Positions 1-64,000 are shown, numbered from the stretch's first letter. The stretch is 64,000 nt of DNA from an uncultured Planctomycetales bacterium (GCA_964474085.1 CAYYRJ010000012.1:7701-71700), one strand, 5' to 3'. Made by a program: numbers and translations. The notes: a model not told the origin generated them from the sequence alone.

Positions 1-101
1 ACAGACCGGGCCGGAATTTTTAAATTAACAGCTTTGAGAATTTGCTTTGCTCCATAAGACGTACTTAAATTTTTAATTGTAAAGACCGTTTGCTCCGGCA
101 T
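1..101 (-). CDS. pstB: Phosphate ABC transporter ATP-binding protein PstB, N-terminal fragment (gene continues past window start)
   Basis: Reverse strand from an ATG at 101..99 translates to MPEQTVFTIKNLSTSYGAKQILKAVNLKIPARS..., a typical ABC-ATPase N-terminus; it sits directly downstream of pstA in the conserved pstSCAB order. Confidence 0.65.
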   Translation of the reverse strand, partial: MPEQTVFTIKNLSTSYGAKQILKAVNLKIPARS

Positions 102-103
102 GA

Positions 104-1006
104 TTACCACCTTTTTTGATTTTTGTGGCGCAAATAAATCGCAATCGCATTCATGAGTAAAGTAATAAAAAGCAGCACAATAATCCCAGCTGCAGCGTTA
201 GTCAGAAAAGCTTTTTGAGGGCGGGAAACCCAGTTAAAAATTTGGATTGGCAAAACGGTAAACGGATCCAAAAATCCCTGCAAGCTAAAATTGACAAAAG
301 GAGCTGTCTTAGAAATACTCACAGGACTCGTCGGTAAAAAGGGAATATAGGTCAGCGCACCGATCGCAATCAACGGGGCCGTTTCGCCAATCGCGCGTGA
401 CATCGCTAAAATAATGCCGGTCATAATATTGGCAATTGCCGCCGGTAAAACCTGATAACGTACCGTTTGCCATTTGGTCGCCCCCAAAGCAAGTGACGCT
501 TCCCGAATGGACGATGGCACAGCGCGAAGCGCTTCGCGCGTCGAGAGAATAATGACCGGCAAAACTAAAAGCCCTAAGGTCATCCCTCCGGTTATGACAC
601 TTCGATCTAATTTCATTGCGCGAACAAAGATAGCCAATCCTAAAAGTCCATAAATGACCGACGGAACTCCGGCCAAATTCGCGATATTGATCTCAATAAA
701 ATCCGTTAAACGGTTTTTTCGGGCATATTCTTCTAAATAAATTCCTGAACCTATACCAATGGGAATAGCAAACAATGCCGTTGTAACCATGACCCATAAA
801 GTCCCGGCCCACGCCGCTAAAATCCCAGCCTGCTGTGGTTTTCGAGATGGAAAGCTTACAATAAACTGCCAGCTCAAACGGCCAAATCCGTCAGTAAACA
901 CGTCCCACAAAAGAGCTCCCAAAACCAATAAACCAAAAAACGTCGCAAACAGCCCCGTGACCTGAAAAATACGATCCTTCAATTTGTCCCGTTCATGCTT
1001 AGTCAT
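104..1006 (-). CDS. pstA: Phosphate ABC transporter permease PstA
   Basis: 300-aa polytopic membrane ORF with the EAA-like permease loop ([15 protein letters not shown]), in pst operon order. Confidence 0.9.
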
Positions 1007-1895
1007 AGACTTCCTGAAAATGTTTGCGCAGCTTAAAACTGATCACGTTAAGTAAAAAGGTCAACAAAAACAACGTCATCCCGCAGACAAAAATCGTTTT
1101 ATATTCAATGGTCCCATGCGGGGTATCTCCCAAACTCACCTGCACGATATAAGCTGTAATTGTTTCAACGGGAACAAGCGGATTTGCTGTTAAATTCGGC
1201 TGCTGGCCGGCGGCAATGGCCACAATCATCGTTTCTCCAATTGCGCGCGATATAGCAAGAATAACAGCCGCGGTAATGCCTGAAAGCGCCGCTGGAAAAA
1301 CAATGCGAAAGGCCACTTGTAATTTATGTGAACCTAACGCGTAGGCGCCTTCCTTAAGGCCTGCAGGCACCGCATGCATCGCATCCTCGCTTAGTGAAGA
1401 CACCAAGGGAATAATCATAACGCCCATAACAAATCCAGCCGAAAGCGCGTTAAACCCGGAAATTTGCGGAATAAGGACCTTTAAAATCGGGGTCACAAAA
1501 AGCAAAGCAAAATAACCATAAACAACCGTTGGGATAGCCGCCAAAATTTCCATCAACGGCTTTATAATATTACGTGTCTTTGCCGACGCATATTCACTCA
1601 AATAAACCGCACTGGCCAATCCCATCGGAACAGCGACACAAATCGCAATGACCGTTGTTAAAAGCGTTCCACAAAGAAGCGGCAAAATTCCAAAATGCTT
1701 ATCTGTAAAAAGCGGCGTCCATTGCGTATCTGTCAAAAAATTAACAATCGGGACAACTTTAAAAAAACCAAAACTCTCCGAGAACAACACCCAAATAATG
1801 CCAAACGTCGTAAAAACTGACAAGAGGCTGCAGCAAAACAGCAGCCCCTCAATCAGTTTTTCTTTTAAATTTCTGCTAACAGCTTGATCCATCAA
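999..1895 (-). CDS. pstC: Phosphate ABC transporter permease PstC
   Basis: 298-aa permease ([16 protein letters not shown]); overlaps the pstA start by 8 nt, which indicates translational coupling. Confidence 0.9.
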
Positions 1896-2894
1896 TTATT
1901 TTTCCATGCGGATAACATCGGCAAGCGAAAGCCCAGCGACCGAACGTCCGGCAAAAACGGACCCAGGTGTTCCATTGACAAATCTCTGGGACGCGGCTTG
2001 ATAAGCATCCTCGGGAAGAGGGATATATCCAACCTCTTGGGTCAAACCCGCAGCATTCTTCAAATAGTATTCCACAAATTCTTTAACCTTCCCGCGATTG
2101 ACCGATTCTTTATTGACATAAATAAACAAAGGCCGCGCCAAAGGCTGATAGGTGCCGTTTTTCACTGTTTCCATCGTCGGAATAATCGGCCCCTTACCAT
2201 TGGCCTCATTTTCATCATCAATCGGGACAATTTTTAATTTATCCTTATTTTGCTCATAATAAGCTACTCCAAAATAACCCAAACTTCCCTTATCTGACGC
2301 AATCCCTTCAACGAGCACATTGTCATCTTCGCTGGCTGTGTAATCGCCGCGGCTGCTGCCAGCTTTCCCATTGATCGCTTCCGAAAAATAATCGAATGTC
2401 CCAGAGTCGGTACCCGGCCCAAAAAGACGGATCTCAACATCCGGAAACCCCTCGCGGACCTGGCTCCACTTGGTAATCACGCCTTGCGCCGAAGGTTCCC
2501 AAATTTTTTTCAGTTCCTTGACCGTCAAATGATCAACCCATGTATTGTTTACGTTAACCAAGACCGCTAAGCCATCAAAAGCTATAGGAAGTTCAACGTA
2601 ATTGATACTGCTTTCACGACAAGCGGAAATTTCTTTTTCTTTAATCGGACGGGACGCATCGCTAATGTCCGTCTCCCCCCGGCAAAAACGTTTAAAACCG
2701 CCGCCAGTACCAGATATTCCGACCATGACCTTTGTGCCGCCAGAAGCTTTTCCAAAATCTTCGGCAACTGCTTCGGTAATGGGAAAAACAGTACTTGAGC
2801 CATCAACTTTAATGACTTCTGCCGCAGCAAAAGCGAATTGTCGCACGCTTAAGCCCAAAAGAATCGCGGCAACCATCAACATTATTTTTTTCAT
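1896..2894 (-). CDS. pstS: Phosphate-binding periplasmic protein PstS
   Basis: 332 aa with a signal peptide and the PstS N-terminal motif (GSSTVFPI...ISGTGGG); AGGAG RBS upstream. Confidence 0.9.
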
Positions 2895-2959
2895 TGTAAT
2901 CTCCTGTAGAATTAACTAATTATATTGAGCCGTTATAAATTTTCAACTATTAAGAAATC

Positions 2960-4222
2960 TTAAAACTTTATCACAAGGTCCCCCTGGACTAAACTCTCAG
3001 GATTATGGGCTCCCTTAATACGGTCTGAGAGATAATAATCCACCCCAAAACTGACGTTTTTAAGTAACCCAATTGTCATGATAACTTCATGTGATCGAAT
3101 ATCCGTGCGTCCGCCTAAACGGTCTGAATCTGGAAACACATCAGGGAAAGCATCTTTTCCAAGAGCAACATATTGATACTTCATTTGCCATTGGCCCTGA
3201 CCGCCGACTTTGGCATTTCCGAAAACAAAACCCGACGACCAACCCGTTTCAAATTTTGCCGGATCCGGGTTCGTCACAAAATCGCCAAATACGGCAATTC
3301 TTTCATCAATGCTATAAGGAAGGCCACCCAAAATTTTGCTAACACCTACCTCTGCCGAAAACCCTGCAGAATCATAATCATACCTAAGGCCGGCATCAGC
3401 AACGCCACCAATCTGCGAATTGGTATTTAATTCATTATCCAGATCATACCCTTTGACCCCGTTAAAAACATGATATGTCCCAGCAACTTTCGCGTCGACT
3501 TTATCTTTTTTGTAAGCAACTCCACCCTGCAAATAAAGCATATTAGGATCCGGGTTCTTGCTGGCATTATTTTCATCCAAAAGCCAACTGCCGGCATTAA
3601 TAAATCCTTTAACGGATGAATCAGCCATGATGTCATGTTCAAGATGAGCTGAGAAACCATACGGATTAATGTCTGTGTCAAAAAGCATATCCGTTGTTTG
3701 CCAATAATAATCAGTAAAAATAAGTTTACCGCCAACCACCTTAGCCCACGGTGAGGCTTGGTATTCAACAGCCGCATAATCCAACCGCAAGTCAGGACGC
3801 TCAAAAGTGTTTTCCCACGTGACATTCGTCGATCGTGGATCAGTCCCGCCAGAAGCAAAACCCGCACTGACCTTTGTTGAAGCAATCGGATTTATTTCTA
3901 CCCCCATCCGAAAACGCGTTCTTCCGCGACTACGCGAAGCATTGCTCAAATCCTGTTTTTCATATTGATACCTCAATCGAAGATCGCCCTTGAGTTTGAC
4001 GGTCTTGACCCAATCGGGAAGATTTCTCTGAAACGAATCTTCTTGTACAAGTTTTTCATCAGCCGCAATATCCCCTTTTAATTTACGGGCTTCTTCTTTT
4101 GTAAATGTTCCCTTTTCGACTAACTTTTCAAGCAAAGCATCCACCGACGTTGCCGCGAAGCTCAAAGAACTAAAATAAGCCACCAGCACAACGGCCAAAC
4201 CTAAACTGTAAATCTTTTTCAT
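2960..4222 (-). CDS. Outer-membrane porin, putative phosphate-selective (OprO/OprP-like)
   Basis: Signal peptide, coiled N-terminal region, beta-barrel-like alternating pattern and a C-terminal Phe; AAGGAG RBS 6 nt before the ATG at 4222; lies between phoR and pstS. Confidence 0.55.
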   Translation of the reverse strand: MKKIYSLGLAVVLVAYFSSLSFAATSVDALLEKLVEKGTFTKEEARKLKGDIAADEKLVQEDSFQRNLPDWVKTVKLKGDLRLRYQYEKQDLSNASRSRGRTRFRMGVEINPIASTKVSAGFASGGTDPRSTNVTWENTFERPDLRLDYAAVEYQASPWAKVVGGKLIFTDYYWQTTDMLFDTDINPYGFSAHLEHDIMADSSVKGFINAGSWLLDENNASKNPDPNMLYLQGGVAYKKDKVDAKVAGTYHVFNGVKGYDLDNELNTNSQIGGVADAGLRYDYDSAGFSAEVGVSKILGGLPYSIDERIAVFGDFVTNPDPAKFETGWSSGFVFGNAKVGGQGQWQMKYQYVALGKDAFPDVFPDSDRLGGRTDIRSHEVIMTIGLLKNVSFGVDYYLSDRIKGAHNPESLVQGDLVIKF

Positions 4223-4310
4223 CGCATCTCCTTTGTCAATTGCCACGAAGGCTTCGTTAACTTCTTGAGAATTAATCTAAAACCGAAGTTTGACGACACG
4301 ATGGCAAGAA

Positions 4311-4328
4311 TGTGAACAATCTGTGAAC
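4311..4328 (-). promoter_or_regulatory. Candidate Pho box: direct repeat TGTGAAC-N4-TGTGAAC (GTTCACA on the coding strand) with 11-bp periodicity, ~90 nt upstream of the porin start
   Basis: Two perfect 7-mers separated by 4 nt, as seen directly in the sequence; PhoB/PhoP-type boxes are 7-bp direct repeats with 11-bp spacing. Confidence 0.4.
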
Positions 4329-4336
4329 TTTGGGGA

Positions 4337-6097
4337 TTATGCTTTTGGAAGGGTAAAACGAAAAGAGGAACCTTCGCCCAAACGGCTTGTGGCCGTGATT
4401 TCGCCGCCGTGGGTTTGAATAATATGTTTAACAATCGAAAGGCCCAAACCGGTCCCGCCGATTTCCCGTGAATGCGCTTTGTCGACGCGGTAAAACCGCT
4501 CAAAAATGCGCGGCAAATCATCGGCCCCAATCCCTAAGCCGTTATCGGTCACGGTGATTTCGACACAATCCGGTTTTTCACTGGCTAAAATATGCACTTC
4601 TCCGCCGATCTTATTATATTTGATCGCGTTTTCGATAATGTTTAAAAAAACTTGCGCCAAAGAAGATTCATCAACCTTGACCGGTGAAATCACAGGTGGA
4701 ATTTTAGAAATCACCTTGATCTGACGCTGTTTAATTTGAATATTTAACGTCGTCAAAACAAAATCCAAAGTTTTTGTAACAGAGGCCGGCGGCAAATTAA
4801 GTGACGGCTTTCCCGACTCATGCCTGGCTAAAACAAGCAAATCGTCGACGAGTTTTGCTAAACGTTCTGCCTCGCAATGGATGATTTTCAAAAACTCGGC
4901 AGCATGTTCTTTGTCGTTGAGAGCGCCATCCAAAAGCGTCTCGGCGTAGCCTTTGATATTGGCTGTGGGGGTACGAAATTCATGCGAAACATTGGCCACA
5001 AAATCTTTGCGAATGACTTCCAGCCGCCGCAAATCAGTAATATCATGAAAAACCAAGACCGCTCCATCGACATTTGCGTCTAACAAAATAGGAGCAGCCG
5101 AAACACGCAAAATTTTTTCCTCTGGCAGCAAAAACGTCAGCTGACAAGCATTTACGCGCTGCCGTGACCCTAAAACTTCATCAACAATTTCTTGCACCTG
5201 GATATTACGAATAACCTCCAGCGGCTTTCGTCCCTGGGCCTGATGTTCAACATGTAAAATATTTCTTAAAGTGTCGTTCATAAGCAAGATTTTCCCGTCG
5301 CTATTAACGACCATCACACCTTCGGCCATGCTTAAGAAAACCGCCTCCAAGCGGCTCTTAGCCTGCGTCACTTCTTCCATACGCGATTGGATTTGCTGGG
5401 ACATAAACTCAACCGCTTTGGCTAAATCCGCAATTTCATCATTCTGGTTTAAAGTCACCCTTTGCGAAAAATCACCCGATGCGATTGCCTGCGCCACAGA
5501 AGAGATGCGGGCCACAGGCCGGGTGATCCAAAGCGAGGCAAAATGGCTCACTAAAAGCGCAAAAATAAAAGCAAGCCACAGAGAAAACCATAAAAACTTT
5601 TGAAGATGGACAGATATTGCCGAAATTTCCGCCAAAGAAAGTGCTACGCGGATAATCCGCGGCGATTGTTTGTCTCCAAAAAGTGCGGCGACATAAAGCA
5701 TGTCTTCGCGGACAGATAAACTATACCGCCGGCTTTGCCCTAAGCCTTCCTTCAAAGCCTGCTTTATTTCCGGGCGAAAAAGATGGTTTTCCAGCTCTGG
5801 AAGCTGATTTTTCTCGAACATCGAGTCGCCTAAAACCGCACCGTCGGGCCCAATAATCGTAACCCGGCTGACAAGTCTTTTTCCTAAATCATCGGCAATT
5901 GGGTCAAAATCCGTACCGGAAGGAAACTTCTCCAGATAAACTTTCGCCAAAGAAATTTCTTGTTCCAGGACTGTTTTAATACGCTTGTAAGTATATGTTT
6001 TAAGCGTATTATCTAAATAAAAATAAACCGCCGTTAAAATCACAGCGACGATCGTGCTTAAAGTCAACGTAACTTTATGATGACTGTTTAAACGCAT
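4337..6097 (-). CDS. phoR: Phosphate-regulon sensor histidine kinase PhoR (TM-HAMP-PAS-HisKA-HATPase)
   Basis: HisKA H-box HEFRTPTANIKGYAETL; G1/G2 boxes (DNGLGIG..GGTGLGLSIV); adjacent to an OmpR-type regulator and the pst genes. Confidence 0.8.
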   Translation of the reverse strand: MRLNSHHKVTLTLSTIVAVILTAVYFYLDNTLKTYTYKRIKTVLEQEISLAKVYLEKFPSGTDFDPIADDLGKRLVSRVTIIGPDGAVLGDSMFEKNQLPELENHLFRPEIKQALKEGLGQSRRYSLSVREDMLYVAALFGDKQSPRIIRVALSLAEISAISVHLQKFLWFSLWLAFIFALLVSHFASLWITRPVARISSVAQAIASGDFSQRVTLNQNDEIADLAKAVEFMSQQIQSRMEEVTQAKSRLEAVFLSMAEGVMVVNSDGKILLMNDTLRNILHVEHQAQGRKPLEVIRNIQVQEIVDEVLGSRQRVNACQLTFLLPEEKILRVSAAPILLDANVDGAVLVFHDITDLRRLEVIRKDFVANVSHEFRTPTANIKGYAETLLDGALNDKEHAAEFLKIIHCEAERLAKLVDDLLVLARHESGKPSLNLPPASVTKTLDFVLTTLNIQIKQRQIKVISKIPPVISPVKVDESSLAQVFLNIIENAIKYNKIGGEVHILASEKPDCVEITVTDNGLGIGADDLPRIFERFYRVDKAHSREIGGTGLGLSIVKHIIQTHGGEITATSRLGEGSSFRFTLPKA

Positions 6098-6099
6098 AT

Positions 6100-6792
6100 T
6101 TAATCTCTATCCTCATTAAAACGGTAACCCAAGCCGCGAATCGTTTCTAATGCTTCGCCGACTTTGCCCAGTTTCTGACGCAACCGCTTAATGTGTGTAT
6201 CGACCGTGCGTGTTGTGACATCCGCTTCGATGTTCCAAACAGCGCTCAAAAGCTCTTCGCGCGACTGCACCCGCCCACGGCGCTCGAGCAAGATCACCAA
6301 AAGTTTAAATTCCATGGGTGTGAGAATAACCTCCCTGGCCTTCACCGTGACACGATGCCGAGGAATATCAATTCCTAAGTCCCCGCTTCGCAAATTTTCT
6401 TTAGGCGACTGTTTGATTTGTCCACGGCGCAGAATCGTTTTAGCGCGCAAAATAAGTTCGCGTGGACTAAACGGTTTAACAACATAATCTTCGGCGCCAA
6501 GTTCAAAGCCGACCACGCGGTCGACTTCTTCCCCGCGTGCAGTCAACATCATAATAGGTATAGTTGACAAACGGCTATCATCTTTCAAACGCCGGCACGT
6601 TTCAAACCCGTCCATTTTAGGAAGCATAATATCGAGAATAATCAAATCGACTTTTTGAACGGATAAAAATTCAAAAGCTTCTTCTCCAGTAATCGTCACA
6701 ACGACACGAAAACCGGCCTTCTCAAAATTATATTTGACGAGCTTGGCAATATTGGCGTCGTCTTCAACGATAAGAATGCTCTCTTGAGGCAT
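6100..6792 (-). CDS. phoB: OmpR-family response regulator PhoB
   Basis: Receiver domain (VEDDANIAKL...D...LTAR) plus a winged-helix C-terminus (LTPMEFKLL..VDTHIKRLRQKL). Confidence 0.85.
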   Translation of the reverse strand: MPQESILIVEDDANIAKLVKYNFEKAGFRVVVTITGEEAFEFLSVQKVDLIILDIMLPKMDGFETCRRLKDDSRLSTIPIMMLTARGEEVDRVVGFELGAEDYVVKPFSPRELILRAKTILRRGQIKQSPKENLRSGDLGIDIPRHRVTVKAREVILTPMEFKLLVILLERRGRVQSREELLSAVWNIEADVTTRTVDTHIKRLRQKLGKVGEALETIRGLGYRFNEDRD

Positions 6793-6798
6793 AAAATT

Positions 6799-7575
6799 TC
6801 AATTAAGAATTTCTTGGAAAAAATCTTTCATGGCAATCCACGAACGCTGATCCGCGCGTTGATTGTAGGCAGCACCTTTACTATTATCATTTCCTGCCGC
6901 AGGATTCGTAAACGCATGGACCGCGCCACTGTACTTGATCAACTGCCAATCCACATGGCCGTCATTCATTTCTTTTTCAAAACCCTGCACCTCTTCTAAC
7001 GGAACATACGGATCATCTGCCCCGTGGAGAGCCAAAATCTTGGCTTTGATATTCTTTGCATCCTTTGGCGTTGGAGTACTCAAGCCGCCATGAAAACTCA
7101 CCACACCCTTAATTGGGGCTCCACTGCGCGCTAACTCCAAAGCCGTCGTGCCGCCAAAACAAAATCCCATGACCGCGATTTTGTTTGCATCGACCGTATC
7201 TTCCTTTTTGATTGCTTCATACCCGGCAAAAATACGTCGGCGCAACAAATCCCGATCGCCTTTATAAATTCCGACAAGTTGACTGGCCTGATCCGTATTT
7301 TCAGGACGGACATCTTTTCCATAAATATCGACCGCCATTGCAATATAACCTAATTTCGCTAACTCCTCTGCTTTCTGATTTCCAAAAGACCCAAAGCCCA
7401 TCCAATCATGCACAACAAGAATCCCGGGGCGTTTATCGGCAATGGCATCATCATAGGCAACATATCCCTGGAGAGATGTTTCCCCTTCCTTATATTCAAT
7501 CATTTTTGTCACAATGGCTGCGTGGGCCTGGATCGGCACACACAAAAACAGAATTAACAATGCAAATTTTTTCAT
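6799..7575 (-). CDS. Dienelactone hydrolase family protein (secreted)
   Basis: HDWMGF...GFCFGG nucleophile elbow and a C-terminal His; start placed at MKKFALL, which has an AAGGAG RBS 10 nt upstream. Confidence 0.8.
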   Translation of the reverse strand: MKKFALLILFLCVPIQAHAAIVTKMIEYKEGETSLQGYVAYDDAIADKRPGILVVHDWMGFGSFGNQKAEELAKLGYIAMAVDIYGKDVRPENTDQASQLVGIYKGDRDLLRRRIFAGYEAIKKEDTVDANKIAVMGFCFGGTTALELARSGAPIKGVVSFHGGLSTPTPKDAKNIKAKILALHGADDPYVPLEEVQGFEKEMNDGHVDWQLIKYSGAVHAFTNPAAGNDNSKGAAYNQRADQRSWIAMKDFFQEILN

Positions 7576-7676
7576 AACCAACCACTCCTTAAAGGGAATT
7601 AGACACACAAAAAGAAACGAACATAATAAATTCAATTATGCGATGGTATTAAATGAATCGTCCTTCGGGCTTAAAA

Positions 7677-7901
7677 CTATTTCACTTGCCCAGCGATAAT
7701 TTTTTCAGCAGCAAGCCAATCATCCACGTCATTGCCATGGGCCCCACCGCGCTTTAAATAAAGATCATAAGCTTTTTCGGCGATGCGCTGATTGATGTTG
7801 CCCTGTTCGACGAAACTCGAAATACTTTTCTTTAAGAAAGTTTCCTTTTTCGTCGCGCTGGACTTTGGCGCTGTTTTCTTAACTGGTTTAACGTTTGCCA
7901 T
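7677..7901 (-). CDS. DUF2934 family small protein
   Basis: 74 aa with the C-terminal DDWLAAEK motif typical of DUF2934. Confidence 0.55.
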   Translation of the reverse strand: MANVKPVKKTAPKSSATKKETFLKKSISSFVEQGNINQRIAEKAYDLYLKRGGAHGNDVDDWLAAEKIIAGQVK

Positions 7902-7987
7902 TTGCCGCTCCTTTTTGTTGCTTTGATGACCACTGAAAAACTATTTCTATAATACTAAAGTAAAATTTCCAAATCCACAGATGTATT

Positions 7988-8911
7988 TTACAAATTCCCA
8001 ACTAACTTAAGTATTGAGAGACGCTCTTGAATGTACTCAAAAATTTTCCCAGGGATATTGACCTTAGAGCATTCTTCCATCCCGCGAAAACCCGGGGAAG
8101 AATTCGCTTCACAAATTTTAAATCCTTCGTCGGAAAATAACAGGTCCACGCCCGCTATTTCTAAGCCCAAGGCTTGCGCCGTTTTAATGCCGAGGTTTTC
8201 TATGTCCGGTGTTAATGGATACGCTTGGACACTGGCGCCCTGCGAATAATTGGCCTTAAACGATCCGATTTGGGCTTTTCGCATCATGCATCCGACCACC
8301 TGCCCGCCAATGACAAAAACACGCACATCGCGCCCCATGCTTTGAGCGACAAACTCCTGAATAACAAAGTTTGCATTCCCCTGACTGGTCGCGATCATTG
8401 CAATCAAGTCTTCGAAACGGTTACGATTTTCACACAAAAAAACACCACGGCCCTGCGAGCCAGCCAGGGTTTTGACGACAAGCGGAAAACCGATTTCGCG
8501 CTCAACCAAATCGACATTAAGCGGATATTTCGCTAGCATCGACTTGACGGTCGGCAAACCGCACGATGCTAAGACTTGCATCGAATGCATTTTATCGCGC
8601 GCTAAGGCCACACTTGCTGCAGAATTAGGCAGATAAACGCCAGCATTTTCCATTTGCCGCATGAGCGCTAAAGCAAAATACGTCGTTGCCGACCCCATAC
8701 GATTAAGAAGAAAATCCACAGGCCCAACCGGATTACCCGAAAGCAAAAAACGCTGTTGACCATTGCCATCGACAATAATATCAATTTCATGGGGAGCCAC
8801 GACACGTAGCTGAATATTTTTTTCTTTAGCTTGATCAAGAAAACGCTGCACTCCATGAGAATATGAGCGCAGAGCATGTTGCGGGAATCTATTGAGGATC
8901 CACCCTTGCAT
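7988..8911 (-). CDS. RimK-family ATP-grasp ligase (alpha-L-glutamate ligase-like)
   Basis: 307 aa with an ATP-grasp fold pattern (GFPLVVKTLAGSQGRGV...EANSSPGF). Confidence 0.7.
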   Translation of the reverse strand: MQGWILNRFPQHALRSYSHGVQRFLDQAKEKNIQLRVVAPHEIDIIVDGNGQQRFLLSGNPVGPVDFLLNRMGSATTYFALALMRQMENAGVYLPNSAASVALARDKMHSMQVLASCGLPTVKSMLAKYPLNVDLVEREIGFPLVVKTLAGSQGRGVFLCENRNRFEDLIAMIATSQGNANFVIQEFVAQSMGRDVRVFVIGGQVVGCMMRKAQIGSFKANYSQGASVQAYPLTPDIENLGIKTAQALGLEIAGVDLLFSDEGFKICEANSSPGFRGMEECSKVNIPGKIFEYIQERLSILKLVGNL

Positions 8912-8925
8912 AAATTTTTCTAAAA

Positions 8926-9315
8926 TCAGGTATTTTCAGACGAAGCGTTTTCATCTTCGATAACTTCACGACGGATAATCTTAGCGATCTTTTTTCCGTC
9001 CTGCTCTGCATAATAAACCTCGACGACATCCTCTACGGCTAAATCACTGATAGCCTTAAAACCGTCTAACTTCACGTCAGGATCCAACTGATAAGTCACC
9101 TGCTTTTCGACGTCTGAATCGTAATCATATTCCTGCAAAACAATTTCACTCGCACTGACTTTGGCGACCGCGCCGTACGAATAAATAAATTTGCTTAAAT
9201 CCACTGCCGCAGCCGCTTGCGGTGTTGGGCTTGGAGCACTTTCCTCGGCGGCAAGAACAGGCGCCGCCAGAAGACTTGTCGCAACGATAAGAGCAAAGAC
9301 ATTTGAAATTCTCAT
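8926..9315 (-). CDS. Small secreted hypothetical protein
   Basis: Signal peptide MRISNVFALIVATSLLAAPVLAAEE followed by an acidic mature region. Confidence 0.45.
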   Translation of the reverse strand: MRISNVFALIVATSLLAAPVLAAEESAPSPTPQAAAAVDLSKFIYSYGAVAKVSASEIVLQEYDYDSDVEKQVTYQLDPDVKLDGFKAISDLAVEDVVEVYYAEQDGKKIAKIIRREVIEDENASSENT

Positions 9316-9407
9316 AGAGCCTCCTTGTAAAAATTTCTGAATGCTTTGTTTATATCACCTTGCCGTGTGCTTGAAAAGCAATATTTTTAAGCTATGCAAA
9401 GGAAAAT

Positions 9408-10385
9408 ATGATGTATAATTCGTCCATGAAAACAAAATTCTTTATAGGAATCGACGTAGGGGGAACAAAAATTGCGGCAGCCATCATTTCCCCTGCCGGA
9501 AAAGTTCTCACCCGCGCTAAAACTTCGACACCTGCTAAAGCCAAACCTGCGCTGATCCTTGCGCTTATTCTGGAGCTTATCGAACAAATCATCCGGGAGA
9601 AAAATCTTTCCAGCAAACAATTAGCCGGCATTGGCATTGGAGTCCCAGGAATCGTCGACAGCCACAACCACATTCTTGCAACGCCCAACATCAATTTGGC
9701 TGGTTTTCCGCTCTGCGCAAAGGTCAGCAAGAAATTTCATGTCAAAGTCGTCGCTGGCAATGACGTTAATCTTGGGCTTTTAGGCGAACAATGGCTTGGC
9801 GCCGGCAAAAAAGTAAAAAATATCATCGGGATCTTTCCAGGAACTGGTGTTGGCGGGGCGATTCTTATCGACGGGAAACTTGTTATCGGCACCCAAGGGG
9901 CCGCTGCCGAAATAGGACATATGATCCTCTGCCCCGACGGGCCAATATGTAGTTGCGGCAATCACGGCTGTCTGGAGGCCTTGACCGGCCGCTGGGCCAT
10001 TGAACGCGATATCCGCGCATCGATCGAACACGGCCGCAAGACATTGATCACGCAATTAACAAACGGAAAAATCGCTTCAATCAAAAGCAAATTTCTCAAA
10101 GCCGCCCTCAAAGCCAAAGATCCGCTAACCGTCGAAATCATGCAAAAAGCCGCACGGACACTGGGGTTTGCCTGCATTAATGTGCGCCACATTTTCAATC
10201 CTCAGCTGATTATTTTAGGAGGCGGGGTGGTTGAGGCCTGCGGTGAATTTTTGCTGCCGATTATCAATAAAACGTTTCACGCTGATCCCTTTTTTGCCAA
10301 AATCGATAAATGCAAAATCGCCGCTTCCTCGCTCGGTGACGATGCCGTCGTCTTAGGCGCTGTGGCGCTGGTCAAAAAATCCTAA
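9408..10385 (+). CDS. ROK-family sugar kinase (glucokinase-like)
   Basis: GIDVGGTK N-terminal motif and a Cys-rich zinc motif (CSCGNHGCLE); AAGGA RBS. Confidence 0.8.
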   Translation: MMYNSSMKTKFFIGIDVGGTKIAAAIISPAGKVLTRAKTSTPAKAKPALILALILELIEQIIREKNLSSKQLAGIGIGVPGIVDSHNHILATPNINLAGFPLCAKVSKKFHVKVVAGNDVNLGLLGEQWLGAGKKVKNIIGIFPGTGVGGAILIDGKLVIGTQGAAAEIGHMILCPDGPICSCGNHGCLEALTGRWAIERDIRASIEHGRKTLITQLTNGKIASIKSKFLKAALKAKDPLTVEIMQKAARTLGFACINVRHIFNPQLIILGGGVVEACGEFLLPIINKTFHADPFFAKIDKCKIAASSLGDDAVVLGAVALVKKS

Positions 10386-10426
10386 TCCTCGTATCAAAAA
10401 TAGGGCAGGCAAAATTTGGGTTACAC

Positions 10427-12484
10427 TTAGCCGGCAGGGCTGCCGTAGTAACTGATCAGCCGTTCCTGGACGTTGAACTTTTCTTCGCTGTCCTTAGGGC
10501 GGACATACTGGCGCTGGGCCGTCAAAAAGCGAGACTTCAAATTATCTTTCCAACACATATCAAGAATGTATTGCAAATGATCGCGTACTTCTTCCTTATA
10601 AATTTCAAACAAAAGCTCTATACGGCTGTCAAAGTTGCGGGCCATCCAGTCTGCCGACGACATAAAGACGCGCGGACTGCCATTATTATTAAACGTTACA
10701 ATGCGTGTATGTTCCAAAAAACGGCCGACAATGCTTTTGACTTCGATATTCTCACTTAAACCCGCAACAGCCGGGACTAAACAACAAACCCCGCGGACAA
10801 TTAACTTGATCTTAACTCCCGCCTGTGAAGCCTCATAAAGTTTTTCGATGATCGGAATATCTTCCAGAGAATTCATTTTTGCTCGAATAAGACCGTTCTT
10901 AAATCGCTTCTGATTGTCAATTTCAGCATCAATCAAATCAAAGAAATATTTGCGCATATCATAAGGCGAGGAAACAATGCGTTTCCAGGGACTTGGGAGA
11001 GAATAGCCGGTTATGACATTAAACACATCGGAAATGTCGCGCGCAAAATCGTCATTGGCCGTGAAGTATCCGATATCCGTATAAACCCGCGCGGTTTTTT
11101 CATTATAATTTCCCGTCGACAAATGCACATAACGGCGAATGCGATCTTCTTCTTTGCGCACAATCAAAGTCATCTTTGAGTGGATTTTGATATTGGCAAT
11201 CCCATAAATCACATGGCAACCGGCATCTTCCAGAGCTTTGGCCCAGCGAATATTTTTTTCTTCATCAAAACGCGCTTTGATCTCAACTAATACCGTGACC
11301 TGTTTTTTGTTCTCCGCAGCCTCGATCAAGGCTTTAATGATCGCCGAGTCTTCGTTGGTGCGATACAGCGTCATCTTAATGGCCAAAACATTAGCATCTT
11401 TCGCCGCACTTTGAATCAAATCGATCGTCGGATAAAAGGATTGATATGGCAAGTGGACAACAAAATCACCTTGCGCGATCCGTTCAAAAATATTTTCGTA
11501 TTCAATCTTGGCCGGCAAATATTCGCGATAACACAAAGCCGGGGTATCGATAAAACGCATCAATTCAAAAAGGCATGTCAAATCCAGCGTGCTACCAATA
11601 CTGACAACTTCTTCCTTGGGAAACTCCAACCCTTGACAGAGGATATCCAAAAACTCCGGGGCACACGACTTTTCGATTTCTAAATGTACAACCTTTGCAC
11701 GCATGCGTTTTTTGACTTCTTCTTCGATGGCAATCAAAAGGTCATCGGCAAATTCCTCAGCAACATAAAGCTCGCTGTCGCGCATGACGCGAAACAATGT
11801 GTGCTCTTGCAGCTGATACCCGCGGAAAAAATTCTTCAAATAAAAACGCAAGATCTCCTCGATCAAGATAAAACTCGTCTCGCCGCGATCTGACGGCAGA
11901 CGCATAAATCGAGGAACATTTTTAGGAATCGGGACAATCGCCAAGTGCGGCTTGTCCTGCCGAATAACATTGACCGCAAAAGCGATTGTCTTCGACGGCA
12001 AAACAGGAAATGGATGGCCTTGATCAACCGCCATTGGCGTTATGATCGGAAAAAGAGTTGTTTCAAAGTACTTACGGACTTCGCGTTCCTGTTCCAGACT
12101 TAACTCTGCATAAGATTTAAAGAAAACTTTATTCTTTTCTAGTTCTTTTTTAACTTTGTTCTGATAAATTTCATAAAATTTCTTAGTCAGTAGTTGCGAC
12201 TGCTTTTTGACTTCAAAGAAAATTTCCTCCGGTAAGTAACCAAACTTGTCTTTATGATTATATTTAGAATCGATAAGCCGTTTTAAACCGGCCAGCCGAA
12301 CCATATAAAACTCATCGAGATTGCTGGTGAAAATCGCCAAGAATCTGACGCGTTCCAAAAGCGGATTGGACAAATCTAGCGCCTCTTCCAAAACACGTTC
12401 ATTAAACTTAAGCCAGCTTAAGTCACGGGCGATAAATTTTTCCTTCAGGTCAAGTGTTGTCATCAGATTTTTCCTGTATTTCAC
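10427..12484 (-). CDS. ppk: Polyphosphate kinase 1
   Basis: 685 aa with the PPK1 N-terminal signature (NRELSWL..ERVLEE..PLLERVRFLAIFTSNLDEFYMVR) and a PLD-like C-terminus. Confidence 0.9.
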   Translation of the reverse strand: MKYRKNLMTTLDLKEKFIARDLSWLKFNERVLEEALDLSNPLLERVRFLAIFTSNLDEFYMVRLAGLKRLIDSKYNHKDKFGYLPEEIFFEVKKQSQLLTKKFYEIYQNKVKKELEKNKVFFKSYAELSLEQEREVRKYFETTLFPIITPMAVDQGHPFPVLPSKTIAFAVNVIRQDKPHLAIVPIPKNVPRFMRLPSDRGETSFILIEEILRFYLKNFFRGYQLQEHTLFRVMRDSELYVAEEFADDLLIAIEEEVKKRMRAKVVHLEIEKSCAPEFLDILCQGLEFPKEEVVSIGSTLDLTCLFELMRFIDTPALCYREYLPAKIEYENIFERIAQGDFVVHLPYQSFYPTIDLIQSAAKDANVLAIKMTLYRTNEDSAIIKALIEAAENKKQVTVLVEIKARFDEEKNIRWAKALEDAGCHVIYGIANIKIHSKMTLIVRKEEDRIRRYVHLSTGNYNEKTARVYTDIGYFTANDDFARDISDVFNVITGYSLPSPWKRIVSSPYDMRKYFFDLIDAEIDNQKRFKNGLIRAKMNSLEDIPIIEKLYEASQAGVKIKLIVRGVCCLVPAVAGLSENIEVKSIVGRFLEHTRIVTFNNNGSPRVFMSSADWMARNFDSRIELLFEIYKEEVRDHLQYILDMCWKDNLKSRFLTAQRQYVRPKDSEEKFNVQERLISYYGSPAG

Positions 12485-14012
12485 GGTTTTTTATCGTCAA
12501 TGTCACACGATTTCCCGTAATCTCCTCAAAAAGTTCTTTCTTGTCTTTAAAAAAAGCCCGCTCAAGCAAAAGATTTCCCGAAGCCTGAGCGATAATATTG
12601 ACATCGCCTTTAGCGTTTAAAACGACCTCGACCTTTTTGATTTTTTGTTTATGTGATCGGTCCAAAGCATTGGAGATACGCAGCAAAGCCGAAAGTTTTT
12701 GGACCAAAATCTGATTCTCCGACGACAAAGTGCTGTAAAGCAAATGCGCATTTGACGGCGTGCCTTTGCGGTGATAGCGAGCAATACAAGCGATGATATT
12801 CATTTCTTCCTCAGTCAGACGAAACAAGCTTAAGGAACTAATCACATATTCACTGTGCTTGTGATGCGTACGGTTATTGACAAACATTCCAATATCATGC
12901 AGATAGGAAGCGAGTGTCAGATAAATCAAATCCTGTTTGTTGAGACCTAAAGTTTCTTTGAGTTGCTCAAATAAAGACTGTGAAAGCTCGGCGACATGAC
13001 GGCAATGATTTAAATCAAGCTTGTATTTTCCACAAAGATTTTGCGCAACCGAAATTAACTGTGTCGTTTTGTTGTTTTCTACAAAAAGTTCAAGCTTAAA
13101 AATCATATTTGCCAAAACCGCCTCTGCCAAAGAGGTTTCCAGCATATAAATATATTTATTTTTTGTCAGACGAAAAATCTTATTAACAATAATCGCATAC
13201 CCTGCCATAGTTTCGACGACGTCTGCCGGGATCTTGTAACTTGCGGCAACCGACTGCGGGTAACTTTCGGTAAGTTTACTCAGCAGCTCTTCAGATTCTT
13301 TAATCTTAAATTGAAAAAACTCACTCTGGCGGGTGCGGCTGGGTATAAAGCTATTCAAATACCCAGAATAATTTTCATCAACGACGATGATATCATCTAA
13401 TTTAAGATGCGGAATGCTCTTTTTGACATAAAGAATTTCATTGGTGATATATTCCTCGACCGCTTCATAAATCTCTTGAAGCGTTCCATCCAAACTGTTC
13501 ATAAAATTCTTAAGCCGCAAAGTCCCCACAGGAATCCCGACACTCATCTGCGTAAACCCTTTTTCAAGGACGGACATATCCACACTGCCGGCGCCTAATT
13601 CAACGATAAGCAAATTCTTCTGGTGAATCGGATATTTTTTCTTAAGTTTATAGGCCAAATACGCATCGATGTAATAAACAACGTCGCCGACATTTAAGAC
13701 CTCAACCTTTAGTCCCGTCTTGCGCATGACTGTGTCGACAAACATATCGCGATTAGCCGCCTCCCGCACAGCAGTCGTCGCAATAACCATGACCTCTGTG
13801 ACATCATATTCTGTCAAACGCTCTTGATACTTTTCTAGAAGTAAAATCGTCTGATTAATTGTTTCCTGGGCAATACGGCCGCGGAAAAATGTATTGCGTC
13901 CGATTGGGACCACATTTTTGAGGGATTCAAGAATCTTGATGTCGTCACCGGATTTTTCGCCAATGACAAGCTTGATCGAATTTGAACCAATATCGAGAAC
14001 TGCGGCACGCAT
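12450..14012 (-). CDS. ppx: Ppx/GppA exopolyphosphatase with a C-terminal HD domain
   Basis: N-terminal AVLDIGSNSIKLVI actin-like fold motif and an HD motif (LHDIGMFVNNRTHHKHS); the 3' end overlaps the ppk start. Confidence 0.85.
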   Translation of the reverse strand: MRAAVLDIGSNSIKLVIGEKSGDDIKILESLKNVVPIGRNTFFRGRIAQETINQTILLLEKYQERLTEYDVTEVMVIATTAVREAANRDMFVDTVMRKTGLKVEVLNVGDVVYYIDAYLAYKLKKKYPIHQKNLLIVELGAGSVDMSVLEKGFTQMSVGIPVGTLRLKNFMNSLDGTLQEIYEAVEEYITNEILYVKKSIPHLKLDDIIVVDENYSGYLNSFIPSRTRQSEFFQFKIKESEELLSKLTESYPQSVAASYKIPADVVETMAGYAIIVNKIFRLTKNKYIYMLETSLAEAVLANMIFKLELFVENNKTTQLISVAQNLCGKYKLDLNHCRHVAELSQSLFEQLKETLGLNKQDLIYLTLASYLHDIGMFVNNRTHHKHSEYVISSLSLFRLTEEEMNIIACIARYHRKGTPSNAHLLYSTLSSENQILVQKLSALLRISNALDRSHKQKIKKVEVVLNAKGDVNIIAQASGNLLLERAFFKDKKELFEEITGNRVTLTIKNREIQEKSDDNT

Positions 14013-14030
14013 AATTTTTTGACCTAAAAA

Positions 14031-15554
14031 TCAATTGCCGGTATGGCAATCGGTACAATTCATTTGTTTCCAGGATTCATCATCATTAAATGGGTGTTTA
14101 AACTCAAGCCCGTCGGCGTTTTTTTCCGTTTTACCAGCAGGGCCCTGTTCGATAATTGTATGACAGGCTTTGCAGTCTCGTGAAATCACGTGACCTTGCG
14201 ACGACTTATGCTCGCCATCGTGACAGCGAAAACACCCCGGCGAACTCCAATGGCCAATGTTCTCAGGATACACATCCCAACGGGCTTTCATTTCAGGGAA
14301 AAAATTATTTTTGAAAATATGCGTTAAAACCTGCGCCGCAGTCTTAATCTGGGTTTGATGAGCTTTGGCATATTCCGGAAATTTCCATTCATAATATTTT
14401 TGCAGCAAATCCGGAATTTCAGCCAGCGCTTGCGCTTGATTCTCATATTTCCCTGAAAGCAATTCCATACCCTTAGCCTTGATATTAGGAATCGTAAGGT
14501 CGATCTGTTCTTTGGCCAAAGCTTCATTCATCAAATCGTTGGGCGAACGAAAATGGTGAGACGGACGGTTATGGCAATCCATACAGTCCATCTTGCGGAT
14601 CTTTTCCGGGGGTGGCATAACATTTTTGTAAGGCGATTTTTCGGACGTAAAAATCATTTCCTTGCCCGTTTTATCTATGCTCTTAACCCACGAAATGGAT
14701 TGACGCTTCTGATCATCCGCCACATAATAAACTTCATTATCTTTATACATGTGCGCGTGAATGCCGGCGTTCTCGCCTTCCTTGGCCCCAACGGAAACAA
14801 GCATGCGGATATACCAACTTTTATCCTTGCTTTTATCTGACGGGAAATACGTTTTGCGAAGTTCAAAAGAACTAAAGTGTTTGCCCGGCCAATGGCACTG
14901 TTCGCATGTTTCCTTTGCCGGTCGCAAATTTTTGACAGGTGTTGGGATCGGGCGCTGATAATTCTTTTGAAGCGTCGAAAGAACCATCCGGGCACCTGCG
15001 ACCTTATAGCGAACATACCAATCCGCACCAGCGCCAATATGACATTCCACGCATTTGACTTTTGCATGTGGAGATTGAACATACATTGTATGCTCAGGGC
15101 CCATAATCTTATGGCAAACCTTACCGCAAAACTCCACCGATTCCGTATAATGAAACGCCTTGTATGACCCGATCGCCGTCATAAAAAGCAATACGAGCGT
15201 TCCTGTTGTAAAGACAAACAGCGCATTGCGATGTTCAGGCTTGGTTGGGTCCAAATAATAAATTTTGGGAGTGAGCGTTGCTTTTCCTTGCTCAACATCT
15301 TTGCGTTTACGATATGCCCCGTAAGCAATAAGGATAAGCCCCAGGATCAAAAAAGGAGGAAGCAAAATGTACGTATACATCCCCAAATACGGGCTCTGAT
15401 GCACCGCAAAGAAATCGATGCTAAACAAGAAACTTTCAATAATAAAAATAAAAAGCGCCAATAAAATACCCGCATACGTAATCGGATTATAAAAATAAGC
15501 CGAAAACTTATGTTTAAATCTACTGGAGGATTTATTGTCGCTTTTCTTTTTCAT
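14031..15554 (-). CDS. Inner-membrane heptaheme c-type cytochrome, NapC/NirT-like with two N-terminal TM helices (ImcH-like quinol dehydrogenase)
   Basis: Seven CxxCH motifs (CGKVCH, CVECH, CEQCH, CMDCH, CFRCH, CKACH, CTDCH); two hydrophobic helices within residues 20-80. Confidence 0.75.
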   Translation of the reverse strand: MKKKSDNKSSSRFKHKFSAYFYNPITYAGILLALFIFIIESFLFSIDFFAVHQSPYLGMYTYILLPPFLILGLILIAYGAYRKRKDVEQGKATLTPKIYYLDPTKPEHRNALFVFTTGTLVLLFMTAIGSYKAFHYTESVEFCGKVCHKIMGPEHTMYVQSPHAKVKCVECHIGAGADWYVRYKVAGARMVLSTLQKNYQRPIPTPVKNLRPAKETCEQCHWPGKHFSSFELRKTYFPSDKSKDKSWYIRMLVSVGAKEGENAGIHAHMYKDNEVYYVADDQKRQSISWVKSIDKTGKEMIFTSEKSPYKNVMPPPEKIRKMDCMDCHNRPSHHFRSPNDLMNEALAKEQIDLTIPNIKAKGMELLSGKYENQAQALAEIPDLLQKYYEWKFPEYAKAHQTQIKTAAQVLTHIFKNNFFPEMKARWDVYPENIGHWSSPGCFRCHDGEHKSSQGHVISRDCKACHTIIEQGPAGKTEKNADGLEFKHPFNDDESWKQMNCTDCHTGN

Positions 15555-15562
15555 AATAGAAA

Positions 15563-15600
15563 CAATAGGCTGATACCTTATTAAAGATACCAGCCTATTG
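15563..15600 (-). other. Stem-loop (10-bp stem, 18-nt loop) 11 nt upstream of the ImcH-like start codon
   Basis: caataggctg ... cagcctattg is a perfect inverted repeat; the gene downstream of it has no recognisable RBS. Confidence 0.35.
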
Positions 15601-15628
15601 TATTTAACTCAATGAAATAATCGAACAC

Positions 15629-17695
15629 TTACATCCAGTTTAAATTAACGCCCAACCAAACCTCATGCGCACGATATCCGCCGCCTAATTCGGTTTTTGG
15701 ATTTTCCTGATAGCTGTAATAGCTATATTTGGGCTCAATCGTCACTGTCTTATTCGCCGCCCACTTTAATCCGACGGAAACATCATACCAGCTCGAATCA
15801 ATCCCATAAGGAAGCCCAATAGCGGTAAAATCATCAAAATTGTCCTGCGAGGCTTTGCTAAAAACCGAATTAAGACTCATCTTCGGACTGAAGATATAGC
15901 TAGCACTCATGGACCATGTATTAACATTTGATGTAAATGCCGGAATTCTTGGTACGGCACTTCTTATTGCCGGCGTAGTCGTATTAACCAATTGACGCAT
16001 ATAGCCAAGGTCTAATAATAAACTATCCACCGGCTGAAACATAAGATCATACGTAAACGTATGCGATAACGTCAAAGCCCGTTGATTATAAGAGCCTTCC
16101 GTTCGAGCAACATAGGCATTGTCCGCATACTGATAACGCATTGAACCGGTTACTTTTTTAAGAGGCTTGACCGTCCATTTGGTCGCAACTTCTGTTCCGC
16201 CAACTTGCATAAACTCCATGAATGCGGACTTGGCAGCTGAAGAAGTCGCAGGGGTCTCCTGTTCATCATCATAATCGTTATCTACCGTCTTATGACGAAT
16301 TTGCGTCGTAAAATTAAGATATTTTGAAAGAACAGTCCGCGTTCCGGCTGTCAAAACAATCCTGTTGGTATAAATATTAGTTTCACGAAAGAATATTTCA
16401 CCCGCAGAAGCAATAGATTCACCCGCAAGGCTGTTACGATTTTCATACAACCAATTATTGATGCGACCGTATTCGACATCTCCATAAATACTGGTCTTTT
16501 TGAACCCCGAATAACGCAACCCCAAGTCCCCGCCTAAGCTGTCAATTTTGTTTTCATTCATACTAACTTCTGTCGTGTTAGCAATATTGTTGGGAGGATC
16601 TGTTCTGTCGGCTGGATCCACTGACCCGCCGCGACGACTAATAATTTCGGTCTTTACTTTTGCATTAAAAAGCAAATCCTTCGTCAATTGACTTTGGAAA
16701 TTACCTGTCACAATATTTGAACTGTATTTATTATCACCAACCCCGGCATACTTATTTTCAGCGCTGCTCGAAAGGGAACGTGGATTATTAAACTCATCTG
16801 TTTCCTTTATCGTAGCATGCTCTTTATTGTCAATTTTGGTATAACGATACGCCAAGGCAAGCATCCCCGTGTCCTGCCAAAACCATTTTTCGCCATTTAA
16901 CGTTGTAATAGACGAATTTGAGTCCAGCTCGATGGTTTGGCGACGCATCTTTTTGTCCGAAGCAGCACTCGTGGTAGAAAGAGATTTTTCGAGCCTGACG
17001 GTCCGTTCATTTAAAACATCCCACTTTTGCTCGCCTTTGACATTAAAGCCAGCAAACTCACCTTTGGAGCGCAAACCATAGCTATCAAATTTTTCATCAA
17101 CATCCTGCCAAGATGGGCTGATATTCTTTGTCAAACTTCCTACTTTAGCAGGCGTCCAAGTTAAACGCGACTTGGTGCCGTCTTTGCTATGATGGTTATA
17201 AAAAAAGCTGCTCTCTGGCAAATTCCCCAAAGTCTCTCCGATTTCAAAACCAATATGACCGATATCCATTTTATAATCTTTATCTGCATTTACCCCAGAT
17301 AACGTCGCAAACGGATAATACGTTCCACCGGTTCCATCGTAGTATTTACGAAACGTATTGTAATCGAGCTTAAAAAACCCTAACTTTTCTTTTGTAACTT
17401 CAAGATCGCCCCCAAAATCAAAATTGTTGGGAATCGCATGGCCTTCAAACGTGAAGTCTGTGTCTTTATTGATCTTACCGCTGGCGCTTAAATCTTGCAG
17501 CCCCCCGGAATAGCCGTCATTTTTCCAGTATTGTGACCGAAACTTTTCGGCATCACCCTTAACCGAAATATAATCAACCGGAACAACCGTGACAGATACA
17601 TGAGACTCCTCTGCAGCGACTGGGCCCAAAGAAGCTAAACCCGCCCCGCAAAGCGCGATTGCCCCCGCAATAACTTTTATAAAATTGGTTTTCAT
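15629..17695 (-). CDS. Large outer-membrane beta-barrel protein (porin-like sheath, analogous to MtrB/PioB)
   Basis: Signal peptide MKTNFIKVIAGAIALCGAGLASLGPVAAEE; about 690 aa rich in Y/G/N/S/T with an alternating pattern and an aromatic C-terminus; sits between two multiheme cytochrome genes. Confidence 0.65.
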   Translation of the reverse strand: MKTNFIKVIAGAIALCGAGLASLGPVAAEESHVSVTVVPVDYISVKGDAEKFRSQYWKNDGYSGGLQDLSASGKINKDTDFTFEGHAIPNNFDFGGDLEVTKEKLGFFKLDYNTFRKYYDGTGGTYYPFATLSGVNADKDYKMDIGHIGFEIGETLGNLPESSFFYNHHSKDGTKSRLTWTPAKVGSLTKNISPSWQDVDEKFDSYGLRSKGEFAGFNVKGEQKWDVLNERTVRLEKSLSTTSAASDKKMRRQTIELDSNSSITTLNGEKWFWQDTGMLALAYRYTKIDNKEHATIKETDEFNNPRSLSSSAENKYAGVGDNKYSSNIVTGNFQSQLTKDLLFNAKVKTEIISRRGGSVDPADRTDPPNNIANTTEVSMNENKIDSLGGDLGLRYSGFKKTSIYGDVEYGRINNWLYENRNSLAGESIASAGEIFFRETNIYTNRIVLTAGTRTVLSKYLNFTTQIRHKTVDNDYDDEQETPATSSAAKSAFMEFMQVGGTEVATKWTVKPLKKVTGSMRYQYADNAYVARTEGSYNQRALTLSHTFTYDLMFQPVDSLLLDLGYMRQLVNTTTPAIRSAVPRIPAFTSNVNTWSMSASYIFSPKMSLNSVFSKASQDNFDDFTAIGLPYGIDSSWYDVSVGLKWAANKTVTIEPKYSYYSYQENPKTELGGGYRAHEVWLGVNLNWM

Positions 17696-17713
17696 CCAAC
17701 ACCTCCTCATAAA

Positions 17714-18508
17714 TTAATATCGCAAATGATCATCAAAGTTCGAACCATGTACCGCCGTATGACAGCCTCCACTAAAACACGATCCTTGCGCAAGTCGAGT
17801 ATTATGCCCTGTGTTTTTTCCGATCGTCGGGAAGTTGGCCTGCGTATGACAACGCAAACACAAATTATTATCCCGCTGTACAAGCATTTTATCGTTGACC
17901 GAACCATGCACCTGATGGCAGGTCACGCAACCATCACGTAACGCTTCATGTTCAAAAACAAACGGGCCCTGCTTGCCTTGATGACATTTAAAACAAGTGT
18001 CATTGATATCCTCTAGAGCTGTCGAAGTTCCGGGTTTAACCTCTGTGCCGTGCGGATTATGGCAATCGGAACACGACATTCTGCCTTCAATAACAGGATG
18101 TTTATAAGGAAGTCTAAACTGCACTTTTTTGTCCGTATGGCATTTAAAACACGCGCTGGGGTCATTGCGAAGGCTGGCAATATTGCCTTTGCCGCCGCCA
18201 GCTTCTGCGTGAACGCTCCCCGGGCCATGGCACATTTCGCAACCATTGGCAATCCCTTCCAAACCTTCATCGCTTTCAATAGCAATCTTGCGATGCGTTG
18301 AAACTTTAAATTCTCTCGTCTCCTTCTCGTGACAGCTCGCACAGGTTTCGGTACCGACATAGGTCGCATTTTTAAAATTCTCCGCCTTGCCTGTTTCTTC
18401 TGCAGCAGCAGAAAAACAAAACAGGGCCGCGCCGCAAAACGCGAAAACACAAGCCATCACCCAGCGGCCGACGAAGACTCGGGCACAATTTGAGTCTTTG
18501 CTCTGCAT
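17714..18508 (-). CDS. Periplasmic multiheme (about 8-heme) c-type cytochrome
   Basis: Seven CxxCH motifs plus one CX4CH motif (CFSGGCH) in about 260 aa; N-terminal anchor or signal sequence; strong AAGGGGGAA RBS before the ATG at 18508. Confidence 0.8.
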   Translation of the reverse strand: MQSKDSNCARVFVGRWVMACVFAFCGAALFCFSAAAEETGKAENFKNATYVGTETCASCHEKETREFKVSTHRKIAIESDEGLEGIANGCEMCHGPGSVHAEAGGGKGNIASLRNDPSACFKCHTDKKVQFRLPYKHPVIEGRMSCSDCHNPHGTEVKPGTSTALEDINDTCFKCHQGKQGPFVFEHEALRDGCVTCHQVHGSVNDKMLVQRDNNLCLRCHTQANFPTIGKNTGHNTRLAQGSCFSGGCHTAVHGSNFDDHLRY

Positions 18509-18568
18509 ATTTTCCCCCTTGGTTTTGAAAGAAATCAATTGTTGTAAATTTAAGACGTTCATGTAGTT

Positions 18569-18847
18569 TTATTTTTTCTGGGAATCTTCAATAGAACCGG
18601 CTTTTTTATATTCTTCGGCCGTCGGCTTATCCGCGAGCGCCGTAACTTTCTTTCCATAATCATTAAGTTCATGATCGCCGTCTTTTTTGGGTAAGGCAGC
18701 GCTATGACAATCAATGCATTTGGGCTTGCCGTCTGGATAGGCTTCCTTGTAAACCTTCATCTGTCCAAGATCTGCGCGGCTAACGCTTGAAAAACCAAGA
18801 ACAAAAAAGGCAGCGAACATGAGGGTTGATAAAGTGTTTTTTTTCAT
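18569..18847 (-). CDS. Small monoheme cytochrome c (secreted)
   Basis: Signal peptide plus a single CIDCH motif in 92 aa. Confidence 0.65.
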   Translation of the reverse strand: MKKNTLSTLMFAAFFVLGFSSVSRADLGQMKVYKEAYPDGKPKCIDCHSAALPKKDGDHELNDYGKKVTALADKPTAEEYKKAGSIEDSQKK

Positions 18848-18895
18848 TTTGTCTCCTTCTCTATTATGTGGATCATTAAAAAAACATGTTATGGC

Positions 18896-19990
18896 TTACG
18901 CTAAAACTTTTTGCGCCAAACGCGCTTTGGCGATGCGGGCAAAATATTCCTGCTCTTTTTTTTCAATAATGCGTTCAACGGCAACAACCGCATCTTGCCG
19001 GCGACGCACACTGCTTTCAACAACTTGATCAAGCTGGTCAATCGTCAAAAGTTCAACACCTTCGACTAAGGCGACCTTTGGTTCAATATTGCGCGGCATT
19101 GAGATATCAATCAAAATCAGCGGCCGTCTTTTGCGACTAGCCATGACCTCAACAACCATCTCGGACTCGATCAAGTAATGCGGCGCTCCCGCCGAACAAA
19201 TACAGGCATCCACTTTCAACAAAATTTCTTTCATTTGCCAAAAACCCGCTGCAATCCCTTGAACTTCAGAGGCAACCGACTCAGCCTTATCACATGTGCG
19301 ATTCATCAAATAAATATCCCCGACATTTTTGTTACGCAATTGCTCGGCAGCCAAGTGCCCCATTTTGCCAGCGCCTATAACCAAAACAGATTTTCCATTC
19401 AAAGTGCCAAGCTTTTGCTGAATCGTCGTAATCGCAGCCCAGCTGATGGAAGAACCCCCAAACCCGACTTCGGTTTCGGTCTGTGCCTTTTTGCCGGCGC
19501 GAATCGCTAAATTAGAGAGAATATTAAGTTCGCGGGTCATCATGCCGCGAGCGCGCGAAATTTCTGCGGCTTCTTTGACTTGTCCCAAAATTTGTTTTTC
19601 CCCCAAAACCAAAGAATCTAATCCGCAGGCAACACGTAAAGAGTGTCGCACCGCTTGATCAGCTTTGTAGCAATAAAAGTTTTGCAATAACTCGGGGCTG
19701 GTTTTTATTTTTTTGACTTTAAAAAGGGCGTCTAGAATAATTTGCGGGGCATCGTTTAACAAATGCGCATAAATTTCAGTACGATTACACGTCGAGAGGA
19801 TAAAGGCGCCCAAAACAGCAGGATCATTTCGAAGGTCGCTTAATAAAAGTTCTTTTTCAATCTCTTTAAAAAAGAATTTTTCGCGCAGTTCGATGGCTGT
19901 ATTTTTGTGATTTAAACCGATGGAAAAAATATGGTCAGAGCCAGCAGAAAAAACCATTTCTGAGCAATGGCAATCTTTTTCATTTTGCAT
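18896..19990 (-). CDS. hemA: Glutamyl-tRNA reductase
   Basis: IGLNHKNTAIELREKF and TCNRTEIY motifs with an NADPH Rossmann motif (VIGAGKMG); the long ORF N-terminal extension upstream of MQNEKD/MVFSAG is judged spurious, and the exact start is uncertain. Confidence 0.8.
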   Translation of the reverse strand: MQNEKDCHCSEMVFSAGSDHIFSIGLNHKNTAIELREKFFFKEIEKELLLSDLRNDPAVLGAFILSTCNRTEIYAHLLNDAPQIILDALFKVKKIKTSPELLQNFYCYKADQAVRHSLRVACGLDSLVLGEKQILGQVKEAAEISRARGMMTRELNILSNLAIRAGKKAQTETEVGFGGSSISWAAITTIQQKLGTLNGKSVLVIGAGKMGHLAAEQLRNKNVGDIYLMNRTCDKAESVASEVQGIAAGFWQMKEILLKVDACICSAGAPHYLIESEMVVEVMASRKRRPLILIDISMPRNIEPKVALVEGVELLTIDQLDQVVESSVRRRQDAVVAVERIIEKKEQEYFARIAKARLAQKVLA

Positions 19991-20048
19991 GTATAGATAG
20001 TAATCAAAGAGACAAAAGCTTGCAACAAAGTTTTCATAAATTTTTACT

Positions 20049-21350
20049 TCAAATTTTTGTGTTGTTCGGGCGCGAATAAACAGCCTGCACAACACTGATG
20101 TTGCGGGTCTTAAAAGCCGACTGACAATACGACCAATAATAATTCCACTTGCGGACAAACGCTTCATCAAATCCCAAGGCGGCAATCTGGGGTCTTTGGG
20201 CATTAAAATTTTCCCGCCACATCGCCAAGGTGCGCACATAATGCGGCGTGATATCCTCATAATCAAACAAACACAAAGAGCCGGTGCGATTAAGCGCCTG
20301 CGTAATCCGGCTTAACGACGGCAAGAGACTTCCCGGAAAAATGTGTTTCTGTATCCAGTCAACATTCTTGCGAAAACTTTCGTAACGATGATCCGGCGAA
20401 AGAATCATCTGCAAGCCCAAAAGCCCGTCTTTGGCCAGCAGATTATGGCATTGCCCAAAAAACGTTTCTAAAAATTTATCGCCAACAGCTTCAATCATTT
20501 CTATCGAAACAATTTTATCGAACTTTCCTTCCATCAAGCGATAGTCCAAAAATTTAACCTCGCATTGTTTGTTAAGTCCTTCTTCAAAAAAACGCCGCGT
20601 CGCATAATCAAACTGCTCGCGCGAAACGGTCAATGTCGTCAGCTGACAGCCATAATTTTTGGCCGCATGAATCGCAAAGCCGCCCCAGCCGCCGCCTATT
20701 TCCAACACTTTATCCGAACTCTTTAAACGCAGCTTTTGACAAAGCTCGTCGTATTTTTGCGTTTGTGCTTCGCTTAAGCCTTGGTCGGGAGATTTGAAAT
20801 ATGCACTCGAATAAGTCATCGTGGGGTCAAGAAACAGCTTGAAAAACTCATTGCCCAAATCATAGTGAGCCGCAATATTTTTACGACTGCCATAAATGGT
20901 ATTGGCGCGCACAAAATGTTTAACGACATTTAAAATCCCAAGCCAGTTGACGAGTGTAAACTTTTTTTGGTCGGCCATCAAGGTCGGGTGATTTTCGACA
21001 TTGCGAATCATCCATTCAATAACGCGAGTGATGTCCGTCGTGTCCCAATCCCCGTCGACATAGGATTCACCAAAACCGACATCACCGGACCAGAAACACT
21101 TTTTAAACAAAGCCGGTCGACGCACGCGGATATCCGCCGTTACTCCCTGTTGTCCGTCGCCATAAATATATTCTCGCCCATCCGGCAAAGTGACAGTCAG
21201 TCGACCCTCGCGCATCGGTTTAAAAATTGCATCGAAAATAAATTCATAAAAATTTCTTCGCGACGGTAATTTTACAGGATTTAACACATCAATTTTTGGC
21301 CCAGGCACGTAAGACCTCCTTTTGCAAATGCGGATTTTCTTCTTTAGCAT
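20049..21350 (-). CDS. Cyclopropane-fatty-acyl-phospholipid synthase family SAM-dependent methyltransferase (UfaM-like)
   Basis: VLEIGGGWGGFA SAM motif and the CFA-synthase C-terminal region; the start may instead be at the internal MREGRLTV. Confidence 0.85.
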   Translation of the reverse strand: MLKKKIRICKRRSYVPGPKIDVLNPVKLPSRRNFYEFIFDAIFKPMREGRLTVTLPDGREYIYGDGQQGVTADIRVRRPALFKKCFWSGDVGFGESYVDGDWDTTDITRVIEWMIRNVENHPTLMADQKKFTLVNWLGILNVVKHFVRANTIYGSRKNIAAHYDLGNEFFKLFLDPTMTYSSAYFKSPDQGLSEAQTQKYDELCQKLRLKSSDKVLEIGGGWGGFAIHAAKNYGCQLTTLTVSREQFDYATRRFFEEGLNKQCEVKFLDYRLMEGKFDKIVSIEMIEAVGDKFLETFFGQCHNLLAKDGLLGLQMILSPDHRYESFRKNVDWIQKHIFPGSLLPSLSRITQALNRTGSLCLFDYEDITPHYVRTLAMWRENFNAQRPQIAALGFDEAFVRKWNYYWSYCQSAFKTRNISVVQAVYSRPNNTKI

Positions 21351-22068
21351 GAAACGGAATTTTTCTCAAATAAAGCACAAACGCATGAAAATGTATCAAA
21401 AAAATGACCTTCAATGTGACCAAAGGAAAGCATAAAGAAAGCCAGAAAAGATTTTTTTTGTTAAGTTCCTGACGCTCTCCAACTAAGCTGGCATAAAAAA
21501 TTTTCTCTTTGCCATCCATTTCATCGACGTGAATATCCAAACGATCAGCCGGGACTTTAAAATTAAATTCCATCGTCATCTCAAGCGATGAAAACGGGGA
21601 AATATAAAAAAACTTGTCCTGCTGTTCTTTAAAAGTACCAGCAGCAAACGATTCTTTTTTTAAAATATACGGCTTGATTTCGCCGAAAGTATTTCCGATT
21701 TCCGGCACCGAACATAGCGGCTGATCATTTTTATCAAAACAAAAATAAACCGAAAGCGGGTTAAAAACATACCCTAAAGTCCGCAGGTTGGTCAAAATCA
21801 TGATGCGCCCGACTTGATCAACAACGCCTTTCGAGCGCAAAAACTCAACCACATTTTCGCGGACACTCGTCTTTGAAAGCGGCATATGATCTCGATCATA
21901 AAAGCTGTAAGGTCGAAAACGATTATGCCCGAGGATAAAATGCTTTTTGCAAAGCCCGTCGATTTCGTCCAAGTCCAGGTAAAACATAAAAATCTTGTTC
22001 GAAAACCGATTTTTTTTAGGTTTGGTGCGCAGATGGATGACCGTGCAGTTATACAGACAAGAGTTCAT
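21289..22068 (-). CDS. DUF1365 family protein (UfaO-like)
   Basis: 259 aa with a DUF1365-type N-terminus (YNCTVIHLRTKP...MFYLDLDE); 4-nt overlap with the upstream oxidoreductase gene. Confidence 0.75.
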   Translation of the reverse strand: MNSCLYNCTVIHLRTKPKKNRFSNKIFMFYLDLDEIDGLCKKHFILGHNRFRPYSFYDRDHMPLSKTSVRENVVEFLRSKGVVDQVGRIMILTNLRTLGYVFNPLSVYFCFDKNDQPLCSVPEIGNTFGEIKPYILKKESFAAGTFKEQQDKFFYISPFSSLEMTMEFNFKVPADRLDIHVDEMDGKEKIFYASLVGERQELNKKNLFWLSLCFPLVTLKVIFLIHFHAFVLYLRKIPFHAKEENPHLQKEVLRAWAKN

Positions 22069-23333
22069 GCCCAGATATTTTCCCCGCTGATTGCACGCGC
22101 CACATCAAGCCCGGAGCTGAAAGCATCTTCGTGAAAACCATAACGAAAATAACTACCGCAAAAATAAACCGGACCCTGCGCATTAAGTTTTGGCAAATCC
22201 GCTTGGGCACGAATCGCATTGAGACTAAACAAAGGATGCTCATAATCCGTCTGCCAAAGGATTTTGGAAGGGTCCACGTGACCCGGATCATTAAGCGAGA
22301 CAAAATAATCTTTGGCCTTTGAAACTTTTTGCAAACTGTTCATATAATAAATCGTCGTCGGAACTATTCGCCCGTCTTTATCCTTGCACATCCGGTAATT
22401 CCAAGACGACCACACCCGATGATTACGCGGCATGACCGACGCATCCGTATGCAAAATGACATGATTGTGGTTATACACAAATTCTTTAAGCAGCCATTGT
22501 TCCGAGGGAGTTGCCCCATCCCCTAACAATGTTAAAGCTTGATCGGCATGGCAAGCCATAATCACAAAATCATAGCTTTTTCGATCGCCGCGCAAATCAA
22601 AAACGCTTACCTTTCCAAGCTCACGGACAACTTGCGTCGCCATGTTTCCCAACAAAACCTTTCCGCCAAAAAAGGACATCACCCGGTCACGATAAACACG
22701 ACTGCCTCCTAAAGGTGTGCGCCACTGATAATGTCCCCGGAGCCCCAAAAATCCGTGATTTTTAAAAAACCTTACCAATGTCACAATCGGGAATTTGAGC
22801 ATTTTATCCGGCGGAGTTGACCAAACGGCCGAGCTCATCGGGACAAGAAATTTATTTAAAAAATCGTCACCCAGTTTTTTTTCGCGGACATAATCCTCAA
22901 CCGTGTGAAAAGCATATTTTTCGCCATCCAAAACTTCCAAAGCCTCATGGTTAAAACGGTTCATTGCAAAAAGCAGCGCCCAAAAATTTGGGTTCAAAAT
23001 ATTGATCCGCTGCCCAAACAGCCCGTCAATTCCTGTCCCGCAATATTCCAACCCGGACGGACAATGCTGTACACTAAAAGACATCGATGTTGGCATCGTC
23101 GGAATTTCAAGCTCTTTAAAAAAACGCGTCAAATTCGGATACGTGATTTCATTGTAAACCATAAACCCCGTATCCACGTAAATAGGCTGGGAACCCTCTT
23201 TGACCGTCACAGTATTCGTATGCCCGCCGGCATAACTCTCTTTTTCATAAAAAGTAATATCGTATTTGTCTTTCAAAAAATACGCTGCGGACATCGCCGC
23301 AATACCTGTCCCGATGATGGCAACTGTTTTCAT
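22065..23333 (-). CDS. FAD-dependent oxidoreductase, amine-oxidase/phytoene-desaturase-like (UfaD-like fatty acid desaturase candidate)
   Basis: N-terminal dinucleotide motif VAIIGTGIAAMSAAYFL...E; 422 aa. Confidence 0.8.
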   Translation of the reverse strand: MKTVAIIGTGIAAMSAAYFLKDKYDITFYEKESYAGGHTNTVTVKEGSQPIYVDTGFMVYNEITYPNLTRFFKELEIPTMPTSMSFSVQHCPSGLEYCGTGIDGLFGQRINILNPNFWALLFAMNRFNHEALEVLDGEKYAFHTVEDYVREKKLGDDFLNKFLVPMSSAVWSTPPDKMLKFPIVTLVRFFKNHGFLGLRGHYQWRTPLGGSRVYRDRVMSFFGGKVLLGNMATQVVRELGKVSVFDLRGDRKSYDFVIMACHADQALTLLGDGATPSEQWLLKEFVYNHNHVILHTDASVMPRNHRVWSSWNYRMCKDKDGRIVPTTIYYMNSLQKVSKAKDYFVSLNDPGHVDPSKILWQTDYEHPLFSLNAIRAQADLPKLNAQGPVYFCGSYFRYGFHEDAFSSGLDVARAISGENIWA

Positions 23334-23335
23334 TG

Positions 23336-24379
23336 TTAACCTCTTTTTTTAAAAAGATAATGGCTGACAATCCACTCTTTTCCGCTGCGATATCCCCAAA
23401 GCTCGGCGCACGCCATAAAAAACACCCGCCAATAGACCCACCATTTTTTGTGATCTTCAGTATAAACCTCTTTTAAAATCGGAATAATCTTCTCGCGGTT
23501 TTTGTCCATATTGGCAAGCCAACATTCGGACGTTTTTTGATAATGCGTTCCCAAAACCCGCCAATGGTTTTCAATTTTAAAATGATCCTGAAAATACAAC
23601 AGCAAATGATCCGACGGCATAATCCCGCCGGTAAAAAAATATTTAGCGATCCAATCTTTCGAATCTGCCTGGTCATAAAGATACGCGTGTTCTCGATGCG
23701 TAAAAATATGGACAAACAATTTTCCGTCGACTTTCAGAAAAGAAGCGGCCTTGGCCAAGAGTTTTTCGTAGTTGCGCATATGTTCAAACATCTCAACCGA
23801 AACAATGCGATCAAAACGCCGGGGCGTGTCAAAAACATTCATGTCACAGGTGATAATCTCAAGATTTTTAATATTGCGCGCCTTGGCTTGACTGTCGATA
23901 TATTGCTTTTGTGTGCGCGAATTAGAAACGCCGACAAATCGGCTCTCGGGAAACTTGGCGGCCATAAACAAAGATAACGAGCCCCAACCGCAGCCAAATT
24001 CTAAAACATCTTGGCCCGACGCAAGATCAGCCCGCTCAGCGCTTATGGTGAGCATATCTTTTTCAGCCTCAGCCAAATCGACAACCCCATCACGAAAATA
24101 ACATGAACTGTATTTCATATGGGGCCCTAAGACCAGCGAAAAAAATTCCGTCGGGACTTCATAATGCTGTTCATTAGCCTCTGGGGTATTGATCGCAATC
24201 GGGCTGGCTTTAAGTTGATTAATCAGTTTGATAAACCGCGCTTGCCCAAACTCAAGGCCATCCAAATTTTCAGCGACCAACTTTTGCCGTAAAAGTTCGC
24301 GAATCCCAAAACGAATCACAAAGTCCGGCAGTAAATTCTTTTCTAATAATCCTTGCGAAAATGTGACGAGATTAGACAT
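23336..24379 (-). CDS. Second CFA-synthase-like SAM-dependent methyltransferase
   Basis: VLEFGCGWGSLS SAM motif; the start at MSNLVTFSQGLLE fits family N-termini and abuts the DUF1295 stop. Confidence 0.8.
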   Translation of the reverse strand: MSNLVTFSQGLLEKNLLPDFVIRFGIRELLRQKLVAENLDGLEFGQARFIKLINQLKASPIAINTPEANEQHYEVPTEFFSLVLGPHMKYSSCYFRDGVVDLAEAEKDMLTISAERADLASGQDVLEFGCGWGSLSLFMAAKFPESRFVGVSNSRTQKQYIDSQAKARNIKNLEIITCDMNVFDTPRRFDRIVSVEMFEHMRNYEKLLAKAASFLKVDGKLFVHIFTHREHAYLYDQADSKDWIAKYFFTGGIMPSDHLLLYFQDHFKIENHWRVLGTHYQKTSECWLANMDKNREKIIPILKEVYTEDHKKWWVYWRVFFMACAELWGYRSGKEWIVSHYLFKKRG

Positions 24380-25193
24380 TGCGGACCTTTCTTTTGGGTA
24401 ATGGAATAAACAGACTTGTCGATTGTTGGTACCGACGATAATCCTCACCTTTTGAAATCAACGCCTGGGCTTCGGCAAACGGAACACCCGTAACATTCAT
24501 CAAAAGATGGTACATAATGACTGGGCCCAGGAAAGAAATCCAACCCCACGGACTTGCAAGCGCAAAAATAAAATAGCCGACCCACATCAACCATTCAAAA
24601 AAATAATTAGGATGCCGCGAGTAATACCACAAACCCTGATCACAGGTTTTTCCTTTATGTTGCGGATTCGCCTTAAATTGTTTTAATTGTTCGTCAGCGA
24701 TAATCTCGCCTGCCAAGCCGACAATCCAAATCAACACCCCAACGATTTCAATTGGCCAAAGAACCGGTCGCGGATTAATCGCAATCAAAAGAAAAGGAAT
24801 CGCCAAAACAATATCCAAAAGCGCTTCAAATTCAAAAAGCGCCAAAAACTTCAAATTTATATTCCCCCCCCAATCACGGCGAAGCTTCTGGTAACGCTTA
24901 TCTTCACTTTTTTCACGCAAAATCCTGATCGTCAACAAATGACTCAAGCGCAAACCCCAAATCGTGACCATGCCCAAAATCATCGACGAACGTAAAGAAT
25001 ACCCACCGCCTTTTTGAACATACCACCACGTCAAAAGCACCAGCCCCAAAGCCCAACCGATATCAACGACCGCCGCATTTTTTATCAAAACACTTAGTAT
25101 CCAAAAAAGAAATAATAGCGCGGCAACCAGAAGAAAACCTTCTACAACAAGAGGAGTTGGAAATACAAAAGAAGACATAGAGCCATTAAACAC
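24372..25193 (-). CDS. DUF1295 family membrane protein (steroid-5-alpha-reductase/ICMT-like fold)
   Basis: Polytopic 273-aa protein with a conserved C-terminal NYFFEWLMW-type motif. Confidence 0.75.
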   Translation of the reverse strand: MFNGSMSSFVFPTPLVVEGFLLVAALLFLFWILSVLIKNAAVVDIGWALGLVLLTWWYVQKGGGYSLRSSMILGMVTIWGLRLSHLLTIRILREKSEDKRYQKLRRDWGGNINLKFLALFEFEALLDIVLAIPFLLIAINPRPVLWPIEIVGVLIWIVGLAGEIIADEQLKQFKANPQHKGKTCDQGLWYYSRHPNYFFEWLMWVGYFIFALASPWGWISFLGPVIMYHLLMNVTGVPFAEAQALISKGEDYRRYQQSTSLFIPLPKRKVRNV

Positions 25194-25253
25194 GTTGCAG
25201 TCCAGGTGGAATACAGTTACAAAGAAAAAATAACACTTACCGTTAGCTGAAGC

Positions 25254-26102
25254 TTAACTACTTCTAAAATAAGAGGTTAAATTGACATCCCGATTGACAA
25301 GCCCTAATTTGCGGCGGATTTTGTTGCGAATCGTTTCGACAGTTTTAATAGAAATACCCAAATTGGCGCCAATATCTTTGCTGGTTAACCCTGATTTGAC
25401 CAAATTTGCAATCTGCGCTTCGCGAGGCGATAGCCGATGACTTGGCCGCATGACCTGCGAGCCGAAAGCCGAAGTGAGATCTTTCAAGTGCTCTTCAATG
25501 ATACCCAGATATTTTTTTTCATTATTGGTACGCGAGCGCCCTAACCGGCTTAGTGCCGGCAAAACAACATCTTCGACATTATTGCTGACATTTTCTTTGA
25601 TTTTTTTCTTTTCAATTTCAACGAGTTCTAAAATTTCATGCAAAGCGGCATTCTTTTGTTCCAAAATTCTTTTTTGCTCGATAAGTTCGTTTTCGAGCTT
25701 CTTGCGCTGTGTAACATCGCGCTGCACTGAGAGAAAATGCGTTGTTTTTCCGTCGGCATCTTTGATAGGTTCAATATGCCACTCATTGAAAAATTCAGTC
25801 CCATCCTTGCGGTAATTGACCGTGACCGTGCTAAAAATTTCGCCTTTTTCAAGCTTGCGCCGCAAATCGACTAAAACATTTCGGTCGGTCTTATGGCCTT
25901 GCAATATTTTAGGTGTTTCCCCAATCACTTCTTGCGAAGTATAACCGGTCATCCGCACAAAAGCAGGATTAACATAAACAATTTGCGGACCAACCCCAGT
26001 GACATCCGCAGTCGTAATCACAATTGCATCTTGGGCAAAATGAACCGCTGCCGCCAAAAGCGCCGGGTCCACATCATTTTCATTTTTATTATTTGCTGCC
26101 AT
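25254..26102 (-). CDS. PAS-domain LuxR-family transcriptional regulator
   Basis: N-terminal PAS region and a C-terminal LuxR helix-turn-helix (LSPREAQIANLVKSGLTSKDIGANLGISIKTVETIRNKI); AAGGGGGAT RBS before the ATG at 26102. Confidence 0.75.
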   Translation of the reverse strand: MAANNKNENDVDPALLAAAVHFAQDAIVITTADVTGVGPQIVYVNPAFVRMTGYTSQEVIGETPKILQGHKTDRNVLVDLRRKLEKGEIFSTVTVNYRKDGTEFFNEWHIEPIKDADGKTTHFLSVQRDVTQRKKLENELIEQKRILEQKNAALHEILELVEIEKKKIKENVSNNVEDVVLPALSRLGRSRTNNEKKYLGIIEEHLKDLTSAFGSQVMRPSHRLSPREAQIANLVKSGLTSKDIGANLGISIKTVETIRNKIRRKLGLVNRDVNLTSYFRSS

Positions 26103-26236
26103 AAATCCCCCTTGATGAAACATAAAATAGCACAATCTGATTAAATGCGCTTTTATTTTATAACAAATTTTTAAAAAACGTTAATTCTTTATTTGCGATT
26201 GACTTTTGATGTATCGACTGTTATAAAAAACTGCTT

Positions 26237-28414
26237 ATGTCACTGCCGAAACTCTTCTCGAACGATAAAGACAATCAACAACCCCTCTGGGCAGCTTCTC
26301 TCTTGGCTTTCTTGGCCATTATTACTTACACCGTTCTTTTTTTCTCCCTGGTTCCACCAAATATCATGTTGGAACACGAAAAAGACCAATATTTTATTTC
26401 GCTTATTTTCTTACTGGTCATGCTGCTGATTGTCCTGATGACAAAAAGGGCACAACACGAAAACGAACAAGATTTTTATACAACGCAAGAAATATACTTT
26501 GACTTACTTCAACAAGCAGCAGATCCTGTCGTCATCTTAACCGAATTTGGAATGATTCTTTCTGCCAACCAAGCCGTCCAAACGATATCCGGCTATAGTC
26601 CAGACGAACTTACCGGAAAACATTTCTTAAAAATCAATGTGCTTACCGGCAGCGCCATCGCGATTGCCGCCCGCGAATTTTTAAACATCGTCGCCGGAGA
26701 CAAACGCCCCCCCTTTGAACTGACCATGCTCCATAAAAACGGCACACCGTTTATCGTCGAAGCCCATGCTCGCCGCGCAAAAAATGCCAACGGTAAAGTC
26801 ATTATCCATGTCGTCATGCGGGAAATCACCGGCAGAAAGAAGGACGAAGAAATCCTGCGCGAAGAAAGAAATAAAGCCCAAAATTATCTTAATATCGCCG
26901 GGGTTATGCTCTTGACCTTAGACCAAACGGGCAAAATCATCATGATCAACAAAAAAGGGTGCGAAATACTTGGCTACCCCCAAGAAGAAATCCTTGGCAA
27001 GAATTGGTTTAGCGATTTTATTCCGTTTGAAGATTCCGCAAAAATGCAAAATTTCTTTAATGCAACCATTGCAGGCAAAGAACCGCTGCCTCCCACCCAG
27101 GAAAACGTTGTGATCACCAAAAGCGGAGTCAAAAGAATGATTTCCTGGAAAAACACGTTACTTTACGATGGCCCTAAAATTTCAGGAACTTTAAGCTCCG
27201 GGGAAGACATTACTGATAAACAAGCGATTGAGGCCAAACTTCATCTTCAAAGTGCTGCCTTGGAAGCTGCTGCCAATGTGATTGTCATTACTGACAAACA
27301 AGGAAAAATTGTTTGGGCTAATCAGGCGTTTACTCAAATCAGCGGCTTTTCCCGAGAGGAAGCAATTGGACTAAACCCTAAAATGCTCAAATCCGGATTG
27401 CACAATGAACATTTTTATGCCGATTTATGGAACACGATTTTGACCGGAAATATTTGGCACGGTGAAATTGTCAATCGCCGTAAAGACGACCGGCTTTATA
27501 CCGAGGAAATGACAATCACTCCGGTTCGCAATCGTGCTGGACAAATCGATCATTTCATCGCGATCAAACGCGACATCACTGAACGCAAACGATTGCAACA
27601 AAATCTCGAGCAAGCCAATATCGAATTAGCATCCAACACGCGCAAACTCGAGCGCACTTTGCAGGAAATGGACAATAAAAATAAACAATTGCAAGAAGCT
27701 CAAGATCAATTGATCCAAAGCGAAAAATTAGCTGCAGTCGGCGTTTTATCGTCGGGAATTGCCCATGAAATCAAAAATCCACTGGCGATTATCAGCTTAA
27801 GTATCGAAGAATTTGAAGCGATTTCAGATAAACTCGACGACCAAAGCAAAACCTTTATCCAAATGATCAAACGCGCCGCCGAGCGTGCAAACAATGTTAT
27901 TATCGAACTTCTGCGCTTTGCCCGCGTTTCGGATCTGAAAGTCGAACCTGTCAATCTCTTTGATCTGGTCGAAGGAACTTTTGTTCTTATTCGCAACAGC
28001 TCCAAATTCAAAGGCATTGAGCTCAAACATGAATATGACGACAAGCAAGTCACCGTGGAAGGGGACCGCATTCTTTTGGAACAAGTCCTTTTTAATCTTC
28101 TGGTCAATGCGATTGACTCAACGCAAAGAGGCGGAAGTGTCACTATAAAAACGTATCGTTCAGAAAAATTTGAAAAAACCAGCAATAAATCACACGTAAT
28201 CATTGAAGTCATTGATACCGGCAACGGCATTGCGCCAGAGATTTTGCCGCGAATTTTTGAACCCTTTTTTACGACGAAAGAACAAGGCAAGGGAACAGGC
28301 TTAGGCTTAAGCACCGTTTACACTTTGCTCAAACGCCATAACGGCACAATCGATGTTGAAAGTACACTGGACGTGGGGACAAAATTTACAATTACCCTTC
28401 CCTGCGACGGTTAA
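26237..28414 (+). CDS. Multi-PAS sensor histidine kinase
   Basis: N-terminal TM segments, several PAS repeats, HisKA motif (AHEIKNPLAII) and an HATPase G-box (DTGNGI...GTGLGLS). Confidence 0.85.
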   Translation: MSLPKLFSNDKDNQQPLWAASLLAFLAIITYTVLFFSLVPPNIMLEHEKDQYFISLIFLLVMLLIVLMTKRAQHENEQDFYTTQEIYFDLLQQAADPVVILTEFGMILSANQAVQTISGYSPDELTGKHFLKINVLTGSAIAIAAREFLNIVAGDKRPPFELTMLHKNGTPFIVEAHARRAKNANGKVIIHVVMREITGRKKDEEILREERNKAQNYLNIAGVMLLTLDQTGKIIMINKKGCEILGYPQEEILGKNWFSDFIPFEDSAKMQNFFNATIAGKEPLPPTQENVVITKSGVKRMISWKNTLLYDGPKISGTLSSGEDITDKQAIEAKLHLQSAALEAAANVIVITDKQGKIVWANQAFTQISGFSREEAIGLNPKMLKSGLHNEHFYADLWNTILTGNIWHGEIVNRRKDDRLYTEEMTITPVRNRAGQIDHFIAIKRDITERKRLQQNLEQANIELASNTRKLERTLQEMDNKNKQLQEAQDQLIQSEKLAAVGVLSSGIAHEIKNPLAIISLSIEEFEAISDKLDDQSKTFIQMIKRAAERANNVIIELLRFARVSDLKVEPVNLFDLVEGTFVLIRNSSKFKGIELKHEYDDKQVTVEGDRILLEQVLFNLLVNAIDSTQRGGSVTIKTYRSEKFEKTSNKSHVIIEVIDTGNGIAPEILPRIFEPFFTTKEQGKGTGLGLSTVYTLLKRHNGTIDVESTLDVGTKFTITLPCDG

Positions 28415-28444
28415 AACCTTACCTAAAAAAGGCGGAGGATTAAA

Positions 28445-28945
28445 ATGGAAAGAAGAAAGATTGTCGTTGTCGATGATGAAAAAGACTTGGCATTACTTAT
28501 CAAATCTATTTTAGAGGGTACCGGGCTTTACGAAGTTTCGCTCGCCCACGACGGGATTGAAGGCATCAGCCTTGTCAAACAGACATTGCCGGAACTTATC
28601 TTTTTGGATTTTGTCATGCCGAAAGCCGGCGGCGACAAAGTGCTTGCGGCTCTCAAGGCTGATTCGACAACCGCTAAAATTCCGGTCGTTCTAATGAGCG
28701 GCTTAGGCGAGATGATTTACTCCAAAGCCAAAGACCAATGGAAATGGCTGCCCAATAATCCGGCGACAAAAAACCGTGGAGAGTTACCCGACGTCCTCGC
28801 CGACAAAACACAAGCCAGCCATGCGGCTGAAACATTGGGCGTTAAAGATTATTTGCAAAAACCATTTAAAAAAGAAACTTTGATTGAAATCGCCGCCGAA
28901 CTGCTCAAACCAAAAAAAATAGAAGAAAAACCTGAAGAGATTTAA
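28445..28945 (+). CDS. Single-domain response regulator (CheY-like receiver with an internal insertion of about 45 aa)
   Basis: VVDDEKD...D (FLDFVMPK)...K pattern; no output domain. Confidence 0.75.
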   Translation: MERRKIVVVDDEKDLALLIKSILEGTGLYEVSLAHDGIEGISLVKQTLPELIFLDFVMPKAGGDKVLAALKADSTTAKIPVVLMSGLGEMIYSKAKDQWKWLPNNPATKNRGELPDVLADKTQASHAAETLGVKDYLQKPFKKETLIEIAAELLKPKKIEEKPEEI

Positions 28946-29049
28946 GGTCAAGACACTATAAATTTTTCACGCTAATCGGCCGACAAAATCTTCCTCTGTT
29001 TTGCTGACTTGCCCAAAGCTGTTTCTTGAACTTCATGCAATTTTAATTC

Positions 29050-29078
29050 TTGCTTCAAAAAGCTTTTGTTGGTATGCT
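29050..29078 (+). promoter_or_regulatory. Sigma-70-like promoter candidate for pckG (TTGCTT-17 nt-TATGCT)
   Basis: The two hexamers and 17-nt spacing were read directly from the sequence, about 50 nt upstream of the pckG start. Confidence 0.35.
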
Positions 29079-29127
29079 CTACAAATTGCAAAAGCCTATT
29101 AATGCAAAAAAATATATGGAGGAACCA

Positions 29128-30948
29128 ATGAACAGGCCATCAGTCGGCAAAGGCAAGTCCCAAAACCAAAAATTAATCAAATGGGTTGAAGAAGTCGCAG
29201 AACTCACACAGCCAGAACGCATCCACTGGTGCGACGGCAGCCAGGAAGAAACAGACCTCCTTTTAAAGGAAATGGTCGCATCCGGCATGGCAACCAAGCT
29301 CAACGAAAAATTACGCCCCAACAGCTTTTTGTTCCGCTCTGATCCTACCGACGTCGCTCGCATGGAAAACCGCACATTTATTTGTTCGCAAAAGCCCGAA
29401 GACGCAGGCCCCACCAATAACTGGATGGACCCCAAAGCGATGCGCAGCGAACTCAACGGTGTTTTTAAAGGCTCGATGAAAGGCCGCACGATGTACGTCA
29501 TCGCCTTTAGCATGGGGCCGATCGGCTCGCCCATTTCGCACATCGGTGTCGAATTGACTGATTCGCCTTACGTCGTCGTTAATATGCGTATCATGACCCG
29601 CATCGGACAAGCCGTTTTTAATCTGCTCGACAAAGACAACAGTATTTTTGTGCCGTGCATCCACTCTGTCGGTCATCCACTTGAACAAGGCCAAAAAGAT
29701 TCGTCTTGGCCGTGCAACAAAGAAAAAAAATATATCGTCCATTTTCCGGAAACACGCGAAATCTGGTCTTACGGCAGCGGCTACGGCGGAAACGCGCTTT
29801 TGGGCAAAAAATGTTTTGCCCTTCGTATCGCTTCCTGCATGGCACGCGATGAGAATTGGATGGCTGAGCACATGCTTATCTTAGGCGTCGAAGACCCCAA
29901 GGGTGAAAAAACCTATGTTGCAGCGGCTTTCCCCAGCGCCTGCGGCAAAACAAATTTTGCCATGCTTATTCCGCCAAAAAATTTTCGCGATAAGGGATGG
30001 AAAGTTTGGACAGTCGGCGATGATATCGCGTGGATCAAGCCCGGTGCCGACGGAAAACTTTATGCGATTAACCCTGAAGCCGGTTATTTTGGGGTCGCTC
30101 CCGGAACTTCTGAGAAATCAAATCCAAATGCTATTATTTCGTGTTCCAAGAACAGCATTTTTACCAACTGCGCTTTGACGCCCGAGGGGGATGTCTGGTG
30201 GGAAGAAATGACTCCAACCCCGCCAGCTAAAGCCATTGACTGGACCGGACAAGAATGGACGCCCGGCTGCGGACGCTTGGCCGCACACGCTAACGCTCGC
30301 TTTACCGCGCCTGCCTCTCAATGCCCGACGATAGACCCAGCGTGGGAAGATCCTAAAGGTGTGCCGATCAGCGCATTTATTTTTGGCGGCCGACGCGCCA
30401 GCGACGTTCCTTTAGTCTTTCAAGCCTTCAATTGGTCGCACGGGGTTTACTTAGGCGCGACCATGGGTTCAGAAATGACGGCCGCTGCCATCGGCGGCGC
30501 AGGACAACTGCGTATCGACCCGTTTGCTATGATCCCCTTCTGCGGGTATCACATGGGTGCATATTTCCAACACTGGTTAAAAATTGGCAAATTAACAACA
30601 TCTGCTCCTCGTATTTTTCACGTCAACTGGTTTCGCAAAAGCGCTGAAGGCAAATTCCTTTGGCCGGGCTTTGGCGAAAACATGCGTATTTTAAAATGGA
30701 TCGTTGACAGCGCAAACGGCCGTGCCGCTTGCCAAGAAACGCCGCTTGGCTGGGTGCCGCGTTATGAAGACATCGATTGGGAAGGTGTTACGTTCACAAA
30801 AGATCAATGGAATGAAGTTATGCGCATCGATCGAAAGAAATGGAAGGAAGTTTTAACGCTTCAACATGAAGAAAGCTTCCTTAAAATTCATGATCGCCTG
30901 CCCAAAGAACTGATTTGCGAACGCGAACTTTTAATCTCACGACTGTAA
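29128..30948 (+). CDS. pckG: Phosphoenolpyruvate carboxykinase (GTP)
   Basis: GTP-PEPCK motifs ([22 protein letters not shown], kinase-1a region); GGAGG RBS 5 nt before the ATG at 29128. Confidence 0.9.
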
Positions 30949-30959
30949 TCTCACAAAAA

Positions 30960-30992
30960 ACCCGCTGTGCGGCCTAAAAACCGCCAGCGGGT
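30960..30992 (-). terminator. Intrinsic terminator hairpin shared by the convergent pckG and UPF0316 genes (minus-strand reading is followed by a T6 tract)
   Basis: acccgctg [gcgg..ccgc] cagcgggt nested stem; AAAAAA on the plus strand gives U6 on the minus-strand transcript. Confidence 0.5.
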
Positions 30993-31024
30993 CTCTTAAA
31001 AAATCACCATATTTATACCTAAGT

Positions 31025-31102
31025 TGATCGGATAAGTCCTTTTAGGCTCAATTGTTTGGCGCCTCTATGGCGCTATTCGCCTAAAAAGGACTTCCCCGAT
31101 CA
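31025..31102. repeat. Hairpin repeat element, copy A (conserved core GGCTCAATTGTTTGGCGCCTCTATGGCGC(A/T)ATTCGCC, flanked by unique complementary arms)
   Basis: Core shared with the copies at 32349..32436 and 43844..43925; arms TGATCGGATAAGTCCTTTTAGG / CCTAAAAAGGACTTCCCCGATCA are reverse complements of each other. Confidence 0.7.
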
Positions 31103-31127
31103 TCTTACTTTCAAACGGTGAAACCTC

Positions 31128-31703
31128 TTACGCCTTATAATTTCTATTTCCAAAATTTGATTGAATCGGGAAAATTCCTTCGCTAGCTGACTTGACGTCC
31201 TCGACGGTATAAAACGCGCGCGGATTAAATTTTTTGATAATGCCAATCACTTTCTGATGATGACGCCGCGGGACAATTGTAAAAATAATCTGCACTTTTC
31301 CCGTCGAGCCATTAGCATCCACACTCGTTGTCCCATACCCTTGGGAAGAAAGTGAGTTGACGAGTTCCAACCCATCGGTTTTCGAAATAATCCGAATGAC
31401 TTCAAGACCGACAGCCAGCTTTTCCTCCAGGATAATGCCGACATAATTGCCCATCGCAAAGCCAGCCGAAAACCCAATATACACAAACGGGTTTGTCAAA
31501 TTATTCATAATCTGGCGAATCGCCAAAAGCCAGATAAGCGCTTCAATAAAGCCGATGACCGGAGCGATAATCCGACGACCACGATACAAAAGAATAAGCC
31601 GCACCGTACACAAAGAAACGTCACAAATGCGCGCTAAAAAAATCAGAAGCGGCATAATCAAATATTGAAACCACACACTATCTAAAAAGGGATGTTCGAT
31701 CAT
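31128..31703 (-). CDS. UPF0316/DUF2179 family membrane protein
   Basis: Three TM helices followed by a DUF2179-like C-terminal domain; start at MIEHPFL (the longer ORF extension overlaps the marC-like gene). Confidence 0.65.
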   Translation of the reverse strand: MIEHPFLDSVWFQYLIMPLLIFLARICDVSLCTVRLILLYRGRRIIAPVIGFIEALIWLLAIRQIMNNLTNPFVYIGFSAGFAMGNYVGIILEEKLAVGLEVIRIISKTDGLELVNSLSSQGYGTTSVDANGSTGKVQIIFTIVPRRHHQKVIGIIKKFNPRAFYTVEDVKSASEGIFPIQSNFGNRNYKA

Positions 31704-31714
31704 AGGACAAAACT

Positions 31715-32317
31715 TTAGAGAGGTTGACCCGGCCAATGGCCAAGAATAATTTCTAAAATCCCGCGACGCATCATCATGACCGCAATCGCGGCTAAAAACA
31801 ACGCAAAAACTTTCGACAAAGCATTCGCCCCCGCTTTGCCCAGAATGCGAATAAAACCGTCCGAAAAAACAAATACCACTCCGGCAAAAAGAATATTGAC
31901 CAAAACCGCCGCAATCGTCAAAACAGCACCATGTTGATCGACGCTGATAAGGCACGTCGTCAAAACCGCAGGGCCGACCATAAGCGGTGTGCCGATAGGG
32001 ACCGCGCCAAGCTCAGAAGCCGGCAAACGTTCCTGCTTTGTCGGCATCAGAAGATCCAGCATCGCAATACAAAACAAAATCGCCCCGCCGGCAATCATAA
32101 AATCCGCGATCGTAATTCCCAAAAATTTAAAAACCGCACGGCCCATGGCAATAAAGCCGACCGCCAAACACGTCGCCGTTACAATCGACTGGACAATAAT
32201 TTTATTTTTTGTTTTAAAATCCGTATCAGAAGTCAGCGAAACAAAAATCGGGAGCAAACCAATCGCATCGACAGCCACAAAAATCGGAATAAACGCCAAC
32301 AAAAATTCTGCAAACAT
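31715..32317 (-). CDS. MarC-family (UPF0056) integral membrane protein
   Basis: 200-aa polytopic protein with the MarC N-terminus (FIPIFVAVDAIGLLPIF). Confidence 0.75.
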   Translation of the reverse strand: MFAEFLLAFIPIFVAVDAIGLLPIFVSLTSDTDFKTKNKIIVQSIVTATCLAVGFIAMGRAVFKFLGITIADFMIAGGAILFCIAMLDLLMPTKQERLPASELGAVPIGTPLMVGPAVLTTCLISVDQHGAVLTIAAVLVNILFAGVVFVFSDGFIRILGKAGANALSKVFALFLAAIAVMMMRRGILEIILGHWPGQPL

Positions 32318-32348
32318 ATCCCCTCACTTTTATTCTAATACTTTTACT

Positions 32349-32436
32349 ATGAACGGACATAGCAGCCCTTTACGGCTCAATTGTTTCGCGCCTCTATGGC
32401 GCAATTCGCCTTAAAAGGGCTGCCACGTCCGTTCAT
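32349..32436. repeat. Hairpin repeat element, copy B
   Basis: Same core (GGCTCAATTGTTTCGCGCCTCTATGGCGCAATTCGCC) with different but mutually complementary arms (ATGAACGGACATAGCAGCCCTTT / TAAAAGGGCTGCCACGTCCGTTCAT). Confidence 0.7.
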
Positions 32437-32543
32437 CTACATGTTCATGTTTATTTATACCGTAGAATCTGATGAAAATCTATAGACCTAAAATCTATTT
32501 GGGAGTAGTATTTAAATTCAATATCAACCAAAAACGAACTCCT

Positions 32544-34235
32544 ATGATATTCACAAACGAATACGAACCAAAACTGATCACTGTCCTTAAAGAAGGGTAC
32601 TGCTTAAAAACCTTTTATAAGGACTTTATCGCCGGGGTCATCGTCGGAATCGTCGCTTTACCGCTTTCGATTGCCTTTGCCATCGCCTCCGGCGTTAAAC
32701 CCGAACAAGGCCTCTACACTGCTGTTATCGCCGGATTTCTTATTTCGTTTTTAAGCGGCAGCCGTGTGCAAATCGGCGGGCCTACCGGAGCTTTTATCGT
32801 CATCGTTTACAGCATCGTCGAAAAGTTTGGCTACGACGGCTTGGCCCTTGCGACAATCATGGCGGGCATCCTTCTTATTTTTATGGGAATCGTGCGTTTA
32901 GGCGAGGTCATCAAATATATTCCGTACCCTGTTACCGTCGGATTTACCAGCGGCATTGCCGTAATAATTTTCACAACACAAGTCAAAGAATTTTTAGGCC
33001 TCAACATTCCAACACCTGAACATTTTATTCCCAAATGGATCGCCTATGCCCAAAACCTGATTTCTTTTGATCCTTGGAGTCTGACGCTTGGGGCGATGAC
33101 CATACTCATTCTTGTTTTTTGGCCGAAGCTTACGCACAAACTCCCCGGGCCGCTTATTGCAATCTTTTTTACGACACTGCTTGTCCAATTTTTTCATTTG
33201 CCCGTAGCGACGATCGCCAGCCGTTTTGGCGAAATCCCAAACACGTTCGTCAAGCCGCATATTCCGCATGTGAGCTTTGAACTCTTAGGACAGCTTTCGT
33301 CTTCCGCGCTTGCCATCGCCTTGCTAGCGGGAATCGAATCGCTGCTTTCTGCCGTCGTGGCCGACGGGATGACAGGAAGAAAACATCGCTCCAATATGGA
33401 ATTAATCGCCCAAGGCGTTGCGAATATTATTTCGCCGATTTTTTCCGGTCTGCCGGCAACAGGGGCTATCGCGCGAACGGCGACTAATATCAAAAGCGGC
33501 GGGCAGACGCCGTTTGCGGGCATCATTCACGCGGTCACAATTTTGCTCATTTTTCTTCTTTTTGGAAAATGGGCCGGCTTAATCCCGATGGCCACGCTCG
33601 CCGGAATTTTAATCGTCGTCGCCTATAAGATGAGCGAATGGCGGCTGTTCGTCAAACTTTTTAAAAGCCCGAAAAGCGATATCCTCGTTCTCTTAATTAC
33701 GTTTCTTCTTACCGTGCTTATCGATTTAACCGTTGCGATTGAAGTCGGCGTTGTCCTTGCTTCATTTTTATTTATGCGCCGCATGGTTGATGTGACAGAA
33801 ATCAAATCGATTACAAAATTTATCAATGAAGATACCCGGACAGATCTTTCGGATAATCCCAACGATGACCCTAATGCGATTGCCGCACGCAAAATTCCCG
33901 TCGGCGTTGAGGTTTTTGAAATCAACGGGCCTTTCTTTTTTGGCGCGGCCGATAAATTTCGCGACACGATGCGCGAAATTCAAAAGCCGCCTAAGGTTCT
34001 GATTTTAAGAATGCGCCATGTGCCGACCATTGACGCAACCGGTTTGCGAGCACTTGAAGATACGCTTGAAAAAGCCAAAAAAGACGGAATTACGATTCTA
34101 CTTGCTGCAGCGAATGCGCGGCTGATGCGAAAACTCAATAATAGCGGAATGACCGAGCGGATCGGGACACAAAATATTCTCTTGGAAATCGACGACGCTT
34201 TAGAGTACGCCCGCAAAATTCTCAAAAATAAATAA
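32544..34235 (+). CDS. SulP-family anion transporter with a C-terminal STAS domain
   Basis: SulP TM core (PLSIAFAIASGV...) and STAS domain (VFEINGPFFFGAADKF); start chosen at MIFTNEYEP. Confidence 0.85.
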   Translation: MIFTNEYEPKLITVLKEGYCLKTFYKDFIAGVIVGIVALPLSIAFAIASGVKPEQGLYTAVIAGFLISFLSGSRVQIGGPTGAFIVIVYSIVEKFGYDGLALATIMAGILLIFMGIVRLGEVIKYIPYPVTVGFTSGIAVIIFTTQVKEFLGLNIPTPEHFIPKWIAYAQNLISFDPWSLTLGAMTILILVFWPKLTHKLPGPLIAIFFTTLLVQFFHLPVATIASRFGEIPNTFVKPHIPHVSFELLGQLSSSALAIALLAGIESLLSAVVADGMTGRKHRSNMELIAQGVANIISPIFSGLPATGAIARTATNIKSGGQTPFAGIIHAVTILLIFLLFGKWAGLIPMATLAGILIVVAYKMSEWRLFVKLFKSPKSDILVLLITFLLTVLIDLTVAIEVGVVLASFLFMRRMVDVTEIKSITKFINEDTRTDLSDNPNDDPNAIAARKIPVGVEVFEINGPFFFGAADKFRDTMREIQKPPKVLILRMRHVPTIDATGLRALEDTLEKAKKDGITILLAAANARLMRKLNNSGMTERIGTQNILLEIDDALEYARKILKNK

Positions 34236-34248
34236 ACTTCTTATCTGC

Positions 34249-34354
34249 GCCGTGCTGTTATAGTATCCCGCGCTCAAACAATGTCTCGCGTTGTCCCGCT
34301 GATTGGGCGGGACTATGCTCGCCAAACTCGCACGGGACACCATAACAACACGGC
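34249..34354. repeat. Long imperfect inverted repeat (about 26-bp arms) with internal GC-rich hairpins, between the convergent SulP and ABC-F genes
   Basis: GCCGTGCTGTTATAGTATCCCGCGC ... GCGTGCCCTGTGGTATTGTTGTGCCG-type complementary arms; an inner stem gtcccgc/gcgggac. Confidence 0.4.
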
Positions 34355-34370
34355 TTAAACTACGCAACGT

Positions 34371-36002
34371 CTAAACTTTCAATTTTTCTTCGTAAAGATC
34401 TTCGCGACGTTTGTGGATTTCGGGGTCAGCGAGATATTCATCGAGGGTCGTGTGGACACGGTCAATATGGCCGTTGGGAGTAAGTTCAACAATACGATTG
34501 GCGACAGTCTGAATAAACTGATGGTCGTGCGAGGAAAACAAAATCGCATTGTCACATTTGATCAGTCCGTTGTTTAAGGCAATAATCGATTCCAAATCCA
34601 AGTGATTCGTCGGGTCATCAAAAATAAGCGCATTGGCACTTGCTAACATCATCCGCGAAAACATGCAGCGCACCTTTTCCCCGCCGGACAAAACGCGCAC
34701 AATCTTAAGCGTTTCTTCACCCGAAAAAAGCATTTTCCCCAAAAAGCCGCGGATAAAATTTTCGTCCTTTTCCTTAGAATACTGACGCAGCCAATCAATA
34801 AGGTTCAAATCAGATTGAAAAAAACTTGAATTATCTTTTGGAAAATACGCCGTTGAGATCGTTGAGCCCCATTTGAACATCCCGCTGTCAACGGCAAGCT
34901 CGCCGGCGAGAACCTGAAAAAGCGTTGTCGCCGCCGAATCATTGCGACCAATAAAAGCAATCTTATCCTCTTTGCTGACATGCAAAGAAAAATCCTTAAA
35001 CATCACCTTGCCTTCAATAGTTTTGCTTATTTTTTGGATATCAAGGATATCATTGCCCGCCTCACGCTCGGGCTTAAAAGAAATAAACGGATAACGCCGC
35101 GACGAAGGGCGGATTTCTTCGAAGGTCAGTTTTTCCAAAACTTTTTTGCGGGAAGTCGCCTGTCGAGACTTGGACGCATTCGCGCTAAAACGGGCGATAA
35201 AGTCCTGCAGTTCTTTACGTTTTTCCTCGGACTTGCGATTGGTTTCCTGCTTCTGACGCAAAGCTAATTGGCTGGCCTCCAGCCAAAACGTGTAATTGCC
35301 CGTGTACAACTGCACTTTTCCAAAATCGATATCCGCAATATGCGTGCAAACTTGATCTAAAAAATGGCGGTCGTGCGAAACAACAATCGCCGTATTTTGA
35401 AAATTGCACAAAAATTCTTCCAGCCACAAGGCTGTTTCGACGTCGAGCTGATTGGTCGGTTCGTCCAAAAGCAAAATGTCGGGATTACCAAACAACGCTT
35501 GTGCTAAAAGCACGCGGACCTTCTGGCCGCCTTCAAGCTGTTTCATCTTTAAACTGTGAAGATTTTCTTTAACGCCCAAATCGCTTAACAGCCGTGCGGC
35601 CTCGCTCTCAGCATCCCAGCCGTTCATCTCGGCAAATTGACCTTCCAACTCGGATGCACGAATCCCATCAGCGTCAGAAAAATCCGGCTTGGCATAAATT
35701 GCGTCTTTTTCGGACATGATTTCAAAAAGTTTCTTATGACCCATGACAACCGTCAAAAGAACTTGATGTTCGTCAAAAGCGTATTGATCTTGCTTAAGGA
35801 TAGATAACCGCTCGCTTTTGGTGATGCTGACTGTCCCTGTGGTCGGTTCAATTTCGCCGGAGAGAATTTTTAAAAAAGTAGACTTTCCCGATCCGTTAGC
35901 GCCGATTAGGCCATAACAGTTGCCGGGTTTAAATGCGGCGGTCGCACCCTCAAATAAACGGCGCTTGCCAAATTGCAGTGATACATTTTCGACGGATAAC
36001 AT
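34371..36002 (-). CDS. ABC-F family ATPase (tandem ABC domains, EttA/Uup-like)
   Basis: Two Walker A motifs (GANGSGKST; GRNDSAATT) and two ABC signature motifs in 543 aa, with no TM domain. Confidence 0.85.
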   Translation of the reverse strand: MLSVENVSLQFGKRRLFEGATAAFKPGNCYGLIGANGSGKSTFLKILSGEIEPTTGTVSITKSERLSILKQDQYAFDEHQVLLTVVMGHKKLFEIMSEKDAIYAKPDFSDADGIRASELEGQFAEMNGWDAESEAARLLSDLGVKENLHSLKMKQLEGGQKVRVLLAQALFGNPDILLLDEPTNQLDVETALWLEEFLCNFQNTAIVVSHDRHFLDQVCTHIADIDFGKVQLYTGNYTFWLEASQLALRQKQETNRKSEEKRKELQDFIARFSANASKSRQATSRKKVLEKLTFEEIRPSSRRYPFISFKPEREAGNDILDIQKISKTIEGKVMFKDFSLHVSKEDKIAFIGRNDSAATTLFQVLAGELAVDSGMFKWGSTISTAYFPKDNSSFFQSDLNLIDWLRQYSKEKDENFIRGFLGKMLFSGEETLKIVRVLSGGEKVRCMFSRMMLASANALIFDDPTNHLDLESIIALNNGLIKCDNAILFSSHDHQFIQTVANRIVELTPNGHIDRVHTTLDEYLADPEIHKRREDLYEEKLKV

Positions 36003-36112
36003 AAATTTATTGTTTAGATGATTAATAAAGGCAGGATTATAGCATAAAATCCCAAAAGCAAAGATAATTCGTCAAAACTGCTTTATTTACAAAAATTTTA
36101 GATCTGTGAATT

Positions 36113-36149
36113 TTAAAAAAGTAGGGAACGGTTTGAAACCGTTCCCTAC
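36113..36149 (-). terminator. Rho-independent terminator of the large secreted-protein gene
   Basis: 11-bp GC-rich stem gtagggaacgg/ccgttccctac, followed on the minus strand by TTTTTT. Confidence 0.55.
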
Positions 36150-36169
36150 CGTCTTTTCTATTATCGCCG

Positions 36170-39100
36170 TTACCTCATCGACAATTCAGGGACCTTTTCT
36201 TTATTTTCAGCGCTGATCAAAAACGGAAAATTCTCAATCGTCGCCGGCTGCATATTGATAATAACCGGATACAACCCGTCAATATTGATGCTTTCTAAAT
36301 TTTGCTGCGGCAGAGGAAGCGGCACGCCGTGTCCGTTGCGCTTGATCTGCAAATTAAGCAAAGACGGATCAAAGTCAATACCACCGACCTTCTCGTCGCT
36401 TGAAGTCACTCCCGCACTTGCGACAGTGTAGACGACTTTGGCATCACTTTTCAATGACGTTAGTACAATGCTCCTTCCGTCAACAGCAAGCCGAACAAGT
36501 CCTGCGAATTCTTCGGGCTGATTGTCATTTTTCTCAAATGCAGACCTCACAAGTTTAAAGCTCCTGTTGCCAACTGCCTCATTTCCAAATAAAGGAATAA
36601 TATCAAAAGCTGGCTGACCATTTGCTATAAATTTCTTTTCTATCATCACCAAAATCTCTTGCCCGCTTTCAAGTTGAATGGTAAACGACAAATCTCCTTG
36701 TGTTGTCAAATCACCTAAACGCAAAACGGTAGGCTGATTAACGGCCAGCTTTTGCTCGTTGGCGGGGGTCATTTCTCTAATTTTATCAGCTAATTGTGCA
36801 ATTGGACGTTCAACAGGTTGCAACAAAACACCTTTCTCTTTTAATGCGTCAACCTGAGGGTCGTTTATTCTTGCGATAATCTCTCCAGGGGCAAGACCAA
36901 TTACCTTTGTTGTTGCTGGCAAATCGACTTTCCCTAGAAATTCGTTAATTGTTCCTAGCTTATCCGCCGCTCCTGCCTTTAAATTTGCAATGACAATAAT
37001 ATCGAAGTTCTGATGTTGAACAAAATCTTGCGCGGTACCTAGATCGGCGGCTCCGATAATATCATCTTGTCCATTTAAACTCTTGTCAAGTGCCCTACCT
37101 ATGAACTGATTGTCACTAATCAACAAAATCTTTCTCGCCTGATCAACTGCGTCGGATTGTGCGGCCTCGTTTGCCACACCTGCACTGCTGGCGACCGTCG
37201 CATCTGCGATGGCAGAGCTGGCGGCGGAAGCGTCCGCCATCTCTTGAGCTTTCGCTCTTTTAGCTATGACATCTGCTGGGTTACTGTGAATATCATTTAA
37301 TAACCCCATATATTGAGTTATTGGCCCGAAGTTTTCTGGTTGAAAAATATTCGCGCCCCTTGAAAAATATCTAGAAACAAATTTTAAGAATAATCCTGTT
37401 AATCCCGCATCTTGTAAAAAGGCATCACTAATGGGATTAGCTTGCTGCGAACGTGGAGAATAATCAAAAATACCATTCTCCCTTACATAACGTTCTACAG
37501 CAGGAGACATAAAATAATAGCTTTTATTTTCACGGATTGCCGTTGCAGACACATTGTCAATAGGGTACAGCTCAGGAGAATCAATTTTAAAATGATCACC
37601 AACCAATTCCCGTAATTTTGCTATTTTTTCATTAATTGTTTTTATCTGCTCGTCTCTAGAGGTGCCATTATCTTCAATACGCGGAATGATAAAAGCTTCC
37701 ATTTCAAAAAGGTCAGGATCAAATCCAAAAAGACGAGCATCCATGTTATCTACCAACTTCTTGGCACTATCCGATTGCGCAATCTTTTGTTGCTTTAACT
37801 GATCTATCACTGCTTGGGCCGAGATCTCGGGGAATTGTTTAAACAATCTCTCCTTTAAAATTGCCTCATCACTTAATTCACCAGCTAAGAGCTGAGCCTT
37901 TAAACCATAAAGAAATTGAGCAATTTCCCTAGCCTCTTGAATATCCTTTAAAGCTTTCCCAACGCCAGCAATATCTTTGAGCATATCTGTCAATTCATTA
38001 ACACTAGCTTGTCGTATAACCTTCAACCCTTCATGCATTTTAGAAGGAAGCGTCCAATCAACATGATCTGAACCAAAAACATACCTTAGTTTTATTTTTA
38101 TCCCTGCATCTTTGAGTCTCTTAATGTTCTCTGGACCAAGCCTTGCCACCAATTCTGCTCCAAATAAAAACACATTATATTCTCCATCCCGGTCAGTTCT
38201 CTTATTTTCTCTAGCATATTCGGTTGCTTGATCGAGAACTCTTGTAGAAACATCAGACACACCTAAAATTCCCAATACTGTTTCTCCGCGAATTCCTTCA
38301 CTAACCATTTTTTCTCTCTCTGAATAAGGCAATAATCCCTTTCTTCTAGGATCATCAGCTGCAAGAACAAAAAACATAGCTCCCCCAGATTCTACCGCCG
38401 CCAAAGCACCAGCATCGTGCGCAATAGTAAAAGGGTATCCTGTTATTGCATAATTTGCCAACCTATATCCTTTATTAGCTAGAAAAATACTCATTAACCT
38501 TTCGGTAGATTCTTGAGTCGCAGGTTTGGAAAGAATCGCTAATACCTCTGCGCGTTCGGGAGATTCTCCAATATTCTTTAATTTATTTAATGAATACGCT
38601 GATTGAAGTAATAAAACTTCCCTCTCCTTAGCTTCCTGGCTGACTAAGTCGTCCGTACTACTTGGCTCTTCCCAAGACATCCTTATCAGCTGGCTTGCAA
38701 TGATTTCAGCCATAAACCTTGAAATTTTCTCAGCAGGATTTATTTTATCTAAACCTTTGACTACTGCTTTCTTGTTCAAAGGTACTTCCGCTGCCACACG
38801 ACGATCAACACCTAAACGTCTCTCTACTGGCTCAACCTTTTGCTGCTCTACCAATAGTTTATTAATCTTCTTTAATTCACTAACAAAAGCGGCTGGGGCT
38901 TCCTCAACTGATGCGTTTAATAATGGTGTCCAAATGGCTGATATCAAAAGCCGAATTACAGATTTATTTTTATTTATTTCAGTGATGATTCTCCTTACGT
39001 TTAAATCTTTAATTTCAATCTCAGAAATCGTTTTGACAAACTCTATAAATATCCCAACAGTGTTTGTATCTACAAGTGTCTTTGCTATGTCCTGACGGAT

Positions 39101-40429
39101 ATTTTTTTGTTCTCCAATTTGAATATTTCTAACAGCCTGTTCTATTAATTTTACTGACTTCTTTTCAAAGTTTTCAACCGACGCGCTGGCCACCGCCGCC
39201 TGCACTGCCTGCTCTTCTTTTGGCTGTTCGGCTGTTATGACACCAGCTGACGCAAAACGATTATCCTCTATAGCTTTTTGAATGCTTCTTGAAATCTCAG
39301 TTTTCTTTGCAACTGATTCGGGAACCTTAAGAACTTTATTTGTTGCCTTCCAATCAAACCCCCCCGAAAAATATTTGCGCGGCAGGGTCTCTTTGCTGGC
39401 TAAATCGTAGTCTTCCTTAATGAGGTTATAGACACCTTTGCGAAAAGCGGCCAAATACTGTTCATACACCTTTTGCTTAAGGTCTTTTTCGCCGATATTG
39501 ACACCAGCGATCTTGCTTTTGTCGACGTAAATTTTTCCCAAAAGGGAATTTTTTAAATTCTGTTTATACCACGTCGCCAAAATGACCGAGTGATAGATTT
39601 GGCGCACCGCGGCAAAGTTTTTGCCTTCATTGATTTCTTTTTCAAGTTCAGGAAGGATGATTTGACGGACAACTTCCGAAGACACAGAGCTTAACGCCTC
39701 AGCCTTGTCTTGCGAAACATTCTTGCCGCTCAACTTTTCGCTCTTTAAATTTTCTTTCAAAGACGTATAATCTTGATCCAACATCACTTTCAAATGGCTC
39801 TCGCCGATAAAAACATAGCCGTCTTCTTCGAGGATGAGCGCGCGATCTGGAACAATCCACACCTTATTAAAGGTATTGATCGGAATCGAAGTTGTGCCGA
39901 ATTTTTCGTAAGCTTTTTTGTAAACCGTGTCCCAAAACTTTTTGCCGATTTCTTCTTGCGGATTAGTCAACGACGCCGAAAGTTGCTTAAGAAGATAATC
40001 CTGCTCGAGCATTTGCTTGCCCATATCCGTCGAGCCAAGCATGTCAGGAATAATGCGGTCGCCTTCATAGGGAGAAAGATTGACCCACGAATCATTGTCG
40101 GGAATCGTCATTGCAGCCAAGAAATATTTCAAAAGCTTCTGCGTTTCGCCCTTGAGAGCATCTCCGGAAAGCTTATCCTGTCCGCGGTCAACGATAAAAT
40201 CAAATTGCAGCGGATTCTCAGGATGCAGCGTCATCCCCTTTAAGACCGGCGGCTGAAAGGCCGGGCTCAAAAGGACCATTTCCCCAGGTTTTGGAAGATT
40301 GCTGATATATTGCGCGTTTGCGCCTGTTGCGGGTCCGAAAATCAAACTTACCGAAAAAGTGAACGCGACAAAACTACTCGTTATTTTTTTCATCCAGCGA
40401 GACTTTTTGGGGTAAACGAAATCGGACAT
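36170..40429 (-). CDS. Large secreted protein (about 1417 aa) of unknown function
   Basis: AAGGAG RBS 7 nt before the ATG at 40429; signal peptide MSDFVYPKKSRWMKKITSSFVAFTFSVSLIFGPATGANAQ; no recognisable catalytic motifs; Ala/Ser-rich linker and Rossmann-like segments. Confidence 0.6.
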   Translation of the reverse strand: MSDFVYPKKSRWMKKITSSFVAFTFSVSLIFGPATGANAQYISNLPKPGEMVLLSPAFQPPVLKGMTLHPENPLQFDFIVDRGQDKLSGDALKGETQKLLKYFLAAMTIPDNDSWVNLSPYEGDRIIPDMLGSTDMGKQMLEQDYLLKQLSASLTNPQEEIGKKFWDTVYKKAYEKFGTTSIPINTFNKVWIVPDRALILEEDGYVFIGESHLKVMLDQDYTSLKENLKSEKLSGKNVSQDKAEALSSVSSEVVRQIILPELEKEINEGKNFAAVRQIYHSVILATWYKQNLKNSLLGKIYVDKSKIAGVNIGEKDLKQKVYEQYLAAFRKGVYNLIKEDYDLASKETLPRKYFSGGFDWKATNKVLKVPESVAKKTEISRSIQKAIEDNRFASAGVITAEQPKEEQAVQAAVASASVENFEKKSVKLIEQAVRNIQIGEQKNIRQDIAKTLVDTNTVGIFIEFVKTISEIEIKDLNVRRIITEINKNKSVIRLLISAIWTPLLNASVEEAPAAFVSELKKINKLLVEQQKVEPVERRLGVDRRVAAEVPLNKKAVVKGLDKINPAEKISRFMAEIIASQLIRMSWEEPSSTDDLVSQEAKEREVLLLQSAYSLNKLKNIGESPERAEVLAILSKPATQESTERLMSIFLANKGYRLANYAITGYPFTIAHDAGALAAVESGGAMFFVLAADDPRRKGLLPYSEREKMVSEGIRGETVLGILGVSDVSTRVLDQATEYARENKRTDRDGEYNVFLFGAELVARLGPENIKRLKDAGIKIKLRYVFGSDHVDWTLPSKMHEGLKVIRQASVNELTDMLKDIAGVGKALKDIQEAREIAQFLYGLKAQLLAGELSDEAILKERLFKQFPEISAQAVIDQLKQQKIAQSDSAKKLVDNMDARLFGFDPDLFEMEAFIIPRIEDNGTSRDEQIKTINEKIAKLRELVGDHFKIDSPELYPIDNVSATAIRENKSYYFMSPAVERYVRENGIFDYSPRSQQANPISDAFLQDAGLTGLFLKFVSRYFSRGANIFQPENFGPITQYMGLLNDIHSNPADVIAKRAKAQEMADASAASSAIADATVASSAGVANEAAQSDAVDQARKILLISDNQFIGRALDKSLNGQDDIIGAADLGTAQDFVQHQNFDIIVIANLKAGAADKLGTINEFLGKVDLPATTKVIGLAPGEIIARINDPQVDALKEKGVLLQPVERPIAQLADKIREMTPANEQKLAVNQPTVLRLGDLTTQGDLSFTIQLESGQEILVMIEKKFIANGQPAFDIIPLFGNEAVGNRSFKLVRSAFEKNDNQPEEFAGLVRLAVDGRSIVLTSLKSDAKVVYTVASAGVTSSDEKVGGIDFDPSLLNLQIKRNGHGVPLPLPQQNLESINIDGLYPVIINMQPATIENFPFLISAENKEKVPELSMR

Positions 40430-40649
40430 AGGGGATCTCCTTGTAAAGTTAAATAAAACTGTAATGGGAAATTTTTTAGAACAGAGAATTAGACTTTGCA
40501 CGACTGTAAAAAGAATATCACAAAGATATCAGCGCCGCAATCGTTAAAACAAAAGAATACAAAAATAATAGTTTGCAAGCTTATTAATTGCAAACACTTA
40601 TAAAAAAATTATTGGCAATGTATGCCTTATGTATTAATTATGCACAGGC

Positions 40650-41255
40650 TTATAGAATTTCTTTAAACGCAGGGTGATTGATGATAAGCGCCAAAGCTTT
40701 AGTCAAGAGCGTTTTGCCAGGCTCTTTGCGATGCCAAGGCGAAGCGCCCGAAGGATGAGGGAGGGGAATCACGTCGTACAAAATACCGTTTCGCCGAATC
40801 GAGAACTTGCGGCCGATCATCGCATCAAGATTTTCCAAAGGGAGAAACTGGCCGATCGCCAATTTCCCAACGGGAATAAGCAATGCCGGTTTTAAAATTT
40901 TTAATTCCGCGTTTAGCCAACGCGAACAGTTTTCGATTTCCTCTGGGCTAGGGACACGATCGCCGCCGCTTTCCTTTTTTCCGGGGAAACAACGGCAGAC
41001 GGCGGCAAAATAAATTTTCTGACGAAATTGTTCTTCGGTTAATCCTGACGCCTCATAAAACCATTTAAACAATGTCTTTCCAGCTGTCCACGCAAACGGA
41101 CGACCAAATTTTGGTTCCTTGTCGCCGGGCGCCTGACCGATAAGAATGACGCGGCTATTGATCGGCCCGCCGCTGACCGGTGGCGCGTGCATTTTAGGAC
41201 AGAGGCGACAAGCCTTTAAACGACTGATATGATTTTTAAGGTGTTTATACATCAT
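40650..41255 (-). CDS. Uracil-DNA glycosylase, family 4
   Basis: CRLCP...GQAPGDKE...GRPFAWTAGKTL motifs; start taken at MMYKHL (alternative start at 41279). Confidence 0.8.
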   Translation of the reverse strand: MMYKHLKNHISRLKACRLCPKMHAPPVSGGPINSRVILIGQAPGDKEPKFGRPFAWTAGKTLFKWFYEASGLTEEQFRQKIYFAAVCRCFPGKKESGGDRVPSPEEIENCSRWLNAELKILKPALLIPVGKLAIGQFLPLENLDAMIGRKFSIRRNGILYDVIPLPHPSGASPWHRKEPGKTLLTKALALIINHPAFKEIL

Positions 41256-41280
41256 CACTGTCCAAATTAAACTTCCCATC

Positions 41281-41381
41281 CCCCTCGAGACTGGGTCAGA
41301 TGAGGGGCAATTTGAAAAGTGGATTCCCGCTTTCGCGGGAATGACAAAAGAGGTAGTGTCATCCCTGCGAAAGCAGGGATC
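41281..41381. repeat. Cluster of three small palindromic hairpins, two of them GNRA-looped (REP-like)
   Basis: cccctc..gagggg; attcccgc-TTTC-gcgggaat; atccctgc-GAAA-gcagggat; they account for the repeat-derived VIPAKAGIH translation in the extended UDG ORF. Confidence 0.5.
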
Positions 41382-41425
41382 CAAAATTTAAGCGGACTTC
41401 TCTAAGCGCTAAACAATTACATGTT

Positions 41426-42847
41426 CTAATACTTAATCCGCACGCGGTAACGAACCTTCACTTCCCCATCCTTAGGGACATCGACATCAAAACGAGCGGT
41501 AAAAGCATCCACCTTCGTAAACTTCTGGGACTGGCTTAAAACCGTCCAGTCGCCGGGAATCGTTTCTAAAACCTGCACCGCAATATCTGTATCCTTATGA
41601 TTGCGTATCGTCACTTCCCACTCGGATTCATGGCCGCGGTTGATATTCTGATAATCGGTTTGCACACGCTCTGCAACCACATCAAACGCCTCTCCGATTT
41701 TCAAATCCACATCTTCATCTTTAGGCGTGTGCTTGATCGCATCCTCGCCGATAAACTGCAAACTGTCATTCGCATCCGCCTTATACAAGCGCATCGTCCC
41801 GGCGGGAAGCGGAAAACCCATATGATTTTCTTTCGAATTTCTAAATTTCAACATTACCTGTACCGGCACTTTGCCGGTTTCATTGTAAGGCCCGTACCAC
41901 CAGCTATTCTGGCCTTGCACTTTAAAAATTTTTGTTACGCTCGCATCATTGGCTTCCAAAAGACGAATCTGCTTAGTCTGCAAATCTTTAATCGTCGTCG
42001 GATGCTGAAGATCATAAAGGTGATATTCAAAAAACGATTGCTCCGCAAAACCACTGCCCACGCTATCAGCTACCATCGTATTTTTGGTCATCATTTGTTC
42101 CCGATACCTCATCGCATTATCATTGACCCGATTAACTTCTCCGGCCACAAGTTTTAGCTTCGCATTTTTATAAGTGGCCCCGCTTTTGTTGTCCAGCGTC
42201 ACCCAGCCGCTAACGTTGGCCTTCGCATCATTTTTGTCAATGACGACGACATAATCCGCTTTCCATGAAATATTCTGCGTCAAATATGAAACCTCAATGC
42301 TCTGGGGCGACGCGAATTTGTTCTCATACATCCACGTCAAAGTCGGCTTGGCAATCAAGTCGTCGGGCAAAGACGGCAAAATGACCTGCCCCGGATAACC
42401 AATATGAATTTCATTGCCGATTCTGTAAATCTGGCCTTGATTATTACTCAAAAGTTCCGCTTCAACCGTTTCGCTTTTATCTTGGAATTGATTGCGAGTA
42501 ATCAGTTTTAACTTTTTGCCGACATATTTATCCAAAAGCTTGGTCGAATTCATCAAATCATATTCATAATTCTGCTCAAGAATCGAAAAGTCCTGCGGGG
42601 CATTAAGCGACCGGATTGCGACGGTAAAAGGTTGAATAAAAGCCGCCACATCCATAAACTGCATATTCCCGTCGCCTTCAGGCAGCTTAATTTTGCGCGT
42701 GTCTTTGACTAATCCAAGATTCGAGTTATAAACCGTCACTTCAACTGACTCTTGATCGCGCAATGTGCTCGTCAAATCCATGGCCGCAAAAGCGGCTGAC
42801 GCACCAAGAACAAACATGACACCGACTAAACTTTTTAAAATTTTCAT
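41426..42847 (-). CDS. DUF4139 domain protein (mucoidy-inhibitor MuiA-like), secreted
   Basis: Signal peptide; DUF4139/DUF4140-like N-terminal pattern (VTVYNSNLGLVKDTR...). Confidence 0.7.
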   Translation of the reverse strand: MKILKSLVGVMFVLGASAAFAAMDLTSTLRDQESVEVTVYNSNLGLVKDTRKIKLPEGDGNMQFMDVAAFIQPFTVAIRSLNAPQDFSILEQNYEYDLMNSTKLLDKYVGKKLKLITRNQFQDKSETVEAELLSNNQGQIYRIGNEIHIGYPGQVILPSLPDDLIAKPTLTWMYENKFASPQSIEVSYLTQNISWKADYVVVIDKNDAKANVSGWVTLDNKSGATYKNAKLKLVAGEVNRVNDNAMRYREQMMTKNTMVADSVGSGFAEQSFFEYHLYDLQHPTTIKDLQTKQIRLLEANDASVTKIFKVQGQNSWWYGPYNETGKVPVQVMLKFRNSKENHMGFPLPAGTMRLYKADANDSLQFIGEDAIKHTPKDEDVDLKIGEAFDVVAERVQTDYQNINRGHESEWEVTIRNHKDTDIAVQVLETIPGDWTVLSQSQKFTKVDAFTARFDVDVPKDGEVKVRYRVRIKY

Positions 42848-42873
42848 TCCCTAGCCTCCTTGATGTTAAGTTA

Positions 42874-43065
42874 AACCCAAATTTTGCATTACAATCCATT
42901 GCGCGACGATCCGTCGCGCACAAAAAGGCAAATGCAAAATTTGCCTTCGGTTGTCCCACAGGGACAAGGTTAACCCCGCACGTCTCGACGGTGTCGAGAC
43001 ATGCGGCCCTTTGGGCGGATTTTGCTTGACCTCGCAGAAGCGAGGCAAATGCAAAATCCGGGTTA
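42874..43065. repeat. About 190-nt structured element: five GC-rich hairpins flanked by 17-nt imperfect inverted repeats, with an internal GGCAAATGCAAAAT direct repeat
   Basis: Hairpins gcgcgacg/cgtcgcgc, ggcaaat/atttgcc, ttgtccc/gggacaa, ccgcacgtctcgac/gtcgagacatgcgg and cctcgc/gcgagg; flanks aacccaaattttgcatt / aatgcaaaatccgggtt. Confidence 0.45.
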
Positions 43066-43077
43066 AAAACTTGATCA

Positions 43078-43812
43078 TTACTCTACCACTTTTTCACTGT
43101 CCTTGCGATGGCGAATTGACTGAGCCGGAATCCCAAACCACACGTCCCGCGCTTCGACTTTGGTGTCCTTAAGTAGCACAGCGCTGGCCCCAATAATCGC
43201 ATTATCCCCAATTTCACAGCCGGGCATAATCGTGCAGTGAGAGCCGACAGTAACATTTTTGCCAATCACAACTTTCTTAAGTTTCAATTTTCCCCGTTCG
43301 ACCAAATGCCCAATAATAATCGCCCCTCCGCCGACGACCGTGTTGTCGCCGATTTCCAAGAGAGACGCATCATAAACAAATTTGGAATTAAACTGCACAT
43401 TTTTGCCTAACTTGGCACCGAGCAATCGAAAAAGCAAATTCGCAAAAGGCGTAAGCAAAACAAAATCAATAAAGGTGTAATTAATCATCAAGTACAATGA
43501 GCTAATAAACGCCCATTTGAATGCTTCCAAGGAAACAAGCGGATAAACGCCTTCTTTCAAGCGCAAGTTAAGCGCCGTTCGAAATATTCCGACCAAAACA
43601 ATCAGCGTCAGACCAAAAATAAAATAGCCCAAAGCGATGCTTGTTCCCAAAAAGAACAAACGCGGCCAAAGAGACATTTCACCCGTCGACATCCAAACTT
43701 TCATGACGAGCGCCAAACCCGGCATAAGCGCTGCACCAAAAAACAGCGCCCCAAACGCATACATAAAAACAGTAAATGCCGCCTGAGCCAAAGTCATCAG
43801 TAACCACGCCAT
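43078..43812 (-). CDS. Membrane-anchored hexapeptide-repeat (left-handed beta-helix) acyl/acetyltransferase
   Basis: Four N-terminal TM helices followed by hexapeptide repeats (IGDNTVVGGGAIIIGH..VVIGKNVTVGSHCTIMPGCEIGDNAIIGASAVL). Confidence 0.65.
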   Translation of the reverse strand: MAWLLMTLAQAAFTVFMYAFGALFFGAALMPGLALVMKVWMSTGEMSLWPRLFFLGTSIALGYFIFGLTLIVLVGIFRTALNLRLKEGVYPLVSLEAFKWAFISSLYLMINYTFIDFVLLTPFANLLFRLLGAKLGKNVQFNSKFVYDASLLEIGDNTVVGGGAIIIGHLVERGKLKLKKVVIGKNVTVGSHCTIMPGCEIGDNAIIGASAVLLKDTKVEARDVWFGIPAQSIRHRKDSEKVVE

Positions 43813-43843
43813 ACGATCCTCCTGTTTATTGTGATTCTATCCT

Positions 43844-43925
43844 GGTGATTGGGAAAGCCCTTTTAGGCTCAATTGTTTGGCGCCTCTATGGCGCAATTCG
43901 CCTTAAAAGGGCTTTCCCAATCACC
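43844..43925. repeat. Hairpin repeat element, copy C
   Basis: Same core (GGCTCAATTGTTTGGCGCCTCTATGGCGCAATTCGCC); arms GGTGATTGGGAAAGCCCTTTTAGG / CCTTAAAAGGGCTTTCCCAATCACC are perfectly complementary. Confidence 0.7.
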
Positions 43926-43946
43926 TTAACTTACATATCACATTAC

Positions 43947-44675
43947 TTACAACGTTTCTTTAAACCAATTCTTGATCAACCCAACCGTTTCAACCTTGTG
44001 CGTGCGGATCAAATACTCGGCGTGCGGACCGCTTTTGACAATCGCTAAATGTTTGGGAGCTTTTGTTTTTTTGTATAAACTTTCCGAATGCCACGGCTTG
44101 ATGAGCCAATCTTCTGCGCCGTGAATATAGAGAACAGGGCACTTGATCTTTTCAACCAAATCAATCGGCTTATGTTTCTTTTGCCAAAACGGTCCCGGAC
44201 GCACGCCTTTGCCGATCTTGCCCTCGCCAATCAAGCTATAAACAATATCTGTCTCAAAACTCAATTCCCAAAACCGGTATTCTATTTTTTCAAACTCTGT
44301 GGGACTGCTCACAGCGATAAGACTGTCCATCAAATCCCCTCTGGAGGCGACAATCAAACTCGTCGCAGCACCAAGAGAAAACCCAACAACGCCGACTTTT
44401 GAGTAACTCGCTTTTGCGTATTCTAAAACAACCTCCAGATCCAAATACTCCTTGCTCGTCCAATAAAAAAGGCCGCCGCTTTTGCCGTGCCCGCGAAAAT
44501 CCATGATGATGACGTCATAACGATCATCGAGCGCATGTCCCAATTCTTTTAACAAGAGCGCATCTTTGCTGTTAAAAAACCCGTGCGCGATAATCACAAC
44601 TTTGTCATGGCCGTGACGATAATGGTCAAAGGCAATTTTTTGCCCGTCGGAGGTCTTTATCGTATGCATTTTCAT
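43947..44675 (-). CDS. Alpha/beta hydrolase (lysophospholipase/S33-like)
   Basis: HG oxyanion motif (IIAHGFF), GFSLG nucleophile elbow, and C-terminal D/H (IHGAEDW...GPHA). Confidence 0.8.
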   Translation of the reverse strand: MKMHTIKTSDGQKIAFDHYRHGHDKVVIIAHGFFNSKDALLLKELGHALDDRYDVIIMDFRGHGKSGGLFYWTSKEYLDLEVVLEYAKASYSKVGVVGFSLGAATSLIVASRGDLMDSLIAVSSPTEFEKIEYRFWELSFETDIVYSLIGEGKIGKGVRPGPFWQKKHKPIDLVEKIKCPVLYIHGAEDWLIKPWHSESLYKKTKAPKHLAIVKSGPHAEYLIRTHKVETVGLIKNWFKETL

Positions 44676-47600
44676 TAAATCTCCATTGCCTGACGCTTGA
44701 TCGCGCCCAAGTCAAGTTTGCCGCTTCCTAAAAGAGGAATCGCGTCTATTTTGCGAAACGCATCAGCGTCGGGAATCCATAAATTTGGCAAACCGATTTT
44801 CTTTAAGCCGTCGAGCACACTGGCAATATCAAGGTCAATGGTATGCAAAACCACAAGCCTCTCCCCGCGTTTTTCATCCGGCACAGCTGCGACGACACAA
44901 ACCTGCTCGGACGAAGAAAGCACAGCATGAATCGCTTCTTCGATCTTTATATGCGGCACCATTTCCCCGCCGATTTTACTAAAACGGCTTAAACGATCGG
45001 TAATGGTAATAAAACCGTCTTGACCGATTCTGGCAATATCACCCGTCGTATACCAACCATCGTGGATAACCTCTGCTGTTTTTTGCGGCTGGTTCAAATA
45101 ACCTTTCATCACATTAGGCCCGCGCACAAGCAAAAGGCCATCTTTTTCCGCAGCTAAAGTCTCACCGGTATTCTGATCGACGACCTTAACAGCAATCCCG
45201 GGCAGCGGCAAGCCAATCGTGCCCTGTTGTTGGGCTTTTTGCAAATCACCGGTTTTGTCATAATCTGGCAAGTTAATCGAAACAACCGGGGATAATTCGG
45301 TGCATCCATAACCTTCCATAGGAACAACGCCAAATTTGTCGTTAAATTCCTTAGCCAAACTTTCTTTTAACTTCTCCGCGCCTACGGTCACCATACGCAG
45401 ACTTTGAAATTGCTCTTTCTCACAGCGACGGATATATGCGCTTAAAAATGTCGGTGTCGCCATCAGAATACTGGTCTGATAGTCGCCGACCAATTTCCCG
45501 ACGGTTTTGGCATCCAAAGGATTGAAATGATACACCGCCCCAATCCCGCTTAACAGAGGAAACCACAAGGTACCTGTAAAACCAAACGAATGAAAAAACG
45601 GCAAAATCCCCAGCATCACGTCTTTATTTTGAATATTAAAAACTTGATACAACCCCTCCAAGTTAGAGGTGATGTTCCCGTGAGTCAGCATAACCCCCTT
45701 GGGCTCGCCCGTCGAACCGCTGGTAAACATAACGGTCGCAAGCTTTTCGTGCGCACGATAATCTTTGGGCCCAAAGATAAACCAATGCGAAAGTCCCGCA
45801 GGCCAAGCAAAGGCCATGAAAAAGGCTTTGAGCTTTTCAACGTTCGTCAAAGAAGCAATAATGTCCTCGATAAAAAGCACATCGCACGGCAAGCTAATCC
45901 CGGTTTTTTCCAAAAAGCTGCGCGAGCTTATCACATACTGCATCGCGCATTGCTTAATTGTCGACGCTAAGCTGTCCTTAGAGGCCGTGTAATTGATATT
46001 AACCGGCACTTTATTAAGGATTGAAATCGCAATATTGACCAGCGCGCCGGCGACGGATGGAGGAAGAAGAACGCCAATGGTTTTTTCTTGAAAAAGTTTT
46101 CCGTTGATCTTTCGACTGATCGCAACCGCAGAAACAAGCGTTAAAGCATAATTGAGTTTTTTGCCGCTGGAATCCGCAATGCAAAACTTCGACGGATGTT
46201 TACGTGCCTCACACCAAAACGCCTCAGGCAAGGTAACTTTGTCGGCTAGGCGATATTTAAACGCATCGGCGCCTAATTCCATCACCGCGGATCGAACGGC
46301 AAAAGCACTGCTGTTGGCAGGCATTGGTTTTCCGAAAGAAACGGTCACAGGATAGGGAATAATTTTAGGCCATTTTTTTAAATACTTATCCCCCTCGTGG
46401 CTAAAAATACTTCCCCAAATCCGGTCAATGTTAACAGGAACAACCGGACAATCGAGCCCTTTTACAATATGCTCAAGCCCGGCGTTAAACTTAAGAAGAT
46501 TCCCCGTACGGGTCAATTGCCCCTCGGGAAAAATGCAAACCAATTCCCCGTTTTTTAGCGCCTCCTTGGCAATATTAAGAGAACGAATAATTTCTTTAGG
46601 GTTATCTTTGCGGTCAATAGGAATCACACGTCCAACTTTAAACAGCGGACGCAAAATGCTCGTCGTATAAACTTCGCGGCTCATGATAAAACGAATCGGC
46701 CGCGCAATACTAACAACGAGCAAAACCGCATCAACGTACGAAACATGATTACATGCAAGTAGGGCTCCCCCCTTTTGCGGGACATTGTGTTTATCAATAG
46801 CCTTAATCCGATAAAGAGTATGCGTCAAAATCCAAACAATCAGTCGTATCATCGGATATGGCAAAATCCGGCACACATAAACTGCGCCAACAATCGTCGC
46901 TGCACCAATAAACAAAAACGTTTGTGCAGGGTTGACTTTCAAAACTTCCCCCAAAAAATAGATCGCAAATGAAGCAACAAGAATAGCCGCAAACGAAAAG
47001 AAATTGTTCGTTGAAATTATTCGCCCACGCTCGTCGGGCTTGCTCTCAAACTGAATAACCGTATTAAGAGGAACAATATAAAATCCACTGGAAACGCCGA
47101 GCAAAAACAAAGTCCAAAGCACACTCATGTAAGAATGATAATTAAATCCTAACTGCATCGAAAAAACACTCAAGCCCAAAGCTCCCAGTGGCACAAGTCC
47201 AAGCTCGATTTTTTGGTCGGAAAATTTTCCGGCCATAAGCCCGCCGATTCCAATCCCCAACGAAATACTGACGAGCAGCAAGCTCGCCAAAAGATGATCA
47301 ACCCCCATCAAGTTGCGAGCATAAAGTAAAATATTCGGCTGAAACAAACCGCCTAAGAAAGCAAAATATACCAAACCTAAAATAGACAAAAACACCGAGC
47401 GATTCGTGCGGACAAAGCGCGTGTTTTCGATAACTTCCCTTACAAAATTCCATTGAGCTTTACGTTGTGTTCCAGCCGGCGGGACTTTAGAAATAAAAAG
47501 GCTCGTGACAAATCCAAGAACAGCAACCCCGATAAAAACAAAAGACGTTTTATACGGCGCCTGGCCAAAAATCTGCAGAAGATATCCGCCGCTGGCCTGT

Positions 47601-48064
47601 CCTAAAATAATAGCGGCGTAAGTAAACATTTGTAATTGACCGTTGCCCTCGGAGAGGTCGTCTTCGCTTAAAATTTCCGGCAAAATCGCGTATTTGGAAG
47701 GACTAAAAAAAGCGCTGTGCAGCCCCATCAAGAACAAAACACTCAGCATCCCCCAAATACTCAAATGCAAAAGCGCAAACAAGCCAGCGATCATGACGAT
47801 CACTTCTGAAATTTTAGCGAGGATGAGAATATTTCTTTTGCTGAATTTGTCCGCCAAATACCCCGCGAACGTTGAGAACAGAAGAAACGGCAAGATAAAA
47901 ATACCGCTGGCTAAGGCCACAAACAATGTGCCGCCGTTTTGTTTTGTAAAGTAGTCAATGGCCAAAAACGTAACAATGACCTTAAAGGCATTGTCATTAA
48001 ACGCTTCCAAAAACTGTGTGGCCTGCAGCGCACGAAAGCCACGAGAGTGGAGAGTATTTTTCAA
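44675..48064 (-). CDS. Tri-domain fusion: MFS lysophospholipid transporter (LplT-like) + PlsC acyltransferase + acyl-ACP synthetase (Aas-like)
   Basis: N-terminal 12-TM MFS region; HxxxxD acyltransferase motif (NHVSYVDAVLL); AMP-binding motifs (TSGSTGEPKGV...YGCTE...GWYTTGD). Confidence 0.85.
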   Translation of the reverse strand: MKNTLHSRGFRALQATQFLEAFNDNAFKVIVTFLAIDYFTKQNGGTLFVALASGIFILPFLLFSTFAGYLADKFSKRNILILAKISEVIVMIAGLFALLHLSIWGMLSVLFLMGLHSAFFSPSKYAILPEILSEDDLSEGNGQLQMFTYAAIILGQASGGYLLQIFGQAPYKTSFVFIGVAVLGFVTSLFISKVPPAGTQRKAQWNFVREVIENTRFVRTNRSVFLSILGLVYFAFLGGLFQPNILLYARNLMGVDHLLASLLLVSISLGIGIGGLMAGKFSDQKIELGLVPLGALGLSVFSMQLGFNYHSYMSVLWTLFLLGVSSGFYIVPLNTVIQFESKPDERGRIISTNNFFSFAAILVASFAIYFLGEVLKVNPAQTFLFIGAATIVGAVYVCRILPYPMIRLIVWILTHTLYRIKAIDKHNVPQKGGALLACNHVSYVDAVLLVVSIARPIRFIMSREVYTTSILRPLFKVGRVIPIDRKDNPKEIIRSLNIAKEALKNGELVCIFPEGQLTRTGNLLKFNAGLEHIVKGLDCPVVPVNIDRIWGSIFSHEGDKYLKKWPKIIPYPVTVSFGKPMPANSSAFAVRSAVMELGADAFKYRLADKVTLPEAFWCEARKHPSKFCIADSSGKKLNYALTLVSAVAISRKINGKLFQEKTIGVLLPPSVAGALVNIAISILNKVPVNINYTASKDSLASTIKQCAMQYVISSRSFLEKTGISLPCDVLFIEDIIASLTNVEKLKAFFMAFAWPAGLSHWFIFGPKDYRAHEKLATVMFTSGSTGEPKGVMLTHGNITSNLEGLYQVFNIQNKDVMLGILPFFHSFGFTGTLWFPLLSGIGAVYHFNPLDAKTVGKLVGDYQTSILMATPTFLSAYIRRCEKEQFQSLRMVTVGAEKLKESLAKEFNDKFGVVPMEGYGCTELSPVVSINLPDYDKTGDLQKAQQQGTIGLPLPGIAVKVVDQNTGETLAAEKDGLLLVRGPNVMKGYLNQPQKTAEVIHDGWYTTGDIARIGQDGFITITDRLSRFSKIGGEMVPHIKIEEAIHAVLSSSEQVCVVAAVPDEKRGERLVVLHTIDLDIASVLDGLKKIGLPNLWIPDADAFRKIDAIPLLGSGKLDLGAIKRQAMEI

Positions 48065-48065
48065 T

Positions 48066-48731
48066 TTAAAGCCTCTGCTTATTTAAAAAATCCATTATGA
48101 AGAATTTGTACCCCGGATCACTGATCGTCGTATAATGCCCTTGCGTTTCAAAAAAATGTAAGAATTTTGGCTGATTGGCGGCGGCAAATAATTTTTCGGT
48201 TTCCTTCCATGAAATAAGCGTATCTTTTTTGCCGTGCATGAGCAAAACTGGTTGTTTGACCTCTGCCATCGCACGCTCTGTTGAAAACTTACGGATATCA
48301 AAACCGCACTCAAAGCTCGCCATAGATAAACCAATCCGGGCAATCATTTTAACAAAAATCGGCGGGAGAAAACCTATTCTTTCAACTGTTTGTAGCGCCA
48401 ATCCATCGACATTTGCGTAAGATGAATCAATAATAATGGCTTTAAGCCGCAAGTCCTCAGCAGCCGCAAAGATTCCCGCCCCAAAAACCGCCAAAATCGG
48501 AATGCTCATAAAAAATGCTTCCGTTGCCGACGATAAGAAAAACTTAAAACATCCCAAGACAATCAGAAAATAAATTATTAAAATTGCTATTTTGCAGTAT
48601 GCGCAAGTCTTTTCCCAATCATTGTCATTCTGAGGCTGAAAGCCGAAGAATCTCCAGTGTCCAGATCCTTCGCTGCGCTCAGGATGACAAAAACTTGAAC
48701 GCTGTGTTATTCCCAAATTACTTTGACTCAT
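48066..48731 (-). pseudogene. Degenerate alpha/beta-hydrolase paralog: the C-terminal half is retained, the nucleophile Ser is replaced (GAGIF), and the N-terminus derives from a palindromic repeat
   Basis: The C-terminus aligns with the 43947..44675 hydrolase (PVLLMHGKKD..GHY versus PVLYIHGAEDW..GPHA); the N-terminal 40 aa translate the repeat at 48624..48688. Confidence 0.4.
48624..48688. repeat. Imperfect palindromic REP-like element embedded in the 5' end of the ORF
   Basis: gtcattctgagg...cgctcaggatgac imperfect inverted repeat with inner ggct-gaa-agcc hairpins. Confidence 0.4.
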
Positions 48732-49404
48732 AAACCAACTCCACCTTGTCCGACACGACCAACGATTCGGGAGTTATCATGGCTCGCTCTAGGGGAATTT
48801 CACCGCCGGTGATCTGGCGTATCATTTTTTCGTAGTGCTGCCATTTCATGTCCCCTAAACGCACAAAATCTGCCAAACGAAGCCCGACGGCATTAAAGAC
48901 CGCCTTATAAATAAGCTCCGAACAGTAAATCTTTTGGTTATCCCACTGATATTGTATATCGTAAGGCCGATTGATAAACTTATACGCCTCCCGAATGATG
49001 GCAGGGATATCCTTTTGGTACTGTTTCTTTAGACGAACAATTGTAAATTTCCGACCGACTCCGTAGCTAATCCACTGGTTAAGCGGCGTTTCTTTAACCG
49101 GCCCAATCGCTTGTAAAACAACAAAACCTTCAGACTTTTTAACAATAATTCCGCAATGCGAATAGCGGCTGTGTGTCAAATCCGCAATCATTTCTGTCAA
49201 CACTCCAGGCAAATGTTGAAAGATAAAATCACCATTTTGCACGTCGACATTTTTTGTATAATTTCTCAACTTAGATTCAACAAGACAAAAAAGATACGAA
49301 CGAGGTGCGGCATTCAAAATGTAAATCGAACCAATAATCAAAATAATGACATAGATAGTATTCTTAAAATTTTTTATGTGCATCATATTTTTACCCCCTG
49401 ACAT
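48718..49404 (-). CDS. YiiX-family permuted papain-like (NlpC/P60 superfamily) protein, membrane-anchored
   Basis: N-terminal TM helix; conserved H...YCSELIYKA catalytic arrangement typical of YiiX/DUF830. Confidence 0.55.
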   Translation of the reverse strand: MSGGKNMMHIKNFKNTIYVIILIIGSIYILNAAPRSYLFCLVESKLRNYTKNVDVQNGDFIFQHLPGVLTEMIADLTHSRYSHCGIIVKKSEGFVVLQAIGPVKETPLNQWISYGVGRKFTIVRLKKQYQKDIPAIIREAYKFINRPYDIQYQWDNQKIYCSELIYKAVFNAVGLRLADFVRLGDMKWQHYEKMIRQITGGEIPLERAMITPESLVVSDKVELVYESK

Positions 49405-49861
49405 TCTCCAGCCATTTGCCCAGTAAAGAAGCTAAAGTCTTTTGCTCACTGACATTTAGCGAAGACAACAGTTTTTGCAAGCGTTCATCATAGCCTTGCC
49501 AAATAGAATCCAAAAGTTTGGAACCTTTAGGCGTAATCTTTAAAATATTGACGCGCCGATCGCCATCCAAGCCAGAGCGTGTCACGAGAGCGTCTTTCTC
49601 TAATTTATCGATAAGCTTAGTCATATTGGAGGGCGTGACAATCAAGCGTTTGCTGACCTCCACTTGACTAATCCCCTCTTTGCCGCCCTGATGCTTAACG
49701 GCCATAAGAATATTAAATTTACCGGGTGTTAAATCATATCCACTCAAATACGTCGTCATTTCGTCGGTGATGACATTGTAAATCAAGACAAGACTATAAA
49801 TCGCTTCTTCATAATGCTTGCCCTTGCCTGTTTGAACCCCGATGGTGTCAAGAATTCCCAT
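49391..49861 (-). CDS. MarR-family transcriptional regulator
   Basis: Winged helix-turn-helix (GISQVEVSKRLIVTPSNMTKLIDKLEKDALVTRSGLDGDRRVNILKITPKG). Confidence 0.8.
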   Translation of the reverse strand: MGILDTIGVQTGKGKHYEEAIYSLVLIYNVITDEMTTYLSGYDLTPGKFNILMAVKHQGGKEGISQVEVSKRLIVTPSNMTKLIDKLEKDALVTRSGLDGDRRVNILKITPKGSKLLDSIWQGYDERLQKLLSSLNVSEQKTLASLLGKWLENVRG

Positions 49862-49905
49862 ATGCGCTCCTTTTCTTTTGCTTAATGTTTACCATTCAAT
49901 CATTA

Positions 49906-49916
49906 ACTTGTCAAGT
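49906..49916. promoter_or_regulatory. Perfect palindrome ACTTGTCAAGT upstream of marR, a possible operator
   Basis: 11-bp palindrome 45 nt upstream of the marR start; no further support. Confidence 0.25.
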
Positions 49917-49986
49917 ATGTGAATAAAAAATAAGGCACGAAACACTTGCCAGCCTCTGGCGGGTCGCGCCCCTACACATTATATCT

Positions 49987-51222
49987 TTACTCTTGCCACA
50001 ACTCTTTGTACATATAATACACTTCCCGAGGCTGGCGCATAAGAGGACTATGCTTCCCGTCTCCCTGACTTAAAAGTCCGTGCCACTCAAAATTAAACTC
50101 ATCCGCCGTCAAATCATGGTAATAAGGATTCCCACTTTGCCACCAATCATCCACCCAAACAAAGGCAAAACCACCCAAAGCATTGCCCGGCGATTTAGCG
50201 CCCGCTTTATGGGCGGCAATATCTTCCCAGGAATCTTTATGAATTTGCGCCTGACGTTCTTCATTAAGAATCCTTGTCTTAGGGTCAACGGGCGGGTGAA
50301 TGGTCCCGTATTCGCTAATCAAAACCGGCTTGCCAAATTTAGCTTCCACTTCTTTCCAAAGCGTATTAAAACCATCCCAGTGGCGATACGAGTTAAGCCC
50401 AATAATATCAACATCCGGAGCATATTCTTTATAAACTTCAAGAAAGACCGTCTCGCCATTAACCAAACAAACCGGATGATTGGGATCTAACTGCTTAATA
50501 TACTTGGCAACCGAGTTAACAAAACGCGCATATTCAATCGGATAGCGAGCGGCATTCGTGTGCGTAAATTGCTCAAGATTGTTCTCATTTCCCAGCGCCC
50601 AGACAAGAATATAGGGTTCGTCTTTAAACTCCATGACCATATCATGGACACTACGCATCATCTTGGCACATTGGTCAGGATCGCGATAATCCGTACCAGC
50701 CAACCACGGCGCTCCAGACCCAATTGTATAAGCACCCAACAGGTCACCCATCATGATCATCAGACCAGTTTCTTTATACATTTGCCGCAAAAGTTTTTTG
50801 TTCGGCGCATGGCTATAAAGCAAATTGCCGGGATTAATCGCCAGAACACCTGGGGCATTGCTGGCATGATGATATAAGCGGATTGTATTAACTCCCATGG
50901 CTTTCATCAGCTTAAAATCTCCGATAGGCTTTTCATTTTTATCCTGTTTATTGTTACGATTCTCATCCAGCCACGCCTGATAAGCCAAATCAATGCGGCC
51001 GTCATTGTCATCATCAACAATCATCCAGTCGCGCATCGAATTATCATGCGAACTTTTTCCAATCTCATTTAACCCTGAGTGGCACACGCCTTTTATAAAA
51101 AACGGATCACCATCTTTTAAAAGCCTCCAGCCATCCTCAGATTTGACGATCTTAACTTCAGCGGCAGAAGCAAAAGACGAGAATATACAGACGAACATCG
51201 TAAAAAACATAAACTTTTTCAT
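49987..51222 (-). CDS. Secreted glycoside hydrolase, clan GH-A TIM barrel (GH5/GH2-like)
   Basis: Signal peptide; catalytic NE and E motifs (WALGNENN; LISEYG). Confidence 0.7.
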   Translation of the reverse strand: MKKFMFFTMFVCIFSSFASAAEVKIVKSEDGWRLLKDGDPFFIKGVCHSGLNEIGKSSHDNSMRDWMIVDDDNDGRIDLAYQAWLDENRNNKQDKNEKPIGDFKLMKAMGVNTIRLYHHASNAPGVLAINPGNLLYSHAPNKKLLRQMYKETGLMIMMGDLLGAYTIGSGAPWLAGTDYRDPDQCAKMMRSVHDMVMEFKDEPYILVWALGNENNLEQFTHTNAARYPIEYARFVNSVAKYIKQLDPNHPVCLVNGETVFLEVYKEYAPDVDIIGLNSYRHWDGFNTLWKEVEAKFGKPVLISEYGTIHPPVDPKTRILNEERQAQIHKDSWEDIAAHKAGAKSPGNALGGFAFVWVDDWWQSGNPYYHDLTADEFNFEWHGLLSQGDGKHSPLMRQPREVYYMYKELWQE

Positions 51223-51231
51223 AAAAGCCTT

Positions 51232-51906
51232 TTATTTTAGAACTTGTTTAGCGAAAGGATAAATCGTTTGTTCAAAAAGAAGTTGGCCCTTAGCCGAAGG
51301 ATGCAAACCATCTGCAGATATCAAAGACGGATCAAAGCGCATCTTTTGCGAAACGGTATAAATATCGACGACCATAACAGCCTTTTCTTTACACACCTGC
51401 GCGATGATCCGATTAAATTTAGCAATTCCTTTCTGAATATCCCGCCCGGGAGAAAAAGTCGCCCCCTTAGGTGTCGCCGAAAAATCTGGAATATTGACAA
51501 CTAAAATCTTGTTAGCCGGCAATTCTGAAAGGACATCTTCCAAAAGGTCGCTAAAATTTTCGCGAAAACGTTCATCCGTCGAATTCTGAAGCCAATCATT
51601 GACCCCAATCATAAGGGTTGCAAAGGTAGCACTGGATTTTCTTAAAACCGGAATTTCCCACTGCTGGGCATCAACCGTAGTCCACCCATTGCGTCCAGGA
51701 TTAGCGACAAGCGAAATGCTCATTGCGTCCGTTTTTAAATGCTCTGTCAAAACAACAGGCCACGCTTCTTTTGGGGTAACGCCGGTGCCAATCGAGTACG
51801 AATCGCCAAGAGCAACATAGCGAATATCCGCTTCTTCGGCGACAGAGAGTTTATAACTCAACGTTAAAATGCTAAAAACAAGGAGAAAAATAAATTTATT
51901 TTTCAT
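51232..51906 (-). CDS. SGNH/GDSL hydrolase (secreted)
   Basis: Block I motif YVALGDSYSIG, plus GxND and DGLHP blocks. Confidence 0.75.
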   Translation of the reverse strand: MKNKFIFLLVFSILTLSYKLSVAEEADIRYVALGDSYSIGTGVTPKEAWPVVLTEHLKTDAMSISLVANPGRNGWTTVDAQQWEIPVLRKSSATFATLMIGVNDWLQNSTDERFRENFSDLLEDVLSELPANKILVVNIPDFSATPKGATFSPGRDIQKGIAKFNRIIAQVCKEKAVMVVDIYTVSQKMRFDPSLISADGLHPSAKGQLLFEQTIYPFAKQVLK

Positions 51907-51945
51907 AAGGATTATTATTTTAGGGGAAACTCTTGAATTTGTCTC

Positions 51946-52929
51946 TCACATTTTTTCAAACGACTTCAAACCCGTTTGATCTACTAAACTTTTTACGACA
52001 AACATCCGTCCGCGCAATTTTAAATGTTCATTCGGATAATATGGCCCCTGACCGTCTTCTGGCCAACTAAAATCACCCGTGGGCAAGCCCCGCGAAAGAT
52101 CCAACAGGACCACACCTTGGGCAGCCAAAGTGTTTTTGATGACATCCTTTTGTTGCGTCATACGTTCCAAAGCATTTGCCCCTAAATACTTTTCAATGGT
52201 CTGCCAGTCAACCGGCGTAATATAAAATATAGTTTGAATTCCTTGTCCTTTAAGCAGTTGGGCTGTGTGCCCCAAAGACTTGATCTTGCGATGCTCCGCA
52301 GTCAAAGGGTACATATAACGGAAAGTTAATTTCTTGTTCAGGTTCTGCTCTGAGAATATTTTAAAATCAGCATTATCAAAATCTCTAGCCTTCCCGACAA
52401 ACTTCTCGCCATCAAAGACAGAAGATTGCTCATATTCAAAACGTGTTATAGCCGGATCAAAATATTTAAACACCGCCAACGGCTTATAAAATTTCATCCA
52501 AAACGTATCTTTCATGGCCAAAGTCAGTTTTTCTTTTTCAAATTGCCAGATAGGCTGCTTGTCCCATTCCACAGAAAAACTGCGTAAGTTAATCGGGATA
52601 ATCACAACCTTTGGACGATAATTCTTGCGCACAATATACTTCGCGTAAGCTTCATAAACATCCATCTGATAGGAGGCGTGGGTGATCTTTGCAATCCGGC
52701 TCTCCGGCAAAAGCCGCTGGAGAAGTCCGGGCATACTTTCCTCGTTGACATCGCTTTTTGCAGCCCAGTTGATCGTGCTATCCCCAAAATAAATGATATC
52801 GCATTTTAATTTCATAAAAGCATCAAGCAGTTTGATCTCATTAGGAATATTTTTGGATGCCGGCAGAAACATCTGGACCGATAAAATCAATAAAAAAAAT
52901 AAACCTAATTTAAACAAAAATTTCTTCAT
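51946..52929 (-). CDS. AlgX/AlgJ/DltD-like SGNH partner protein of the MBOAT O-acyltransferase
   Basis: Signal/anchor sequence; IIYFGDSTI SGNH-like block; immediately downstream of the MBOAT gene. Confidence 0.5.
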   Translation of the reverse strand: MKKFLFKLGLFFLLILSVQMFLPASKNIPNEIKLLDAFMKLKCDIIYFGDSTINWAAKSDVNEESMPGLLQRLLPESRIAKITHASYQMDVYEAYAKYIVRKNYRPKVVIIPINLRSFSVEWDKQPIWQFEKEKLTLAMKDTFWMKFYKPLAVFKYFDPAITRFEYEQSSVFDGEKFVGKARDFDNADFKIFSEQNLNKKLTFRYMYPLTAEHRKIKSLGHTAQLLKGQGIQTIFYITPVDWQTIEKYLGANALERMTQQKDVIKNTLAAQGVVLLDLSRGLPTGDFSWPEDGQGPYYPNEHLKLRGRMFVVKSLVDQTGLKSFEKM

Positions 52930-52930
52930 A

Positions 52931-54388
52931 TCAAAATTGAAAATAGATAAACGGAATCGAGACATCAATCCCGAAATTCATAATAAATAAAACCATGAAA
53001 GTATATACTGCCATACGTATCGCCGGATGATTACGTGAAAGAACAACACGGACATCTTCTTTTTGCCCGAGAATATTAACCCAGACAAGAAAAACAATCA
53101 GCCCCGTTGCAAAAATAAATTCACTGACTGTTAACCCAATATCGTTCTGCCCTTGCATCCCTGGATTTTGAACTTTCCCCCACCCTGCAAAAATTTGTGT
53201 AACAATAAAAACTGCATCATTGAGATTATTCGCACGGAAAAAAATCCATGCAAAACAAACCAAAGAAAATGTGATGAGAGTCTGAAAAATTTTATGCAGC
53301 GCCGGCATTTGCGCAAATCCTAACGCAAGAGCGCATCGCTCCCGAAAAGTTTTCGTCGCTTTGGAAAATAAATAATACAATCCATGCAAAGCGCCCCAGA
53401 CAACAAAAGTCCAGTTAGCACCATGCCAAAGTCCGCTGACTAAAAACGTGATAAAGATATTAAAACGCCAACGCCAAAGATTTGCATGATTTCCTCCCAG
53501 CGGAATATAAAGATAATCACGAAACCACGTCGACAATGAAATATGCCACCGATGCCAAAAATCACCAATCGACCTTGCCAAATACGGACGCTCAAAATTT
53601 TTCATTAATTTGAAACCCAAAACCTCTGCAGCACCTATCGCGATATCGGAATATCCCGAAAAATCACAATAAATTTGAAAAGCAAAAAATATCGTCGCAA
53701 TGATAAGACTTGCGGGACCAAAATCTGACGGATTTGCATACACACGGTTAACAAGAATCGCCAAACGATCGGCAATCACAACCTTCTGAAACATCCCCCA
53801 AACCATGAGTTTTAAACCATGACTGACCCGCAATGTGTCAAACTCATACTTTTGAAAAAATTGCGGCAAAAGATGGCAAGCGCGCTCAATAGGGCCTGCG
53901 ACTAACTGCGGGAAAAACATCACATACAAAGCATAAATCCCCAAGTGCCGCTGGGCCTTTTGCTTGCCACGATAAACGTCCACGACATAACCCAAACTTT
54001 GAAAAGTGTGAAACGATAATCCCAAAGGCAAGATCAGCGAAATATTTTTGACCGGATAATTCCAACCTAACCGGGAGGCAATCCAAGATCCGGAAGCATT
54101 AAAAAAGTCAAAATATTTAAAAACAAAAAGTACAGCGCACGTCGAGAAAATGCTGAGCCATAAAACAACTTTACGCCGCTTACCATTCAAATTTTCGATA
54201 AAAATCGCCGCCGTGTAATCAATGAGAATAAGTAGAGCCAAAATCAGGATATAGACAGGAATAAATGCCATATAAAAATAGCAACTGGCAAGCAAAAGCC
54301 ATAGCCAGCGCCATTTGAAGGGCATCATAAAATAAACAGACACCACAACAGGAAAGAATAATAAAAACAGATATGAATTAAACGTCAT
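52931..54388 (-). CDS. MBOAT-family membrane-bound O-acyltransferase (AlgI/DltB-like)
   Basis: 485-aa polytopic protein with the conserved His region ([23 protein letters not shown]). Confidence 0.85.
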   Translation of the reverse strand: [485 protein letters not shown]

Positions 54389-54407
54389 GAAATTTCAAAC
54401 GCGAGGG

Positions 54408-54989
54408 TTATTTCTTAATCGTCCATTCAAACGAACCGCGGGCGTTGTCAAAGACCTCAATGGGCGTGCCGACAAGCGCGTCCTGCTGTAAACGCTTGGC
54501 ATATAATTTTTGGACCTCTTCAACAGAACTGCCATTTTTTTGGGCGACAGACTGGTAAATAATCATGCGATCACGATTTTCTTCGTTCACCAATTTTGTT
54601 GCCGAAGCATCCGCTTTATCCGACAAACGAATCACAAGCAAACCGGACTTATTCTCGCCAATAATCCCTTTTTCTGCCAGCGAGATTAGCTGATCACGCC
54701 GATCTTTACGCCGCAACGCCGCCGCCTGGACTTCAGAGCTTAAATCTTCAGCCGCATAAGCCTGTGAAACAAAAATATTTAAAAAACTCTGCGGCCCCTG
54801 CGTCTTGGGCTTAGGCGAAGAACCGGTGACCATATTTTCGATATCATCAATATCATTTTTAATATGCTGATAAATATCCAACCGCATCGAAATGTCTACC
54901 TTGATCGGATCCTTCGGGGCCTGAACGCTGACACGCGCACAACCTAAAACAACCACCAATCCCAACAGCGCTATCATTATTTTTTTCAT
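54408..54989 (-). CDS. YdbL-like (DUF1318) periplasmic protein
   Basis: Signal peptide; C-terminal YdbL-type motif (ENRDRMIIYQSVAQKNGSSVEEVQKLYAKRL). Confidence 0.65.
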   Translation of the reverse strand: MKKIMIALLGLVVVLGCARVSVQAPKDPIKVDISMRLDIYQHIKNDIDDIENMVTGSSPKPKTQGPQSFLNIFVSQAYAAEDLSSEVQAAALRRKDRRDQLISLAEKGIIGENKSGLLVIRLSDKADASATKLVNEENRDRMIIYQSVAQKNGSSVEEVQKLYAKRLQQDALVGTPIEVFDNARGSFEWTIKK

Positions 54990-55007
54990 AATCTGTCCTT
55001 ATAAAAG

Positions 55008-56033
55008 TTAATGGTGCAAAACAATATTAAAATCCCGCTTTCCCTGTTTTCCGTCTAAATGAATATCCGCCAATAAATCACCGTCGTGCAAAGATAAGTT
55101 TACACTGCCGGTATTATAGTAATAATCCTGTAAACTTTCCACGACCGTATCGAGAGATGCACGATAGGCGATGTGATCCAAAAAACTTACGTCTTTAATC
55201 ATCAGCCGCCCGCCGAAAGCATCGGCAAAAAGATCCCCGCCTAAAACTTTTACTACAGCTCCCTCTCCTTGCAAAACAATGTTTCCGCCAAGTTTTCCGG
55301 TTATCGTAAATTTATTGGCCAACTCAAAATCTTCAACAAAGCGGCTAAGATCTAATCCTTTTAATTGCAACTTTGCCTGATATTGCGGCAAAACATCCGG
55401 TTTCACAACAATACTGCCTCGAATTTGCCCACCCAAAAATTTGGCCGATAAATCGTCAAAAAGCAAATCCTGATTTTCGAAACGCACCAAACTTTGGGCC
55501 TGCGTTACACTCGCTTTCCCATAAGTCATTTTATCAACCGTAAAATTACCGCGCTCATTGCCTCGAACCGCCCACAAAAGGGCATTTTCCAAATGAAGTG
55601 TTTGATACTCAAACGAACTAATATTCAAATAAAGCGTATATATTTTTTGTTCGAAAAAATCCACATTAAATGAAAACAACCCCGCGAGCTTTACGTTTTT
55701 GTCGGTTATTTTGACATCCGCGTCTATGCACTCAACCTGCGGCAAAAAAACATTCCTCGATAAACCCGACGAGATATTGCTCTTTAACCGCAAACGCATG
55801 GTGACTTTCTTCAACTTTATAGAAAACACGCCGTTTTTTTGAACGGCAACATCCAAAAAACAAACCTCATTAAATCGAGGAAATCCTATACTCTGAATAC
55901 TTATCGTGTCCGCAGCTAAATATTTTTTTACCACACGTTCTGCCAAGATACGCACGACGGGCTTAGCGGCCAAAATAATCCCAGCCAGCAAAAAACCCCC
56001 AATGACAAGATAATACAGACGTCGTTTGTTCAT
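55008..56033 (-). CDS. YdbH/AsmA-family-like membrane-anchored protein (short form)
   Basis: N-terminal TM anchor, repetitive beta-rich body, and a C-terminus resembling YdbH; sits upstream of the ydbL-like gene as in the ydbH-ynbE-ydbL arrangement. Confidence 0.5.
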   Translation of the reverse strand: MNKRRLYYLVIGGFLLAGIILAAKPVVRILAERVVKKYLAADTISIQSIGFPRFNEVCFLDVAVQKNGVFSIKLKKVTMRLRLKSNISSGLSRNVFLPQVECIDADVKITDKNVKLAGLFSFNVDFFEQKIYTLYLNISSFEYQTLHLENALLWAVRGNERGNFTVDKMTYGKASVTQAQSLVRFENQDLLFDDLSAKFLGGQIRGSIVVKPDVLPQYQAKLQLKGLDLSRFVEDFELANKFTITGKLGGNIVLQGEGAVVKVLGGDLFADAFGGRLMIKDVSFLDHIAYRASLDTVVESLQDYYYNTGSVNLSLHDGDLLADIHLDGKQGKRDFNIVLHH

Positions 56034-56077
56034 TAAGGACTAATTATAAACTTCCAAATGAACTTTAAAACAGAAAT

Positions 56078-57358
56078 TTAATGTTTAAAAAACTTCAAGA
56101 TAGGATTGGAAGAAGGCGGATTGATGCCAGGGTAACACTGCTTCAAATATTTCTGACTTGCCGTGGGAACAGTCGACCAAATTTTAGGATCTTGACAAAG
56201 AAATTGCTGAACGATTTTTGAGTCAATTTTAAGCCCACCGTTAATCATTTCCATCGACGCAGGTTCAGAAAAGAAAAAAGATTTAAGGCAATTCGAAAAA
56301 TTTTGTTCGGCTGAGAGAAGGTCTAAATGAAGCGGCAAAGCTGGATTGCCGCGCGCGCCAGGATAACTTTTTGCCGAACCCATAGCTTTAAACATAAGAT
56401 ATTTGTACAACGTCTCATGCTTAGGATGCACACCAATGATAAGATCCGTTACGCCTGCAACATACCGGGCATATTCATGCATAATTCTAAAAAGACGAAA
56501 AAGACGGGCCTGCTTATCAAGATTTGTCAGGGAAAACAATTTTTTCTTTTTATCTGCAGGAACGACCGCCAACAAACTAACTTCGGCAAGGACACGGCCA
56601 CTGCCGCGCAAATGATCCAGTTCGCGCGAAAACAAACTATCCATCGGTAAACCGCAGGGCGAGTCAACAACAACAGAAATTGTTCCGATTAAATTCCCAT
56701 TTTCTTTTAAGGAAAAAGTCCGCGATTGAGGCAAAAATGAATAATAATGATAATGCATCTTAGATTCGTTTGGTGTGCAATAGCGACGAGCGACGTAACC
56801 ATCATAAATAATACGATAGCACTCCTTAAGTTCCTCAAGCGATTGAACCGGAGCGGCAATAAGATTTTTGGTTAACTCCAAACCAATTTTGCAAAGCTTA
56901 TTAGCAATCAGGTAAACGAGTTTTTCTTTATGCGCAACATTGCGCATTGTCTTAAAGGCAACGCCGCACTCAACTGTTGTCGGCGCAGGCAAACGAGCCG
57001 AAAGCGGCTCAACCCAAACAACAACCCCTTTAATATCAATAGGCACAGGCGCATCCGGTAATTTCATCCGCAAGCTGATCTCTGTCCCAGGAGTAACGCC
57101 AGGCGGCAAGGCAAGCCGAATTCCAGTCGCTGAGTGATCAACACTTCTGCCAAGCAGCCACTTTGACCAACGATTTTTAACTCGATACCAAACCGGCACA
57201 TTAATCTCAACACGAGTCGATTGACGTCTTTCCTCAACAACAGCCTGCGAAAAACCGCCGCGGACAGTTTCGACATTGTCCTCTAGGACACCAACGCCAT
57301 AAGACCTCTGGGGGGAAAAAGAATTCAGGATTTTTTCGAAAATCTTCATTTTTATCAT
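56078..57358 (-). CDS. PilZ domain fused to a GNAT-fold N-acyl amino acid synthase-like domain (OlsB/FeeM/PEP-CTERM-associated NAS family), paralog 1
   Basis: PilZ motifs RRQSTR and DHSATG at the N-terminus; C-terminal YRIIYDGY...IGTISVVVDSPCGLPMD...AEVSLLAV pattern of the Acetyltransf_5 family. Confidence 0.7.
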   Translation of the reverse strand: MIKMKIFEKILNSFSPQRSYGVGVLEDNVETVRGGFSQAVVEERRQSTRVEINVPVWYRVKNRWSKWLLGRSVDHSATGIRLALPPGVTPGTEISLRMKLPDAPVPIDIKGVVVWVEPLSARLPAPTTVECGVAFKTMRNVAHKEKLVYLIANKLCKIGLELTKNLIAAPVQSLEELKECYRIIYDGYVARRYCTPNESKMHYHYYSFLPQSRTFSLKENGNLIGTISVVVDSPCGLPMDSLFSRELDHLRGSGRVLAEVSLLAVVPADKKKKLFSLTNLDKQARLFRLFRIMHEYARYVAGVTDLIIGVHPKHETLYKYLMFKAMGSAKSYPGARGNPALPLHLDLLSAEQNFSNCLKSFFFSEPASMEMINGGLKIDSKIVQQFLCQDPKIWSTVPTASQKYLKQCYPGINPPSSNPILKFFKH

Positions 57359-57372
57359 TGTTTTGCCTTAAT

Positions 57373-57508
57373 AAAAAATCCTATTCTTTATTTGCTTCAC
57401 TCATAAAGAATAGGACGTAAAGATCTCTCAATCTTTGGCAACTGGCTGCCCTTCGCATCGCGTGAGGGCCCTTTAGCTTTGTGTCCCATTCTTACGAATG
57501 GTTTACCT
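57373..57508 (-). promoter_or_regulatory. Candidate c-di-GMP-I (GEMM) riboswitch aptamer plus intrinsic terminator in the paralog 1 leader
   Basis: The minus-strand RNA GGUAAACCAUUCGUAAGAAUGGGACACAAAGCUAAAGGGCC... closely matches the Vc2 GEMM core GGCAAACCAUUCGAAAGAGUGGGACGCAAAGCC; it is followed by the hairpin gtcctattcttta...taaagaatagga plus U6. Confidence 0.55.
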
Positions 57509-57677
57509 TGATCCGATTAAACACTACATGTCGAGTATAGAATGTGTATCCATGCTATGCAAGAGAACAAATATAAAAATAATGGCCCATAAATCATTGA
57601 TATAAAAACACTTACGAATAAATCATAAAATTTAATCATAAGAAAAATTAAATATGTTAAATCAAATTCTTTTTAAT

Positions 57678-58931
57678 TTAAAAATCTTCTCCTTCACACG
57701 AATTTTCTAAATAGATTTGCTTAAAATACACTTTCGCTTTTTCCGGCATTTTCGGCCAAACCAGCTGATCTTCACACAAAAATTTGCGAACGACTTGACC
57801 ATTAGGGACAAAACCGCTGCGCAAAATTTCCCCCGGAATCGAGCGATCCATAAAGAAATCCCTTAAACAGCTTGTATAATTCTCATTGGCTGCATGTAAA
57901 TCCAAATGCAAAGGCAAAGCCGGATTACCGCGCGCCTCGGGATAACTTTTTGGCGAACCCAAATTTCTAAACAGCAAATATTTGTACAATGTCTCGTGTT
58001 TAGGATGAACGCCAATAACAAAATCCGTAACTCCAGCAACATAGTGAGCATATTCGTACATGATTTTAAAAAGACGAAAAAGTTTCATTTGCTTCTCAAA
58101 ATTTGTCAGCGAAAAAAGGTTTTTCTTTTTTTCAAGATGCACCATGGCCAACAAACTGACCTCAGCCAACTTGCGGCTCCCACCCCGAAGCCAATTGATC
58201 TCCCGCGAAAAAAGATTATCCATCGGCAAACCGCAGGGTGAGTCGACGATAAGCGAAATTGTCCCGAGTATCTGTTCTTTATCTTTTAAAACAAACGTGC
58301 GGGATTCGGGCAGAAATGAATAGTAGTGGTAATACATCCGGCTGGAATTAGCAGCGCAATACCCTCGAGCCGTATAACCTTCATAAACAATCCGATAACA
58401 TGCCTTTAAATCTTCAAGCGTCTGAACAGGAGCGGCTGTCAAATGTTTCGTAGCTTTGATTCCCAAATGACAAAGCTTATTGGCAATCAGATAGATTAAT
58501 TTTTCTTTATGTGTATTTTCCTGAACTCTGTTAAAAACAACACCGCATTCGATAACGCGCTTCTGCGCATAACGATGCGACGTCTGCGCAACCCAAACGA
58601 CAACCCCCTGCATATGAATCAGATGATTGACTTCAGGCAAAGATATTTTCATTTCGATCTCTGTCCCGGGTTTGACGGGTGAAAGCAACACGAACCGAAT
58701 CCCGCTGCTAGAATAGTCTCGGCTTATCGTCGATTGCCAAGGGGACATCACCCCTTTTATACGGTAGGAAACTGGCGCCCCGACAGAAAGCCGTGTGGCT
58801 TGGCGCATTTCACTAAAACGAGGGAAACCCAGCACGGCTTGGTTCGCATAATGCCCTTCGAGAACCTGTGCGCTTTCGATTGATTTACCGCCGGTAAAAA
58901 GCTGAAAAATATTGCCAAAGAAATTTACCAT
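57678..58931 (-). CDS. PilZ domain fused to a GNAT-fold N-acyl amino acid synthase-like domain, paralog 2
   Basis: PilZ motifs RQATR and DYSSSG; the C-terminal domain is about 75% identical to paralog 1. Confidence 0.7.
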   Translation of the reverse strand: MVNFFGNIFQLFTGGKSIESAQVLEGHYANQAVLGFPRFSEMRQATRLSVGAPVSYRIKGVMSPWQSTISRDYSSSGIRFVLLSPVKPGTEIEMKISLPEVNHLIHMQGVVVWVAQTSHRYAQKRVIECGVVFNRVQENTHKEKLIYLIANKLCHLGIKATKHLTAAPVQTLEDLKACYRIVYEGYTARGYCAANSSRMYYHYYSFLPESRTFVLKDKEQILGTISLIVDSPCGLPMDNLFSREINWLRGGSRKLAEVSLLAMVHLEKKKNLFSLTNFEKQMKLFRLFKIMYEYAHYVAGVTDFVIGVHPKHETLYKYLLFRNLGSPKSYPEARGNPALPLHLDLHAANENYTSCLRDFFMDRSIPGEILRSGFVPNGQVVRKFLCEDQLVWPKMPEKAKVYFKQIYLENSCEGEDF

Positions 58932-58942
58932 AGCCTGCCCTT

Positions 58943-59073
58943 AAAATAAAAAATCCTATTCTAGAGAATTCGCAAGAATAGGACAAAGGGACCTTTGGCT
59001 CGGCAACTGGCTACCCTTCGCGATCGCGTGAGGGCCCTATAGCTTTGTGTCCCATTCTTACGAATGGTTTACC
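58943..59073 (-). promoter_or_regulatory. Second copy of the candidate GEMM riboswitch plus terminator, in the paralog 2 leader
   Basis: Same aptamer core; the differences from copy 1 keep the predicted pairing (cgcgatgcg versus cgcgatcgcg); terminator gtcctattcttgcgaattctctagaataggaTTTTTT. Confidence 0.55.
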
Positions 59074-59148
59074 TTTTCGGTCAACTACGCTAAAAGTATA
59101 AAATACGAACAGGCCCTGCGCAAGGGCCTGTATGATAATAGAGAAAGC

Positions 59149-60666
59149 TTAAAATTTATAGATAAGTTCGCTGTACCAGCGACTTTTATTACGCAATAGC
59201 CCAAAGCTTCCTGAAGAATTGCCCGAAAAAATATCGGCCCCGACAGAAGCTTGCCAATTATCCGTCAAGTTGTATTTCAGCTTAGACTGATAAAGAAAAT
59301 CCGGCGCATTAAGTCCATAAATCACCAGAAATTCGGTCTGCAGTTTACGATTTAAAAAATCACGGCTCAACCGCAAAGAAAAAGAATTATTGAATTTGTC
59401 CACATTGACCATGGATTTTGCATGTTCGAAAATTATATTTTGAATAAACTGGGCATTAACGTCGATCTTATCAAAAAAAGTGTAATCTGCTCCGAGAAGA
59501 TATTCCAAATGCCCGCTGCGGGCAATACCATCCGAATCCGCAATGTCAGCGACGGGAAAAAAATCGTCCTTCGTATAAACAAAATCCCCTTTTAAAACGA
59601 TATCATGAATTTCCTTAGAAACCGTCGCCCCAAAAGTATCCAGCCTCTTATACTGCGGGTCAAACTCATAAATGCCAGCATCAAGCGTTCGGTACAAAAC
59701 CGGCGACTGCGTCCAACTATGTAAATAAAAAACGCCGGCATCAAACCCTTCCCACAAATAATTAAACCGTGTGCCCACCTTGCTATTTTCCAAACTTATT
59801 TTCGGCGCTTTCACATCGTGATACGTAAACGGCGTGCCTTGCGCAAGCGGCAGCGGGTAAGCAAACTCCGAGCCGCTGACCCCTAATTTGTTAAATTCAA
59901 TGCCCGGGAGAATAACAAACTCAGAATGAAAATTGTCCTGTGTATATTCCAAATTTGTTCCCCACTCGGGAATACGAATACTGTCAAAATCCGGCAAAAT
60001 AGATTCCCGTAAATCCTTGGCATTAACCACATCCGCGACAAAAACCCCAACAGCCTCGCCCCAAACCACCTGTTGTTTCCCAAGACGCAAATCCCACGGT
60101 CCCGTCGAATAATCAAGATAGGTATCCCGCAGCTGCATTTCAAAACGCCCGTCAGAGGTCGCACTATCCGAGTAATAATTTCCAACATCATACGCGGCAT
60201 CATAATAAGTTCGTCCGCTAATCCGATAGCGAAGCGCCGGCAAAAGTTCTCCACGGCCAGTTAAAGAGAGCTGACTTTTAACTTTTGAAAATTCCGAGGG
60301 ACTGTAAATATGGTGCGCGACTTCAAAGCGCGTGTTGCCTTGAATAACCATGGTTGGCTCAAAAGAACTTTCTTGAGGGGGATATTGCTCTTGAACATCG
60401 GACTCTTCTTGCGTTTGTTCGTCTGCTTGATCTTGGGATTGTTCTTGTGTTTGCGTCTGTTCGAAAGAACCCTGTTGTTCATAACGTTCAAGCGCCTGCT
60501 TAATCTTTAGGTCCCGCTTTTGCGCCTGACTTTCAAAATTTTCAAGCACCTGGGCAATAAACTGTTCACGCGACGGATCTTGCAAAATCTCTTCATCCGC
60601 CTGGGCGCACGCAACAGCACCGCACAACAACAAAAGCGCAAGAAAAATAACCGAGCATCGTTTCAT
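59149..60666 (-). CDS. DUF1302-family outer-membrane protein with an acidic Q/E-rich N-terminal region
   Basis: Signal peptide; GKQQVVWGEAVG hallmark; beta-barrel-like C-terminus ending YKF. Confidence 0.6.
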   Translation of the reverse strand: MKRCSVIFLALLLLCGAVACAQADEEILQDPSREQFIAQVLENFESQAQKRDLKIKQALERYEQQGSFEQTQTQEQSQDQADEQTQEESDVQEQYPPQESSFEPTMVIQGNTRFEVAHHIYSPSEFSKVKSQLSLTGRGELLPALRYRISGRTYYDAAYDVGNYYSDSATSDGRFEMQLRDTYLDYSTGPWDLRLGKQQVVWGEAVGVFVADVVNAKDLRESILPDFDSIRIPEWGTNLEYTQDNFHSEFVILPGIEFNKLGVSGSEFAYPLPLAQGTPFTYHDVKAPKISLENSKVGTRFNYLWEGFDAGVFYLHSWTQSPVLYRTLDAGIYEFDPQYKRLDTFGATVSKEIHDIVLKGDFVYTKDDFFPVADIADSDGIARSGHLEYLLGADYTFFDKIDVNAQFIQNIIFEHAKSMVNVDKFNNSFSLRLSRDFLNRKLQTEFLVIYGLNAPDFLYQSKLKYNLTDNWQASVGADIFSGNSSGSFGLLRNKSRWYSELIYKF

Positions 60667-61421
60667 TAGAAAACCATTTTCTTTAAATAGTCACGGGTAA
60701 AATACTTATCAGCAATTTTCCCGACTTCAATTTTGTCATACTCAATCACAGAATACTGGCCCTCATTGATAACATCATTTAAAACCATCCTCGAAGGGCG
60801 CATCCGACCGGCGAGCATTTTATAATTTTCATAAGAACACGTTTTTAATAATCGCCCGCTGTTTGTATAAAATTGGGCCTTCCAAGGCCAAAATTTCTTT
60901 TGCTCGACCCAGAGAACAATTTTGTCATACGTTGTCTTTTTATCTTTTGCCTTTAATTCCAAAACATAATATTTCTTTTCATTTATAGAATCTTCCTGCA
61001 AAAACTGGGCATTATAATCGGCAAAAAAATTAATCCGCGCGATATCGCCATTGGCAATGTCGCCTAAGAACCGCTCCTCAGCGGCAATCCGCAAAGGCTT
61101 GGACACCTCCGGAAAGAAAAACCAAAAATCATTGTCACGCATCAGAATCACCCGCCCGCGTTCATTGGCCGGCTGCAGCGTCCGAACGATCGTTTTTTCA
61201 CGACCCTGCATCTGCACCTGATAAAGTGCAGACTGCACAGTGCCGTTGACCTTATAGCTGCTGACTCGCGCCACCAAAGAAAAATCCTCATCGGGACAAC
61301 GAATCTGATCAACTTGTTTTAAAATTCCCGCAGGATTGATATTTGTCTCAGCAAAAACTCTCGCAGAAAAAAGAAGACCAAGGGAAAAAATAACAGCAAA
61401 GACAATATTACAGCTTTTCAT
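60666..61421 (-). CDS. LolA-like outer-membrane lipoprotein-sorting fold protein
   Basis: Signal peptide; 251-aa periplasmic protein resembling the LolA-like/DUF4292 family, which is often encoded next to FtsX-type permeases. Confidence 0.55.
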   Translation of the reverse strand: MKSCNIVFAVIFSLGLLFSARVFAETNINPAGILKQVDQIRCPDEDFSLVARVSSYKVNGTVQSALYQVQMQGREKTIVRTLQPANERGRVILMRDNDFWFFFPEVSKPLRIAAEERFLGDIANGDIARINFFADYNAQFLQEDSINEKKYYVLELKAKDKKTTYDKIVLWVEQKKFWPWKAQFYTNSGRLLKTCSYENYKMLAGRMRPSRMVLNDVINEGQYSVIEYDKIEVGKIADKYFTRDYLKKMVF

Positions 61422-61443
61422 CGCTTTGTCCTTTCATTATTTC

Positions 61444-62736
61444 CTAGCGATAACGCAAAGCTTCCGTAATGACAAGCCGCGAAGCTTTGAGCGCAGGAGT
61501 TAACGACGAAATTCCGCTGACAACGACCGTCAAAACGAACGTCGAAAAAATAACTGAAGGGATAGTCGCAGGCGTGGATAACCAATGCGATGTCCCACCC
61601 GGGGGAGGTGGCATTTCAATGCCCACAGAAGAAGCGAGACTCACCACCGCAACGCCAGCCATACACCCTAAAAATCCACCGATAATTCCCAAAACAAGAC
61701 CTTCAAAAAGAAAAAGTTTCATCACACTAGCTCGACGTGTGCCCAAAGCCATGAGTGTGCCAATTTCGCTGATGCGTTCCAAAACCGACATATTCATCGT
61801 ATTGAAAATACCCAAAATAACGACCGTGCCAATGACAATTTGCATAATCCAGTAAAACATGCCAAAAAGCGACACTGTTTTATGATAAAAATCCGCTGAA
61901 TCTTCCCAGCGAGTCAGCTCCAAATCGAGCTTTTTATCCCGAATCATGACCTGCAGCGCTTTAAAAACCTTTGTCGTGTCTTCGGTCTTATAAAGTTTAA
62001 TAACTAAGGACTGGACCGCTTGCGTGTCTAAAAGGCTCTGCGCTGTTGAAAGCGGCATACGCAAAAATATATCATCAAACTCTTTCTGCGCTGTTTGAAA
62101 AGCACCTTTGACGCTCATGTCAAAAGCATTCGTTGCCCCATGAACCGTACTGGTCAAAACGGTAATCGGGCTGTCAACAGAAGTCTTCATCGTTTCGGCA
62201 AGCCCTTTACCTAAAATCACCTGATAAACATCGTCGACAGCAAGGCCTTTGCCAAATACGGTCACCGGCAAACCGTTATTTTTGGATTTAACAAACTGCC
62301 GCAGATTTTTTGTTTCCTCCAAAAGTGCAACTCGTTCATTTTCGGGCTCAACGCCCTGGCCAATAAAAGAAATCGCATTATCGCCAGTGCTGATTAACCC
62401 CGAAAATTGTAAACGAGAAGTTACAAACTCCACCTCCCCCAGACTCTTAACTAAAGCTTTAACATCTTGCGGATGATCAATCAAATATGCATAGGGCTGA
62501 ATCTTTCCATGTTCGCTAAAACCTCGACGATAAATCTGAACATGTCCCAACTGTGAACCAATATACGACTCGCGAATTTGATGAAAAAGATCTTCAAAAA
62601 ACCCGCCAATAAAAATCAAAGCCACACAGCCAAAGGCAATGGTCGAAAGCGTAACCATCGACCGCGCCTTATGCCTAAAAATATTTCGCAACGCTAATTT
62701 TAACGTTATCATTCCTGTATGATCTTTCTGTCCCAA
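61444..62736 (-). CDS. FtsX-like ABC transporter permease (LolCE/MacB-type)
   Basis: N-terminal TM helix, large periplasmic domain, and a C-terminal three-TM FtsX domain (ISEIGTLMALGTRRASV). Confidence 0.8.
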   Translation of the reverse strand: MGQKDHTGMITLKLALRNIFRHKARSMVTLSTIAFGCVALIFIGGFFEDLFHQIRESYIGSQLGHVQIYRRGFSEHGKIQPYAYLIDHPQDVKALVKSLGEVEFVTSRLQFSGLISTGDNAISFIGQGVEPENERVALLEETKNLRQFVKSKNNGLPVTVFGKGLAVDDVYQVILGKGLAETMKTSVDSPITVLTSTVHGATNAFDMSVKGAFQTAQKEFDDIFLRMPLSTAQSLLDTQAVQSLVIKLYKTEDTTKVFKALQVMIRDKKLDLELTRWEDSADFYHKTVSLFGMFYWIMQIVIGTVVILGIFNTMNMSVLERISEIGTLMALGTRRASVMKLFLFEGLVLGIIGGFLGCMAGVAVVSLASSVGIEMPPPPGGTSHWLSTPATIPSVIFSTFVLTVVVSGISSLTPALKASRLVITEALRYR

Positions 62737-62846
62737 ACCCAGATAAAATAATTACGCCACTATTGAGTAGCGCAACGCTTAATAAATGCAAAAAATAACT
62801 TTTGGAAACATTGGATATTTCTATTGAGGACATAACAACTCTATGA

Positions 62847-63527
62847 TTAAGAAAAGACTGGTTTTCGCAATACAAGATTAAAACAATTTCCACGAATTTC
62901 TTCTAAATCTATTGTGAAACCAGTTTTTAAAAAACGTTGGCGGATATCTTCTTTTTCATATGGCGTAAATAAAATGCCTTTGCGCATCCCCCAATCATTA
63001 ATCCGTTGCGCAATATTCTTAAAAAACTTACCGCCAGAGCGGGGGTAAAGAAGAACATTTGCTGCTAATTTCCCTCCCGGCTTAAGAACACGATACGCCT
63101 GCTGCAAAGCTCCATCAACATCAGGAAAACAATGGATCGCATTCGCAATATTAATACTGTCAAACGAATCACTCCTAAAATTCATCTGGGCGACGTCGAC
63201 AAGAAAAAGCTCAATATCAATCTTTCCCGAAAACCGTTTAATCGCACCGGCAAGCATCGATTGCGCATAATCAATCCCTGTAACATCAATTCGCCCAAGT
63301 CGTTTTAATTTACGGTAACCTAAAATCAAATCAAAAAAAGTACCGCTACCAATAGCTACTTCAAGGTGTTTAGGCCCAAGATTACCACCAAAAAAACGCA
63401 CCTGTTCAAATAACCCTGCACGATAAGATAATTTCAAAATAAAAAAACCCCGTAAATCATACCACCAAGGCTCCGATTTATAAGCTTGGGCTATTTCATC
63501 GTGTGTTTTTACTTTTTTTATATTCAT
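62847..63527 (-). CDS. Class I SAM-dependent methyltransferase
   Basis: Motif I/II pattern (VTGIDYAQSML...LKPGGKLAANVL); lies between two FtsX-permease paralogs. Confidence 0.7.
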   Translation of the reverse strand: MNIKKVKTHDEIAQAYKSEPWWYDLRGFFILKLSYRAGLFEQVRFFGGNLGPKHLEVAIGSGTFFDLILGYRKLKRLGRIDVTGIDYAQSMLAGAIKRFSGKIDIELFLVDVAQMNFRSDSFDSINIANAIHCFPDVDGALQQAYRVLKPGGKLAANVLLYPRSGGKFFKNIAQRINDWGMRKGILFTPYEKEDIRQRFLKTGFTIDLEEIRGNCFNLVLRKPVFS

Positions 63528-63563
63528 ATCTGCCCTTTGTTAAAAAACTGAGTTGAAATAAAA

Positions 63564-64000
63564 TTATCGATATCGCAATGCCGTCGTAATCTGCATCCGT
63601 GAAGCTTTATAAGCCGGGTACAACGCTGAAATTCCGCCGACACATACCGACATAAAAAAAGTTGAAACGACCACCGGCTCAACAACAAACGGCGCAGAAA
63701 TCCATTTCATCGTTGCTCCCGGAGGCGGCGGCATAATAATACCGACATGACCAATGACGCTAACAACCAAAATTCCCACTAAAACGCCAAGGACCCCGCC
63801 AATAATTCCTAAAAGAAAACCTTCCAAAAGAAACAATTTCATCACTGCCCCCTGACGTATCCCCAGCGCCATAATCGTCCCGATTTCACTGATTCGTTCC
63901 ATGACCGACATGTTTAAAGTATTAAAAATACCCAAGATAACAATCATGACCGTCACCACACGCATAATCAGATAAAACTGGTTAAACATCTTGACCGTTT
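63564..64000 (-). CDS. FtsX-like ABC permease paralog, C-terminal part (gene continues past window end)
   Basis: ISEIGTIMALGIRQGAV...MPPPPG...YPAYKASRMQITTALRYR is very similar to the C-terminus of the 61444..62736 gene product. Confidence 0.7.
   Translation of the reverse strand, partial: TVKMFNQFYLIMRVVTVMIVILGIFNTLNMSVMERISEIGTIMALGIRQGAVMKLFLLEGFLLGIIGGVLGVLVGILVVSVIGHVGIIMPPPPGATMKWISAPFVVEPVVVSTFFMSVCVGGISALYPAYKASRMQITTALRYR

Follow-up and report, generated by a model that had tools for sequence, protein, structure and literature searches.

Organization of the locus

The window, i.e. the whole stretch of 64,000 nucleotides of DNA that was analysed, contains two adjacent genes on the minus strand (Table 1), as claimed in the preliminary description. 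Both products combine PilZ with a FeeM-type NAS domain (NAS, synthase of N-acyl amino acids). The two proteins share 54% identity (BLASTP), while global alignment gave 51% at the amino acid and 68% at the nucleotide level. A value of 72% is reached by the FeeM domain alone, and the earlier figure of about 75% identity is wrong. The aptamers located ahead of both genes are 90% identical, compared to 68% for the coding sequences, and the full arrangement was found again in six other genomes, which together exclude an arrangement by chance. The earlier observation of paired riboswitch-PilZ-acyltransferase genes was partly confirmed, with its details corrected as described below.

Table 1. Features of the locus, with positions counted from the first nucleotide of the window.
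Feature	Position	Strand	Details
MBOAT	52931..54388	-	downstream of gene A
DUF1318	54408..54989	-	downstream of gene A
YdbH/AsmA-like	55008..56033	-	downstream of gene A
Gene A	56078..57358	-	426 aa; PilZ + FeeM-type NAS fusion
Terminator A	57373..57415	-	5' arm UCCUAUUCUUUAU 57415..57403, 11-nt loop, 3' arm AUAAAGAAUAGGA 57391..57379, U6 57378..57373
Proposed anti-terminator A	57396..57501	-	P2 hairpin + GGGAC (57501..57483) with terminator 5' arm + loop (57416..about 57396)
c-di-GMP-I aptamer A	57433..57516	-	Rfam E 1.7e-11, above gathering score
Promoter-like pair, leader A	57534..57562	-	TTGCAT 57562..57557, 17 nt, TATACT 57539..57534; consensus match
Gene B	57678..58931	-	417 aa; paralog of gene A with identical domain architecture
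Terminator B	58948..58983	-	5' arm UCCUAUUCU 58983..58975, 12-nt loop, 3' arm AGAAUAGGA 58962..58954, U6 58953..58948
Proposed anti-terminator B	58968..59065	-	AUUCGUAAGAAUGGGACA 59065..59048 with UGUCCUAUUCUUGCGAAU 58985..58968; 18 bp including 2 G-U
c-di-GMP-I aptamer B	58998..59082	-	Rfam E 3.2e-12, above gathering score
Promoter-like pair, leader B	59095..59123	-	TTGCGC 59123..59118, 17 nt, TATACT 59100..59095; consensus match
DUF1302	59149..60666	-	upstream
LolA-like	60666..61421	-	upstream
FtsX/MacB-type permease	61444..62736	-	upstream

The leaders were analysed as a set of 13 sequences, comprising the two of the window and 11 from the related loci L001-L006; the leader of L026 was read by eye in addition. 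Consensus matches of the form TTG(C/T)NN, about 17 nt, TA(T/C)ACT are present upstream of all 13 leaders and of L026. The first promoter-like hexamer of leader B sits within a terminator hairpin (59131..59109) that belongs to DUF1302, the next gene upstream.

Gene A is separated from the downstream genes by a gap of 45 nt in which no terminator was called, and the YdbH-like, DUF1318 and MBOAT genes are probably co-transcribed with it. The YdbH-like and DUF1318 genes also follow gene A in L001, L003, L004, L006 and L026, accompanied by MBOAT in L001, L003 and L004. The DUF1318 product presumably resembles YdbL of E. coli. On the upstream side, the DUF1302, LolA-like and FtsX/MacB-type permease genes are conserved together in L002 and L004, and also occur near a homolog devoid of riboswitch in L008. 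In L001 and L003, DUF1302 alone is visible where the sequence breaks off, and DUF1302 with the LolA-like gene lies near the homolog in L007. Lipid-transport genes are syntenic with the fusion genes.

Domain composition of the encoded proteins

The PilZ domain of the gene A product (residues 43-151) follows a disordered N-terminus and contains the motifs RQSTR (45-49) and DHSATG (74-79). The corresponding motifs in the gene B product are RQATR (43-47) and DYSSSG (72-77). The Pfam model PilZ (PF07238) matched both proteins with E-values of 3.5e-13 (A) and 2.9e-11 (B), at 50.2 and 44.1 bits for a cutoff of 22.5, so that the PilZ assignment with RxxxR and DxSxxG motifs made earlier is retained. 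Residues R45, R49, S76, G79 and E259 are invariant across 28 diverse members of the family. An AlphaFold2 model of the gene A product (pLDDT 78.5) places the PilZ beta-barrel at residues 50-135. Residues 31-141, which take in the RxxxR motif, are matched by BcsA's PilZ domain in its c-di-GMP-bound form.

A linker helix precedes the NAS domain of the gene A product (residues 179-346), and a helical bundle (347-425) forms the C-terminus. FeeM (PF21926) was detected with E-values of 4.4e-39 (A) and 2.2e-37 (B), corresponding to 134 and 129 bits for a cutoff of 27. The best sequence match in the PDB was FeeM itself (2G0B, E 4e-24), which was also the best fold match of the model (TM 0.78-0.86). 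The motif AEVSLLA starts at residue 258 in A and 256 in B, and E259 of the gene A product, which lies within it, was aligned to the Glu of the KLAEV motif of FeeM. An NAS-type domain had been correctly recognized in the preliminary description. Its assignment to the OlsB or PEP-CTERM-associated NAS families was rejected, as neither Acetyltransf_5 (PF13444, OlsB) nor TIGR03694 gave any match at E<=0.01 in either protein (Pfam, NCBIfam). The ornithine-lipid-like product suggested on this ground is left without specific support. Taken together, the sequence data support both proteins as fusions of PilZ and a FeeM-type NAS with intact c-di-GMP-binding and catalytic motifs.

Identity and class of the aptamers

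A GEMM-I element had been proposed ahead of each gene, and an Rfam scan indeed returned two matches above the gathering score, while the c-di-GMP-II model had no match in the window. The two aptamers scored 62 and 59.4 bits and were reported as c-di-GMP-I-GGC (RF03167, gathering score 59). The near-identical aptamers of L001, however, obtained 68.8 (counterpart of A) and 69.8 bits (counterpart of B) with RF01051, for which the gathering score is 35. Among the 11 aptamers preceding the two genes in L001-L006, seven were called RF01051 with 61-70 bits against this same threshold. The label on the window aptamers is due to clan competition, since the result table kept the match with the lower E-value and hid the RF01051 scores. 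The scan with RF01051 suggested earlier was thus borne out for the aptamer class, but not for the label given in the window. This is a pitfall for annotation, as aptamers of the canonical c-di-GMP-I type can end up under the GGC label through Rfam clan competition.

The GGC variant requires a G after the closing pair of P2, where every leader has the canonical A, and this identity was rejected. The two Rfam consensus lines differ at a single junction position (RF03167, GACGCGAAgCc; RF01051, GACGCAAAgCc). The segment is GACACAAA(G/A)C in each of the 13 leaders, which carry the RF01051 base, the canonical A, at this position. The ligand-contact segments AAGGUAAACC, GACACAAA and UUGCC are unchanged in 13/13 leaders, and the P2 loop of aptamer A is GUAA. 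We take the ligand contacts of Vc2 to be G20, A47 and C92, i.e. the unpaired G before P2, the A that follows the closing pair of P2, and the C in the 3' UGCC. By this assumed correspondence, the equivalents are G 57507, A 57480 and C 57438 in aptamer A, and G 59073, A 59046 and C 59003 in aptamer B. All these features support the leaders as real class-I c-di-GMP aptamers, the binding of the ligand itself being predicted.

Terminators and proposed anti-terminators

In both leaders, a hairpin followed by a U6 tract was found directly before the RBS, in line with the preliminary description. The stems comprise 9-13 bp in the window; terminator A has a folding energy of -15.2 kcal/mol and is followed by the RBS AAGG of gene A at 57369..57366. 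Both terminators were overlooked by a generic terminator scan because their loops exceed 8 nt. A hairpin with a U-run (U6-7) is present in 13/13 leaders and in L026. In the 13 leaders, 94% of the cells of the terminator helix are paired and three pairs show compensatory changes. None of 500 shuffles attained the covariation score of P2 and terminator considered jointly.

In all 13 leaders of the clade, as well as in L026 (by eye), P2 of the aptamer has its complement in the 5' arm and loop of the terminator. In leader A, this pairing is mutually exclusive with both P2 and the terminator. The duplex reaches -24.6 kcal/mol (shuffles, -10.3) in leader A and -31.3 kcal/mol (shuffles, -12.9) in leader B, with 0/300 shuffles as good in both cases. 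Over the 13 leaders, the values lie between -19 and -33 kcal/mol, compared to -10 to -14 in the shuffled controls, of which 0-4 in 300 were as good. The core of the duplex is 97.9% paired, compared to 47-61% in slid registers, and the invariant CCAUUCGUA finds a pairing partner in each of the differing terminator loops UAUGAGUG, UGCGAAU and CAUGCGAAU. Both strands are near-invariant: a single double-sided change was observed and the covariation score was reached by 195/500 shuffles. The proposed anti-terminator is backed by conservation rather than by covariation. In the independent leader of L022, it was no better than shuffles.

Folding was computed with ViennaRNA, which takes no account of ligand or tertiary contacts. 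At equilibrium without ligand, the leaders are split between two states: P2 and terminator are preferred in most full-length leaders (seven at P>=0.97, two at 0.69-0.75), and anti-terminator B appears in the MFE structure of its leader. The direction of the switch was judged instead from folding of the nascent transcript, in which P2 was opened in 12/13 leaders, with this state favoured by 3-15 kcal/mol (ddG of 7.5 in leader A and 15.2 in leader B). When P2 was forced, the terminator formed at about 100% in 12/13 leaders. The conserved anti-terminator geometry points to an OFF direction, in which c-di-GMP would cause termination. As most leaders already favour P2 and terminator at equilibrium, the OFF model requires kinetic, co-transcriptional control. 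The preliminary description gave no switch direction.

Proposed mechanism and alternative explanations

The explanation that we favour, and consider reasonably probable, is the following. Each paralog would form a separate transcription unit composed of a sigma-70-like promoter, a class-I c-di-GMP aptamer, an intrinsic terminator, an RBS and the PilZ-FeeM gene. During transcription of the leader, the terminator 5' arm and loop may invade P2 and build a long anti-terminator, resulting in read-through and expression. Upon binding of c-di-GMP, the P2/P3 junction would be locked and the 5' arm would pair with the 3' arm, giving rise to the terminator and switching the gene off. In the protein, c-di-GMP is most likely bound by the N-terminal PilZ domain, in which RxxxR and DxSxxG are intact, and this domain most likely exerts allosteric control over the enzyme. 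The most likely reaction of the FeeM-type synthase is the transfer of a long acyl chain onto an amino acid, with acyl-ACP as donor, yielding a lipo-amino acid (surfactant or envelope lipid).

An ON switch, in which c-di-GMP blocks termination so that high levels of it would induce the genes in parallel with activation through PilZ, is unlikely. c-di-GMP riboswitches of both types are known, and the default fold of most full-length leaders, with P2 and terminator, is what a default-off ON switch would display. However, neither arm of the terminator is part of the aptamer, no pairing was found by which the aptamer or an extension of P1 could sequester either arm, and forcing P2 increased terminator formation instead of reducing it; the conserved complementarity links the 5' arm of the terminator with the aptamer, which is the geometry of an OFF switch. 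The hairpin and U-run could also act chiefly on translation or RNA stability, as the U-run ends only 4-8 nt from the RBS (AAGG or AAGGG) and is immediately followed by the start codon in L026. This is very improbable, the RBS being outside every conserved helix and the stem with U6-7 of all 13 leaders and L026 being that of a textbook intrinsic terminator.

With respect to the ligand, the aptamers might be specificity variants (c-di-GMP-I-GGC or cGAMP-type GEMM-Ib) sensing another molecule than c-di-GMP, since Rfam names RF03167 for both of them and the related leader of L026 carries an A where the unpaired junction G is expected. The canonical A in 13/13 leaders, the 69-70 bits of near-identical aptamers on RF01051, the equally canonical unpaired G and UGCC junction, and an encoded PilZ domain that suits c-di-GMP make this the most improbable of the alternatives. 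Sensing of c-di-GMP by the RNA only is a further, quite unlikely reading: non-binding PilZ domains exist, PilZ structures of type IV fimbriae were among the matches, and GNAT and LasI folds match the model too. Against it, RxxxR and DxSxxG do not vary in the 28 family members, c-di-GMP-bound BcsA was matched, and FeeM is by far the best hit in sequence and fold with its catalytic Glu kept.

Sensing of the same messenger by RNA and protein, as put forward earlier, is plausible given the real aptamers, the terminator-like hairpins and the intact c-di-GMP-binding and catalytic motifs. More tentatively, we see it as possible, though rather doubtful, that the locus encodes a hard-wired two-tier circuit, in which c-di-GMP shuts down transcription by way of an OFF riboswitch and also acts on the existing enzyme by way of PilZ, while the product is passed to the syntenic lipid-transport genes (LolA-like/DUF1302/MacB-type, YdbH/DUF1318). 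Activation by PilZ would then give an incoherent feed-forward loop with a pulse or band-pass of lipo-amino-acid output, and inhibition a fast-plus-slow double brake. Through such a circuit, the remodelling of outer-envelope lipid or surfactant in uncultured Omnitrophota would be linked to c-di-GMP. It would be a compact natural case of one second messenger read twice, in the mRNA leader and in the encoded enzyme, for one output. This design would shape the dynamics of the response, and no earlier description was found for c-di-GMP. It would also open c-di-GMP signalling to direct tests in Omnitrophota, a phylum that to our knowledge is known solely from uncultured members.

Distribution and comparison with known systems

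The PilZ-NAS fusion family is small and almost entirely restricted to Omnitrophota. The riboswitch is limited to one clade of this family and the distant L022; none of the distant fusion homologs L007-L021 and L027-L045 has an adjoining riboswitch at gathering score.

Known class-I c-di-GMP riboswitches include Vc2 of Vibrio cholerae and Cd1 of Clostridioides difficile, the latter a terminator-type OFF switch. The window leaders share the aptamer architecture, junction nucleotides and GNRA-type P2 loop of RF01051 riboswitches, and are similar to Cd1 in that their expression platform is built on a terminator and OFF logic is predicted for them. They differ in that the proposed anti-terminator takes up the whole internal P2 hairpin and not the 3' strand of P1, and that the controlled gene itself encodes a predicted c-di-GMP receptor domain. 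Moreover, the riboswitch occurs twice, in tandem units with their own promoter-like pairs, and the host is given as Omnitrophota.

TfoY of V. cholerae is reportedly, in work by Pursley and colleagues from 2018, under c-di-GMP control at two levels. As proposed here, an RNA element and a protein factor are involved. The protein sensor of that system is a separate transcription factor, whereas the second sensor of the window is a domain of the riboswitch-controlled protein.

The combination of NAS and PilZ is not new, contrary to the earlier claim. Nas343 and Nas354, two metagenomic N-acyltyrosine synthases with NAS and PilZ domains, yield N-myristoyltyrosine, and the surfactant phenotype is lost when the conserved Glu is replaced by Ala (Thies et al., 2016, PMC4897644). 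That study, which does not mention a riboswitch, already proposed that c-di-GMP controls a lipo-amino-acid synthase. The window proteins have in common with them the FeeM-type NAS, the PilZ domain and the catalytic Glu in ...AEVS..., but fall outside their architecture, as the order of the domains is reversed (NAS 1-200 and PilZ 279-394 in Nas343/Nas354; PilZ 43-151 and NAS 179-346 with the helical C-terminal bundle here). As to the pairing with a riboswitch, a literature search found no published case for a PilZ-enzyme, NAS included. The locus would give the 2016 observation a physiological setting, with c-di-GMP-controlled lipo-amino-acid production beside envelope lipid-transport genes.

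FeeM, in contrast to the window proteins, is a stand-alone enzyme of 198 aa with neither sensor domain nor C-terminal helical bundle. A module for a nucleotide messenger is coupled to a GNAT-fold acyltransferase in NasP, which is activated by cAMP (cited in PMC4897644), and in the cAMP-regulated Rv0998 (PDB 4AVB), as in the window proteins. Both use cAMP instead of c-di-GMP and another sensor fold, without sensing at the RNA level; Rv0998 was among the fold matches of the gene A model.

Aptamer identity

Scanning the window with all Rfam models gave exactly two matches above the gathering score, one before each of the genes A and B (see table). Together with junction bases of the RF01051 type, this confirms the c-di-GMP-I (GEMM) element that the preliminary description had placed ahead of each gene. 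Both aptamers were named c-di-GMP-I-GGC (RF03167), with 59.4 and 62 bits at a gathering score of 59. The Rfam listing retains a single family per clan, apparently by lower E-value, and near-identical aptamers from a related genome were called RF01051, whose gathering score of 35 they exceed with 68.8 and 69.8 bits. The consensus at the helix junction reads GACGCGAAgCc in RF03167 and GACGCAAAgCc in RF01051. All leaders read GACACAAA(G/A)C at that junction, so that the canonical A is present and not the variant G. The unpaired G preceding P2 and the 3' UGCC are canonical too; this G, the junction A and the C of UGCC presumably correspond to G20, A47 and C92 of Vc2, the aptamer of Vibrio cholerae. 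Judging by sequence, we conclude that the window aptamers are ordinary class-I c-di-GMP aptamers. The GGC-variant identity was rejected as an artefact of clan competition, since the variant-defining base is absent and RF01051 scores are higher on near-identical sequences. A lower E-value apparently lets clan competition name the variant over the better-scoring canonical family, which is an annotation pitfall.

Coordinates of the features discussed (window positions for the first seven rows; residues and locus positions for the last two)
Feature	Position	Strand	Description
Aptamer A	57433..57516	minus	Rfam match before gene A
Aptamer B	58998..59082	minus	Rfam match before gene B
Gene A	56078..57358	minus	ORF, 426 aa
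Gene B	57678..58931	minus	ORF, 417 aa, adjoins gene A
Promoter-like pair, leader A	57562..57534	minus	hexamer consensus match
Promoter-like pair, leader B	59123..59095	minus	hexamer consensus match
1129-aa protein	44675-48064	minus	MFS transporter + PlsC-type acyltransferase + AMP-binding domain
AlphaFold2 model parts	50-135; 144-162; 166-346; 347-425		disordered N-terminus, then beta-barrel; linker helix; alpha/beta domain; helical bundle (confident)
L022 PilZ-FeeM paralogs	about 2580-3746, 4348-5493, 5533-6795, 6968-8170		within locus 2377-10236

Leader architecture and proposed direction of the switch

The leaders of the clade, 13 including the two of the window, were compared. All of them show the same order of hexamer pair, aptamer, short linker, hairpin, U5-7 run and AAGG-type RBS, so the terminator proposed earlier ahead of the RBS is kept throughout. 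The hexamer pair, TTG(C/T)NN and TA(T/C)ACT separated by about 17 nt, lies 10-25 nt 5' of the aptamer in 13/13 leaders. For leader B, the first hexamer (TTGCGC) sits within the GC-rich hairpin (59109-59131, minus strand) that serves the upstream DUF1302 gene as terminator, and therefore the termination of one unit overlaps the initiation of the next. The 5' arm of the leader hairpin is near-invariant (GUCCUAUUCUU). In the terminator helix 94% of the cells are paired, with double-sided changes at three pairs, and the joint covariation score of P2 and terminator was reached by none of 500 shuffles.

The invariant 5' arm of the terminator finds its complement in aptamer P2 (3' strand) plus GGGAC, and the pairing extends into the terminator loop, which is complementary to the P2 loop and 5' strand. 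The proposed anti-terminator duplex has energies of -19 to -33 kcal/mol in the 13 leaders versus -10 to -14 in shuffles, of which 0-4 out of 300 per leader were as good. Its 11-bp core has 97.9% of cells paired, compared with 47-61% in slid registers. The terminator loop varies among leaders (UAUGAGUG, UGCGAAU, GGAUG, CGUGAUGG, and CAUGCGAAU in the metagenomic locus L026), and every variant still pairs with the invariant CCAUUCGUA via A-U, G-U and G-C alternation. Formal covariation of the anti-terminator was not significant (score reached by 195 of 500 shuffles) because both strands are almost invariant. For gene B the anti-terminator comprises 18 bp and is present in the MFE structure.

Folding of nascent leaders, cut just 5' of the terminator 3' arm, fully opened P2 in 12/13 cases, by 3-15 kcal/mol; the exception, leader L4B, formed a shifted helix over J2/3 and P3. 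When P2 formation was forced, about 100% terminator was obtained in 12/13 leaders. Both terminator arms fall outside the aptamer, and no pairing by which the bound aptamer could block the terminator was found in the leaders of the clade. This layout is a classical OFF geometry, in which the c-di-GMP-bound aptamer would lead to termination. At equilibrium most full-length leaders already favour P2 and terminator, and the switching decision must therefore be kinetic.

Architecture of the encoded proteins

Genes A and B share 54% identity by BLASTP. Global alignment gave 51% identity for amino acids and 68% for nucleotides, the latter against 90% between the two aptamers. By region, FeeM is the most alike (72% identity), ahead of PilZ (45%) and the C-terminal 80 residues (25%); the earlier figure of about 75% therefore holds for the FeeM domain and not for the whole proteins. 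Neither the OlsB-type model PF13444 nor that of the PEP-CTERM-associated NAS (N-acyl amino acid synthase), TIGR03694, matched A or B at E<=0.01, contrary to the membership suggested before.

Profile search against the PDB retrieved FeeM (2G0B, E 4e-24), where the Glu of the KLAEV motif aligns with E259, and, over residues 31-141, the BcsA (cellulose synthase) PilZ domain. Residues R45 and R49 (RxxxR), S76 and G79 (DxSxxG) and E259 (AEVSLLA) are invariant in 28 diverse members. With the AlphaFold2 model (pLDDT 78.5, pTM 0.73), Foldseek placed FeeM on top (TM 0.78-0.86), followed by other GNATs, the AHL synthase LasI and the c-di-GMP-bound BcsA PilZ. The helical bundle at residues 347-425 of gene A (window 56081-56320) has a pLDDT of about 90 and no match in Pfam. 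The FeeM domain and bundle alone make up many homologs of 270-330 aa. The PilZ domain is therefore an N-terminal addition onto a pre-existing enzyme subfamily, of which the bundle is a mark.

Gene neighbourhood, known systems and proposed function

Downstream of gene A, across a gap of 45 nt in which no terminator was called, lie YdbH/AsmA-like, DUF1318 (which we take to be the family of E. coli YdbL) and MBOAT genes. DUF1302, LolA-like and MacB/FtsX-type permease genes lie upstream. The tandem genes are thus flanked by a conserved lipid-transport neighbourhood (52931-62736), whose order is kept in the related loci L001-L004 and L026 and, in part, in L006. Among riboswitch-less homologs, the distant L008 has DUF1302, LolA-like and FtsX genes nearby, and L007 DUF1302 and LolA-like genes. 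Farther downstream, a GDSL lipase is encoded along with a 1129-aa protein, which looks like a lysophospholipid transporter fused to an acyltransferase/acyl-ACP synthetase, presumably comparable to LplT/Aas. This lipid and envelope context supports a lipid product, be it a secreted surfactant or an envelope lipid.

The fusion had been thought undescribed. Nas343 and Nas354, isolated from a biofilm metagenome, are FeeM-type NAS fused to PilZ that yield N-myristoyltyrosine in E. coli (Thies et al. 2016, PMC4897644). Replacing the conserved Glu by Ala abolished their surfactant and haemolytic phenotypes; in the same paper, regulation by c-di-GMP was proposed and the two-domain layout termed unique (PMC4897644). 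The NAS and PilZ combination shared with genes A and B is therefore not new. In the published enzymes, however, the order is reversed (NAS 1-200, linker, PilZ 279-394) and a riboswitch is unmentioned (PMC4897644), whereas genes A and B each stand behind an aptamer. Full-text literature searches gave no report of a c-di-GMP riboswitch in control of a NAS gene or of an enzyme that contains PilZ. The A/B arrangement is real, well conserved and assembled from known parts.

We consider it reasonably probable that the pair forms two independent transcription units, each combining a c-di-GMP-I OFF riboswitch acting by termination with a c-di-GMP-binding PilZ-NAS that makes a lipo-amino acid. Binding of c-di-GMP by the leader aptamer would let the terminator form and turn the gene off; the enzyme produced from each unit would itself bind c-di-GMP and yield the lipo-amino acid. 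Speculatively, an OFF switch would suit a surfactant-type product made at low c-di-GMP. If PilZ inhibits the enzyme, the result would be a coherent double brake; if it activates the enzyme, an incoherent loop giving a pulse.

Distribution of the family

The PilZ-FeeM family is small: a set of 5.8 billion proteins holds 55 clusters of it at 90% identity, whose names at source, where given, are 'hypothetical protein' or 'PilZ domain-containing protein [Candidatus Omnitrophica]'. When 1.84 billion representatives were searched exhaustively with HMMER, 85 proteins were obtained at E<=1e-30, roughly 50 of them with the full architecture by inspection of the hit list; PilZ is universal across the fusion family. 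All 25 genomic loci belong to Omnitrophota MAGs or to third-party assemblies labelled Planctomycetales, Planctomycetia, Brocadiaceae or 'uncultured bacterium'. In the six closest genomes (L001-L006) the homologs are 70-91% identical to gene A; five of these genomes carry both tandem genes, each behind its c-di-GMP-I aptamer, and L005 has a single gene and a single aptamer.

Fusion homologs of <=45% identity showed no aptamer beside the gene, except in locus L022 (about 31% identity). There, four PilZ-FeeM paralogs in tandem stand behind one very different c-di-GMP-I aptamer (60.4 bits, 2377-2473) with a long hairpin and a U-run after it; an anti-terminator in this leader was not significant versus shuffles. 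Riboswitch and PilZ-FeeM gene are therefore paired in at least two branches of the family that lie far apart. The L022 paralogs are followed by a 659-aa ThiF and nitroreductase protein. The first ~200 positions of NCBIfam PRK14852 (989 aa, 'hypothetical protein') match FeeM in the proteins of both A and B; given this neighbour, PRK14852 could be a FeeM-ThiF-nitroreductase fusion.

In the homologous leader of L026 (1230-1509), the promoter, P2 and the design of terminator and anti-terminator are retained. The aptamer of this leader, with an insertion of ~110 nt in P3, scores only 35.3 bits with RF01051 and reads UUUAAGUAAACC versus AAAAGGUAAACC in the other leaders, so that the unpaired ligand-contacting G is replaced by A or missing. 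A G-to-A change at that position is the mark of cGAMP-selective GEMM-Ib riboswitches, and the L026 change could be one of specificity or decay. More distant PilZ-FeeM proteins were also found, and distant relatives include other architectures, namely two FeeM stretches in P0122 (585 aa) and two PilZ stretches followed by FeeM in P0067 (510 aa).
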